The notes under the pieces were generated by a model. It was not told where the DNA came from. It worked only from the letters and a program-made list of their open reading frames with translations, and did not search any database. From Prorocentrum cordatum (lineage: Eukaryota): 64,000 nt of DNA. Numbering within the stretch: position 1 is the first letter of the stretch; the number at the start of each line of letters is the position of its first letter. Made by a program: the position numbers and the translations under genes. The DNA is taken from NCBI GenBank assembly GCA_963575745.1, contig CAUYUJ010000292.1, positions 1-64,000 on the forward strand, given 5' to 3'. Positions 1-64,000 of this stretch are shown in pieces.

Positions 1-90
1 CTCCTCCTCCTCCTCCTCCTTCTCCTCCTCCTCCTCCTCCTCCTCCTCCTCCTCCTCCTCCTCCTCCTCCTCCTCCTCCTCCTCCTCCTC
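1..90. repeat. (CCT)n microsatellite, 5' flank of the non-LTR element
   Basis: Near-perfect CCT repeats up to position 90. Confidence 0.97.
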
Positions 91-91
91 C

Positions 92-126
92 GCTCAAGCA
101 ACTTGGGCTCAGAACTCCATTTTGGC
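92..126 (+). other. Stack of relic dinoflagellate spliced-leader sequences
   Basis: GCTCAAG (92-98, SL 3' end), then CAACTTGGGCTCAG (99-112, about 11/15 to the truncated relic CCATTTTGGCTCAAG), then exact CCATTTTGGC (117-126). Confidence 0.65.
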
Positions 127-228
127 AGCCCTGAGTCCAGCACTGCACCTCAGCGTGGTGCTTGAGTGGCCCGTGCCCGCAGCCCAGTTGCGGCCAGCGC
201 GCACGGTGGCTAAGCAGCGCGAACAGCA

Positions 229-1393
229 ATGTCGAATCCCGCCACAAGGTTGTACACACGGTGCCGATCTTGCGGCAAGAACGAGTGGAATGACATCTTG
301 GAGCGTTATGATAAGAAGTGTACCAGGTGTTCGAAGCCGGTCAGGCTCTACACCCCTCGCTCGAAGTCGCCGAAGCGTGTTTCCTTCGCCAATGACAAGG
401 ACAACTACCTAGCGACAGATCACCAAGGGAAGTTGAAGTCTGCCCTGAAGCCCCAGGTGAAAGGCCCCTTGAGCGCCGAGACCCTCTTGGCCGAGGCGAT
501 CAAGGCGACCACAGATCCTGCCATCAGGTCGTCTCTCCAGTCGGAGCTGAACAAGTTGGAGAGCCAGAGGCAGGTCGAAGCAGATGCACAGATTTCAGCA
601 GCAGAGGAGGTGCGCAAGGCCGATGCGGCCTGGCGCGATGCAGATATGAAACATAGCCAAGCCGTCAACTCCGTCATGCGGATCCGCAAGCAGCTCGAGT
701 TGGCGGAGGGCAAGGAGAAGACAGCCGCAGTCACCCTGGCCACCGCCACGGCGGCCAAGCAGGCAGCGGCGAAGAGGCTGGCCCAGTCCGAGGGCGTCGT
801 GGAGGGCAACTCGCAGTCGAAGCCCGACGACGACGGCCACATCTTCAACCTCTCGTGGGATGAGTCAATCTTCCAGGATGCGGCTGGCGAGTTTGAAGAG
901 AGTGAACGTGCCATCATGGAGCAGCTTGAAAAGGAGCTCAAAGCCGCCAAGGAGAACTTGGGGGCTCGCGAGAAGGAGATCCAGGGCTGGCTCGATAGAG
1001 CCAAGGAGGTGCGCAAGCAGGTGCAGGAGCGCATGGGCAAGAAACGCAGGGTCGACGGTGCCACGGCCGAGCAGGCGAAGCCCGACGACCAGGCCGCCGC
1101 TGGCGGCAACTCGGCAGAGGCTCCGCCGCCTACAGCCGAGGCGGCGCCGCCTGCAGGCTCGGGCGACGGCCGCTCCTCTGCCACGGCGGCCGAGGCCTCG
1201 CCGACGGCGGGGGGGCGCGGCGGCAGCTGAGGCCCGTGCAGCGGCTGCGCAGGCGGAGGCGGAGGAGATCTCGCAGGCCAAGTTCGCTGCCGCGACGGCT
1301 GCTGCTGCGGCGAAGGCTGCGGCCACCGCCAATGGCAAGGGTCAGTCCACTGACGCCGCCAAGTCGAGCGGCAAGGGTTTCGCGACCATGTGA
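229..1393 (+). CDS. Retrotransposon ORF1: N-terminal CxxC-x15-CxxC putative zinc finger, coiled coil, Ala-rich tail; one apparent frameshift near 1210
   Basis: RCRSCGKNEWND...KCTRCSKPVRL is conserved in copy A2 (TCKACGTHEWND...KCRKCSRQVRL); reading continues in the 860..1393 frame (AEEISQAKFAAA) after a G-run. Confidence 0.75.
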
Positions 1394-1543
1394 CGCAGAT
1401 CGCCGTCTCGCTCGGCTCCTGCAGGACGGTCGAGCGGGACAACGGCGAGCAGTCCCAGTCCTTGCACGGTTTCTAGCTCGTGTCCCTCGACGGGTGGACC
1501 ATCACTGGACAGCATCAGTACGGGTCCGCGAGGCAGCACGAGC

Positions 1544-4500
1544 ATGCAGTCGTCCCTCTCCTCTCCCTCTTCGTCGGTTTCTCCATCGTCGGGTGAATCG
1601 TCAGTGGACTTGGCTCCTACTACTGATTCGGATGGTGCAGCTGTAACGTCTTTGCTCTTTGGGAATGTCACATGCATGAGTAACAAGATTTGGAAGTATC
1701 TACTCAGCCAGAAGGAGGCGCATTCACTCTTTGCAGTTGCGGAGACGCATGTTTCTCGGAAGGGTCTTCGTAAATGGGATAAGCTTGCACGAGGTGAGGG
1801 ACTTCGATTGCATGCCAACCCCGCTCGCGAGGATCATCAGTTTCGCACCGTTGCTGCTAGTCAGGAGGCTCGTGCCAATGAAAGTGGAGAGTGGATCGTC
1901 AGTCGAGGCCATTTGCAGGTACGCAGTTTTGAGACTCTGTGCAGCACACAAGTCATTCGAGCTGGAGAAGGACGAGTTCTGGACGGGATGATGCCCGTCG
2001 TCGTCCACATGGCCGGTTACACTTTCGTCTTAGTTTGTTTTTACGGCATCAACTCGATGGGCTTCACAGGGCCCAACCTACTACGCTACCAGCGCCTAGG
2101 CGCATTTCTGCATGCTCTTCAATTGCCGTGGGTGGTTGTGGGGGACTTCAATGCCCCAGCAGCTGCAGTCACCAAGTCAGAATTTGCAGCCCGAGTTGGA
2201 GGGCACGTGCTGACTCCTGATGTTCAATACACGTGCGATTCGGGAGCGAATGGCAGCATGATCGACTTCGTTATGTGCAGCACGTCGGCGCTCTCGTACG
2301 TGAAGGCAGTCAAGCCAGTCTTCTCGGCCCCCTGGAAGACCCACATCGGCATCGAGGTGCAGATCAGGCAGGCAGGGGCACAGCTGCTCTCACGCTCGCT
2401 AGTCCTGGCACCGAAATTACCTCAGATGGCTCGTCCTGGCACAGAACCGACAATCGGGTCTAAGGCCAGCCAAGCTCGTGCACGGCGAAACATTGTTCGC
2501 CAGGAAGCGGCAGCGAAGCGTGAGGAAAAGTACGATCGACTTTTCAGTGATTGTCTTGCCGCTCTCAACCCTGCCTCCAGGTCCTCCCCTAGTAGTGACG
2601 CGACCGATGTCGGTGAAGCGATCGAGGTTGAATCATTCTGTTCTGAGGAAGATCCGCGGGCTGATGAGTTTAATTTCACCTCGACGCGTGATGAGGTTAC
2701 CACTGAATTCCCTGGCGTTTCAGGATCTGGCTCGAGTACGGATGGTCAGACGAACACGTCGGCTCCTGGGGGCGGTCTCGGGGCCTCGTCGGTGCTCGTG
2801 GGGACCCCCCCGTGTTCGTCGGACCCTGTTACTGAGCCTACGGTCCTTAATTCGACCCAGTCCTCTCGCCCACATAGCAGTGTTGAAGTGGTTTCTTATA
2901 ACATTCCTGCCGAATTGTGGGAGGCCCAGAGAGCCTCGGTAGGTTTCCAGAGTTTCTCCTCTCTCTCCCTCCCTCCTTACATCCAGCAGTCGGCCGTCTA
3001 CCAGGTCGACCCTGAAGGATGTTGTCTGGTTAATGGAATAAATTCTTCTTGGGTAAAGATTTTAGAGGCCACTATCCTAGCGCATCATCGGGAAGGACAG
3101 CCTCATGGCGTGTCCCGTGCTGACGTTCCTCGGTTCGTAGTCCATGAGGCGCAGGTGAATCATAAGTATCGGGCGGCTCCGTTACGGGATGCGGTCTCTA
3201 ACTGGTGGGCTAGATTGCATACTGTACTAGTGGGGATTCATAAGCATCGCAGTCGTGGTAACGGGCTGTCCCAACAACGGCAACTGGAGAAAGCGCGTGT
3301 AGGCCTAGTTGAAGATCGCCCAGAGCAGGTCCATTGCAATATTCGCGATGGTCTGGAGGCTGGGTGGTCTGAATGGTTGAAGCTGCTTCCTGCCGTTTCG
3401 GAGGCGTCCCTCGACACGTTGCTACGTTTCTCTACCTGGGCTGATAGGATTGCCAAGCGCAGTCAGAGGCGAGCGACGGCAGCGTCGCTCAAGGAGTTCC
3501 GCGAGTGGGCATCGTCGTCGGAAGCTCTGGTTACCCTGCACAGGGCTACTCGGCAGGACCCTCTTCCTCCTCTCGAGTTCCTCGATGGCGACGGTCACCT
3601 GGTATTTCACCCGGAGGACATCATAGATTTTAAATCCAGGAAATGGCGCAAGGCTTGGGCCCCAGAGGTTACCGATCCCGAGGCGGCCTTAGCGTCGGTG
3701 TTGGGTATTGTGCGAGATGCAGTTCGTGATATTCCTGATCCCCTACCTCCCCTGGGTGTCAGTGATCTACGGCGTGCTCTGCGTGGCATGAAGAGTAAGA
3801 CGGGCCTAGGCGTGGATCGGGTGTCCCCTGGGGATCTTGAGCGTCTCCCTGATGTGGGTCTCGGTGCTCTTGCTGATCTCCTCAACTGCGCGGAGTCCCT
3901 GCTCGTCTGGCCTGCCCAAACGTTAGTGGTTATTGGCAAGCTCCTGCCCAAAAAGGCCTCAGGGGATAGAATTATTGGGCTCATATCTACGCTCGGAAGG
4001 GTGCGGAGCAAAGCACGCGAGCCTTGGGTCCAGCAATTGACGGCGGATACGGAGCCTTCTTGGGATGCTGCCGTCAAAGGCAACTCGTCGTTGCAAGAAG
4101 CATTTAGGAGGCCCCTTGATGAAGAGGTGTCAGCGATATTGGACATCCCATACGGCCACAGCTTGACGGACATTGAATCATATTACGACACGATGTTCTG
4201 GCTCAAACTCGTTCGTGCTGCAGTGCGCTTGGAATTCCCACCTACAGTACTTTACCTTGAGCTGGTTCAATGTGCATGCCCACGCACTCTGAATCAATTG
4301 TCCGCTTTTCGGTGCCGTTCGAGGTCACACGTTCTATAATCCAGGGCCTCCGCTCTGGGGCGCGCTTCGCGCGCATTATGACATTCTTCGTGATGGATAA
4401 AATGTGCAAGGCGAACATCCGTTGCAGCCGCAGGCTATGGATCGATGATCTATCCCAAGCGACGAGAGGTTCACGACGGCAAGTACGAATCAATTTGGTG

Positions 4501-6726
4501 AAATGCATAACGGATACCGCCGAGGGCTTCCACGGTCAAGGGCTCAAGATAGCTTCTAAATCAGTGGTGGTCTGCTGCCATTATTCAGATGCAATTGATG
4601 TAGTCAAGGCCCTCCGTAGGAAGGGCATCCACATGACAGCGGCGCGCAGTTGTGTTTACCTTGGTGCTGATCTCGGCGCAGGACGGCGGCACACGCGGGA
4701 GCAGAGAGTGAAGCGCGTTGTCAAGCACGTGGCCCGTCACAAGCAGGTCCGCAGGTGCACCGTCGCAATGCGCAAGGTCAAGATATCTTCACGTCTGGAG
4801 AAGCAGGGAGGGCAAGCCGTAGGCAGTTACGGTTACCAGCTGCACGGGGCGTTCGGCCAGTATCTTCTTCAACATCGGCGGAGGCTCGGTGCTTCCTGTC
4901 AGGTTGTTGACAAGTTACAAGGCGTACCAGCAACTCAGCGTTCACGGCATGTACGTGGACCGCTGTCTGCGATTATCACGTATATGTTATCCTTTGGTTG
5001 GGTGCCGCGCGGTCCTACTGATTGGGTCCTACCTGCATCGGATCATGACTGGCGCTTCCCAGCCGACGGATTTTCAGGTGTGAAAGCATTGGACAACTTT
5101 GACGATTTTCTGACTGATGTGCGTGCAGCTGCTATGTCACCCCATTGGTCACAGGCGGCTCAGCACTCCGACGGAGAGGGCATTCAAGATGGTATCGATA
5201 CATGGTCTCTGAGACGTCTTTTGGAACAATTGGGCACTATTCAAGTTGGAGGTGCGAGGCTCGCAGGTCTTCTACTCTCCATTGCTGTCGGTGGCGCATG
5301 GCCTCGGAGTCGCAAGGGAACCCTTTCCGAGCATCGTGGCAAGAGTGAGTCGGAGCTGCAGGCTTTCATGACATGTCTTCGTTGCAAGAGTGATGTGGAG
5401 ACTTCGTTTCACCGGTCCTGGGCTTGCAGTTGTAACAAGGATTCGCCGATCTACGAAGCCAGTGACACGTTGTATTCTTCTGCGCAATCCCAACACGAGG
5501 CGTCTGCATGTTTCTGGCTCAGAGGCCTGGTCCCAGCACCTTGGACGCGAACCCCAGACCCGCAGTTGGTTGATGAGTGGCAGTACAGTGGGATTGTCGA
5601 TGTCGAGCCTGGCTGCCTCCCTCGAGGCACGGCAGAACGTCCTACAATTATTTTCGGAAATGCAAGTGGAGGCCCTGAAACGGCAGATCCACGTTTGCGC
5701 AGGGTGGCCATGGGTGTGGTTGTGATGTCAAGCTATGATCCTCCAGTTGTGGGCGCTCACATCGTCGGGGGTCTGCCAGGCTTGAAGCAGTCTGTGGCCA
5801 GAGGAGAGTTGAGATCTTTGTGGCTCGCCATATGGGCCAGTGCAGGCCCCATTCATTATATCACAGATTGTGAGAATGTATCCAAGGGTTGGGCTGAATG
5901 CAAGTACTCAGATCCTCGGGGTGCTGGTGCAGATTTGTGGGCCCAAATTCAGATTCTGATGAGAACACGTGATGTGAATGATGTTTCCGTGGAGTTCGTC
6001 AACTCACACTTGTCTGGGAGTGATATCGTTGATGGACGGGCTGAGCGATGGAAGGTGCTGGGCAATTCTACCATAGATGAACTGGTTGGCGATATGGCGG
6101 CCGAAGCTCGACTGGCCCCTGCAATTCGTCATCGTGTGCTGGACATCGAGCGACAGGCCTTCCTGGTGAGGCACAGGCTCCTGCGCGCTGCCGCAGACTC
6201 CATGGCCAGCGAGCTTCAGGACTTGGAGAGGAGGAAGGAAGGCGGGTCTCCTCCTCCTCCTCCCCCTCCTCCTGCTGTAGCTCCCGTGCCTGTTCCGAGT
6301 GCGGTCTCTTTTTTCTCGACCTGTCACGTGTTGGACGACAGTGGTCGTAAGTGCAAGCGCTGTATGGGCTCGGCCTCTTTGGGGCGCCTGGAGGTCTGGA
6401 AAAGCAACTCTTGTTTCAAGCCCCTCAACCTGAATGGGGATTTCCACACGGTCCCTGACGGACATAGGTTGCACGTGGCTGGAGACTGGGTGCACGATAC
6501 ACATGCCATGAATCTTAGCACGAAGTTGGGTCTTTGGTTTTGCGGGAGGTGTGGGTTCTTCGCCAGTCAGCAGAACCGTAACCTCCGCAAAGAATGTTCC
6601 CGAGCCACACCGACTGGAGAGGGTTATTTGAAGTGGATCCGCCAAGGTCAGTGGACCAAAGTGCTAAGTAGAGCCGAGAAGGCTAGACGGTCTGATCTCA
6701 GGCGTGGTCTCCCTCCCTCGGTCTAG
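1544..6726 (+). pseudogene. Retrotransposon ORF2 (APE/EEP endonuclease, reverse transcriptase, RNase H, C-terminal Cys/His motifs), frameshifted near 4305
   Basis: EN: FGNV, AVAETH, VVGDFN, IDFV, WKTH; RT: GVDRV, LPKK..GDRII, DIESYYD, IIQG, WIDD, YLGADL; RNase H: FGNASGG, RGEL, YITDC, VNSH, GNSTID; C-terminal H..CxxC..C twice. Confidence 0.92.
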
Positions 6727-6770
6727 GCTCCATGTTCCTCACTTCGTGAACAGACATTCTCATTATCATT

Positions 6771-9067
<2,297 letters not shown>

Positions 9068-9075
9068 CAACATAA

Positions 9076-11038
9076 GAGAGAGCGTGATCCACCGCCGCTT
9101 TACTGTGGAACATTCCCCCCCCTCTTCCTCCAGAACCCGGGGGTCACCCCTCCTCCGAAAATCCCCCCCCTGCTGGACCCCCCCCCTTCCCCCCGGCAAA
9201 ACCCCCTCCCTCCCCTAACCCCTCCCCCCCCTCTCCGGAAAACCGAAAGGGGTCTCCGGTGCGACACCCCCCCTCTCCGAAAACCGGGGTGGGTCACTAC
9301 CTGTTCGAACCCCTCCCCCCCCAGAAAACCAGAGGGGGGTCACTACCGGGTTCGAACCCCCCCCCTCTCCAAAAAAACCGAGAGGGTGGCACTATCGGTT
9401 CGAACCCCCCCCCAATCGAAAACCGAGGGGGGGGGGGGTCACTACCGGTTCGAACGCCCCTCCTCTCGAAAACCCGGGGGGGGTCACTACCGGTTCGGAC
9501 CCCCCCCCGCCCCTCGAAAACAGGAGGGGGTCACTACCAGTTCGAACCCCTACCCCCCCACACTACCGGTTCGAACCCCCCCCCTCTCCAAAGAACCGGA
9601 GGGGGTCACCATCGGTTCGACCCCCCCCCCCCTCGAAAACCGAGGGGGGGGGGTCACTACCGTTCGAACCCCCCCCCTCTCGAAAACCCGGGGGGGTCCT
9701 ACCGGTTCGGACCCCCCCCCCCCCTCGAAAACAGGAGGGGGTCACTACCAGTTCGAACCCCTACCCCCCCCCCACGCTCACCTCCAGCAAACGACTCCCG
9801 GGTCCCTACCACCGTCCGCACCACATCCCCCACTGCTGTCCCCAGCACCACTGTCCTAACCACCACTATCCCCACTGTTCCCAGCACTGTCCCCACTGTC
9901 CCCACCAGTGCCCCCACCACTGTCGCACTGTCCCCACTGTCCCCACTGTTCCCACCACTGTCGCACTGTCCCCACTGTCCCCACTTTCTCCACGGCCCCA
10001 ACCACTGTCCCACTGTCCCAACTGTCCCAGTGTCCCACTGTCCCCGCCGCTGTCCCACTGAGCTGTCCCACTGTTCCCACCACTGTCCCCACTGTCCCCA
10101 CCACTGTCCCCACTGTTCCTCTGTCTCATTATCCCACCGCCGTCCTCGCCACCGCCCTCCACTGTACCCTCCACTGTCCCACTGTTTCCACCACATTCCC
10201 ACTGTCCCGACACCACTGTCCCCACCACCACCGTCCCCACCACTGTCCCACTGTCCCCACTGTTCCCAACATTGTCCCCGCTGTCCCCACCAGTGCTCCC
10301 ATCAGTGTCTCACTGTCCCCACTCTCCCCACCATTGTCCCACCACGGTCCCACTCTCCCCACTTTCCCCACGGTCCCCACCACTGTCCCCACTGTACCCA
10401 CCACTGTCCCATTGTCCCCGCCGCTGTCCCACTGTGCTGCCCCACCGTCCCCACTGTCCCCTATCACTGTCCCACTGTTCCCACTGTCCCCACACTTTCC
10501 CCACTGTACTACTGTCCCACCACTGTCCTCACCACCACCTTCACCAGTCCCCACCACTACCGTCCCCACCACTGTCCCACTGTCCCCACCATTGTCCCGC
10601 TGTCCCCTCACCACTGTCCCCACCACCACCGTCCCCACCACAGTGCGAACCACTGTCCCACTGTGTCCCGCTGTCCCCGCACCACTGTCCCCACCACTAC
10701 CGTTCCCACCACTGTCCCAGCATCCCCACCATTGTCAACTGTCCCGAGGAGCGGGAATCGTTTGCCGGCGGCGAGGGGGGGGGTTCGAACCAGTAGTGAC
10801 CCCCCCCCAGTTTTCGAGGGAGTGGGGGGGTTCGAACCGGTAGTGACCACCCCCGGTTTTCGAGGGGGGGGGAGGGGTTCGAACCAGTAGTGACCCCCCC
10901 CTTTTCATGATGGACTGGGGGGGAGGGGTTCGAACCGGTAGTGACCCCCCCCCGGTTTTCGAGGGGAGGGGGGACGGGTTGGGAACCCCAGTGACCCCCC
11001 CCCGGTTTTCCGCCAGCAGCGGTAGAACACGCTCTTTC
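9076..11038. mobile_element. Foldback-like non-autonomous DNA transposon, copy 1
   Basis: TIR GAGAGAGCGTGATCCACCGCCGCT / AGCAGCGGTAGAACACGCTCTTTC; 8-bp TSD CAACATAA (9068-9075, 11039-11046); inverted ~40-bp subterminal repeats; central (CACTGTCCC)n minisatellite. Confidence 0.93.
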
Positions 11039-11428
11039 CAACATAACCATCACCATCAACATAAGCATCATCAGGGAAATAGGCAGGGAAATAGGCAGGT
11101 GCGGTGGGATATCTGGTGGCACGCTGGCTCTGGCAGGAGTAGCAGTAGCCCTGAAGGCTGCGGAACTGCAGCGCTCGTTTTGGAATGCAGAATGAATATC
11201 ATCTTAGCTCATTCGCTGGCCAGGTCGCGCCAACGCGGCTGCTGCCGACCAGTCTGGTTGAGAGCTCGTCACAGTGCCGACCCATCCCCACCACAACACG
11301 ATGGTAATGCGAGGGGTGGAAAGGAATGGCTAGCATCCTCCTGGCGCGACAGCGTATTTATCCCTTATGTGCGGCTAGAGCGTTTCGACGTAGCGCTGCG
11401 CGCCCATGTCCTGCATGAGGCCGAAGGA

Positions 11429-11430
<2 letters not shown>

Positions 11431-11478
<48 letters not shown>

Positions 11479-11491
11479 CGATGACGATGAC

Positions 11492-11576
<85 letters not shown>
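11431..11576. repeat. (GAT)n microsatellite
   Basis: Read directly. Confidence 0.97.
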
Positions 11577-11891
11577 GTGTGCCGTTGGTCCTCGCCAGTT
11601 GAACCCTCGAGTCGTGCCTCGAGATCTTGGGGGAGGATGTGCCAAGGCTGCGGAGGAGAGCCACCAGGCGGCCACCATGATGCGTCTCCACCTCCTCGCC
11701 ATCTTCGTCCCCCTCGAGGAAACCTCCGCCTCCGCACCCGACGCGACCGACGGCCTCCGTCACCTCCTCCGGGTCGAGGGCGCAGTCGCTGGTGCAGCCG
11801 CTGGCGTGGTCGCTGGCGCAGCCTCTGGCGTGGGCGTCGGCGGTGCGCACGCTCGGCTATCGACGGGAGGGCCTGCGGCTCGTAGCTTGAG

Positions 11892-12113
11892 CAGGGAACG
11901 ACCGTCCCGGCATTCCTATAGTCATACCACGAAATGTTCTTTGAATAAAAAATGTTCTAAGAACAAAAACAATGCTCTTAGAACACAAACCCGATGTGAC
12001 AAAGCAAGACAATATCAGCCAGAAAGGTCCTAAGAACATTTCGTGGAAACCACAAAAGGTTCCTAGAACGTTGTTTGGTGGGGCTATCGCCGAGCCAGGA
12101 CGCTTCGTCACTG
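11892..12113. mobile_element. MITE-like element with CAG...CTG ends and internal GTTCTTAGAAC-like palindromes
   Basis: ~30-bp imperfect TIR; CTTGAG duplicated on both sides; full copy at 44624-44847, partial copy at 12304-12372. Confidence 0.75.
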
Positions 12114-12303
12114 CTTGAGAGTGCGGAGGCCCCGCGCTCGCCGCGCCCGCGGCGCACGTGGCCCCTGCGCGCCTAGGGGCTCCCGGCGCGCTCGGGGCTC
12201 CCGGCGCGTGGGGGGCGCCCCGGGCCGCCGAGAGCGCCCAGCCCGCCCAGGGCGCCCAGCGTGTGCAGGGCTGCCACCGCGGCCCAGGGGCTCGTAGCTT
12301 GAG

Positions 12304-12372
12304 CAGGGACCGACCGTCCCGGCATTCCTATAGTCATACCACGAAATGTTCTTAGAACACAAACCCGATGTG
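12304..12372. mobile_element. Truncated copy of the CAG...CTG MITE inside a local duplication
   Basis: Same 5' end and same flank (GGCTCGTAGCTTGAG) as the 11892 copy. Confidence 0.75.
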
Positions 12373-12707
12373 GTTTAAGAGTAATTCGGGCGCGCTGGCG
12401 GGCCAGATGGCTCGAAGAATGATTCGTGGAGCTTCCCTGAGAGCGAAGCGGCGAAGCTTGAGAGTAATTCGAAGACGCTGGCGGGCTAGTTGGCCCGAGA
12501 AATCTCGACTCCCGGCCTCCTCCAGGTCGAAGGCACCGTCGCTGGTGCCGTCGCTGGCGCCATCGCTGGCGCAGTCGCCAGCGCAGTCGCTGGCGCAAGG
12601 TCTCTGGCGCGGGCGTCGGCGGCGTGCACGCTGGGTCCTCCAGGGGAGGGCTGCGGTGAGTGCGGAGGCTCCGCCTTCGCCGCTGCCCTCTCAGAGTGCC
12701 GTTGCAG

Positions 12708-12930
12708 AGGGCTCCCAGCGCGCCCAGGGCTCCCAGCGCGCCCAAGGCTCCCAGCGTGGGCTCCCGGCGTGTTGAGGGCTCCCCGGCTGTCGAAGACTCC
12801 CAGGGCGCCCAGGGCTCCCAGCAGGTTGAGGGCTCCCAGCGTGTCCAGGGCGCCCAGGGCGCCCAGGGCTCCCTGCGTGTTGATGATTCCCAGGTTGTCC
12901 AGGGCTCCCAGCGTGTCCAAGGCTCCCAGA
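12708..12930. repeat. ~18-bp tandem repeat (AGGGCTCCCAGCGCGCCC)
   Basis: Read directly. Confidence 0.8.
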
Positions 12931-13698
12931 AGCGGCGGGAAGGTAGGGCGGCTGGATGCGCAAATCGAGGGAGAGGGACGAAGACGGGCGCCTCTCTCCG
13001 CAAGCAGAACACGCCGTCGCGATGGTTGGGGTGAGCGGCCTCCTGTGCCATGTCGGCCCAGGTGCCGGGCGGACATCCAGGTTCGGGAGCGGCCAAGAGG
13101 GGGGCGTCCAAGAGGGGGCTGGCGCAAATCATAGCCAGCGGCATGTGCGCGGCCCCGGGGGGGCGCCAGGGACGTAATGAAGTAAGACGAGGCGCCATGA
13201 AATCTGGGGAGATGTCATGGCCCACGCCATGATATCCACCCCCCCTAGTCATCACCCCCCTCTTGGCCGCCCCAGACAGGTGACGAAGCGCTGGCGGCAC
13301 CGATCTCGACGCTTGCGTTCCTGTGTACATCCTGGGTGTGCGCGACGGTGTCCTTGCCGTATTCGTGGCTGTGTTCGTGTGGTCGCCCAAGTCGCGCCCG
13401 GGGCGGCCCGGCACGTCGGCGGCAGGGGCCCAGCTACCGCGGCGCCACGCAGCCGCTTCGGCTGCAGCCTGGGCGCCGTCGCCGCGCGGCGCGCTGGGCT
13501 GCGGTGGCGCCCAGCTCCACCGCCTCACGAGCTCGCGGCGAAGACCGACCCTGTACAGTCATCGGCCTGACCTGAGGAACGACACACGAGGAACGAAGCC
13601 CCTCTTCCCAAGGAGTCCAGCACAAGGAACGATACATGATAAATAACGCACCTGGAACGATAAACAACGCATGCAAGCCTAAGGAACATGGGGAAACC

Positions 13699-13846
13699 AA
13701 AAGGTACCGATACCGCTACTCCCCAGACCTCTCCTGGGGTGCGTTCTGACCAGAATTTCGAGGCGAATCCAGCGGTGGCGACGAGAGCATCCAGGGAGAC
13801 CCAAAAAAGAGGAAACAGGCGAAGGGTAGCAGTATGGGTACCTTTT
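13699..13846. mobile_element. MITE-like element with AAAAGGTACC inverted repeats
   Basis: AAAAGGTACCGATACCGCTACTC vs GGGTAGCAGTATGGGTACCTTTT; interior recurs at ~56750-56825. Confidence 0.65.
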
Positions 13847-14604
13847 CCTCCTCTGAGAACGACCGGGCCCCTTTTGAAAGGCAGGTGTTCCCTACTCCGG
13901 CCGCTTGCTGTGGCGGGCAGCCCCCCCCCGCGTCGCGGGCGCCACGGCCGCGGGCCTCCCCGCCTGCTGCCGTCGCGCGGGTCGGGCGCCGCGCTGGCCG
14001 CCGCCCGTGGGACGTCGGCGCCCCGCCACCGAACCGCGGGGGGGGCGAGTCCCCGCAGGTGGCGACTCTCCCGCCCTCTCCTCCCTCTTCCTCTTCCCCT
14101 TCATTCCGAGGGAAGGAGCGAGGAGGAGGGAGGGAGGGAGGTAGAAAAACGGAGAGGAGGAACAAATGCAGAGCGGAGGGAGGAAGGGGGACGAGGAGGG
14201 CGACAGACGACAATCGGAAGGAGCAGGAGCTGCAGCTGCCCTGGCAGCGGGAATTGGATCAGCAGGATCAGAAGTGAAGACGACGGCGGAGGCGATGGTG
14301 ACCACGAGGGCGGCGGCGAAGGGTCAAAGCGACGACGACGACGAGGACGACGACGAAGGACAAGGACGGGGACGGCGACGACGACGAAGGACAAGGACGA
14401 GGATGTTGGTGACGACGGCGACGACGACGACGGTGACGACGACGACGACGACGACGCCGACGACGAAGGACGCCAACTATCAGAGTGAGGGGGCCGAACG
14501 GTCATTCATTGTCCCTGGGCGCGTGGCTAAAGCGAGAATCCGTGGTGAGCATTATGCTTATTGCGTTGTTCATGTTGTTGATGATGTTTGCTGTCGTCGT
14601 TCCC

Positions 14605-14820
14605 CCCCGCGACCCGCCCGCGACCCACCCCGCGACCCACCCCGCGACCCACCCCGCGGCCCACCCCGCGACGCACCCGCGATCCACCCCGCGACCCACC
14701 CGCGACCCACCGGCGACCCACCCGCGACCCACCCCGCGACCCACCCGCGACCACCCCGCGTCCCATCTGCGACCCACTCGGAACTCACTTGCGACCCACC
14801 CCGCGACCCACCTGCGACCG
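14605..14820. repeat. 12-bp tandem repeat (CCCGCGACCCAC)
   Basis: Read directly. Confidence 0.9.
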
Positions 14821-15322
14821 ATCCACATTGGTTTGCAGAAAGATCGGCGCCTGCGGCGGGCTCGTTGCAGAAATTGGCGCCTGCGGCAGGCTTTTTCTAG
14901 AGTCTCGCAGACTGCCCACGGTCCCACCGCCCCATCACTCTTATCCGCATCTGCGGGGCGCTACGTTTACCTACACCGATCCACGCCCCCTGCCGTGGCC
15001 ACGAAGGCACGCGCATGCACCAATCCTGGGCATAGAATCGGCCTGGCCAGTCTCGGTGCCACTGTGTCGGTGGCTCCCTCCGACGACAGCGGCGGCGGCG
15101 GCGGCGACGGCCTGCGCGCCGATGCCGAGAGCCGCCCTTGGCCGCCGAGGGCCGCCGAGCGTCCGCCGAGCCGGCCGGGGCTCTCCGCTCGTGCAGCGGC
15201 AGCGGCGGGAGCAGCGGGCCAGGCGCGGGGGCGCGTCGCGGGCCGCCCTGCGCCGCTGCGGGTTTCGGCGAGGCCGCCGCCCGGGGAGGAGGAAGATCGG
15301 GGGCCCACGGTTGAGGACGCAG

Positions 15323-16217
15323 CTCCTCCTCATGTTCCTCCCCCTCCTCCTCCTCCTCCTCCGCCTCCTCCTGCGCGTCCTCCTCCGCCTCGCCCTGCTC
15401 CTCATCGTGCCAATCCTCCTCCACCTCCTCCTCCTCCTCTCATCCTCCTCCCTCCTCCTCCTCCTCCTCCTCCTCCTCCTCCTCCTCCTCCTCCTCCTCC
15501 TTCCCTCCTTCCCTCCTCCCCCCTCCCTCCCTCCCTCCCTCCCTCCCTCCTCCCTCCCTCCTCCCCCTCCCCTCCCCTCCCTCCCTCCCGCCCTCCCTCC
15601 TCCTCCCTCCCCTCCCATCCCTCCCCTCCCCTCCCCTCCCTCCCCTCCCTCCCTCCCTCCCTCCCTCCTTCCCTCCCTCCCTCCCTCCCTCCCTCCTCCT
15701 CCCTCCCTCCCTCCCTCCCTCCCTCCCTCCTTCCCTCCCTCCCCTCCCCTCCCCTCCCCTCCCTCTACCCCTCCCCCCCCACTCCCCTCCCCTCCCCCCC
15801 CCCCTCCCCTCCCCTCCCCTTCCCCTCCCCTCCCCCCCCCTCCCCTCCCCCCCCCTCCCACCCTCCCCTCCCCTCCCCCTCCCCTCCCTCCCCCCCCTCC
15901 CCCCTCCCCTCCCCACCTCCCCCCCCTCCCCTCCCCTCCCCCTCCCCCTCCCCCTCCCCCTCCCCCTCCCTCCCCCTCCCTCCCCTCCCCCTCCCCCTCC
16001 ATCCTCCTCCTCCTACGATCCCTCCTCACTCCTCCTCCTCCTCCCTCCTCCGCCCTCCGCCTCGCCCGCCTCCTCCTCCTCCTCCTCCTCATCCTCACTC
16101 TCCTCCTCCTCCTCCTCCTCTCCTCCTCCTCCTCCTCCTCCTCCTCCTCCTCCTCCGCCTCCTCCTCCTCATCACCTCCTTCATCCTCCTTCCTCCTCCT
16201 CCCTCTCCTCCTCCTCC
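15323..16217. repeat. Polypyrimidine tract (CCT/CCCT/CCCCT)
   Basis: Read directly. Confidence 0.95.
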
Positions 16218-16260
16218 GAAAAGCAGACCCGATGTAGGCCTGGGCGGTTTTGGTGTTTTT

Positions 16261-16956
16261 TCTAGAAGAAGCAAGTCCACGATCGCGAATGAAGGCGTAA
16301 CCAGCCGTTCGAGCAATCCTGTCGTAAGTGCCCGCTTCAGCTGCCTTCTTCACGGACGGCTGCACGAAGTATCGGTACTGCACGCCCCCAAGGCGGTCCA
16401 TCATGAAGTGGAACAACTTGCGAACCTTCTTCGTGTCAGAAGTGCGGCCCCAGTGGATCGTCAGCGGCGTGCCCACGATGAACACATCTTTCACCAAGTC
16501 CACGCGAATACTGTCGTCGAACTTGATATACTTCAGCACAGACTGCGCCCCATCAGGGTCGGTGGGCAGAACGTAGATCTGCATTGTGAACGCCAGCTCT
16601 CCCGTGTCCTTCTTCGGCTTGAACGGAGACGGCAAGGACGCGTAGTCGCCGCGGCGCATGATGTCGACCATGTCCACAGCACTTGTGTCGGGAAGCTCCT
16701 GGCACTCCGTTCCAATCTTGATCCAATCCACGACGTGCTTCACTTTTACCACGTTGTCGATGTCTCTCAGTGGCATGTCTCGGAGACGATAGCAACCAGG
16801 CGGGTCTGATTCGAAGCGCGTGGGCTTCTCGAGCCGACTGTACGGGTTCAGAGTGTCCATGCAGCCCCAGGCCTGCGCGACCTGCTCGGTGGCGGACTCG
16901 TCCCCCGCGATCATCTCTCCCAGAGACTTGACGCCCCCCGCCACGAGGTTCGCCAT
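16261..16956 (-). CDS. Orphan intronless ORF A (~232 aa, MANLVAGGVKSLGE...), probable retrocopy; runs into the TIR without a stop
   Basis: Complex globular-protein-like composition amid low-complexity DNA; SL relic 49 nt upstream of the ATG. Confidence 0.65.
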
Positions 16957-17005
16957 GATCGCAACGAGACGCGATGCAACGTTGACTGCGAGGCGCACCT
17001 GTGGT

Positions 17006-17028
17006 CTTGAGCCAACGCAAAGCTGCGG
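17006..17028 (-). other. Relic spliced leader upstream of ORF A
   Basis: Minus strand CCGCAGCTTTGCGTTGGCTCAAG vs CCGTAGCCATTTTGGCTCAAG; last 10 nt exact. Confidence 0.65.
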
Positions 17029-17093
17029 GCTACAGCAATGGGAAAAGATAACGGACTGGGGCATCCAAAATCTGGATCCCCCCAATCAGCGGG

Positions 17094-17300
<207 letters not shown>

Positions 17301-17377
17301 TCTGCGGGTGTGTGTTTTTTGGCTGTCGCTCCAAAGGCCAGGGCGGGGCTGCTAGTCGAGGCCGCGCGCGGCGCACG

Positions 17378-17938
17378 TCAGCCCAAGTCGTTGGCGTGGC
17401 CGCGGGGCGGGCCGTGGCGCGCCAAGCGCACCACTTTCTTGGCCGCCCAAGGAGGCAAGTGGTACTTCATGTGCACCTGGAGAGTCCGCCACCAGCTCTC
17501 CCAAGGAGCTGTGGCCTCCTCGAGCGCCTTCTCGGCCTTCTCGGTCGCCTTCTTGGCCTTCTGAAGCTTTCCCTCCGTCTTCTCCAAGGAAGCCTGCGTC
17601 TCGCGCAGCTCCGCCCGCGCGTCCTTGAGGGCGGTCGTCTTCTGCTTGAGCTGCTCCTTGCAGTGGTTGGCAACCGCCTCTGCCGCTGCGGCTTTGTGTT
17701 GGGCGGTGTACATATTCCTGTAGCGCTGGTTGGAGCGGCGTGACCGCGCGTCCAGGACGCTCTCAAGGTCGCGCAACTTGCCCACCAAGGGTTTGCGCGC
17801 TGCGGCGCGCGCCCCCCTCACCAGCTTGGCCACAGCTGGTTTGTTGCCGAGGTCGTGATCTCTCTTCGCGGCCCTGCGTACCTTGTTGCTGTGCAGCTTC
17901 TTCTCGTAAGCGGGTGTCCCCTTCTTTGGGTCCCCCAT
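17378..17938 (-). CDS. Orphan intronless ORF B (186 aa, basic, coiled coil, MGDPKKGTPAYEKK...), probable retrocopy
   Basis: Complete ATG-to-TGA frame, K/R/A/E-rich heptad-like region, near-complete SL 36 nt upstream. Confidence 0.72.
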   Translation of the reverse strand: MGDPKKGTPAYEKKLHSNKVRRAAKRDHDLGNKPAVAKLVRGARAAARKPLVGKLRDLESVLDARSRRSNQRYRNMYTAQHKAAAAEAVANHCKEQLKQKTTALKDARAELRETQASLEKTEGKLQKAKKATEKAEKALEEATAPWESWWRTLQVHMKYHLPPWAAKKVVRLARHGPPRGHANDLG

Positions 17939-17974
17939 GGTGTCGCGAAGCACGGAGCGCGGAACCAATCAAAC

Positions 17975-17996
17975 CTTGAGCCAAAGCGGTTACGGA
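17975..17996 (-). other. Near full-length genomic spliced-leader relic upstream of ORF B
   Basis: Minus strand TCCGTAACCGCTTTGGCTCAAG, 19/22 to TCCGTAGCCATTTTGGCTCAAG. Confidence 0.88.
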
Positions 17997-18042
17997 TGGT
18001 CGAAGCTTGCTCGCGCCGCATCCGCTGGGGGGCTCTGTCATT

Positions 18043-18420
18043 CGGTCGGAGGGTTAGCAAACACTGTAAAAAACATGTGTTCCAGGTCGGAGGGTCAGCA
18101 AACACTGTAAAACACAGGTTTCTCAGGTTTTTCAGGTTTTTGCGCATCCATCCACCTGGGAGCGCATAGATCCCCCAAAACCTGAAAAACCGGTGTTTTG
18201 CTGTGGTTTCTCGGCCTCTGACCTGACAAAACCTGTAAAAAACAGGTTTTTCAGGCCGGAGGGTTGGCAAACACTGTAAAAAATAAGTTTTTCAGGTTTT
18301 TCAGGTTTTTGCGCATCTTTCCACCTGGGCGCGCATAGATCCCCCAAAACCTGAAAAACCTGAAAAACCTGTGTTTTGCAATGGTTTCTCAGCCTCTGAC
18401 CTGAAAAACCTGTTTTTTAC
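18043..18420. repeat. ~170-bp tandem duplication built from inverted CAGGTTTTT / AAAAACCTG 9-mers
   Basis: Two units, each internally self-complementary. Confidence 0.85.
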
Positions 18421-18991
18421 AAGAGATTCTCTACCTCTGGCTTGACAGGAGGCGCCACGAGCGCAATCGAAAGGACGAACTGAATTGATCAGGCACTCTC
18501 CTCCACCTCCTCCCCCTCATCATTCTTCCTCCTCCTTCTCCCCCTCCCCCTCCCTCCTCCTCCTCCCTCGTGGTTGGGATGTTCGCCCCACGAGGGCTCT
18601 CGAGGGTTAAAACTGAGGGGCCCTCGTGTCGTCGTTTTCCCCCGCCGTCGCGGGGGTATTTTGCTGCCAGTCCTGGCTGGTAGAGGGCTGGGGGAGGTCC
18701 CCGCGAGTCCGCCTTTGTTTTGGAATGGTGGAGTCGCTCTATACTGTTCCTCTTCTTCAGGCAGGTCTCGTTCGAAGCCTGAGGTGGGGCCGCCCTGGCC
18801 CCCAGCTTAGCCGCCGCGTGTTCGGGCCTCGGACGCGCGCGCCACGCCTCGTACCCTCGTACCCTATCCTCCTCCTCTTCCTCCTCCTCTTCCTCCTCTT
18901 CTTTCTTCCTCGACGCCAAGTTGGAAAACGCTGAAACCGCCCAGTCGCCAAAAACAACCAAAAACGCCCAGGCCTACATCGGGTCTGGCGC

Positions 18992-20160
18992 CCCTCCTCC
19001 TCCTCCTCCTCCTCCTCCTCCTCCTCCTCCGCCTCCGCCTCCTCCTCCGCCTCCGCCTCCGCCTCCGCCTCCGCCTCCGCCTCCGCCTCCGCCTCCGCCT
19101 CCGCCTCCGCCTCCGCCTCCGCTCCGGCCTGCCTCCGCCTCCGCCTCCGCCACTCGCCTCCCCTCCGCTCCGCTCCGCCCCTCCTTCCTCCTTCTACTCA
19201 CTCTCCTTCCTCTCCCTCCTCCTCCTCCTACTCCTCCTCCTCCTCCTCTCCGTCCTCTCCTCTCCTCCTACTCCTCACTCTCTCCTCCTCCTCCTCCTCC
19301 CCTCCTCCTCCGCCCTCCTCCCTCCTCCGCCTCCGCCCCTCCTCCTTCACTCCTCCTCCTCACCTTCCTCCCTCCTCCTCCGCCTCTCTCATCATCCTCC
19401 TCCTACCTCCTCTCCTCCTCCTCCTCCTCCTCCTCCTCCGCCTCCTCCTCCTCCTCCTCCTCCTCCTTCCTCCTCCTCTCCTCCTCCTCTCCTCCTCCTC
19501 CTTCCTCCTCCCCTCCCCTACTCTCCGCATCATCCTCCTCCTCTCCTCCTACCCGCACCCCTCCCCCTCCTCCTATCCTCCTCCCCCCCCTCCCCCATCT
19601 CCTCCTCCTCACTCCTCCTCCTCCTCCTCCTCCTTTCTCATCTCTCCCTCCTCCTCCTCCACTCCTCACTCTCCTCCTCATTCTATCCTCCTACTTCTAC
19701 CTCATCTCCTACTCCTCCTCCGCCTCCCTCCTCCTCCTCCTACCTCCTCCTCACTTCTCCTATCCTCCTTTCCCTCCCTCCTCCTCACTCCTCCTCCTCC
19801 TCCTTCCTCCTCCTTCCTCTCCTCTCCTCCTCCTCCTCCTCCCCCTCCTTCCTCCTCTCCTCCTCCTCCTCCTCCTCCTCCTCCTCCTCCTCCTCATCCT
19901 CTTCCTCCTCCCTCCTCATTCCTCCTCTCTTCCTCCTCCTCCTCCTCCTCCTCCTCCTCCTCATCCTCTCCCCTCTCACCTCCTTCCTCCTCCTCCTTCC
20001 TCCCCTCCTCTCTCCTCTCCTCCCTCCTCCTCCTCTCCTCCTCCTCCTCCTCCTCCTCCTCCTCATCCTCCTCCTCCTCCTCCTCATCACTCCTCCTCTC
20101 TCCTCCTCCTCCTCCGCCTCCTCCTCCTCTCCCTGCTCCTCCTCCTCCTCCTCCCCCTCT
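18992..20160. repeat. (CCT)n / (CCGCCT)n tract
   Basis: Read directly. Confidence 0.95.
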
Positions 20161-20421
20161 TCCACCGTCGGGAAATTTCTGCTTCGGCGGGCCCTCGCAA
20201 CAATATTACGCGGAGGGGCCGAAGCGGACAATCGTAGTGGAAGCGATCGGGAATCGGGACGGCACAAGACACGCCCGCAGTAGATTCAGTGGTCACCCTT
20301 ATGAAGCAATACAAGAGCAGACCTTTACACTGAATGCGGTGGGCGGCACGACCGGATTTCAATATGCCACATTCCCTCTGGCAAGCGTTTTACGCCACGC
20401 ATATGTGTATATACATATCTC

Positions 20422-21150
20422 ATACCAGAGAAAAGCCATCAAAGATTTTTAGAGCTATAGGGCTATGGGGCTATTGGGCTATAGGACGATAGGGCTATGG
20501 TGCTATAGGGCCATGGAACTAGAAGGCTATAGGGCTATAGGGCCATAGGGCTATATAGGGCTGTAGGGCTATGGGGCTCTGGGGCTCTGGGCCTCTGGGG
20601 CTATGGGGCTATAGGGCCATAGGGGATGAGTCTATATGGCTATGGGGCTATAGGGCTACAGGACGATAGGGCTATAGGGCTATCGGAATATGGGACTGTA
20701 GGGCTACAGGGCTATAGACATATAGAACTATAGGGCTAAAGGGCAATAAGGCTATCAGGCTAAAGGGCTACAAGGCGACAAGGCTATCAGGCTATAAGGT
20801 TATAAGGCTATAGGGTTATAGGGTTATAGGGCCATCAGGCTATAGGGCTATGATAAAATAGAGGGCTACCAGGCTGTAGGGCTATATGGCTATAGGGCTA
20901 TAAAACTATAGGGCTCTAAGACTCTAGGGCGATAGGGCTATCAGGCTGTAAGGATGTAGGGCTATGGGGCTATCGGGCTATAGGGCTATAAGGCCATCGG
21001 GCTATTGGGCTATAGGGCCAGAAAGGCTATAGGGCACCCGGGCACCACAGCACCTGGGCACCCGGGCGGGCCGCGGAAATCGGTGACACACCTCACTTAA
21101 TCATGTGAATCCGCTAGGACCCCTATAGAGAGAAGCTCTGGTCAGGGTAT
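20422..21150 (+). mobile_element. (GGGCTATA)n-array element, copy a
   Basis: Conserved head ATACCRGAGAAAAGCC..., degenerate 8-mer array, conserved tail ...GAATCCGCTAGGACCCC...AAGCTCTG. Confidence 0.75.
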
Positions 21151-21233
21151 ATATATATATATATGTATATACCTATATGTATACATGTACATGTATATGT
21201 TGATGTTCAGGTACATTTACATATACATGTAGG

Positions 21234-22086
21234 ATACCGGAGAAAAGCCCAGTCAAAGTCTTTTTAAGGCAATAGGCTATTGGGTTATAGGGCAATGGAA
21301 CTATGGGGCTATAGGGCTATGGGGCTATAGGGCCATAGGGCTATAGGTATATAGCGCTATAAGGCTACATGGTTATAGCGCCATAGGGCTATAGGGCTGT
21401 AGGTCTACAGTATGGGGCTGTCGGGCTATGGGGCTATCAGGCGATAGGGCCATACGGCTATGAGTATATGCAGAGATGGGGCTATAGGGTTAGAGGACCA
21501 TAGGGTTACAAAGCTACAGGGATATAGGGCAATGCTGCTGTAGGGCGATAGGGCTATAGGCATATAGAGATATAAGGCTATAGGGCTATAAGGCATCAGG
21601 CTATAGTGTTTAACGGCTGTATGGATATGGGGCTATAGGGCTATTGGGCTATGGGTTTATAGGGCTATAGGGCTATAGGGCTATAAGGCTATAGGGAGGG
21701 CTATGGGGCCATAAGGCTATAAGGATACAATACTATAGGGCTATAGGTCCATAGAGCTATAGGGCCCTTGGGCAAAAGGGCTATGGGGTCATAAAGATAT
21801 AGAGCCGTAGGGCTATAGGACGATTGGGCTATAGGGCTATAAGACTACAGGGCTATGGGGCTACTCGGCCAATATGGCTATAGGGCTATAGAGCTGTAGG
21901 GCTGTAGGGCTATAAGGCTATAGGGCTACAGGGCTATAGGGCTATACGGCACCCGGGCACCTGGGCACCCCGGCACATAGGCACCAGGGCACCCGGGCGG
22001 ACCGCGGAAATCGGTGGCAAACCTCGCCTAACCATATGAATCCGCGAGGACGCTAGGACCCCCACCGAAGCAAGCTCTGATTGGTA
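21234..22086 (+). mobile_element. (GGGCTATA)n-array element, copy b
   Basis: Same head, array and tail as copy a. Confidence 0.75.
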
Positions 22087-22648
22087 TACATATACATATA
22101 CATATACACATACGTATACGTATACGTATACGTATACGTATACAAGTACATGTATAGCGACATATACATGAACATATACATATACACACAAGGAGACCCT
22201 CCGACGAATTTTGCATGGAGGGTGGCGGTGCGTAAAGTCGCTGGCCCTCACTGTATACACCGCCGCCCTCCCCTGAGGCCCAGGAACAACCAAGTGGAGG
22301 GCGTCTGTGCATTTTTTCTGTGGCGGACGTTAGATTGCACGATGTCAGGTTGCACGATGGATGCCTCCGACGGGCTCGCAGCGTTTCCGTGACGGCCCGC
22401 CCCGCTCGACACATTCGCCCACCGCTCGAAAAAAAATGCCCCCCCCCCACACGGTCTGCTCCCTGGAGGTTTCTGGAGCCCCACTAGGGCCCGTCAGGCG
22501 AAAGAGAGAGAGAGAGAGAGAAAAAGAAAAAAGAGAGAGAGAGAGAGACACACCCATTTGCGGCGGAGCCCGTCCCGGCGCGGGATGGGGCGCATGGCGC
22601 CGTAGCGCCTCAGAGCAGCTTGGCAACCGTGTCTGACAGCAGATATCG

Positions 22649-23784
22649 GAGAGAGCGTGATCCACCGCCGCTTTACTGTGGAAAATTGCCAACCTTTTCC
22701 TCCGGAACCCGGGGGTCTCCCCCCCCCCCCCTCCGAAAATCCCCCCCCCCTGCCGGAACCCCTCCCCCCCCTCCCCCCCACTCTCCACCTCCCGGCAAAC
22801 CCCCCCCTCCCCCTAACCCCTCCCCCCCCCCCCCCCTCCCCCTCGAAATCCCGGGGGGCTTTCCACTACCGGATCCCCCCCCACCCCCCCCCCCTCCGGA
22901 AATCGGAAAAACCGGGGGGGTCACTACCGGGTACACCGGTTGGAACTCCCCCCCCCCCCCCCCCTCGAAAACCGGAGGGGGGTCACTACCGGTTCGACCC
23001 CCCCCCCACGCACCGCCAGCAAACGACTCCCGGTCCCTACCACCGCTCGCATCACATCCCCCACTGTTGTTCCCAGCACCACTGTCCTCACCACCACTGT
23101 CCCCACTGGTTCCACCACCGTCCCTATTGTCCCCACCAATGCCCCCACCACTGTCGCACTGTCCCCACTGTTCCCACAACTGTTCCCACCACGGTTCCAC
23201 TCTCCCCACTGTCTCCACGGACCCAACCACTGCCTATCCCCATTGTCCCCACTGTCCCACTGACTCCTCCGCTGTCCCACTGAGCTGTCCCACTGTTTCC
23301 ACCACTGTCCCCACTGTCCCCACCACTGTCCCCACTGTACCTCTGTCCCATTGTCCCACCGCCGTCCTCGCCACCGCCTTTACCAGTGTCTCCACCACCA
23401 TTGTACCCTCCACTGTCCCAGTGTTTCCACCTCATTCCCACTGTCCCCACACCACTGTCCCCACCACCACCGTTCCCACCACTGTCCACTGTCCCCCCTG
23501 TTCCCACCATTGTCCCCACCACTGTCCCCACCACTACCGTCCCCACCACTGTCCCACTGTCCCCCCACTGTCCCCACCACTGTCCCGCTGTCCCCTCACC
23601 ACTGTCCCCACCAACACCGTCCCCACCACTGTCCGCACCCCCACTCGGTTTTCGAGGGGGGGGGGGGGTTCGAACCGGTAGTGACCCCCCCCCCTTTTCA
23701 TGATGAGCTGGGGGGGGGGGGTTGGTTCGAACCGGTAGTGACCCCCCCCGGTTTCCCGCCAGCAGCGGTAGAACACGCTCTTTC
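22649..23784. mobile_element. Foldback-like non-autonomous DNA transposon, copy 2
   Basis: Same TIRs as 9076-11038; 8-bp TSD AGATATCG (22641-22648, 23785-23792). Confidence 0.93.
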
Positions 23785-24726
23785 AGATATCGATATCCCA
23801 ATCCTTCAACTTGTTCTTGTCTGCAGCAATGTAAGACCCATTCGTCCCATCCACATCATAACAGGCATCCAATTTAAAAATGTGAGGCCTCGTGGGCCCG
23901 TCAGGAGAAGAAGGCAAACGTTACCGAATCAAAGCTCCAAGATAGCCAAGGGTAGGGCCTGACACAAGGCCCTCGGGCAACTCAGGGCAAGGCATAGTTA
24001 CCCAAGACCCTCAGATGACCCAGGGTGGGCCCCAGGACGCTCAGAGACGGCCACCAGCTGCCGAGGGGCTGGCATGAGACAGCTGCGCCCAAAGAGTTTT
24101 CCGACAAGGCCCCCTGAGGCCATAGACACTGAAACGTCTCGGGTCTGTACCTGCTTCCAATGTTCGTTCTTCCCAACCTCGTCGGCCTCGGCGCTAGCAT
24201 GGCTCCACGGAGCCCCCAGGAGCCCCATGGGGTGGCCCAGGACAAGAGAGCCCGAGAACCCCCCCAAACACGGCACCGAGAGAGCTCCAAGAGGAGCCGC
24301 AAGACCCGACCAGAAGGCCCCGAGATTCCCAGCACGTGCACCTCTCCCCTCAGTCCACCCTCCTCCCTCCTGCCCCCCGCCACCTACGCAAAGATGACGA
24401 CGATCATTACCGCCACCATGACGAGCACGACGACGGCGACGAGGACAACAACATGCACGACGCCAACCACGACAACGAAAACGACCACCGCCACCACCAC
24501 GAGGATTAATAGAACCACCACCACGACGGTCACCAAGACGACGATCACTACAATGACGACCACTCCTGGCCATATTGAAGGCCACCGAAATTGCGCAAGA
24601 AAGACGGGGCCAGAGGACCGCACATCATCGCCAATGCATCGGCGACGGCAGAATTGAGAGACTTGAATTATTGAATAAGGCTCCAGATCGCGCCCGAGCG
24701 CTGATGCATGGGCGATGCTGCAAGAT

Positions 24727-26030
<1,304 letters not shown>

Positions 26031-26470
26031 CCGCCCTCGCTGGCGCGCCCGCCGCCAGCGCAGCCATCCCACCCCGCCAGCTCCAGCGCGCCTCCCTGCC
26101 TCCCTCCATCCATTCCTGCGCCCGCCGTCCTTCTCACCCCCCTGCCTCCTCTCTGTTCCCTCCCTCCGTGCCTCCTGCCCCCCTCCTCCCCCCCTGCCTC
26201 CTCCCTGGTCCCTCCCTCCCTCCCTCCTGCAGGCCTTCCTGGTCCTCCTCCCCGTTCCTCAGCCTTCCTCTTCCCCCCTCTCGCCTGGGGCCAGGACCAC
26301 CCCTGGCAGCCTCCGACCAGCGGGAAGGGGCGTGGGCGGCGGCCCCCAAAGCGCAGCTGGACGCGGCGGACGCCCTCGAGCGGCGCCGCGGTTGGGCGCC
26401 GCGCTCGCCGCGGCAGCGCCGACGTCACACCAGGGCGCCACCGGCGAGGGCGGGCAGCCCAAGGCGAGGA

Positions 26471-26685
26471 TCGGGTCGGACGACAGGGGGGAGGGATAGA
26501 AACGGGGGGGGGAAATCTTGCGAATCCATTCATCTGGCCGGCTTTCCCGGCACCTCCTGGCGCCGGAGGCGCCAGCATCGGGGAAAGCGCCCAGCGGCGG
26601 AGCCGAGACCAGCTGCACGCCGCAGACGCCGTGCCCCCAGATCCTCGCCCCATTACCCCCCCCCCCCGCTGGTCGCCCGACCCGA
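26471..26685. mobile_element. TCGG...CCGA MITE, diverged copy
   Basis: Homologous to 36865-37045 and 51124-51320; another MITE inserted at its right edge. Confidence 0.65.
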
Positions 26686-26687
26686 GA

Positions 26688-26846
26688 TTAAGTCGGGCCT
26701 GTCCACCTCTATAGGAGGAATGCTCCAAGATAACCAAAAGAATACTCTGGGGGCGATGTTTTGCTCATCTCCGAGCTATTTTTGAACATTTTTTCGCTAT
26801 TTTCAGGTTCCCAACATCCGCCTGGAGGAGGACACGCCCGACCCAA
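26688..26846. mobile_element. TTAAGTCGGG MITE
   Basis: TIR; CCCGAGA duplicated on both sides. Confidence 0.8.
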
Positions 26847-29107
26847 CCCGAGAGAGGCGGGAGCGCCGGTGGCTCCGCGGGGGGGCGGCGGCCTCCGATC
26901 GCGGCCGCCGCCTCGGCGGGCCGCCTCGGGCGCTGAGCCGGGCGGGCTCCGGGCGGAGGCGGCGGCAGCCTGCACGGCCCCGCGGGCGGCGCCGGCCCCG
27001 GCTCGCGGCGGTCCGCGCTGGCGGCTCTCTCCGACGGCGCCCGTGGTGGCGGCCGCGGACCCGCGTGCGGCCGGCGCGTGCGGCCGGGCGTGCGGCCTCC
27101 TGGCCACGCCGGGCGCGCTTGCGCGGAGCACGCCCCTCCCGTCCCCGAGCGCAGCCGACGCGGGGCCCTTGGTCAGCGCCTCGCCGCCGGGGGCGGGCTG
27201 CCTGGTGCGCAGGCATGCTCGCGGCTGGGGAGGAGGCCGTCCTGATCTAACGGCGCATGGCAGCGCTCTCGCCCCCCCGCCAAGTGGCCCACCGACCCGC
27301 TGCGAGCGCCTGCGGTGCCCGCCGACAAGCAAGAGCAGTGCTGCGGCGCCCCCGTGTGCGCCACTCCTCTTCCACTTCGTCCTGCGCATGGCGGCCGCGC
27401 GGGGCGCGGGGAGACCGGGAGAAGGGGGCGCCGGCCGGCTGGCGAGCCGGGAGGCAGCGAGCGCTGGGAGCTCGGGCGCGCCCAGAAGTGCCAGCTCCAG
27501 GGGCAAAAGCGTGAGGCCCGCCCGTGGCGCAAAAGGGAGGCCCGCCCGCGGGCTCGGCCAGCGGGGCCCGCGGGGCAGAATCGTGGCGCAGTCGTGGGGC
27601 CCGCCCGCGGGTCAGAACCGCGCAGCCCGCCCGCAGGCTCGGCCACCGCGGTGCGGGTGTCGGGGAGGCCGCGCCCAAGTGCGCCCCGCGCGACTTCTGC
27701 GCCGCCACGCAGCGCACGCCGCGCGAGCGGGGAGGCTCGCAGGGGCAAGGCGGCGGCGCGTGCGCCCCCGCGCGGTGCGACTCCAAAGATGACGTTCCCA
27801 CCTACTTTAGCCTGAGTCACCAGGAAGAATTTCGAACACCAAGGAAGCACCGAAACTGGAGGGCGTTCACGTGACGGGCTCTGGGAGGCGATATTCGCTC
27901 GACAATGTTCCGATACTTTTCTGGGTGCTCGAAATTAAGTCTGGGATGTGTGCCTTGAGTGAGTGCGATGGGAGCAACACAACTCCAAAGGCCTCGGCTT
28001 CGGGGGGGGGGGGATGCCTGTTGGCCGCTCGGGGCGAGGCTGGGCGAGGCCGGCGGCAACCGCCGCCGACGCGGCCTGCGGCTCCGCCGGCGGGGCATCG
28101 AGGATCGCGGCTCGCGACGCGCCGCGCCACGGCGCCCAGAGAGCGCCGAAGGGCGGACCGCGGCCGCCTGCCACGGGCGCCCCGCGGGAGGCGCCGCGAG
28201 GCCGCCACCTGGCGCGGGCGGCGCTGTGGGCGGCGGCGAACTGCCACCGTGAACCAGGGCGAAGGAAGCAGAGCGGCCGCGGAGGGAAGGGAATGCGGGG
28301 GCGGCACTCGGAGCAGGATGAAGTGCGCTGGGGCGCAGGCGCACGCGGGGGCGACGAGCGTTCCGTCCTCGCCGTCGGGGCTCGGAGAGATCCGGCGCGC
28401 GCGGCGCGCCTGGCCCCTGCGGAGCCGACAAGCGCGAGTTGTAGGAATGCTGGGCTCCCCCCCCTGAGACGTGACCCCTTCCCCTCCTGACCACACTCGG
28501 TCACGGCTCGGGGCTGGTTCTCATCTCCCTTGTACCGCATCCACCTCCTCCTCCTCCTCCTCCTCCTCCTCCTCCTCCTCCTCCTCCGCCTCCTGCTCCT
28601 CCTCCTCCTCCCCCTCCTCTCCTCCTCCTCTCTGCCTCCTCCCTCCTCCTCCCTCCTCCTCATCTGCCTCCTCCTCCTCCTCCCTCCTCCTCCTCCTCCT
28701 CCGCCTCCTCCTCCTCCTCATCCTCCTCCTCCTCCTCCTCCTCCTCCTCCTCCTCCTCCTCCTCCTCCTGCCCCGAGCTGCGGACGGTTCTGGGTCAGGC
28801 CCTGGCGCCCTCGCCTCCGCCCCTACTCTTCTCAGCAGCAGAGCGTCGCTGGGGGGGAGGGGAGAGGCGGGGGCTGCAAGCGTGGGCAGCACATCAGCCA
28901 AAAGAGGGGGGGCGCCCCCCGAGGAGAAGGAGACCGACGGAAGGGCGACACGAGGACGAGCAGCAGGAGGACGAGAGAAAAGGGGAGCGAGGGTAAGAGG
29001 AGAAGCCAGGGAGAGAGGCGAGGAGCCGGGGGGGGCAGCAGGCGCGACAGAGGAGGGCGGAAGAGGGGAGGGAGAGGGTCGCGAACACAGCCGACGCACC
29101 CCTGGGG

Positions 29108-29267
29108 TTAGGTCGGGCATGTCCTCCTACAGGCGGAGCTTGGAGGGTAAAAGAAAAATGATCAAGAAATATTCCAACATATTCTATAAATAATACAGAA
29201 ATCGTTCCCAGACTGTTTTTGGACTATTTCTGAATATCCCTCCTGTAGAGGGACACGCCCGACTTAA
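29108..29267. mobile_element. TTAAGTCGGG MITE
   Basis: ~26-bp imperfect TIR; 8-bp TSD CCCTGGGG. Confidence 0.9.
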
Positions 29268-30210
29268 CCCTGGGGAAACCCCCTCAGGGGGCTGCGGCGC
29301 CATCGGCGGCCCTGCGGTTAGAGTCGATCCAGTGCACTTCCTTCGGCTGTCCCCACCTCCCCCCCGTCCATCCGATAATTCCCCCCCAAGCCCGTCCCAC
29401 GAGCCTGGGTCTGCACGCGCGCGGGTATAGAAGAAGAAGAAGAAGAAGAAGAAGAAGAAGAAGAAGGAGGGGAAAAAAGCATGCACATAAACTCTCAGCG
29501 CTCCGCGCGGATGTCTTGGATCTGCGCCGGACTCCCCCCTCCCTGGCGCGCGGAGCACGCCAGGGGCGGCGCGGGAGGCGCTGCCGGGGGGGGCCGGCGC
29601 GGGTCCAAGAGATTGGCGCGGAGCGCGGAAAGCCTATGTTTCTGCAGCGCGTTCTGCTTCGAGGGGAGGCCTGGTCGCCCCTCCCTCCCGTGGGAAGCGC
29701 ACGGCGCGCCGAGCAGGTTTGATCGGGACTGGTGACTGCAGGGCGGCCAGCGGCGACACTCGTGGCCCCATCAGGCCCGTCGCGGCGCCGCGCGACATTT
29801 TCGTGACCCTTTGGGCCCGTCGCGCGCGAGACCTCCCAGAGGCGGAGCACCGGCGCAGAGAGCACAGTCGGCCCGCATCATAAGGCTGCGCGACAAGGAT
29901 GCAAAAGGGCCCTGGACGCCGCTTTCGAAGCTTCTCGAGCGGGGCGCGGCCAGCGAAAGTGGTCAAGGATGGGCCGAGGAGGCAAGGACGCAAGGGTGCC
30001 CTTGGGAAGGTTGCCCATCCTTACTACGCAGGCTGACTGCATGGTGTCGAGGCTGGACGTGCAGTTCCTCCTCGGCCTCCTCCTCCTCGCCTTCCTCCTT
30101 CGGGCGGGTGCTGTTACAGTGGCTCCGCGGGGGCAAGGAAAACAAATGTGTCACTCACGCCTGCAGGAATCGTGTGTTCTCGCCTCTCCCTCTTCCGATT
30201 CCTCACCCTA

Positions 30211-30386
30211 CAGTAGGAGCTCGACCACAAGAAACCTTCCGCAAGAAACCCAACCCTGAGACACCACGACGCCCATTGATCTTTGGTGTGGACACGTCAC
30301 GCTTTCCACAGCAAAATCATCGAAACCCAAGCAACCCAGGGTACCCTGGAGGCAAGCAGGGTGTTTCTTGGCATGGGCCTCCACTG
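30211..30386. mobile_element. 176-bp TA-flanked MITE (Tc1/mariner-like)
   Basis: TA|CAGT...CACTG|TA; four copies of equal length in the window. Confidence 0.85.
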
Positions 30387-31179
30387 TACCCTCGCCTTTC
30401 CCTCTTCTGACTCCTCACCTTACTTCCCCATCTCAAGTTCTCCTCCCCCTCCAACCTACCCTCCCCATCTATCATATATTCATCCTCATTGCTACGTTCC
30501 TCGCCTCGCGCTCGCCCTTGTCAGTGTCATCGTCCTCGGTCCTGCTCCTCTTCTCCTCCTGGTACCCTGTGCGCAAGCAGCTGAGCCGAGAGGGCGAGCT
30601 CGACAGCCTTCTCTCGTTGACATCGCTCTCCGAATCCTCATCCAGGGACGAATCGTCCTCAACGCCCTCCAACTCCTCGTCCACAGACGAGTCATCTTCA
30701 GATTCGTGACCCTGTGCGGGGCGAGACGCGGGGGGAGGCAGGGACCACGGGTCTCGAGCGGAACCATGCACGCCGACTCCATCCCACGACGAGACCCCTG
30801 CAACCAAAGCCTTGACAAGCCTTGGACAACGAACAACGACCCTTTCCCGGGCTGGGGTTGATGACGCCTTCCCCAGTCGGTCGGTCGGGGTCGAACGCTG
30901 CAGACAGGCTATGGAGGACGTGCGCGTGGCATGCAGATCGGCACGTATCATGTCAGGAGAACCAAAAACAAAGGAAGGCAATGAAAAGGAGGACAAAGGA
31001 GGGGGAGGAGGGAGGGAAGGGACAAGGAGGAGGAAGAGGAGGGGCAGGAAGGACGAGGAGAGATGAGGAAGGGGAAGGAGGACCAGCACGCAGATATTCG
31101 ATATCTGTGGACTGCCGCCGCCCATGCCGCTGGGCTCGACCCCGCCAACTGCCTTGACACTTGGGAAAACGAACGATAC

Positions 31180-31214
<35 letters not shown>

Positions 31215-31790
31215 GTGATGATGATGGTGATGATGGCGATGATGATAATGATAATGATGATGCTGATGATGATGGTGGTCATGACGGTACTGATTAAGAT
31301 GAATATGACGATGCTGTTGATGCCGAGAATGACGACGACGGCGACGGATAGGCTATTGATGACGACGACGATGATGATGATAATGATGTTGATGATGGTG
31401 ATGGCAATGGTAATGATAATGGAAATGGTAATGGTTATGGTGAGGGTGAGGATAATAGTAATGGCAATGGCAATGGAAATTGGAATGGTAATGGTAATGG
31501 GGGGGTGGTGATGGTGATGGTGATGGTGATGGTGATGGTGATGGTGATGGTGATGGTGATGGTGATGGTGATGGTGATGGTGATGGTGATGGTGATGGTG
31601 ATGGTGATGGTGATTGTGATGCTGATGGTGATGGTGATGGTGATGGTGATGGTGATGGTGATGGTGATGGTGATGACGACGATGATTGGAATAGTGATAG
31701 TGACGGAGATAGTGATGGTGATGGTGATGGTGGTGGTGATGATGATGGCGACGATGAATGAGGAGTGGTGGCGATGATGAATGTGATGAG
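31180..31790. repeat. (GAT)n / (GATGGT)n tract
   Basis: Read directly. Confidence 0.93.
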
Positions 31791-31851
31791 GGTGAACAAT
31801 TACCGCAATGATGACAACTATAATAACAAGGATGCGGCTAAAAATAATCCA

Positions 31852-32817
31852 AATCCGCCGGCCCCCTTGTGGGGCCACCAGGCTGCGAGGCGCGTGATTC
31901 GCAGTTTCCTGTACCAGTTGTAGTTTCTAGTTTCCAGTGTTACAGTTCTGCTTCTTGCTGGTTACTGTAACTAGTTGACTTCTTGCTGGTTACTGTAACT
32001 AGTTGATTGACCGCGCGAGGGGGGGGGAGGCCCAAACAGGATTTTCCAGCGTCCCCTGGGCGCGTTGTCTGAATTACTGGGGGGGCTCGAAATCGACACC
32101 CCTCACGCAGATCCGCGGGGTCAGGGTCCAAAAACACAGGGGATTTGCCACATTTCTGAAATTCGGTGCCACCCCTCACGCAGATCCGCGGGGTCAGGGT
32201 CCAAAAACACAGAGGATTTGCCACCTTTCTGAAATTCGGTGCCACCCCTCATGCAGATCCGCGGGGTCAGGGTCCAAAAACACAGGGGATGTGCCACATT
32301 TCTGAAATTCAGTGCCACCCCTTACGCAGATCTGCGGGGTCAGGGTCCAAGAACACATGGGATTTGCCACATTTCTCAAATTCGGCGCCACCCCTTACGC
32401 AGATCCGCGGGGTCAGGGTCCAAAAACACAGGGGATTTGCCACATTTCTGAAATTCGGTGCCACCCCTCACGCAGATCCGCGGGGTCAGGGTCCAAAAAC
32501 ACAGGGGATTTGCCACATTTCTGAAATTCGAACCCATCACGCACATCCATCGCAAGGCGTGGTAACCCAAACTGCGAGAACTCCCTCGGCCCTTTCATCG
32601 CAAGGTGTGGTAACCAAGCCCTTAAACCATACACGTCTTACCAATCGCCAGGTGTGGTAACCCCTCTTGTGATCAGTTGGTTTTGCTGATTGCGACTCGG
32701 CTTCGCATGAAGTTTCGATACTGCTTCACGACAGCGCCAAGGCCTCATGACTTAGCTCTTCCATGGCCCATTCTCCGAAAGAGGGGGCCGGCGGCAGGGG
32801 GCGAAGCCCTTACGGAT
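31852..32817 (+). mobile_element. DINE-1/HINE-like (Helentron-associated) non-autonomous element
   Basis: Exact 13-bp subterminal IR CCGCCGGCCCCCT (31855-31867) / AGGGGGCCGGCGG (32782-32794); 5' stem GGCCCC-cttgt-GGGGCC; 3' hairpin GGGC-GAA-GCCC; central tandem repeats. Confidence 0.6.
32097..32530. repeat. 73-bp tandem repeat, six copies
   Basis: Unit starts at 32101, 32174, 32247, 32320, 32393, 32466; high identity, no spacers. Confidence 0.97.
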
Positions 32818-33365
32818 AATGATGGTGATGATTTTGATAACGACGACGACGACGACGAAAATGATGATGATGATGATGATGATGATGATGGTGATGGATG
32901 TGGTGTTGATGGTACTGAGAAATACGACGCTGATGATGATGCCGATGATAGCGGTGACATTGGGGATGTTGATGATGATGTTGATGATGATGATGGTGAT
33001 GCTGATGACTTGAAACATGGAAATGAATATAAAGATGATTTTCTGCAGACGCTGAGGATGCTGGTCCTGGTGATGATGGTAACGATGATGGTAATAAGGA
33101 CGATGATCGTGACAGCGATGAGTACGAAGACGAGCATGATGATCGTGATGATGCCGGTGGGCATGATTATGAAGACGAGGATGGTGATGCTGGTCATGAT
33201 AATGCTGGCGCTGGTGATGGTGATGGTGCGATGATGATGATGCTGATGATGAATATTATAATGGTGGCGGTGATAATGACGACGATGATGATGCGGATGA
33301 TGATGATGAGGATGAGGATGATGATGATGATGATGATGATGCTGATGATGGTGATGATGATGATC
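32818..33365. repeat. Degenerate (GAT)n tract
   Basis: Read directly. Confidence 0.9.
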
Positions 33366-33529
33366 AGCAGGGTGCGGAGGAGGAGGAGGAGAAGGAGGAG
33401 GTGAGGCGAGGCGAGCGCGCGGTTCCGCGAGGTGCGGAGCCCTTGAGGGCCTGCGCGGGGGGGCCGAGGCCCTCAGTGCTTCTAGTCCTTGTTGGCCGAG
33501 GCCGGGGTGCTGAATTATGAACTGGCGGC

Positions 33530-33930
33530 CGCCGGATGTCAAGCGGTGTGGGTGGATGTGGAAAGTCGGAAGCCGGATGCTGGAGTCGGAGTGCTGGGCG
33601 GTCGGCAGGTGGAAGTGGAGGTGGAAAGTCGGATGCTGGAGGGCGGAGGTCGGAGCGCTGAGCTGCTGGACGCAGGAGGTCGACGGGCGGAGACGGAGGT
33701 GGAAAGTCACATGCTGCTGGAGGGTGGAGGTCGGAGCGCTGCGTTTCTGGACGCTGGAATCCGACGGGTGGAGGCGGGAGCGAAAGTCGGAATGCTGGAT
33801 GCTGGAGGTGGGAGTGGCGAGCTGGAAGAAGCTGGAGATCGACAGGTGGAGGTGGGAATGGGAAATCGGATGTCGCATGCTGAAGTCGGGATGTGGACGC
33901 GAGAATTGGGGGGTCGGAAGGAGGAGGTCA
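33530..33930. repeat. Degenerate minisatellite (GGAGGTGGAAGTCGGATGCT-like)
   Basis: Recurrent GGAGGTGG, AGTCGGA and TGCTGGA motifs. Confidence 0.7.
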
Positions 33931-33999
33931 AAAGCTTGGAATTGGTGCACATGTCCAGCTCGCTCTGGTTCGATTTCACATATTGGCAGACGGGCTGGG

Positions 34000-36253
34000 C
34001 GTCTCAGTTCGCGTCGCCCGTGCTTTGCTGGCCGACGGCGAATCGCACAGACTCGTCCTCTGAGCCCTGCCAAATGTAGCTATCGTGCGCCAGCGCAAAC
34101 CACCATTCGCAGCCAGTATCATCGGGGAGTCTCTTGTTGTGGTCAACCATATCCATGGTGCCCAAAAATTTGACGATCTCGTGGTCCCAACGCTTCCGCT
34201 GTCCGCCTTATTCTCGTTGCGCGGGTCTTCTGTCGCGCAACGGAGGCTGCCAAGCGGCGGCGCGTCGCGCCCAGCGGTCGGCGGGTAAATCGGCAACCCG
34301 CTTGGCCCATCTCCACTTTGCTTTAAAGTAGTGCGAAGCCCAGTCGTCGACTTTCACGCGTCTGGCATGGGCATCGACTGCGTGCGTCGCTCGCCGGATG
34401 AAGTCCCCCTGGCTCTAATCCGTCGTTGCTGCTGGTATCGCCGTCGGTGTTGCTGGCACTGCCGCCGTCGTCGCCGTCGCCGTCGTCGCTGTCGCTGCGA
34501 TTAGTGCTTCCGTCGTTGCCAAACTCGACGTTGTTAGTGCTGTCGTAATTGTCTGGGCTGCTTTCAGCGAAATCTCCGTCAAGCTCTGCGCACTCTGCTC
34601 CATCTCCCTCCTCCTCTTGGTCGCTGCCAGATTGGAGGTCTCTCTCGTCGTCGTTCCAATGATTCCCTCGCGTGCGTCGTCTGCCAGAACCCACGATGAT
34701 TCGAATCATCTTCCGCCGTGTACGCTGCAGTAATGTAAGCATGTCTTTGGTTAGGGCCCACGAGCTGCATCCGTACATGACACTGGGCGTCACGGTCCCA
34801 TTGAAGAGGCGTAGGCGACTTGCGAGAGGGTAGTGTTTGCATGCCAATTCGTGTCTCAGCTGGTTGAATCGGCGCCAGCCCGACGCGATTCTGTTGTCGA
34901 GCTCCGTGATGTGGAAGTCGTGGGATGTAAATTTCCTGCCCAAATAATTCGTGCTCTGCGTTGCCTCCAGAATCTCGACACTATCACATCCGATGTTAGT
35001 TGCTTTGATATTTCTGCTTTTTTGCCGGGTGACGTTGGACAGAATGTTCGCTTTGTCTGGGTGTAACTCAAGGCCGCATTGTTTCGGGTGGAGCTTGAGG
35101 TCGCGCAGTAAACATTTCAGCTGACGTAAATTTGGCGCACAAAATAAAACGTCGCCTGCAAAACGGAGGTTGGTGAGGAGGGTGTCTGTGGTGAAGCCCA
35201 TATGTATGCCAAACTGTTTGTTGCGCCATGCGTCGGAAATTTATGTCAGGTAGTGCGTGGAAAAATAGGGAGATCGGTGGGTCTCCTTGTTTCACACCTC
35301 GCTGGATGTTGAACTGTCTGCTCGTGCTGTCCGTCCGTACTGTAGCGGTCTGGTCGGTGTAGAATCGTTTGAGGAAGTGTATGTAGGATGCCGGCACCTG
35401 CTGCTCTCTGAATGAGTCCCATAGTGCGTTGTGGTTGACACAATCGAATGCTTTCTTAAAGTCCACCACTACTACCCAGAGTGGTAGTTGCCATTCTTCT
35501 AACTGGTTGTGCAGTAGAGCCAGCGTGACTAACTGGTCGTCGGTGCTGTAGCCGTGTCTGAAGCCTGCTTGGTCTACGCTTTGCTGCTTGTCTAACAGTG
35601 GACCCAGTCGATTGTACAGGAGTCGAGACATAAGCTTGTACAGAGAAGGGGTCATTGCAATTGGTCTGTAGTTTTGTGGTAGTTTTGCGTCCCCTGATTT
35701 GAAAATCGCAATGTTGGTGGTGCGCCCCCACTGTTCTGGCGGCAACTGTTCTGGGTGAGTGATGTCGTTGAACAAGCATTGTATGTGCTGTTCTATGCGC
35801 GGCCCGCCTGCTTTCAACATTTCTGTAGTGATTCCCGCTGTGTCTTTGCATTTTCCGTTTTTGAGTTCTTGGATTACTTGGTGTACCTCTTCCTGAGTAA
35901 GAGGTGGTATTTGCTTCGGCCTCACTTCGGCCTCAAGGTCTTCGCGGCAAGGGACAGGGGGGCGGCAGCCGTGCGTCGAACGTCCGTTGTTGGAGTCGGT
36001 TTGTCGGTAAAATTGTTCGCAGAACGTTACAAACATATCCGCAATGCTTTGTCGGTCGGTCTCGTCGTTGCCGTCTTGCCATGTCATTGATGATATCATG
36101 TCTTTGTGCTTCGTTGTTTTGGTCCCCGCTTTCTTCCGAAGGCCTATGACATTGACGATGATGTCCCTGAGTTTGTCCTGCCGTCGAGCCCGTTTGAAAG
36201 ACCGCAATTCCTTGAAGATCTTCTTGCTGATAGCTTTGCGGCTCGCACTGTCC
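34000..36253 (-). mobile_element. 5'-truncated, frameshifted RTE-like LINE (RT pseudogene); 3' boundary approximate
   Basis: IFKSGD..LPQNYRPI, QAGFR, DFKKAFD, RGVKQGDP, LRFAGD (decayed FADD), YLG; RTE-type C-terminus WASH..KWRW..DRW..WQP..RKRWD. Confidence 0.9.
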
Positions 36254-36542
36254 TCGGAGAAGGAGGAGGAGGAAGAGGAGAAAGAGAGGAGGAGGAGGAA
36301 GACGAGGACGAGGAGGATGAGGAGTCTGGGACCTGGAGCGGGCTCGACAGCACATCCACACGGATTGCGGCCACCTCGCCACCCGCCAGGTGCACGTCCC
36401 GGCTTGGGACCGCTGAGCCTGGCGCTTCGCTGGGTGCGACGCCCGCGGCGCCGCGGCTGCGCGGCCAGGCGCCGCCTACGCCAGCTGCGGCCACGCCCTG
36501 GCCCCTGTGAGCGAGGAGGCCATTCTCGACATCGAGGTACAG

Positions 36543-36680
36543 TTATGTCGGGCATGTCCTACTACAGGGGGACTCTGGCGAGAAAAGATGATCAACAAAT
36601 GATCGAAAGTAGTCGAAAAATCGTCCCCGACCTTTTTCTTGACTTCTTCTGAGTACTCCTCATGTGGAGGGGCACGCCCC
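36543..36680. mobile_element. TTAAGTCGGG MITE with decayed right end
   Basis: TTATGTCGGGCATGTCC start and family interior. Confidence 0.7.
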
Positions 36681-36864
36681 TGCGGGCACAGCGGGCCCCG
36701 CAACGCCGACCTGCTGCAGGCCGCTGCCGGCCGCGACGGGGCAGCCCACGCCTCCCGCGGAGGCGGGCAAACACCAGCGCTACCCCGGCGGACGGACGCC
36801 CTTCCGCCTGGTGCCGCTGGCTCTGGAAACCGCCAGCCGCCGCGGCCAGGCGGCCCTGCGCCAC

Positions 36865-37045
36865 TCGGGCCGGGCGAAAGCGGGGGATAGCAAAGAGGGG
36901 GTTTGAGAATCAGCTCACGTGGCTGATTTTCCCGGCGCCTCCCGGCGCCGGAAGGCGCCCATGTATCGAGGAATGGGCCCGGCGGCGGGGCCGAAACCAG
37001 CTGCATGCAGCAGATTTCGCATCCCCCCCCTTTCGTTCGGCCCGA
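36865..37045. mobile_element. TCGG...CCGA MITE
   Basis: TIR TCGGGCCGGGCGAAAG / CTTTCGTTCGGCCCGA; 5-bp TSD GCCAC. Confidence 0.88.
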
Positions 37046-37164
37046 GCCACCTGCGCGGGCTCGCCGGGGAGCAGGCGACACTGCTGGAGCCGGCGGACGA
37101 AGGTGCCGCGGAGGCCTTGGCCGGGCAGCTGGCGGCCCAGTGGGGCCGGGAGCTGAGCGTGGCC

Positions 37165-37326
37165 TCGGGTCGGGCCTGTCCCCCTACAGTGGGATTTGGG
37201 GCGAAAAATGGCAAAGGCTCCAAAACATATTCCAAAAAGGCTGAACAATAGTCAAAAAAATCGTCCCCAGACTATTGTTTGACTATGTTTGAATATTCCC
37301 CCTGTTAAGAGACAGGCCCGACTTAA
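37165..37326. mobile_element. TTAAGTCGGG MITE
   Basis: 8-bp TSD GCGTGGCC. Confidence 0.88.
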
Positions 37327-38639
37327 GCGTGGCCCTCCACCGGGCCAAGGCCTGGCAGCTCCCAAACTGCCCTGCTCGGGCAGTCGTTATAATGGGGGAG
37401 GCGCTAGATAGATTGGGGGGGGTAAGAACGGTACCTTTTTCTTGCACCTTTCGTACCCCTTCGGGGCCTTGGGGGGCTCGTTCAGGGCCCCTTTAGTCGG
37501 CGGTGGACAAAGCTCCCTTCAGTAAACCTCCCCTTAGTGAAAACGGCCTGGGACCGAAACCAACGGACCTGGATCCGCAAAAATGACGGCCGCGACGCCC
37601 TCTCGCGAATCGAAAACGGGCAATTCCTGAATCGGCGTGTCAGGGTAGGAGGTCTATCCACCTCCGATCTGGGGCCCCTTGCGTGCAACCCTCGGCGCCC
37701 CGCCCCATTCATCGCCCTCCCATTGCCGAGAGCCCAGCCTGCAGCGAGGGGCGGACGGCGCCGGTCGGGCGGCGGAGCCGCGGGCCGCAGGAGCGGCGTG
37801 TCAGCGCCGCGCTGCGGGGCGGCCGTCCTCGCGCGCACAAGTCATCGCCGCGGTGCTCCTCGTGGAGTTCGGGGTGGGCGGGCGCTCGGGCGTGCGATAG
37901 ACCGCCTTGGGGATCGCGGGAGGAGGAGGAGGAGGAGGAGGAGGAGGAGGAGGAGGAGGGGAGGAGGAGGAGGAGGGAGGAGGAGACAGGGAGGGAGGAG
38001 AGGGGGAGGAGGAGACAGGAGGAGGAGACAGGGGAGGGGGGAGACAGGGAGAGGAGACACGGAGGAGGAGACAAGGGAGGAGGAGGAGGAGGAGGAGGAG
38101 GAGGAGGAGGAGGAGGAGGAGGAGGAGGAGGAGGGAGGAGGAGGAGGAGGAGGAGGAGGGAGGAGGAGCCCGGGACCTGGAGTGGGCTTGGCAGCACATC
38201 CACACGGATTGCGGCCACCTCGCCACCCGCCAGGTGCAAGGAGATGGACGACGAGGAAGGAGATGGAGGAAATAAAAGAGGGACCAACCGAGCAAGGGAG
38301 GCTAGACGAGGGGGCATAGGGGGAGGGAGCAGGACATGAGGGAAAGGAGCTGATCGGCGACGTCGGGACGGAAAACATCGGGCTCCGACTCGAGCCGCAT
38401 CGATGATGCATCGACGATGCGGCGCGTTCCTCCTCACCCATCTGCTCGTGCACCTGTGGGGCGGCAGCGAACGCTACTCCAACAGACAGCCCGCCCCAGG
38501 GAGCATAGAGAATACGTAGGAGAGAGGGAGAGGAGGGAAGAGGGGAGAGTGCGTCCTTCCCTCGCTTCCCTCCTCCGACCTACCTTCCTCCACACCTCCC
38601 TTTCTCTCTCTCTCTCTCTCTCTCTCCCCCTTTCTCTCG

Positions 38640-38850
38640 ATATATATATATATACATACATACATACATACATACATACATACATACATACATACATGCA
38701 TGCATACATACATACATGCATGCATGCATGCATGCATGCATGCATGCATGCATGCATACATACATACATGCATGCATACATACATACATACATACCTACA
38801 TACATACATATATATGTATATGCATGTATGTATATATATACACACATACA
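38640..38850. repeat. (TA)n/(CATA)n/(CATG)n microsatellite
   Basis: Read directly. Confidence 0.95.
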
Positions 38851-39744
38851 TATCCTTCCATCAATCAGATCCTCATTGTCTCCCTGGCCGTCCTTCCATC
38901 CCACGTCACTCCTCCCACGCCCCTCTTCCCCCACGTTCCTCTACACCCCCCGCCTCTTCCTCTCCCCCTCCTACCTCTCCTACCTTCCTCTCCTCCCTCC
39001 GCCTCCTCCGACATCCCCTTCCTCCGCACCTCTGGCTTCCTCCGCACCCACCAGGCGAGGAGCACCTGTGCCATTGCATGCCCGCGCCCGCGCGGTGGCC
39101 CGCGCTTCGGGCCCCCCTGGCACGGCCCCGGCCCGCGCCCAGGCCGCACTGGGCTCACGCCTCGGGAGATGAGGGCGCGCGCCCACGCGGGCGCTCGGCG
39201 TGGCGGCACGCGCGCAGAGCGGCAACGCAGCCTCCCTCCCTCTTCCTCCTTCACCTCCTCCCTCACCTCGTCCTCCTCCTCCACCTCCACCTCCTCCTCC
39301 TCTTCCTCCTCCTCCTCCTCCTCCTCCTGCTCCTCCTCCTTCCCTCCTCCTCCTCTCTCCTCCCTCCTCCTCCTCCCCCTCCTCCTCCTCCTCCTCCTCC
39401 TCCTCCTCCTCTCCTCCTCCTCCTCCTCCTCCTCCTCCTCCTCCTCCTCCTCCTCCTCCTCCTCCGCCCCCTCTTCCTCCTCCTCCTCCTCCTCCTCCTC
39501 CTCCTCCTGCTCCGCCTCCTCCGCCTCCTCCTCCTCCGCCTCCTCCTCATCCTCCTCCTCATCCGCCTCCTCCTCCTCCTCCGCCTCCTCCTCATCCTCC
39601 TTCTGTTGTTCCTCCTCCTTCTTCTCCATTCCTTCTCCTTCTAGATAACTCTTCCCTGTCACACCCTGAGGCCAGTTTTCAGGGCGGGCCGGGCGTTTCA
39701 CCTGACACTTCCCCACCATTTGTGACTCTGGAGCCTAGGAAGTG

Positions 39745-40270
39745 ACAACAGTTCCACAGATGGAGGGCGGGTCGCTTTCAACATGTGGCTCTAGCCTTAG
39801 CGCCGCGCACATTCGTGTAAAAATTGCAAGAGCTTCACGGATTGAAGGCGGCTCCTTTTCAACTTGTGGCTCTCGCCTTAGCGCCGCACACATTCGTTCT
39901 GAAAATGTGCAAGGGTTTCACGGATTGGGGGCGGGTCGTTTTCAAAATGTGGATATCGCCTTAGCGCCTCGTTTGTAATAGCTACACACAATAACACACA
40001 AACACACAAACACACTTCACGGACTGAGGGCGGGTGGCTCTCAAAATGTGGTTCTCGCTTTAGCGCCGCGCGCAATCGTCTTAGAAATTTGCAAGAGTTT
40101 CACGGATTGAGGGCGGGTGGTTTTCAAAATGTGGTTCTCGTTTTAGCGCCGCGTACATTCGTTTAAAATGTTGCAAGAAGTTTCACGGATTGAGGGCGGC
40201 TCCTTTTCAAAATGTGGCTCTCGCCTTAGCGCCGCGCACATTCGATTTTTAATGTGCAAGAGCTTCACGG
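39745..40270. repeat. ~83-bp tandem repeat, about six copies
   Basis: TTAGCGCC recurs near 39797, 39878, 39961, 40060, 40143, 40226; decayed inverted copy at ~60740-61020. Confidence 0.88.
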
Positions 40271-40349
40271 GTTCTAAATGATCAACGCACCAGAAGCGGC
40301 GTTTTGGAAGGATTCAGGATTACGCGGGCGCAACAGTTCTGTTGGTTCG

Positions 40350-40597
40350 CTGTGTTGAAGTTCCCGACATGACGTTCTGGCACGATTCTGGATCGTCCAG
40401 ACGCAGCAGTTAGATTGTTACGTGGCGTTGAAATCCTCCCGAGAACAATGTTTTGGCACGCGTCAGGAACTTGAAACTATTGTCTTCCAACGAGGCAGCT
40501 CCCTCAATTGAAATGAACCGTTGTAGGGCCTATGAAGAGGGAGCTTGGAGGGAGGGTAAATTCGAACATCGTTGATGACTCTTGGGTTTCCACTGGT
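40350..40597 (+). repeat. Dispersed repeat ending in ...GGGTTTCCACTGGT directly before (CCT)n
   Basis: Homologous to ~57005-57246, with the same junction. Confidence 0.75.
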
Positions 40598-43018
40598 CCT
40601 CCTCCTCCTCCTCCTGTTCCTCCTCCTCCTTCTTTTCCTCCCTCCATCCTCCTCCTCCTCATCATTATCCTCCTATTGTTCCTCCTCCTCCTCCTGTTCC
40701 TCCTCCTCCTCCTCCTCCTCCTCCTCCTCCTCCTCCTCCGCCTCCTCCTCCTCCTCTTGCTCCCTCTCTGCCTCATCTCAAGCAAGACCGGCGCGAGTGT
40801 TTCAATGTGTTACGGACTCGTACCGAGGCCTCTCACTGCCGAGTAGTGCTTGAAAGGCAACGAGCCATCAGCCGGACCCTTTTCCGTCCAGGTTGGCGCT
40901 CTCCTCGCTGGCAAAGAGAGGATCATGGCGGCCACCGTTCGAGCGTGGTCCACCTGCAAGGCGTGCGGCACACATGAGTGGAACGACGCCCTGCAGGCCA
41001 ACGGGTGCAAGTGCAGGAAGTGCTCGCGGCAGGTGCGCCTGTTCAAGAGCAAGAGCAAGAATGACCAGGGTTCGTCCTCGACTCGAGACACCGTGGACTC
41101 GAGTCAGGTGCAGCCTACCGTCGAAGGCCCGCTCTCGCAGGCGGCGGCCATCACCAAGGACCCCACGCTGAAGCAAGTGATGGTGTCCCACTCGCGCGCG
41201 CTCGAGAAGTGTACGCAGGGCTCTCCCAGCGCGCTACCCGCGGGCGAAGCAGTGCGGCGAGCGGAGGGCGCCTGGAGGCAGGCTCCCCCCAGCACGAGCA
41301 GGTAGCAGCCCAGCCAGCCACAGCAGGACGGTGCAGGAGGAGGCCCAGCAGCCAACGGCAGCAGTGGCAGTGGCGAAGGGCCTCCTCTCATCGGCCTGAG
41401 TATGGGGTGCTTCGAGGAGGAGCAGAAGCCCGTGAAGCAGTTCGAGGCGGATCTGCAGCAGGCCAAGGACAACTTCGCGTCCGAGGCCGAGGAGATCCGC
41501 CAGTGGAAGACCTCGGCTGCCGACCTCAAGAAGAAGCTGCTGGAGCGCTTGCAGAAGAAGAGGAAGACCGAGGCCGCGGACTGCTCCACGGCGGCGGCGG
41601 CGGGCGGTGGCGGTGGCGGCCCAGCGCAGCCCTCGTCGGCGCCTTCGCCCGCGGCCCCCGCAGGTGCGCCAGCGGCTCCGTCCACCGAGGAGATCGAGCA
41701 GGAGGGCCAGAAGATCCGCATGGCCAAGGCTGCGGGCGAGCGAGCGGCAGCGGCGGCAGTGGCGGCAGCGGCGGCCGCGGGGCCTGGGCAGGCACCTTCG
41801 CCCGCCGCGGCCGCGGCGGCCGCCGCCTCGGAGACCCCCGCCCCAGCCAGCCTGGCCGCAGGGTCGCAGGACGCCGAGGGCGGCGCCGACCAGCTCGCGG
41901 AGACGCAGGAGGACGAGAGCAGTGGCAGTGGGGACTGCTCCACGTTCTTCGCGAACGCCGCCGCGCTCGGGAAGACGTCGCGGGCCCACCTCGGGAGCGG
42001 CGGGGTGCAGGAGAAGTGCCAGTACATGGGCGTCGTGGAGTCTCACGCGCTGGGGGGCGGGACCATTCGCAGCGAATGGGCTCGCAAGGCGCAGGCCACC
42101 AAGTGGCGCCACCTCGACAACGGCGCGCGCGGCTCGGGCAGGGGGAAGTCCGAGGCGGCGCGCGAGAGAGTCACGGAGGGCGGTGAGATCTTCCTGACCC
42201 GCAACTACAGGCATGTGCAGCGCTTCACGGTGAAGGCTCGCGACCTCCCCGCCTGCTGCGCTGCGGGATGCGACGCCTGCGACGGCTTCATGCCCGTCAT
42301 CGCCCACCAGATGGGCTACTCGTGCGTGGTCATCATCATGCACGGTCTGCCCAGCGTCGGTTTCACGATGGGCAATCTTTCTCGTTTCGGCGAGGTCGGC
42401 GGCATCGCCGGGAAATCGGCAGCGCGGCGAGCCCACATCTGGATTACAGTCGGGCTGCTGAAAGAAGGAACGATGAACACGGAATGAAGCCCGTTTTGGG
42501 CCCCACAAGCGCCTGCGTGCACGAGGAAGGCCAGAGGAAAAGCCATAAGGACCTGAGGAATACCGAGCTCCTTTCTTACCCAAACTGTTCCTTATTTCAA
42601 CGAACTGGCTGTATACCATCACAGGGTCGGCCTGCATTACATATACTCGGAGCGCTGAGGCTGTCAAGCCTGTCCCACGGCATCCACACTGCGGGCTGAA
42701 GATCCGTCTCAGAGACGAAGGGCAGCAGCTTTTGATGCGCAAGCTCGTCGCCGCACCCAGGCCCCCTCGCATCGAGCGGCCTCGCCAGGGCCCGACAGCG
42801 TGCTCCAAATCCAGCCAGGCTCGCGTCACTCGACTTCAGTGCGAGACCGCTCGCGAAAAGAACTGAGCCCTGCGCGACGAATCATTTTCCGATCTCTCGC
42901 AGCGCTCGCCCGAGGCGGGCCCGAGGGGTGAATCCAACAGCGGCAATGAGAAGGCCCCAGGGCCCGTCGCGCCCCCCCCGCCCCGAACGATGCGTTCTGC
43001 GAGGAATTCGATCATGTT

Positions 43019-43177
43019 TTAAGTAGGGCGTGTCCCCCTACAGGCGAATTTTCAACGAAAAAGAATAAAGACTCAAAAAATACTCCAGAGGGGTCAAAAA
43101 AGGCTCCAAAAAAAGTCCCCAGACTATTCTTTCCTGCTTTTGAATACTCCCCCCGTAGAGGGACAGGCCCGACTTAA
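43019..43177. mobile_element. TTAAGTCGGG MITE nested in A2
   Basis: TIR; decayed 8-bp TSD ATCATGTT/ATCCTGTC. Confidence 0.82.
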
Positions 43178-43399
43178 ATCCTGTCTGTTTTGAGGCCGAC
43201 GAGGAAGAGGCGGACCCCATGGGCCCACGGGCCCCGTGGCAGGCCCGCCGTGATCGGGCGGCTCCGGGGGTCCTCTCGGGTCTCCGACTCCGGCCGCGGG
43301 GCGTGGGGGCCAGGGGCCCGCCGGGTCTCCCGCTCGCGCCAGCAGCGCCCAGACTTCCGGCGTCAGTCTCGCGTCGGACGAATCGACCCGTGCATCTGC

Positions 43400-43980
43400 A
43401 CGAGCGAAAATATGTGCGGAAAGAATGGGTATGATACCGGAGCAAAAAACCCATCATAATCTTTTAAGGGCTGTAGGGCTATAGGGCTATATGGGCTGTA
43501 GGGCTATTGGGCTGTAGGGTAACAGAGCTACAGGGCTATAGGGCTATAGGGCTATAAGATATAGGGGTATGCGGCTATAGAGCTATAGGGCTATACGGCT
43601 ATAGGGCTATAGGGCTATTGAGATAAAGGGCTATAGAGCTATAGAGCTGAGGGTCTATAGGGCTATAGGGCTATAGGGCTATAGGGCTATAGGGCTATAG
43701 GGCTATAGGGCTATAGGGCTATCGGCGGCGAAAATCGATGGCAAACCTAACCTAACCATATGAATCCGCTAGGACCCCTACAGAGGCAAGCTCTGATTGG
43801 GGAACAATGCCCAACAGCAGTGCCTGTTCGTTTTGAACAGGACTCGCTGTCCGCGCCGCCGCGGCCTGTGTCCGTGTGAGACAGCAGGTAGCCTGCCCAA
43901 CAGCGGCCGCTGTTGGTTTGGGACAACCTTTGTTGTCGGGCAATGTACCCAATTTTTCCGTACCCGTTTCGGGCATCCAA
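43400..43980. mobile_element. MITE-like element (ATGCCCAACA family) interrupted by a (GGGCTATA)n element
   Basis: Reverse-oriented homologue of ~53733-53918 and ~55985-56150. Confidence 0.65.
43434..43800 (+). mobile_element. (GGGCTATA)n-array element, copy c
   Basis: Same head and tail as copies a and b; splits a host repeat. Confidence 0.8.
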
Positions 43981-44623
43981 GAGTATACCTGAGGGGGAGA
44001 GCGGGGCCCAACCCGGCGATCGTCCCGCCGGCAGAGCTGGCTCCACTTCCCTTGCCGACGCCGCCGCCGCTCCTCCTTTCCCCATCTGATCCGCCACTTG
44101 GCCCGCCGCCTCGGCCCAAGACCTCTGGCCCACCCTTTCGCCCGCCTCCGCGCTGCCCGCCGCGCCCCAGCCCCTGGCTTGCCAAGTCGGGCAGGGGCAC
44201 GTTTTGCACATCAGCAACAGGCACGCGTCGTGGGTCAGAGCAGTCGAAAGAGCCACCTCGCCTCATCACGTTATCGACAGCCCACGTCGGTCGCGAGCGG
44301 ACGGCGACTCGTGATCGCGCCAGCGCATCAGGGCGCGCGAGCAGACACTACGCGATCAGGTAGCGAGTTGGCGGTCCAGTGCTCATTCAGTCACGCAGAA
44401 AATACTCCGTCATCGTTGCAGGAAGAACGGGCCAGCTCAGACTCGACATTTGCGCTGCGCGCAGCAGCGGAGAAGATCGGCAACGGTGTGGGTTGAGCCA
44501 GTCAAGCCCTGCAGCTTCGGTCAGCGGCAGGAGTTGCGCGGCGACCTCTCGCGGCTCGACAGCGCCGGCGTCGAGCGCATCAATCATCTGGAGGCGTGGA
44601 CTTTCAGAGGCACCAGGTTTGAG

Positions 44624-44847
44624 CAGGGACCGACCGTCCCGGCATTCCTATAGTCCTACCACGAAGAGTTCTTAGAACCCAAAAACGTTCTAATAACAAA
44701 AACCATGTTCTTAGAACATAAGCCCGATGTGATAAAGCAAGACAGCCCCAGCCAGAAGTGCTCTAAGAACAGTTCGTGGAAAGCACAGAAAGATTCTTAG
44801 AACATTCTCTGGCAGGGCTATAGGCGAGCCAGGACGCTTCGCCACTG
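44624..44847. mobile_element. CAG...CTG MITE
   Basis: Full-length homologue of 11892-12113. Confidence 0.75.
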
Positions 44848-46214
44848 AATGACAGGTGCGCCGAGGCCAGAGCCGCATCGTCGTCGCTTCGGTCTTTCCA
44901 GGACTGGATCTCGCCCATGCCCGCCGCGGCGGCGATCCACAAGAGCCTGAAGGGCCCCCAGCCCGTCAGCGACGAGCTGCATTCCGAGCCTCATTGCACC
45001 GTGCATCCGCTTGACATAATCGACACGAAAGTCGAGAAATACCAGACCTCGTGGAGCTCAGTGTCTTTGACATACGCAGCATTGGATGATTTGTGTTCGC
45101 TCATTCACAAGCATGCCAGAGTCGAGCCGCTGGATCCGATCACGGCCTCAGAGTTGCGACGTGCGCTGTCTCGGATGAAGAGCAAGGCGGGCTTGAGCAT
45201 CGATCAGCTCCCACCGCTCGACGCAGAGAGGTTACCCGACATCGCTCTCGAGAGCGCATGCCAGCTGCATGCTACATCCCCAGGCCTAAAGTTTGTTTCC
45301 TCTTACATGGGAACGCATGGATCCATTTGGATACAATTACGTGTGTGCGATAGTCACGTGGATCCAATTTCCGTGTCTTCTGGATCCAATGTTTTGGCGT
45401 GGAAGTTTCGTGGATCCAATTCTTCTGCTGGAATAAAATTGTAGCAAATAATAAAAAGGGACCCAAGGGGAAGTGGATCCGCGGAGCCTTGCACCTGCAG
45501 CCCAAGCCATGATTCTACGGGGGAGGGGTTTCCCTACCGAGAGACACAACACACGGGGACGAGTAGGGAAACACAAACCAGGGCCTGGCCAACCCCCGCA
45601 GCCTCACATAACATATGCCGCACCCCACCTCGACGCGAGCGCGATATGATCGCTGCGTCCGCATCCACTAAAGCCAACGACACTTCGCATTTGTCATGTG
45701 GGCCTCAAGAGGAAAATCTCTCGGCCTGCTCAAGTGTGATGGAGGATGGCCACCCAGGGCCCCGGCAGGTCTCGGCCTCTGCGGGCCGCCTGCTGGCGAA
45801 GAAGGGGGGAGGGGACAGGGTCACAGGACAGCCGGCGACGCTGCGCAGGATCTGGGCCCATGCGCAGGGAGCCCCCCACGAGGCAGTGGCCAGCGGAGCA
45901 CGAGCCCACGTGGCACGCGGCGATGGCCAACAACAGCGCGATGAGGGAGGCCTTCCTTCGCGCGCTCACTGATGAGGTGGCATCCGAGATGGACATGCCT
46001 CACGGCCGTTCGCTCGTGGGCATTCAGCCCTTCTGCGGCAGTATCGAGTTTGGTCCTTTTAGCCCGAGGGGCTATCAAGCTTGGCCATCCGCCTGCGCTG
46101 CTTGATCTGCATTTGCAACTATTATCCAAATAGCCTTGCCCTATAGGAGTCCTAGCTCAAACCCTACTTATTGGTCCGTTGCCCCCCCCCTAATTCCTAT
46201 GTCCCCAACCCAAT

Positions 46215-46495
46215 TTCCTATGGTTATGCCTATGCCTATGCCTATGCCTATGCCTATGCCTATGCCTATGCCTATGCCTATGCCTATGCCTATGCCTATG
46301 CCTCCCCCTAACTCCTGTACCTACGCCTATGCCTATGCCAGCCTGCTTGCGTGCTTGCTTGCTTGCTTGCTTGCTTGCTGCCGCGCTCGCACGTTTGCTT
46401 GCTTGCTCGCGTGCTTGATTGCTCGCTTGGTTGCTTGCTTGCATGCTTGCCTGCGTGCTTGCTTGCGCTTGCTTGCACGCTTGCTTGCTTGCTGA
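46215..46495. repeat. (CCTATG)n and (GCTT)n microsatellites inside the A2 RT region
   Basis: Read directly. Confidence 0.9.
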
Positions 46496-49024
46496 GTTGC
46501 GGACTCCAAGCATGCTTGATTTCTCTGATTCCTCGAGTTGAGTCGTCTAATATATTTGTTGTCAACGCTGGCTGATATGTTTGGGCCCCAGGACCATTGC
46601 TCAGTTGGATTCGTTCTCTGATTGTTTCAGACTGCACGGTCAGTGGTCCGAGGACTACGCGATGGCACTCGGTACGCCAGGTGCATGCCCCATTGGGTTG
46701 GCCAGCGCTTGCGCATTGCCCATCCGACCATGCCCGAGAGGCTCTGGAGTGACGACCGTTCGCAGCGAGCGTGTGGATCACGCTCTCACGTTCGGGCCAC
46801 CCTCATCATAGGAAGAACCCTGACGGCCGAGCTCCTCAGAGACCAGCAGTTGAGCCTCCCCCCAAAGAGCGCCCCCACCTGCTCACATCCTGAGGATGCT
46901 CGTGCAGCTGCTCGCGCGTTGAGGAGACGGCCCATCATGATCCCCCCCACCCTTCAGGCCAGCTACCTCGGCTTGGACCTGGGAGTTGGACGACGACATG
47001 CACGTGAGACGGCGAGGAAGCTCGTCGCCAAGGGCGGGACCCAAGCTGCCAAGCTTAGGGGCTTCGCTGGAGCGGCTTGTCGCTTCCACGCTACGGCCAA
47101 GTTTCAAAGAGCTGGGCCCCAAGCAATCTCCACCGACGGGCGCTAGGTCTACGACGCCCACGGCAGCCACATGGTCGCGCAGCGCAGGAGGCTCGCCACA
47201 GCGGCTGGAGCTATGCGCCGCGGCCGCTGCACCACGACGCCGCTTGCCATCCGCGTGACAGACGGAGACCCAGGCTTGGCGTTGCCCCGTTAGTGCCTGC
47301 AGAAATGGTTCAGCGTGTGGCTCGGAGCCCAGGATTAGGCCAAGTGTTCAGCGCGTGAGTTGTCTTGCGGAGGCCAGCCGAGCTTGACATGTTCGCGGAC
47401 CTGTCTTTGCTGATATTACTTATTTGTCGTCTGCGAGGCGGAACTCCATCACTGCCACATAATGGAACACGTCGAATGACATCGCCGAGGACAGGTCTTG
47501 CTGGAAGCAAGGTAATGATCAGTTCTTTGCCTTGGACCAGGCGACCCCACTTATGGATAAGTTGGAGAGATTCCTCAGCAGACGGCAACTGAGGAAAGCA
47601 GCGGAGCATCTTTGCGGCAGCGGGCTCGGGGAGGGTGCAGACCTTCTCAGCCTTCGCAAGTGTATTCCTGAGTTACAGTTCGTTCGCAAAGGCCGTCAAC
47701 TTGCTGAGCTGATGGCATCTATCGCCTCGGGCGTCGCGTGGACCAACCTTCGGAAGCGGGAAGCAGGGCTGCGTGAGTCGGCCGGGTGCGAGCGCTGCGG
47801 ACATCAGATCGAGTCAGCTTTCCATCGCGTCTGGCCATGTCAGGACAACGAGGGTTCTCCCGAGCCTCCACGGAGTCCCAGGACTGCTCCCCTGAGGCTG
47901 CCGCGGAGCAGGAGGCGCACGCTTGTTTCTCGATGCGGGGCTTGACCATCGCCGACTGGACACGCGCGACGGAGCCGCCAGACATCGAGCCGTGGGTCAC
48001 GGGCAACATCGACGGGCGCCTGGCGCCCGGCTGCCCGGGCGAGGGCTCGGCGGGCTCGGAGGACACCCCGCGGCTGGTGTTCGGCGACGCCTCGGGAGGT
48101 GCGGACACCATGGACGTGCGTCTGAGGCGCGTCGGGGAGGCCGCGACAGTCATCACCGACTTCGGGCCCGTGCAGACGGGGCCCTACGTGCTGGGGTCGC
48201 CTGCAGGGAGGAGCCAATCGGTTCCTCGAGGCGAGGTCGCGGCCCTCGAGGTCACGATCCGCCGGTCGCGAGGCTGGGTCATCTACGTGACGAGCTGAGA
48301 GGAGGTGTGCAGAGGATGGTGGGAGGGTTTGGCCATGTCACCAGCTGGACCCCACGCCGACCTGTGGCGCGCCATGGTCGACGAGCTCGCGAGGGCTGCG
48401 GCCAGCCGCGCCAGAGCGCCAGCCGAGGACCGACAGCATGTGAAGCTCGCCGAGATCAAGGCCAGCCGTGTGAGGAGGAGGCTCTTGCGTGTCGCTCCCG
48501 AGGTGCTTCAGACTGAGCGTCTCAGCACTGCACGCGCTCGAGCGAGTCAGCAGCACGGGGGTGATGCGCCTGCCCCTCCACCGCCTCCTCCCCCTCCTCC
48601 TGTCGAGCGGCGTCCGCCGCCCGCCCCGGCGATAGCTGCTCAGCACGTCCTGACCGAGGACGGTCGAGCCTGTAGCGGTTGCTTCTCGCCGGGCTCCATG
48701 CCCGAGCTTTGCGCCTGGCTACATGAGTCCGTGTGCGCGCGCCGCTCGAGGCTGTTGATGGGCGTCCGCTCAGATTGCCTGCATGACGGCGTTTGCACAC
48801 CGCTGGAGGTTGGGCCCACCCCTCACAGAAGTTGTTAGTTCATGGTGTGCTTCGTATGTGGTTCTGCAAATCGTGCGGCGCTTTCGGCCGAGACCAACTC
48901 AGGGGTCTAGCGAAGGCGTGCTGCACCGAATACACAACGAAGTCACGCCGCGAGCATTTAGACAGAATGTCTCGCGTCTTGCATCCCAAAGCCTCGTGTG
49001 ATAGCGGAATATCCTGGAATACCC

Positions 49025-50497
<1,473 letters not shown>

Positions 50498-51123
50498 GCC
50501 ACCGCTACGAGCACCATCACTGCACTACTCTCTCAGTTATGGACTTGATGCAGTGGCGCCACAGAGAGAGAGAGAGCCAAAGTCGATTCGAGCCCCCTTT
50601 CCCCTGCATATCCTGCTCATTCCCCCGTTGCAACCCCCACTGTACACTGCATCTCTCTTAGCCTCCCTCCCCTCTTTCCCCTCGAGGATCGAAGTGACAG
50701 GATTGAGGCAACAGGTTGGGGAGCCTGGCAGCGAAATGATATCGTACTACTTCTGGCTTCTGGCACGTGAAAACTGCAACCCTGCCACGCAAGCGCCGTC
50801 ATCCTGTGAGCACACTCCTGCAATGCCTGGCGAACGCCAGGGCCGACGCTCTAGAGGCGGAAGATGAAGGGGCCCTGGGACACTTTCTAGATTTTCGCAT
50901 TCCCCCCCCCCATTCCCATATTTTCCCATATTTTCCGGGGAATCGACGACGATTCCTTGTGCCTATGTGTCCTCTCCCCTCCTGAGCGTCGAACGGCAGG
51001 GGGTTGACGCTCTGGAGGGCGGAAGAGGCTGCAGCCCCAGGAGGGAGGGGAGAGGAGAGCGGCAGGCCCACGCCGCGAGGCCAGAGCTGCTGCGTGCCCG
51101 GCGCCCGGGGAGCCGCTCTCCGA

Positions 51124-51320
51124 TCGGACCGGGCGAAAGGGGGGGGAAAGCAAAAGGGGGCCATTGAGAACCAACTCACGTAACTGACTTTCCTGGCGCC
51201 TCCCGGCGCCGGAGGCGCCCATGTATCAAGGAATGGGCCCCTCGGTGGGGCCGAAACCAGCTGCATGCAGCAGATTTCGCAACCCCCCCTTTCCCAATCC
51301 CCCCCTTTCGTCCGGCCCGA
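51124..51320. mobile_element. TCGG...CCGA MITE
   Basis: TIR; 5-bp TSD TCCGA. Confidence 0.85.
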
Positions 51321-52942
51321 TCCGAGGTCCCCGGGGGCTGGCGGACAGGGACGTGCTTGGGCCCCCAGGGGGGGTCGGGCAGTCCATGTTCGCCGCCTCC
51401 CGAGGTCCAGATTGGTTCCCCAGGCGGCGGATACCTCCTCCTCCTCCTCCTCCTCCTCCTCCTCCTCCTCCTCCTCCTCCCAGCCGCGGACACGCGCTGT
51501 TACTCTGCAGCGCAAGCGCGAAGCAGATGCCATGCGCCAACGCCCACGGAAGGCAAGCACCGCGCAGCAGACACGAGAGTCCCGCCTCGCACAGAGAGTG
51601 CTCGCGTGATGGTTGAGGCTGACCGAGCGTGCGGTGGCTGGCGGTGAGCGCAGGCACCATATCAATGCGAGGCCAAGGTGTGCGTTACACTGAAGGATGT
51701 TCCCCCAAGGTTCTCAGAACTGCCCCCTCATGGAGCAGAGCCTACACATCGCCAGCAGAGACGCAACGTCCGAAACGCATCGCCTGTCCAGATACCAAGG
51801 TCCCGAAGTGGCAGCAGCTTGTCCAAGCTGCCAGATTCCCGCGAGTCCCAAGAGGTGGTCCTAGCGATCCCACGCGCCCTCTGGTAGGAGGTGAGGAGGG
51901 GAAGGAGTCCAGGAGGCGGAGGAGGCGCAGGAGAAAAAGGAAGAGGAGAGGGAGGAGGAGGAGGAGGAGGCGCAGGAGGAGGAGGAGGAGGAGGAGGGAG
52001 GGAGAGGAGGAGGAGGGGGAGGGAGGGGAGGGGAGGAGGGAGGAGGCCGGAGGGGGAGAGGGGGAGGAGAGGGGAGGAGGCCGGAGAGAAGAGGAGGGGG
52101 GGGAGGAGGAGGATAGGAGGGGGGAGGAGGAGGAGGAGGAGGAGGAGGGAGGCCTCAGAAGAGGAGGAGGAGGAGGAGGAGAGGAGGAGGAGGAGGTTCC
52201 TTCTTCGATTTTGGGGAGGAGGAGGAGGAGGAGGAGGAGGAGGAGGAGAGGGAGGAGGGGGAGGAGCACGAGGAGTGAGAGGAGCAGGAGGAGGCACATC
52301 GCCCACGTTCCCTCAGGACCCCCTCCTGGGCGGCGCGCACGGGGAGGTCCGAGGGGCGCGGCCTCCTGAAAATGCGGGAGGGGCCTCTGCGAAGGTTCGG
52401 TGCCAACTCACGGGAGCCTCCCATACCGTCTTGCCGGCCCTGGCTCCTCGACGCCACACCGACGCTGAACCGACGCTCCATCGACGCTGCGCCGACGCGG
52501 ATCGACGCCCGGCGGCGCCACGTCGACGCCAGTGGGGTCGACGTGAAGGTGCTGCCGAACGAAAGCAGAGGGGGGGTCTCCTCTTGAGGCCCCCTCGGCG
52601 ACCAAGACGGCGCGCCGGACGCCTCCAGGGCCGGTCTGCGGGGGCCGGGCCCTGCCCTTCTCCGGAGCCCGCTCGGCGGCCGAGAGGGGGGCGGCGGGCC
52701 AGAGGCCTCCGGAGCCCCGCCTCCGAGGGCCCCATGCCTTCTGGGAAGCCCCACGCCCTGTGAGCAGGCGGGGGGTCTCGAAGCCCCCTCTCTCTCGGCA
52801 GCGAGGACCTCGTGCCAGGCGCCTCCGGGCCCCCTCCCAAGGCCCCTGCCTTCTGAGAAGCAGCCCACCTTCTAAGGAGGCCGCGCCCCCCCCCCCCGCG
52901 AGCCACCCCCATGGTGTGCGCCGCTGCTCCACCTCCACGGTA

Positions 52943-53118
52943 CCGTAAAGGCCCGATCACAAGAAGCCTTACACAAGAAACCCAACCGTGAGACCCCAGG
53001 ACGTCCGTCGGTTTTTGGTGTGGAAACGTCACGCCTTCCACAGCAAAACCATCGAAACCCAAGAAACCCAGGGCACCCTGGAGGCGAGCAGGGTGCTTCT
53101 TGGCATGGGCCCCCACTG
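52943..53118. mobile_element. 176-bp TA-flanked MITE
   Basis: Family homology, TA on both sides. Confidence 0.83.
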
Positions 53119-53209
53119 TAATCCCAGGTTGGCCCCCTGGATCACCGAGGTCCCATCGACGGCTCTGCCATGGCCTGTCGGTCAGCCAGCCTCCTCCTCC
53201 ACCCGAGTG

Positions 53210-53335
53210 ATAGGGTAGGCATGTCCCCCCAAAAATACCCAGACATGGACCAAAGATGCCCCCAAAAAAAACGTCCCCCGACTATGTGTGCCTGTTCTTG
53301 AATACTCCTCCTGCAGAGGGACATGCCCGACTTCA
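53210..53335. mobile_element. TTAAGTCGGG MITE, decayed
   Basis: Right end AGAGGGACATGCCCGACTTCA. Confidence 0.65.
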
Positions 53336-53732
53336 CCCTGGCCCGTCGGTCAGCCAGCCTCCTCCTCCTCCGAGGTGTACAGAGAAGGGGGGCGCGTGCG
53401 CCGCCACGAGGCCGGCGCGGGCCCCGCGCATCGGAGAGCAGAGAGCGGCACGGGCACACAAACGCTCGGAGGCCCACGCGGAGTTCTCGGGTCGGCGCTG
53501 GACTCCTGGCGGGGAGACGCAAGACTCGGGTGCGGGGGGCTCAGGTTGGCCAGATCGGGCCATCGCAACAATGGCGAGACCCAATCTGAAATTTCACGCG
53601 AGCTCACGGTGCAGACATCCCACGCGAAAACCAGACCGTCAAAGTCCATGACGCGCTCGTCAAAGAAACGTCGGCAAGCCCGAGTGCAGGCTTACTCGAG
53701 TCTTACGTTTCCCCGATCACTGGACGCCCACA

Positions 53733-53918
53733 ATGGGTGCGGAAAAAACGGCACGATGCCCAACATCAAATGCTTTCTCTAAAGTCGACAGCGGTCGCTA
53801 TTATTGGGCAGGCGGCCCCGTGTGTCAATATGGACCACACGTCCGCAACGACGCGGGCAACGAGCAGGAGCTGCTGCTGGGCATCGTGCCCATGCTCTCC
53901 GTATCCATTTCGTTCGCG
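53733..53918. mobile_element. MITE-like element (ATGCCCAACA family)
   Basis: Inverted GGCACGATGCCCAACA / TGCTGGGCATCGTGCC. Confidence 0.65.
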
Positions 53919-54536
53919 CCGAGCCTCCTCCTCTTCCTCCTCCTCATCCTCCTTCCTCCTCCTCCTCCTCCTGCTCCTCCTCCTCCTCCTCCTCCTCCTG
54001 CTCCTCCTCCTCCTCCTCCTCCTCCTTCCTCCTCCTTCCTCCTCCCTCCTCCTCCTCCTCCTCCTCCTCCTCCTCCATCCTCTTCTCCTCCTCGCCTCCT
54101 CCACCGTCCTCCTCCTCCTCCCTCCCCCCCCTCCACCTCCTCCTCCTCCTCCTCTCCTCCTCCTCCACCTCCTCCTCCTCCTCCTCCACCTCCTCCTCAC
54201 CTCCTCCCCCTCCCCCTCCTCCTCCCCTCCTCCTCCTCCTCCTCCTCCTCCTCCTCCTCCTCCTCCTCCTCCTCCTCCTCCTCCTCCTCCTCCTCCTCCC
54301 TCCTCCTCCTCCACCCCTCCTCCTCCTCCTCCTCCTCCTCCTCCTCCTCCTCCTCCTCCTCCTCCTCCTCCTCCTCCTCCTCCTCCTCCTCCTCCTCCTC
54401 CTCCTCCTCCTCCTGCCTCCCCGCCAACCCCCGGGTGGCGCCCGCGGCGGCGACCCCAGCGCTGGGGGAGGAGGGCGCGGGGAGCGGGGTCCAGCGCCCA
54501 GTCGGGAGATCCGCGCGGACCTCCGAGAGCGTACGG

Positions 54537-54867
54537 TCAGGTCGGGCAGATCTGACGACCTACCACACCACCGCCGCAACCCAACCCGAAGACCCGAATT
54601 CCGGGTTGGGGGGGTACGGGTTCCATGTGTTTTTTTTCCATGTTCCCCGACCACCCCCCCCCACTGGAAATGGAGGGCAGATCGGGGCCTTCGGGTTGGG
54701 TTGGGGTGGGTTGGTGGGTGGTGACCTACAGGGGGATTTGGGACGAAAACTAAAACATACTCCAAAAATATTCAAAACATATTGAGAAATAGTCAAAAAA
54801 AATACCCCCACACTACTGCCTGACGATGCTTGAAGATTCCTCCTGTAGAGGGACATGCCCGACTTAA
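54537..54867. mobile_element. TTAAGTCGGG MITE with a nested ~160-bp TIR element
   Basis: 8-bp TSD GCGTACGG; inner CAACCCAACCCGAAG inverted repeats with GACCTAC duplicated. Confidence 0.85.
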
Positions 54868-55519
54868 GCGTACGGCAGGTTTGCGTCGTGTCGACCCTGG
54901 CGTTGGTTCCAGACACCGCGGGGATCGCTCAAACTTGAACGAACGGCCCTTTCAGAAAAGCTGGATCCTTCAAGGCTGGGCCGATTCTGCGCCAAAGGCG
55001 GCGATTCAACCTCGAGCGCCCGCGCTGGGGTCGCCGGCGGTCGACACGACGCGAACCTGCCGTGTGCTCAGGCTGCTTCTTGTCCTTCGAGCCCCGAGCG
55101 CGGGCCCGAGCCGGCCCCGGTGGTGGTGCACCTCTCGCGAGCGGGGACACGCGTCCACGTCCGCGGCCTCGCGGCCCAGACTGCCTGGGCCGCGGCCCCA
55201 GGAAGCTCGGCGGCGAGCGGGGGGGGGAAGCGAGACGGAGGAGGAGGAGGAGGAGGAGGAGGAGGAGGAGGAGGAGGAGGAGGAGGAGGAGGAGGAGGAG
55301 GAGGAGGAGGAGAGGGCCTGGGAGCCCCCTGGCCTTCTGCGGAGTGTCCCATGGCCCTGCCCGAAGGCACGGGAAGCCCAATGTCCGGAGGTGCGATAAG
55401 TGTCCCAGGCCCTCCACGAAGGCACGGGAAGCCCATTGTCCGGAGGCGCGAGGGCCTCTCCCCCCTTCGCTCGCCGCCGAGCAGCGGAGCGGCCTGGCGC
55501 AGGCGCACCGCGCGGAGCG

Positions 55520-55652
55520 CATCCATGGGATCGCGCAGCCATGGGATCGCGCCTCGGCAGTGAACCCATGGGAGCGCAGCCATGGGAATCCCAGGGGGGC
55601 AGCCATGGGAGCGCAGCCATGGGAGCGCAGCCATGGGATCGCGCAGCCATGC
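55520..55652. repeat. Short tandem repeat (GCGCAGCCATGGGA)
   Basis: Read directly. Confidence 0.8.
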
Positions 55653-55984
55653 CCTCGCGACTGGACCGCGAGGGCACGGAGCCAGAACTCCGACGCCGCG
55701 CTCTGGCCCAGGCGTGGACCCCAGACGTCTCGACTCCGTCCCCGGGCGATGCTGCTCCTCCCGAGTCCTCTGCGGACGGCCCCGAGCCTGGTGAGGTCCA
55801 CCCAGGGGCCAGAAGCTGCCAGAAACATGACGTCGTTACCGCTTCGCGACGCGAGGAGGTCCGGGGACATGGACGTGTTCGCCGCTCGTGATCACGACGG
55901 TGTGTCTGCCGTCTGCGGGCCCAGAGCCAAGCGAGGGGGAACGATAAGGGGGGACTGGCTCAGAGGTTGCCAGAGTCGCAGAGG

Positions 55985-56150
55985 ATATGGAACAAACGGG
56001 TACGATACCCAACAGTAAATGATGCCCAATACAGACAGCGACCGCTGTTGGGCAGGCGAGCTGTTGTCTCCCATGGACCACGCCCACGGCGACACAGACA
56101 GCGAGTCCTGCTTCAATATAGGCAAGAACTGCTGCTGGTGTTCGTCCCCT
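55985..56150. mobile_element. MITE-like element (ATGCCCAACA family), diverged
   Basis: Homology to ~43800-43980 (inverted) and 53733-53918. Confidence 0.6.
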
Positions 56151-56540
56151 TCTTTTCTGAACGCAGTTGAGGGCTACGAGACTTCTACATATACACTGCT
56201 CCCTGGCCACGCCCATCCTTGACAGCAGTGTATTCGCCACGCCCTCCTGGCTTATAGCCAGGAGGGCGTATACACAGCTGCTGGGTTCATAACGGGCCTG
56301 GCCAGGGAGCAGTGGGCATGTATAGATCTCGTTGCCCTACTATGTCGGCCGTACCGAAGGGGGGGGGGACGTCGACCTGGAACTGGCGATGCCTCCCCCG
56401 TGGCTCGGGGATGCCTCCTCGACTGCAGACGCGCCACGTTCCTGGGCGGGGTGGGGCGCCCGGGCCCCGGTCGGCGCGGAGTGAGTGGGCGTTTGTACGC
56501 CGACGTTCCCCCCCCCCCCCCTTGAGGGAACTAGAAGATA

Positions 56541-56716
56541 CGGTGGAGGCCCGACCACAAGAAACCTTCCACAAGAAACCCGACCCTGAGACCCCAGGAC
56601 GTCCATCGATGTTTGGTGTGGAAACGTCACGCCTTCCACGGCAAAGCCATCGAGACCCGAGAAACCCAGGGCGATCTGGAGGCAACAAGGGTGCTTCTTG
56701 GCATGGGCCCCCACTG
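56541..56716. mobile_element. 176-bp TA-flanked MITE
   Basis: TA|CGGTGGAGGCCC...GGGCCCCCACTG|TA. Confidence 0.85.
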
Positions 56717-57004
56717 TACCGACGCAGCAGCTCCCACGACCTGCCCCCGGGGGGCGTTCTGACTAGACTTTCGAGGCTAATCCAGCGGTGGCGACAAGGA
56801 CCTCCCGGGAGGCCCCAAAAAGACACCGTGTCCTCTGGACCCTGGGCCAACGATGTGCAGCCAACCACATATTCAGGGTGGCTCTTCTTCCATGGTCACG
56901 CATTGAGAGGTTGCAGCAAATTCAAATATTTTTGTGGCTGACGTCCCATAAAATGGTGTTCGGGTACGATGTCGGATTGCCAGGGCACAACCGTCATGTT
57001 GTTC

Positions 57005-57246
57005 CGCGGTGTTCAAGTTCCAGGCATGGTGCTCTGGCACGATTCGCCCAGACGCAACAACAACGGTAGTTCGCGGCGTTGAAATCACAGAAATGGCGTT
57101 CTGGCACAATTCAGGATTTTCAAACGGTTGTCTTCCAACGGGGCACTTCCCTCAGTGAACCTGAAAATTTATATGGGCCTATGAAGAGGGAACTTGGACG
57201 CGGGGTGATTGCAATACCGTTGATGCGTTTTGGGTTTGCACTGGTC
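57005..57246 (+). repeat. Second copy of the repeat ending in CACTGGT-(CCT)n
   Basis: Shares GGGCCTATGAAGAGGGA and GGGTTT.CACTGGT with 40350-40597. Confidence 0.75.
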
Positions 57247-59449
57247 CCCCCTCCTCCACCCCCCTCCTCCTCCTCCTCCTCCTCCTCCTCCTCCCCTCCT
57301 CCTCCCCTCCTCTCCTCCTCCTCCTCCTCCTCTCTCCTCCTCCTCCTCCTCCTCCTCCTCCTCCTCCTCCTCCTCCTCCTCCTCCTCCTCCTCCTCCTCC
57401 TCCTCCCTCCTCCTCTCCTCATCCTCCTCCTCCCTCCTCCCCTCCCTCCTCCTCCCTCCTCCCCTCCTCCTCCTCTTCCTCCTCCTCCTCCCTCTCCTCC
57501 GCTCCCTCCCCAAGGCATACGAGTGCCCTGCCACCCCAACGGGGCCAGTCCCGCCCTGTCGTTGCCGCTGGCCAAAGCCGAGGACGCAGCGGCGGCGCCG
57601 CTCAGCCCGCCGCGGAGTCCCGTCGAGGACAACGCCAACAGGGATCTCCCTCCGCGAGCGGCACAGGTCTCGCCGCCGTGGGTCCTCCGCCCCCCTCCTC
57701 CTCCTCCTCCTCCTCCTCCTCCTCCTCCTCCTCCTCATCCTGATCCTCCTCCTTCTCCTCCTCCTCCCTCTTCCTCAGCCGCGGGCCAGAGATGTATATG
57801 TGGGGGGGGCTGCGGCCCGAAAGAGGAGAGTCAGCGCGATGGGCTGGAAGTGTCGTCGGTGCCCGCGTTCACGGACTTGTGATTAGCACCGACTAGCGAC
57901 GAGCGTTGCATAGGGCAGTCTTCAGCAGACGACAATGGACCCACAGGGGAATTGACAAATCACGGGGAGGCGGAGGTGAACATGGCGCATCCCGATGTAC
58001 ATGCCCACGGAGACCGCCTACTAGATCGGTCCCGAGTTCTTGCGTGACCAAGCCTTGCGGTCGTGCACGTGTTACTGCTGTTCTTGCTGACCCCGTTCCA
58101 GGCCACAACTGCATTGCGATGTTCAAGCCCATGGACACCGTGCAGTGAAGATGGCAGCGTATCATGCTTGTTGTGCTGCACTGTGCTGTTGGTTTGTTGG
58201 CTGTTACATGGGTATGGTGGGCCATCCCGGCAACGTGGGTGGTTGGTAAACCTGGTTGGCCCGCTGGCTCTCGGGGACGTGGCGGTAGCCACAAAGGCCG
58301 CTGCACCATCTCAGCGATGGAGCGCGAAGCAGGATCCGCCCTGTTGTGCAATTGGCACAAGCCTAGCGCATACGTCGCGCCCACTTTCGCTCGGGCCCCG
58401 TTCACGAACGGCCCCTTGAGAAGCACATGGTAGTCCCATTGCAGTTTTTATGTTCGGCACACTGAGAACGATTGGGATCGTAGCGTCAAGATGGCAAGAA
58501 AACGGCAAACTAAAAAAAACTGTGCTGGCTTAAGCGCTGCAGCCGGCAACGTAGACCTAGGTGGAAGCAGTTGGACATCAACACGCAACGGAACCAGGGG
58601 GCAAGAAAAAAAGGCCCGCAAGGGCGTATGGTATGCGCTCACGTAATCGTGACGAAAGCGCAGGTGATTATTATATGCAAATGACAATTCCCAAGCTACA
58701 ACATGATATCCAACGTAGACCCCAAACAACAAGTTCTTGCATCATACGCGGTGCAACCCATGTGGCGCAGTCAACCTTGCAGAACTTGAAACCGTCAACT
58801 CCACTGCTCGCGAAATCATGCCACCATCCACCCGCAACTTGTTGTGCACATCACATGTGGCCGCGACTGCGGTGACTATTTGGCACCGGCTGGCGCATCT
58901 CTGCGGCTGCGCTAGCGCGCGTAAGCGCGCCCGCAGAGCGATCAGCTATTTTGGCACCACCGACACGGCCACGATGGCGCTTACCCGGCGCGCGGCACTT
59001 CAGTGCGGGTCGGTAACTCGGGTGGGCGCTGTACCATGATGACGCCGACAACGGCAGCAACAATGATGATAGTATCGGTGGTGGCAAGGCCTATGATGGC
59101 GCCGGTGGTGGTGACGACGATGACGATGATGTCCATACGTCGGTGATAAAGGTGGTGAACTGATGGTGGCGGCAATGGCGGCGATTAACGGTGATAATAA
59201 CGGCGGTGGTGCGGTGGCGCTGATGAAGGTGATGATGAGGAAGTGCGCGCGAGCGGAAATTTAAGAAAGCTGGCGAGTTGTTTGTTGATCCGAATGTTTT
59301 AGAAGAGCTCTTTCTTGGAATGTAAGTTGCAGCATACCAGAAGGGGCCAATAACCTGGGGGGAGGGTGGTGAGTGCATTGTTCTTCTGGTGAACCAATGT
59401 GGTACTATCTGAGTGGTGGAACCCATGTGGTGCAATCCATGGTGTGCAA

Positions 59450-59912
59450 AGCAATGCCAAGCAATGCAGAGCAATGCAAAGGAACGCAACGAAATGGCAA
59501 GCGATGCCAACCAAGCAAAGCAAGGCAAATTAAGGCAAATCAAGGCAAAGCAATGCAAAGAAGTACAAAGCAACAACGCAGTGCAACGCAATGCAAAACA
59601 ATGCCAAGCAATGCAAAGCAATGCCAAGCAATGCAAAGAGATGCAAAACCACGCAAAGCAAGCCAAAGCAATCCAAAGCAATGCAAAGACATGCCAAGGA
59701 ATGCACATCAATGCCGAGCAATGTCGAGCAACACAAAGCAACGCAACGAAACGCGACGCAGTGCAATGCACTGCGATGACAAAAGCAACACGAAGCGATG
59801 CGAGGCAATGCAATCGCAAAGCCATGCAGAGCTGTGCAGAGCAGTGCACAGTAGTGCAACGCCCTGCGATTGCAGTGCAAATGCAATGCGATTGCAACGA
59901 AATGCGATTGAA
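59450..59912. repeat. Degenerate pentamer repeat (GCAAT/GCAAA)
   Basis: Read directly. Confidence 0.85.
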
Positions 59913-60517
59913 GCGGTAGCCCTTCCCCTCCTCCTCCTCCTCCTCCTCCTCCTTCTCCTCCTCCTCATCCTCCTCCACCTCATCCTCCTCCTCCTCCTCG
60001 ATCCTCCTCCTCCTCCTCCTCCTCGATCCTTCTCCTCGATCCTCATCCTCCTCCTCCTCGCCATCCACCTTCGTCCTTCCCCCTCGCCTTCCCGCTCCGC
60101 ACCGCCGTGGTCGCCATCGCAGCGGCCCCCCACCGCCGGAGGCTGCGCGCGCTGCCCCTCTCAGTCCATGCGGCCCTTGAGCCTGGCGGCGCCGAGGGGG
60201 AGGGAGGGACACTGCGGAGGTGCGTGGGGTCGGAGGGGATGCAGCGACGGGCAGGAGAGCAGAAGGGCAGGCGGGCGGGAGGAGGAGGAGGAGGAGGAGC
60301 AGGAGGAACATGAAAGCGATTGTGTGTGTTGGGTCCTCCAGGGGCCATCTTGGGCCGTCCTGGGGGGTCGGCAGGGGCGCTGTATCGGCTCTGGCAGGGC
60401 AACGGCCCCGACGACAGGCCGGTATCTTCCTTCAAACTGGCGTTTGCTTTAACAACCAGTTTCGCAGAGTTCCGAATTCCGAGGAGGCAGAGGAGGACAA
60501 GAAGGAACAACAGGGTA

Positions 60518-60693
60518 CAGTGGAGGCCAATCTACATGGAACCTTCCACAAGAAACCCAACCCTGAGACCGCAGGATATCCAATGGGTTTTGGCGAGGGA
60601 GCGTCGCGCTCTCCATCGCAAAACCATCGAAGCCCAAGAAACCCAGGGCACCCTGGAGGCCAGCAGAGTGTTTCTTGGCATGGGCCTCCACCG
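60518..60693. mobile_element. 176-bp TA-flanked MITE
   Basis: TA|CAGTGGAGGCC...GGCCTCCACCG|TA. Confidence 0.85.
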
Positions 60694-61261
60694 TAAGCCC
60701 AAGCTGCGTCAGCGGTGTTGCGAATGCGTCAGACGTGTAAGACGAATGCGCGCGGTGCTACGGCAAGAGCCCCATGTCGTTAAAGAGGAACCGCCCTACA
60801 TCATTGAGACTGCTGCCACGGCTTGAGGCGGCTGCGCGCGGAGCCACAAAGGGAGCACGCTGTGGAAAAGGAACCGCCCTCCATCCTGGCAGTTGCTGCA
60901 GACGATGAAGATGAATGTACGCGGCACTGAGGCGAGGGCCCCAATTTGAACACGAGCAGCCCTCCATCCGTACAACTGTGGACAGATGGCAAGACGAATG
61001 TGCGCGGCGCTCAGGCCAGGAGGTCCATGCTTGTAAACGCTGCGAATGTTAAGCGTCGGGATGTCTCAGGTGAAACGCCCAGTCCGCCCTACCGAAACTT
61101 ACGAGGGTGCCACAGGAAAAGGCCAGATAATGAGAAGGCATGGAAGAGGAGGAGGAGGAGGAGGAGGAGGAGGAGGAGGAGGAGGAGGAGGAGGAGGTAG
61201 AGGAAGAGGAAGAGGAGGCGGATGCGGAGGCGGAGGCGGCGGAGGAGGCGGGGGAGAGGGT

Positions 61262-64000
61262 TTTGCTGCAAGAACGATGCCTGGCGGTCCCCGCCCCAGC
61301 TCGCCACATGTGAGACGGATGGGCGGGCACTCCACCTCGGGGTGCCATCCCGCCCCTTCCAGATCAGTCCATGAGGCGCCCCCAGAACGCTGCGCACTCC
61401 TCCTGTACCAGGGAGCGCGGCTCTGCCTCCAGGGAGACCTTCACTGCGTAAGGATTTTTGCCTCGGCGCAGGAGCGAGAGGCGGTACTCTGCGGTGGGGT
61501 TCGCAGGGGCCCCCACGCAGGCAGCCAAGAGCTTGCACCCCCTCTCGCTCGAGAACACACCGCACCGATCGCAGAATGTATACTGGCCCACGCGGTGCAA
61601 TTCGTGCCCCAAGGCCGCACCGCGGAGGGCGGGAGAGATGACGCCTTCCCCATCCCCCCGCCCCAACCCAACACCCCACCGACGATCCACCCTCATCTTG
61701 CCCTGGCAGGGCCTGCGCGCCAACGCGCGCCTGGTCTTGCTAGAGAAGGCCTTTCGCCCGCACGTCGAGCAACGCCACGCCCCCCTCCTCCAGAGGAGGA
61801 CGTGGGCGCGGGCCCCCTCGGGCGGCCCTTGCCGCCGTCGGCGGGCTCCGCTGGAGCCCGCGGCAGGCCTCCCCGTGGAATCCCCGAAGTCCGCCGTAAG
61901 CCCCGTCACCCCCGCCACCAGAGTCAACACCGCCTGGACCTCCGCAGAGCGGGTGGTCCAGGTCTGAGCCTTCCACGGGGGGACCTCCTGCATGTCGGCC
62001 CCAAGGCGGGCCTCACAGTCTGCCAACTGATTTCCTTGAAAATCGAGGAAGCTCTCGTGCGAGTCATCCTTTGGCCCGCTAGCATGGGTTTTTACCTTGA
62101 CGGCCTGGAAATCACCTTCCTGACTGAAGCTGTCCTGGATCTGGGCCCAGATTCTGCCCCAGAGGTCGGCGCGTGGCCTCCTAGGGCTGCAGCACCAGCT
62201 GGGACCTCTACGGAGGCCTCGAATGACTGAACTGTTGTCTATCCCTACCCTCAGAGGCGGGTGAGCGCTATTCAGCAGCTTGAGCAGTCCATACAGCTCA
62301 GCACGCAGGACGGAGGCTAGGCTACGCAGCCCTGGGAGGGCCCCCCGCATGGCCTTAACAGCCCCCCCGTCCTGGTCCAGGAATACGTAGCCCCAACCGA
62401 AACTCTTGAGCCCTGGTGGGCCTCTGGCCGATCCGTCGGAGTAGGCCCACCCTGAGACCAGCGGGGGATTGACAAAATCGGGGTTCTCCTCCTCCAGGGC
62501 AGAAATCCAATCAGACTGCGGGTCCTCCAGGGGGCGCTCGTGAAGCCCACGAAAGAAAAGGAGGGAGTCCGAGGTGGAGGATTCAGCACGATGCACGATC
62601 CCTTGGAGGCCCTCATCCTCGGCTACGGTGGCTCTCGCTGCTCCTCTATCGGGGCAACAAAGGAAACGATGGTGCTGGCATCCGACTTCAGCGCCGCAGG
62701 CTTGACAGGACCTGTCGTCCCCGAAACCCGCACGCCAGACCTTGTCCTGGGTCCAGAAGTCGCGGCCCATGTAGGCCAGGATAGCCGATCGCCTCTGCGG
62801 CGATCGGTTAGCCTTCCGTCGAAGGAGAGCCCTAATAGGCTCAAGGAAGGGACGGGTGATCCCGAGGTCCCTGGAAGCCGCCCAGGAGGTCATCACCGCA
62901 AATTCCAAACGGGACCAGATCAGCTTCTTAAGACACTGCGGTGCTGTCCTGCGCAACGCCCACTGCTGCCCGAGATGGTCGGAGAAAACATGATAGGCAG
63001 GCCACGTCCACGAGAGGAGTCTGAGTGTGGCCCAGACGGCTGAAGCGGGCCCTTTTATCTGCCTCCAGGGGTTGCTCCCAGGCTTGGCGGCAGCGGCCGC
63101 CGCGACAGCTCTGCGCCACCCCGCAGCCATGATCTCCTCATGGCTGCCAGCAAAGATAGCCTCCGCCCATTTGAGCAGTGGCTTCGTGCAGGCATCGACC
63201 AGGGGGTCGCAGCGCAGCGTCCACAGGCGGAGCAGTCGGTCCTTACCGATTGCGTTCCCGCCCAGCGCCGAGGCCATGAGCGCCCTTGCTCGGGTGAGCC
63301 GAGTCGGGTCCATTCCGAGGCAGACCGCCCCATACAGCACAGAAGGGGGAAATCCCATGCGCGCGACTTGAAAGGTGCGCGCGCCCTGCTTGCCTAGACT
63401 CGATAACTTACTTCTACGCCGCCTAGCGCTCCCCATTCTGGCATCGCCTCTGGCGCGCAGCGACACAACTCCTCCTCCCGCCGAGTCGGCTCCGAGCTGC
63501 GTGCTGCTGGTCTGGACCTCCAGTCCAAGGCTGCGGGCCCACCCTTTGATGCGGGCTCTCAAGGAGCGCTGCGCTGTCAGGATGAACCCCTTGCCCGTTG
63601 GCTTGTCTGGTCGGACCTGGAGACTGGGATCCCACGGGCCCCCATCACTTCTATATACTGAGTTGTGGCCGCATGCATCGAGGCCGAGACATCCGCCTCC
63701 GCACCTCGGGCCTGAATGCTTAAATCATCGACAAAAAGCTTCATCGGCAAGGCGGGGTACTCCTGCGCCAGCCCGTCTACGACTGACAAGATGGCTAGCT
63801 TGAGGCATCTCGTGCCCCCGCTGCTACCCGCAATGACTGCTGAGAATGTGGTGACCGAATGCACCGACACCACGCCGCGGAAAGAAACAAAGCGCCTGGC
63901 CGTGTATATCGAGATTAGAAGCTTCAAAAGTTACAACCGAAACTGGTGCTTGGGCGCCTCGGCCCAAAGCAAGTACATTGTGACATGCTCGAACGCCTTC
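61262..64000 (-). mobile_element. 3' part of a divergent RT + RNase H non-LTR retrotransposon (A3), continuing beyond the window
   Basis: KAFEHV, AVIAGS, LFVDDL; RNase H YSDGS, RAEL, GIDN, KTH, GNQLAD; two H..CxxC..C motifs; (CCT)n on its sense strand ~100 nt after the stop. Confidence 0.92.
61364..64000 (-). pseudogene. A3 ORF2 (RT, RNase H, zinc-finger-like tail) with a stop near 63932 and a frameshift near 63590
   Basis: ORFs 63577..63927 and 61364..63562 join into one collinear RT-RNase H polypeptide. Confidence 0.88.

What the first reader, a model, noticed from the sequence alone, without database searches (positions are those of the whole stretch)
92..228. LINE whose 5' end is a stack of spliced-leader relics
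Seen: the element starts right after (CCT)n with GCTCAAG, then a decayed CCATTTTGGCTCAAG-like 14-mer, then exact CCATTTTGGC; copy A2 also starts CTCAAGCAA (40777) after a (CCT)n tract. Established: dinoflagellate mRNAs receive the 22-nt DinoSL by trans-splicing, and recycled mRNAs accumulate truncated SL relics in tandem. Inference: this retrotransposon may rely on SL trans-splicing to release and cap its RNA from read-through transcripts, gaining a relic per cycle. That differs from CRE/SLACS/NeSL elements, which insert into SL RNA genes.
Basis: partly seen in the sequence, partly recalled or inferred. Interest (0 to 1): 0.8.

Follow-up and report, generated by a model that had tools for sequence, protein, structure and literature searches.

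The report
Dinoflagellate LINE capped by spliced-leader relics
A jumping gene (LINE) in a dinoflagellate genome begins with leftovers of the short leader that the cell splices onto its messenger RNAs, which shows that the element was copied from a leader-bearing RNA and suggests that it borrows the host's splicing to make its own RNA start.

Summary
Window 92-128 reads GCTCAAG | CAACTTGGGCTCAGA | ACT | CCATTTTGGC-AG. That is the last 7 nt of the DinoSL, then an in-phase decayed relic (10/15), then a second relic with 10 exact bases. It is the best match to an SL+relic+relic model among 8526 windows on both strands (score 32). None of 120,000 random 60-mers reached 30.

It lies between a 91-nt (CCT)n tract and ORF1 of a non-LTR retrotransposon (ORF1; ORF2 = APE endonuclease, RT, RNase H; one frameshift). 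Two host genes in the window carry DinoSL relics too, and one matches a Prorocentrum cordatum protein at 94%.

The element was copied from trans-spliced RNA. A relic gained per cycle is contradicted: only the terminal 7 nt are intact, the inner relics are old in a young copy, and a second contig carries the same decayed relic.

My reading: the first AG after the (CCT)n tract, inside CTCAAG, is the acceptor, so each cycle rebuilds the same 5' end. No RNA data could be reached, so splicing today and dependence on it are untested. New variant of a known kind; interest moderate.

The parts
1..91 (+). (CCT)n pyrimidine tract upstream of the element, cut by the window start. Proposed target microsatellite or tail of an older copy, and polypyrimidine tract of the trans-splice acceptor.
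   Evidence: 91 nt, CCT fraction 0.92, no AG inside.
92..98 (+). Terminal SL piece GCTCAAG (DinoSL nt 16-22). Its AG at 97-98 is the first AG after the tract.
   Evidence: AG positions start at 97.
99..113 (+). Decayed relic unit CAACTTGGGCTCAGA, 10 of 15 identical to CCATTTTGGCTCAAG and in phase with the terminal piece.
   Evidence: The same unit with 2 differences is in a contig of run X2 (loose end before 118).
114..128 (+). ACT spacer, then the second relic unit CCATTTTGGC (exact 10-mer, 117-126), then AG (TCA missing).
129..228 (+). Rest of the 5' UTR.
   Evidence: Three contigs of run X1 match up to 170 and then differ.
229..1230 (+). ORF1, 333 aa: N-terminal CxxC...EWND...CxxC zinc-ribbon-like motif, then a coiled-coil-like, low-complexity part.
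   Evidence: 38% identity to ORF1 of A2. No Pfam family.
1544..4339 (+). ORF2, first part: APE-type endonuclease and the N-terminal half of the reverse transcriptase.
   Evidence: Pfam Exo_endo_phos E=1.9e-5, 24.9 bits against a cut-off of 24.5. Collinear tblastn to the full-length relatives P0006 and P0021.
4270..6726 (+). ORF2, second part in another frame (frameshift between about 4294 and 4324): RT motifs B-E (WIDD), RNase H, C-terminal Cys/His motifs.
   Evidence: phmmer finds 1305 relatives, which carry RVT_1 and RNase_H.
6727..6790 (+). Short 3' UTR and the first (CTC/CCT) run. The family's 3' tail is CCT-type. Whether the AT-rich stretch 6790-7445 and the long (CCT)n 7445-7977 belong to the element is open.
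40777..48921 (+). Copy A2, a diverged and broken relative (28-41% aa identity). CTCAAG at 40777-40782 after about 180 nt of pyrimidine tract, ORF1 ATG at 40925, CCT-rich tail from about 49040.
61142..63568 (-). Third family member, with its 5' part beyond the window end: RT/RNase H part 63568-61445, stop at 61366-61364, (CCT)n tail 61262-61142.

Best explanation
Window 92 to about 6790 is a nearly intact non-LTR retrotransposon of a dinoflagellate (ORF1; ORF2 = APE endonuclease, RT, RNase H; CCT-type 3' tail).

SL origin of the 5' end. The first 37 nt derive from the dinoflagellate spliced leader. This means the RNA that was reverse-transcribed into this copy, and its ancestors, had been SL trans-spliced. 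The two inner relic units are old and are now a fixed part of the family's 5' UTR. Only the terminal GCTCAAG is fresh.

Proposed cycle (inferred).
1. The element sits in or behind a (CCT)n tract, which is its own kind of tail and its likely target.
2. Transcription enters from upstream.
3. The trans-spliceosome uses the first AG after the pyrimidine tract, which is the AG of the retained CTCAAG. This releases an RNA that begins SL-CAACTTGGG..., the same RNA as the parent's.
4. Target-primed reverse transcription into another (CCT)n site copies the RNA up into the SL.
5. The 5' junction forms within ...GGCTCAAG, possibly through CTC microhomology with (CCT)n, leaving 6-7 nt of SL.

On this reading the 5' end renews itself without adding a relic per cycle.

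Shown: the anatomy, its statistical weight, the LINE identity, the (CCT)n tails, and inheritance of the inner relic. Inferred: the acceptor choice, read-through transcription, microhomology joining, and dependence on trans-splicing.
For: 1) SL match. Top score 32 of 8526 windows; 0 of 120,000 random 60-mers reached 30. The pieces end at the SL exon's 3' boundary, and the second unit is in phase with the first.
2) The genome uses the canonical DinoSL. Two host genes carry relics in their 5' UTRs: 17996-17975(-), 18 of 21 identical and 36 nt before an ATG; and 17034-17006(-). All 3 exact SL k-mers of at least 10 nt in the window lie no more than 110 nt upstream of a same-strand ATG. The neighbouring gene is 94% identical to a protein labelled Prorocentrum cordatum. 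Window GC is about 0.6, against 59.7% for that genome (PMC10666404).
3) LINE identity. Exo_endo_phos hit. 1305 relatives. Of 9 long relatives scanned, 9 have RNase_H, 6 have RVT_1 at E<=1e-3 and 2 have Exo_endo_phos. The alignment to them is collinear. ORF1-ORF2 order is shared with A2.
4) Fresh terminal piece against old inner relics. GCTCAAG is 7 of 7 identical while the next unit is 10 of 15, in a copy with ORF1 intact and one frameshift. A contig of run X2 has CTCC-CTCAAG-CAATGTGGGCTCAGAACTTT: the same decayed unit, with a junction that differs by one base.
5) A2 shares no nucleotide similarity with A, yet has CTCAAG at its tract boundary. CTCAAG follows 2 of 47 pyrimidine tracts, and both are LINE 5' ends.
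6) (CCT)n tails at 3 of 3 family members, and (CCT)n upstream of 2 of 2 visible 5' ends. Pyrimidine tracts number 33 on + and 14 on -.
7) No 5' ribozyme: Rfam at E<=1 gives nothing in 1-6189.
Against: No transcript evidence at all: no RNA run was listed and only contigs of runs guessed to be DNA could be laid.

No independent full-length 5' ends beyond A, A2 and one contig of run X2. That contig could be the same locus in another strain.

A2's CTCAAG is not significant on its own (score 14).

An AG soon after a pyrimidine tract is common (within 13 nt at 15 of 47 tracts), so acceptor-like context by itself proves little.

The 3'-most relic is better kept than the middle one, against the simple rule that the oldest relic is the most decayed.

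Host retrocopies here can keep the whole SL (17996-17975), so the constant truncation to 6-7 nt in the LINE needs the untested microhomology idea.

A different RT element at 35068-36555(-) shows no SL relic upstream (best score 17), though its 5' end is undefined.

Confidence: 0.7

Rival explanations
1. Relic stacking: every retrotransposition cycle uses the AG inside the previous SL (CCGTAG|CC) and adds one 15-nt relic, so the stack counts cycles.
For: This is the established model for dinoflagellate retrogenes (passages of PMC3229502 and PMC7245778). Two relic units do exist here, so it happened at least once or twice in the lineage's past.
Against: The unit next to the terminal piece is the most decayed (10/15), not the freshest. 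The copy is young. The X2 contig shares the same decayed unit. The terminal piece lacks the CCGTAG acceptor altogether. A family with many copies (37 and 14 contigs laid) would carry long stacks, but only two units are seen, and A2 has none.
Confidence: 0.1
2. One-step origin: the multi-unit leader was donated at once, either by trans-splicing from a tandem-SL gene or by RT template switching onto an SL-bearing RNA, and says nothing about repeated cycles or about the LINE's own RNA processing.
For: Tandem-SL genes with 2-3 units, and the suggestion that one trans-splicing event could give several units, are in PMC6616646 (passages and its supplementary table). LINE RTs are known to form chimeras with other RNAs (PMC13174262, search listing only).
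Against: It still requires an SL-bearing LINE RNA or a switch exactly at the element's 5' end. Different decay of the three pieces argues for different ages. There is no SL intron: the A. carterae SL gene continues GTACACATTGGG (PMC12584245), whereas here CAACTTGGG follows with no GT.
Confidence: 0.1
3. The SL relics belong to a host retrogene 5' UTR, with ORF1 as a host gene and an ORF2-only LINE landing behind it, or to an SL RNA gene into which the LINE inserted (CRE/SLACS/NeSL-like).
For: Host genes with relics are frequent (more than 20% of genes in Symbiodiniaceae, PMC5585692; two in this window). ORF1 has no Pfam family.
Against: ORF1 followed by ORF2 is found in the same order in A and A2 at 28-41% identity. 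The upstream flank is (CCT)n, not the 5' half of an SL exon. There is no SL intron. The endonuclease is APE-type, not the restriction-like type of SL-gene-specific LINEs (recalled).
Confidence: 0.05
4. Chance, or a conserved family motif: the 5' UTR merely resembles the SL, for example a promoter-like TTTTGG box or a stem (104-112 pairs with 131-139).
For: By my arithmetic, about 1.5 exact 10-mers of the SL are expected per window on both strands. Song et al. propose that TTT(T/G) of relics acts as a core promoter (PMC5585692 abstract). A local hairpin exists.
Against: The combined three-piece match was reached by 0 of 120,000 random sequences. It sits exactly at the element boundary. The fold is not unusual (z = -1.14; 21 of 200 shuffles fold as well).
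Confidence: 0.05

Closest known systems
DinoSL-relic retrocopies ('mRNA recycling'; Slamovits & Keeling 2008, not read here; described in PMC3229502, PMC7245778, PMC5585692 and PMC12014239, passages read)
   Same: SL-derived units in tandem at the 5' end of an intronless copy, upstream of the ORF and on the same strand. A truncated CTCAAG start followed by CCATTTTGGCTCAAG is reported as the dominant pattern in retrogene transcripts (PMC12014239).
   Different: Here the tagged unit is the autonomous retrotransposon itself, not a passenger host mRNA. The stack is stable rather than growing. The terminal piece abuts a (CCT)n tract. Published work noted only that the GO term 'RNA-dependent DNA replication' is enriched among relic-bearing genes and read it as expression (PMC5585692, PMC6050394).
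SL-gene-specific LINEs: CRE1/2, SLACS, CZAR (trypanosomatids) and NeSL-1 (nematode), from my own knowledge
   Same: A LINE physically associated with spliced-leader sequence.
   Different: Those insert into SL RNA genes with a restriction-enzyme-like endonuclease and are flanked by the two halves of the SL gene. This one has an APE endonuclease, (CCT)n flanks, exon-only 3' pieces and no intron.
LINEs that free their 5' end from co-transcripts with an HDV-like ribozyme: R2, and L1Tc with Pr77 (PMC3185411, PMC4035085, PMC1874656: abstracts in the search listing)
   Same: The same problem, a promoter-poor element transcribed with upstream host sequence that needs a defined 5' end. L1Tc lives in an organism with polycistronic transcription and SL trans-splicing.
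   Different: L1Tc transcripts are described as unspliced and use an internal promoter plus a ribozyme. Here no ribozyme family matches, and the 5' end carries SL sequence, so the proposed solution is the host trans-spliceosome.
LINEs with microsatellite tails or targets (R1-clade Waldo, Mino, Kibi, Koshi; Dong), from my own knowledge
   Same: A simple-repeat 3' tail, and insertion within the same repeat, so the element is flanked by it on both sides.
   Different: The repeat here is (CCT)n, a pure pyrimidine tract that could double as the splice-acceptor tract. Clade membership was not tested.
SymbioLINE elements of Symbiodinium (PMC5890265, passages read)
   Same: Dinoflagellate LINEs with an ORF1 plus an EN-RT ORF2.
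   Different: Those described carry a DNA methyltransferase in ORF1, and the passages I read do not mention an SL. ORF1 here is a zinc-ribbon and coiled-coil protein.

Membership tests
Non-LTR retrotransposon (APE-type LINE) | APE-like endonuclease N-terminal in ORF2 | tested here: met
   Pfam Exo_endo_phos E=1.9e-5, 24.9 bits against a cut-off of 24.5. tblastn to the EN parts of P0006 and P0021 at 1652-2419.
Non-LTR retrotransposon (APE-type LINE) | Reverse transcriptase domain | tested here: inconclusive
   RVT_1 is not detected in this copy even at E<=5, and there is no PDB sequence match. However, 6 of 9 long relatives have RVT_1 (3 at or above the curated cut-off) and align collinearly. 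RT motifs 1-7, including WIDD, were read by eye. The domain is split by a frameshift.
Non-LTR retrotransposon (APE-type LINE) | No LTRs, a 3' tail of simple sequence, and variable 5' truncation among copies | tested here: met
   No nucleotide repeat between the ends. A CCT-type tail at 3 of 3 members. Target-site duplications cannot be read inside a microsatellite.
DinoSL-relic-tagged retrocopy | SL-derived sequence at the 5' end, same strand, upstream of the ORF | tested here: met
DinoSL-relic-tagged retrocopy | Relic units start at CCA (SL cut after the AG at nt 6-7) and follow each other head to tail | tested here: met
   Unit 2 is in phase at 99-113. Unit 3 starts with CCA at 117, 3 nt out of phase.
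DinoSL-relic-tagged retrocopy | Conservation falls towards the 3' end (oldest relic last) | tested here: not met
   The middle unit is 10/15. The last unit is 10/10 exact plus AG, with a 3-nt gap.
DinoSL-relic-tagged retrocopy | Transcripts of the copy carry a new full SL in front of the relics | not testable with these tools
   No RNA run was listed. Only contigs of runs guessed to be DNA were laid.
SL-gene-specific LINEs (CRE/SLACS/CZAR/NeSL) | Insertion inside an SL RNA gene, flanked by SL exon and intron parts | tested here: not met
   Upstream is (CCT)n. No 5' half of the SL and no GT-intron follow.
SL-gene-specific LINEs (CRE/SLACS/CZAR/NeSL) | Restriction-enzyme-like endonuclease C-terminal to the RT | tested here: not met
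   An APE-type domain lies at the N-terminus. The C-terminal part matches RNase H in relatives. The defining feature itself is recalled.
Ribozyme-processed LINEs (R2, L1Tc, RTE-type) | HDV-like self-cleaving ribozyme at the 5' end | tested here: not met
   Rfam, all 4227 families, E<=1, on 1-7500: 3 weak hits, all at 6190-6304, and none at the 5' end. A divergent ribozyme could escape this scan.

The most novel reading that the evidence does not exclude
This LINE family has no promoter of its own and lives off two host features at once. It targets and ends in (CCT)n, so every new copy lands behind a ready-made polypyrimidine tract. It also keeps the last 6-7 nt of the spliced leader, whose AG is then the first acceptor after that tract. 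Read-through transcription plus SL trans-splicing would therefore cut out and cap exactly the same full-length RNA in every generation. That would be a self-renewing 5' end, the trans-splicing counterpart of the HDV-ribozyme trick of R2 and L1Tc, and it would also explain why dinoflagellate LINEs can drive mass retroposition of SL-bearing mRNAs.
Probability: 0.3. Interest if true: 0.75.

Novelty: new variant of a known kind. Interest (0 to 1): 0.55.

Why it matters
Dinoflagellates add one leader to their nuclear mRNAs, have few recognisable promoters, and hold thousands of retrocopied genes tagged with leader relics. The engine of that retroposition is still unnamed: LTR and non-LTR elements are both proposed (PMC6050394, PMC12014239).

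A near-intact LINE that carries the same tag shows two things. The retrotransposon's own RNA passes through the trans-splicing pathway, and its reverse transcriptase copies up into the leader. That makes this family a concrete candidate for the engine.

It also gives a testable answer to how a LINE gets a defined, capped 5' end in a genome transcribed in long read-through units.

The P. cordatum paper's supplementary note says LINEs there are little diverged (Kimura 0-10), so the family may be active and open to experiment.

If the idea fails, the finding is still a clean example of a known signature on a new kind of carrier.

Tried and rejected
Expression and other copies:
- No whole genome is held for the window.
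- No RNA holder was listed for 92-2600, so expression could not be examined.
- Read laying gave only contigs of runs guessed to be DNA. X3 laid 0 contigs and X4 laid 2.

Protein searches:
- ORF1 and ORF2 residues 560-931 found nothing in the word-indexed protein search.
- phmmer of ORF2a and ORF2b against PDB sequences gave only chance hits.
- RVT_1 was not found in this copy.

Searches for DNA of other copies:
- Metagenome scan with the ORF1 alignment: 184 pattern matches, none confirmed.
- Viral contigs with the RT alignment: 28 matches, none confirmed.
- Second metagenome scan with the RNase H alignment: 1 locus of 1728 nt, too short to reach a 5' end.

Other checks:
- Earlier findings of this scan: nothing by place, words or sequence.
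- Rfam: no family at the 5' end.
- RNA fold of 92-240: z = -1.14, not unusual.
- SL-intron origin of 99-113 was considered and set aside. There is no GT, and the GGCTCA core fits the exon better. I saw only the first 12 nt of one species' intron.
- The tails after A and A2 show only low-complexity likeness.

Literature: four searches and the passages read found no description of a LINE whose 5' end is DinoSL-derived. Table S23 of PMC10666404 and the bioRxiv supplements could not be seen and may bear on this.

Full report
WHAT IS THERE

The window opens with 91 nt of (CCT)n. It is followed by GCTCAAG (92-98), CAACTTGGGCTCAGA (99-113), ACT, CCATTTTGGC (117-126) and AG, then 100 nt of unique 5' UTR and an ATG at 229.

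The dinoflagellate spliced leader is DCCGTAGCCATTTTGGCTCAAG (PMC7245778, passages). A relic is the leader cut after its internal AG, that is CCATTTTGGCTCAAG (PMC3229502, passages). On that basis:
- the first piece is the last 7 nt of the leader;
- the second is a 15-mer directly in phase with it, 10 of 15 identical to a relic;
- the third holds 10 exact relic bases and then AG, as if TCA had been lost.

A search allowing 3 mismatches misses the middle unit.

IS IT MORE THAN CHANCE?

I aligned SL+relic+relic locally to every 60-nt window on both strands (8526 windows). The two overlapping windows at 76 and 91 rank first with score 32. The mean is 9.5 and the sd 2.3.

None of 120,000 random 60-mers drawn from a first-order model of the element reached 30, and 2 reached 28.

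The next best places, at 27 and 21, are informative. They are on the minus strand.
- 17996-17975 is 18 of 21 identical to the full leader and lies 36 nt before an ATG.
- 17034-17006 (GTAGCC...TTGGCTCAAG) lies about 50 nt before another ATG.

These are two tandem host genes, each with a relic. All three exact SL words of 10 nt or more in the window lie in such 5' UTRs.

The second of those genes is 94% identical, over 35% of its length, to a protein labelled Prorocentrum cordatum. The window's GC of about 0.6 fits that genome's 59.7% (PMC10666404). So the organism is a dinoflagellate that uses the canonical leader, and relics are a live feature of this stretch of genome.

THE ELEMENT

ORF1 (229-1230) has a CxxC...EWND...CxxC motif and a coiled-coil-like remainder. 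It has no Pfam family.

ORF2 is in two frames, 1544-4339 and 4270-6726. The first part has an Exo_endo_phos hit just above Pfam's cut-off.

RVT_1 is not detected in this copy. Even so:
- phmmer of the second part against 1.84 billion representatives gives 1305 relatives at E<=1e-3;
- of 9 long relatives scanned, 9 have RNase_H, 6 have RVT_1 and 2 have Exo_endo_phos;
- two of them align collinearly to 1652-6717, with the break at about 4294-4324.

This is a non-LTR retrotransposon of the form EN-RT-RNase H with a single frameshift.

A second copy, A2 (40777-48921, + strand), is 28-41% identical in protein and broken. It has no nucleotide likeness to A. A third member lies on the minus strand at 63568-61445 and runs off the window.

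All three end in a short 3' UTR followed by a CCT-type tract. Both visible 5' ends abut such a tract. Pyrimidine tracts of at least 40 nt number 33 on the + strand and 14 on the - strand. I infer that (CCT)n is the family's tail and its preferred landing site, as in other microsatellite-tailed LINEs (recalled).

OTHER COPIES

No genome is held. Four public runs were listed, none of them RNA. Their contigs (kind guessed as DNA) were laid on 80-1600 at 80% likeness:
- X1: 37 contigs; 7 at 99% or more, 3 at 95-99%, 13 at 90-95%, 14 below 90%;
- X2: 14 contigs (1/1/5/7 in the same classes);
- X3: 0 contigs;
- X4: 2 contigs.

So this is a multi-copy family of mixed ages.

One X2 contig continues leftwards from 118 as CTCC-CTCAAG-CAATGTGGGCTCAGAACTTT. 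It has the same decayed middle unit with two differences, and a boundary that differs by one base. Three X1 contigs match up to 170 and then differ.

Two metagenome scans and one viral scan gave no usable 5' end.

HOW IT MOST LIKELY WORKS

The SL pieces end at the exon's 3' boundary, and no intron follows. One species' SL gene continues GTACACATTGGG (PMC12584245). So the pieces came from trans-spliced RNA, not from an SL gene.

The copy is young, yet the unit next to the terminal piece is one-third diverged and is shared with another contig. The inner relics are therefore inherited 5' UTR, and a relic is not gained per cycle.

The terminal 7 nt are intact. If they were as old as the neighbouring unit, the chance of 7 of 7 surviving would be about 0.67^7 = 0.06 (my arithmetic).

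The junction between fresh and old sequence lies right after an AG. In the present copy the first AG downstream of the pyrimidine tract is that same AG, at 97-98. The same holds for A2 at 40781-40782.

I therefore propose a steady-state cycle:
1. read-through transcription enters from upstream;
2. the SL is added at the CTCAAG acceptor;
3. reverse transcription runs into the leader;
4. the 5' end joins within GGCTCAAG to a (CCT)n target, perhaps by CTC microhomology.

Only the anatomy is shown. The acceptor, the read-through and the joining are inferred.

POINTS AGAINST

- There are no transcripts.
- A2's CTCAAG is weak on its own (score 14).
- An AG within 13 nt of a tract is common (15 of 47 tracts).
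- The last relic is better kept than the middle one.
- Host retrocopies here can keep the whole leader.
- A different RT element at 35068-36555(-) (RVT_1, E=2.8e-18) has no relic upstream (best score 17).

COMPARISON WITH WHAT IS KNOWN

The signature itself is textbook for dinoflagellate retrogenes. Even the pattern 'CTCAAG then CCATTTTGGCTCAAG' is reported as dominant in retrogene transcripts (PMC12014239).

In P. cordatum transcripts, 2,793 carry one relic, 200 carry two and 1 carries three (supplementary note of PMC10666404).

What I did not find in print is a LINE whose own 5' end is leader-derived (four searches). The nearest published statements are:
- Song et al. noted that 'RNA-dependent DNA replication' genes are enriched among relic-bearing genes, and read it as high expression;

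The element is not of the CRE/SLACS/NeSL kind. It resembles R2 and L1Tc only in the problem it must solve, and no ribozyme family matches its 5' end.

VERDICT

This is a new variant of a known kind, of moderate interest. Interest would rise if SL-joined element transcripts and a genome-wide census bear out the self-renewing 5' end.

Noticed in passing
window 17996-17975 (-) and 17034-17006 (-): Two tandem minus-strand genes each carry a DinoSL relic in the 5' UTR. The first is a nearly full leader (18/21, with the internal AG mutated to AA), 36 nt before ATG 17938; its ORF runs to 17378 and encodes a 186-aa coiled-coil protein. The second is GTAGCC...TTGGCTCAAG before ATG 16956; its ORF runs to 14971, has no Pfam family, and is 94% identical to a P. 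cordatum-labelled protein. (GA)n at 17300-17100 lies between them.
   Followed up: partly
window 61142-63568 (-): A third member of the same LINE family (RT/RNase H part), with its 5' end beyond the window. Stop at 61366-61364, then about 100 nt, then a (CCT)n tail at 61262-61142.
   Followed up: partly
window 32745-37081 (-): A different RT-bearing element (RVT_1 E=2.8e-18 in ORF 35068-36555, continued in 34323-35201). It is not matched by this family's proteins. No SL relic was found in 36400-38000 (best score 17), and its 5' end was not defined.
   Followed up: partly
window 6790-7445 and 49770-50330 (+): After the short CCT run at the end of both A and A2 comes a 560-650-nt AT-rich stretch with three-base periodicity (triplets such as ATT, AGT, CGT, CTT; T-rich in one phase). 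A longer (CCT)n follows. The two stretches are alike only at low-complexity level (70-85% over 30-90 nt). It is unclear whether this is part of the element's 3' end.
   Followed up: partly
whole window: Strong strand bias of pyrimidine (mostly CCT) tracts of at least 40 nt: 33 tracts (4445 nt) on + against 14 (986 nt) on -. The two complete LINE copies are on the + strand.
   Followed up: partly
window 7978-8230 and 57512-57680 (+): Short GC-rich islands between (CCT)n tracts that both begin AAGGC..ACGAG right after the tract. They may be heavily 5'-truncated copies or another short element.
   Followed up: no
window 37290-37170 (-) and 36640-36550 (-): Two copies of a unit of about 100 nt (GGGGACGATTTTT...CCCTGTAG...GGACA.GCCCGAC), MITE-like, upstream of and inside the minus-strand RT element.
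   Followed up: no
proteins P0001, P0005, P0008, P0024, P0079, P0118 and others: The closest protein fragments to ORF2 (81-95% identical) all carry a EukProt label of a green alga (Pyramimonas sp. CCMP1952), whereas the neighbouring host gene matches Prorocentrum cordatum. This is a label conflict, possibly a mixed or mislabelled data set. I did not pursue it.
   Followed up: no
window 104-139 (+): The decayed relic's GGGCTCAG pairs with CTGAGTCC downstream and puts CCATTTTGGC in the loop of a 9-bp hairpin. The fold of the whole UTR is not unusual (z = -1.14), and there were too few copies to test covariation.
   Followed up: partly
window 20400-21900: A long satellite with an 8-nt period. On the minus strand it includes TAGCC-rich units (CCCTATAGCC...) that give spurious weak SL-like scores (21).
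   Followed up: no
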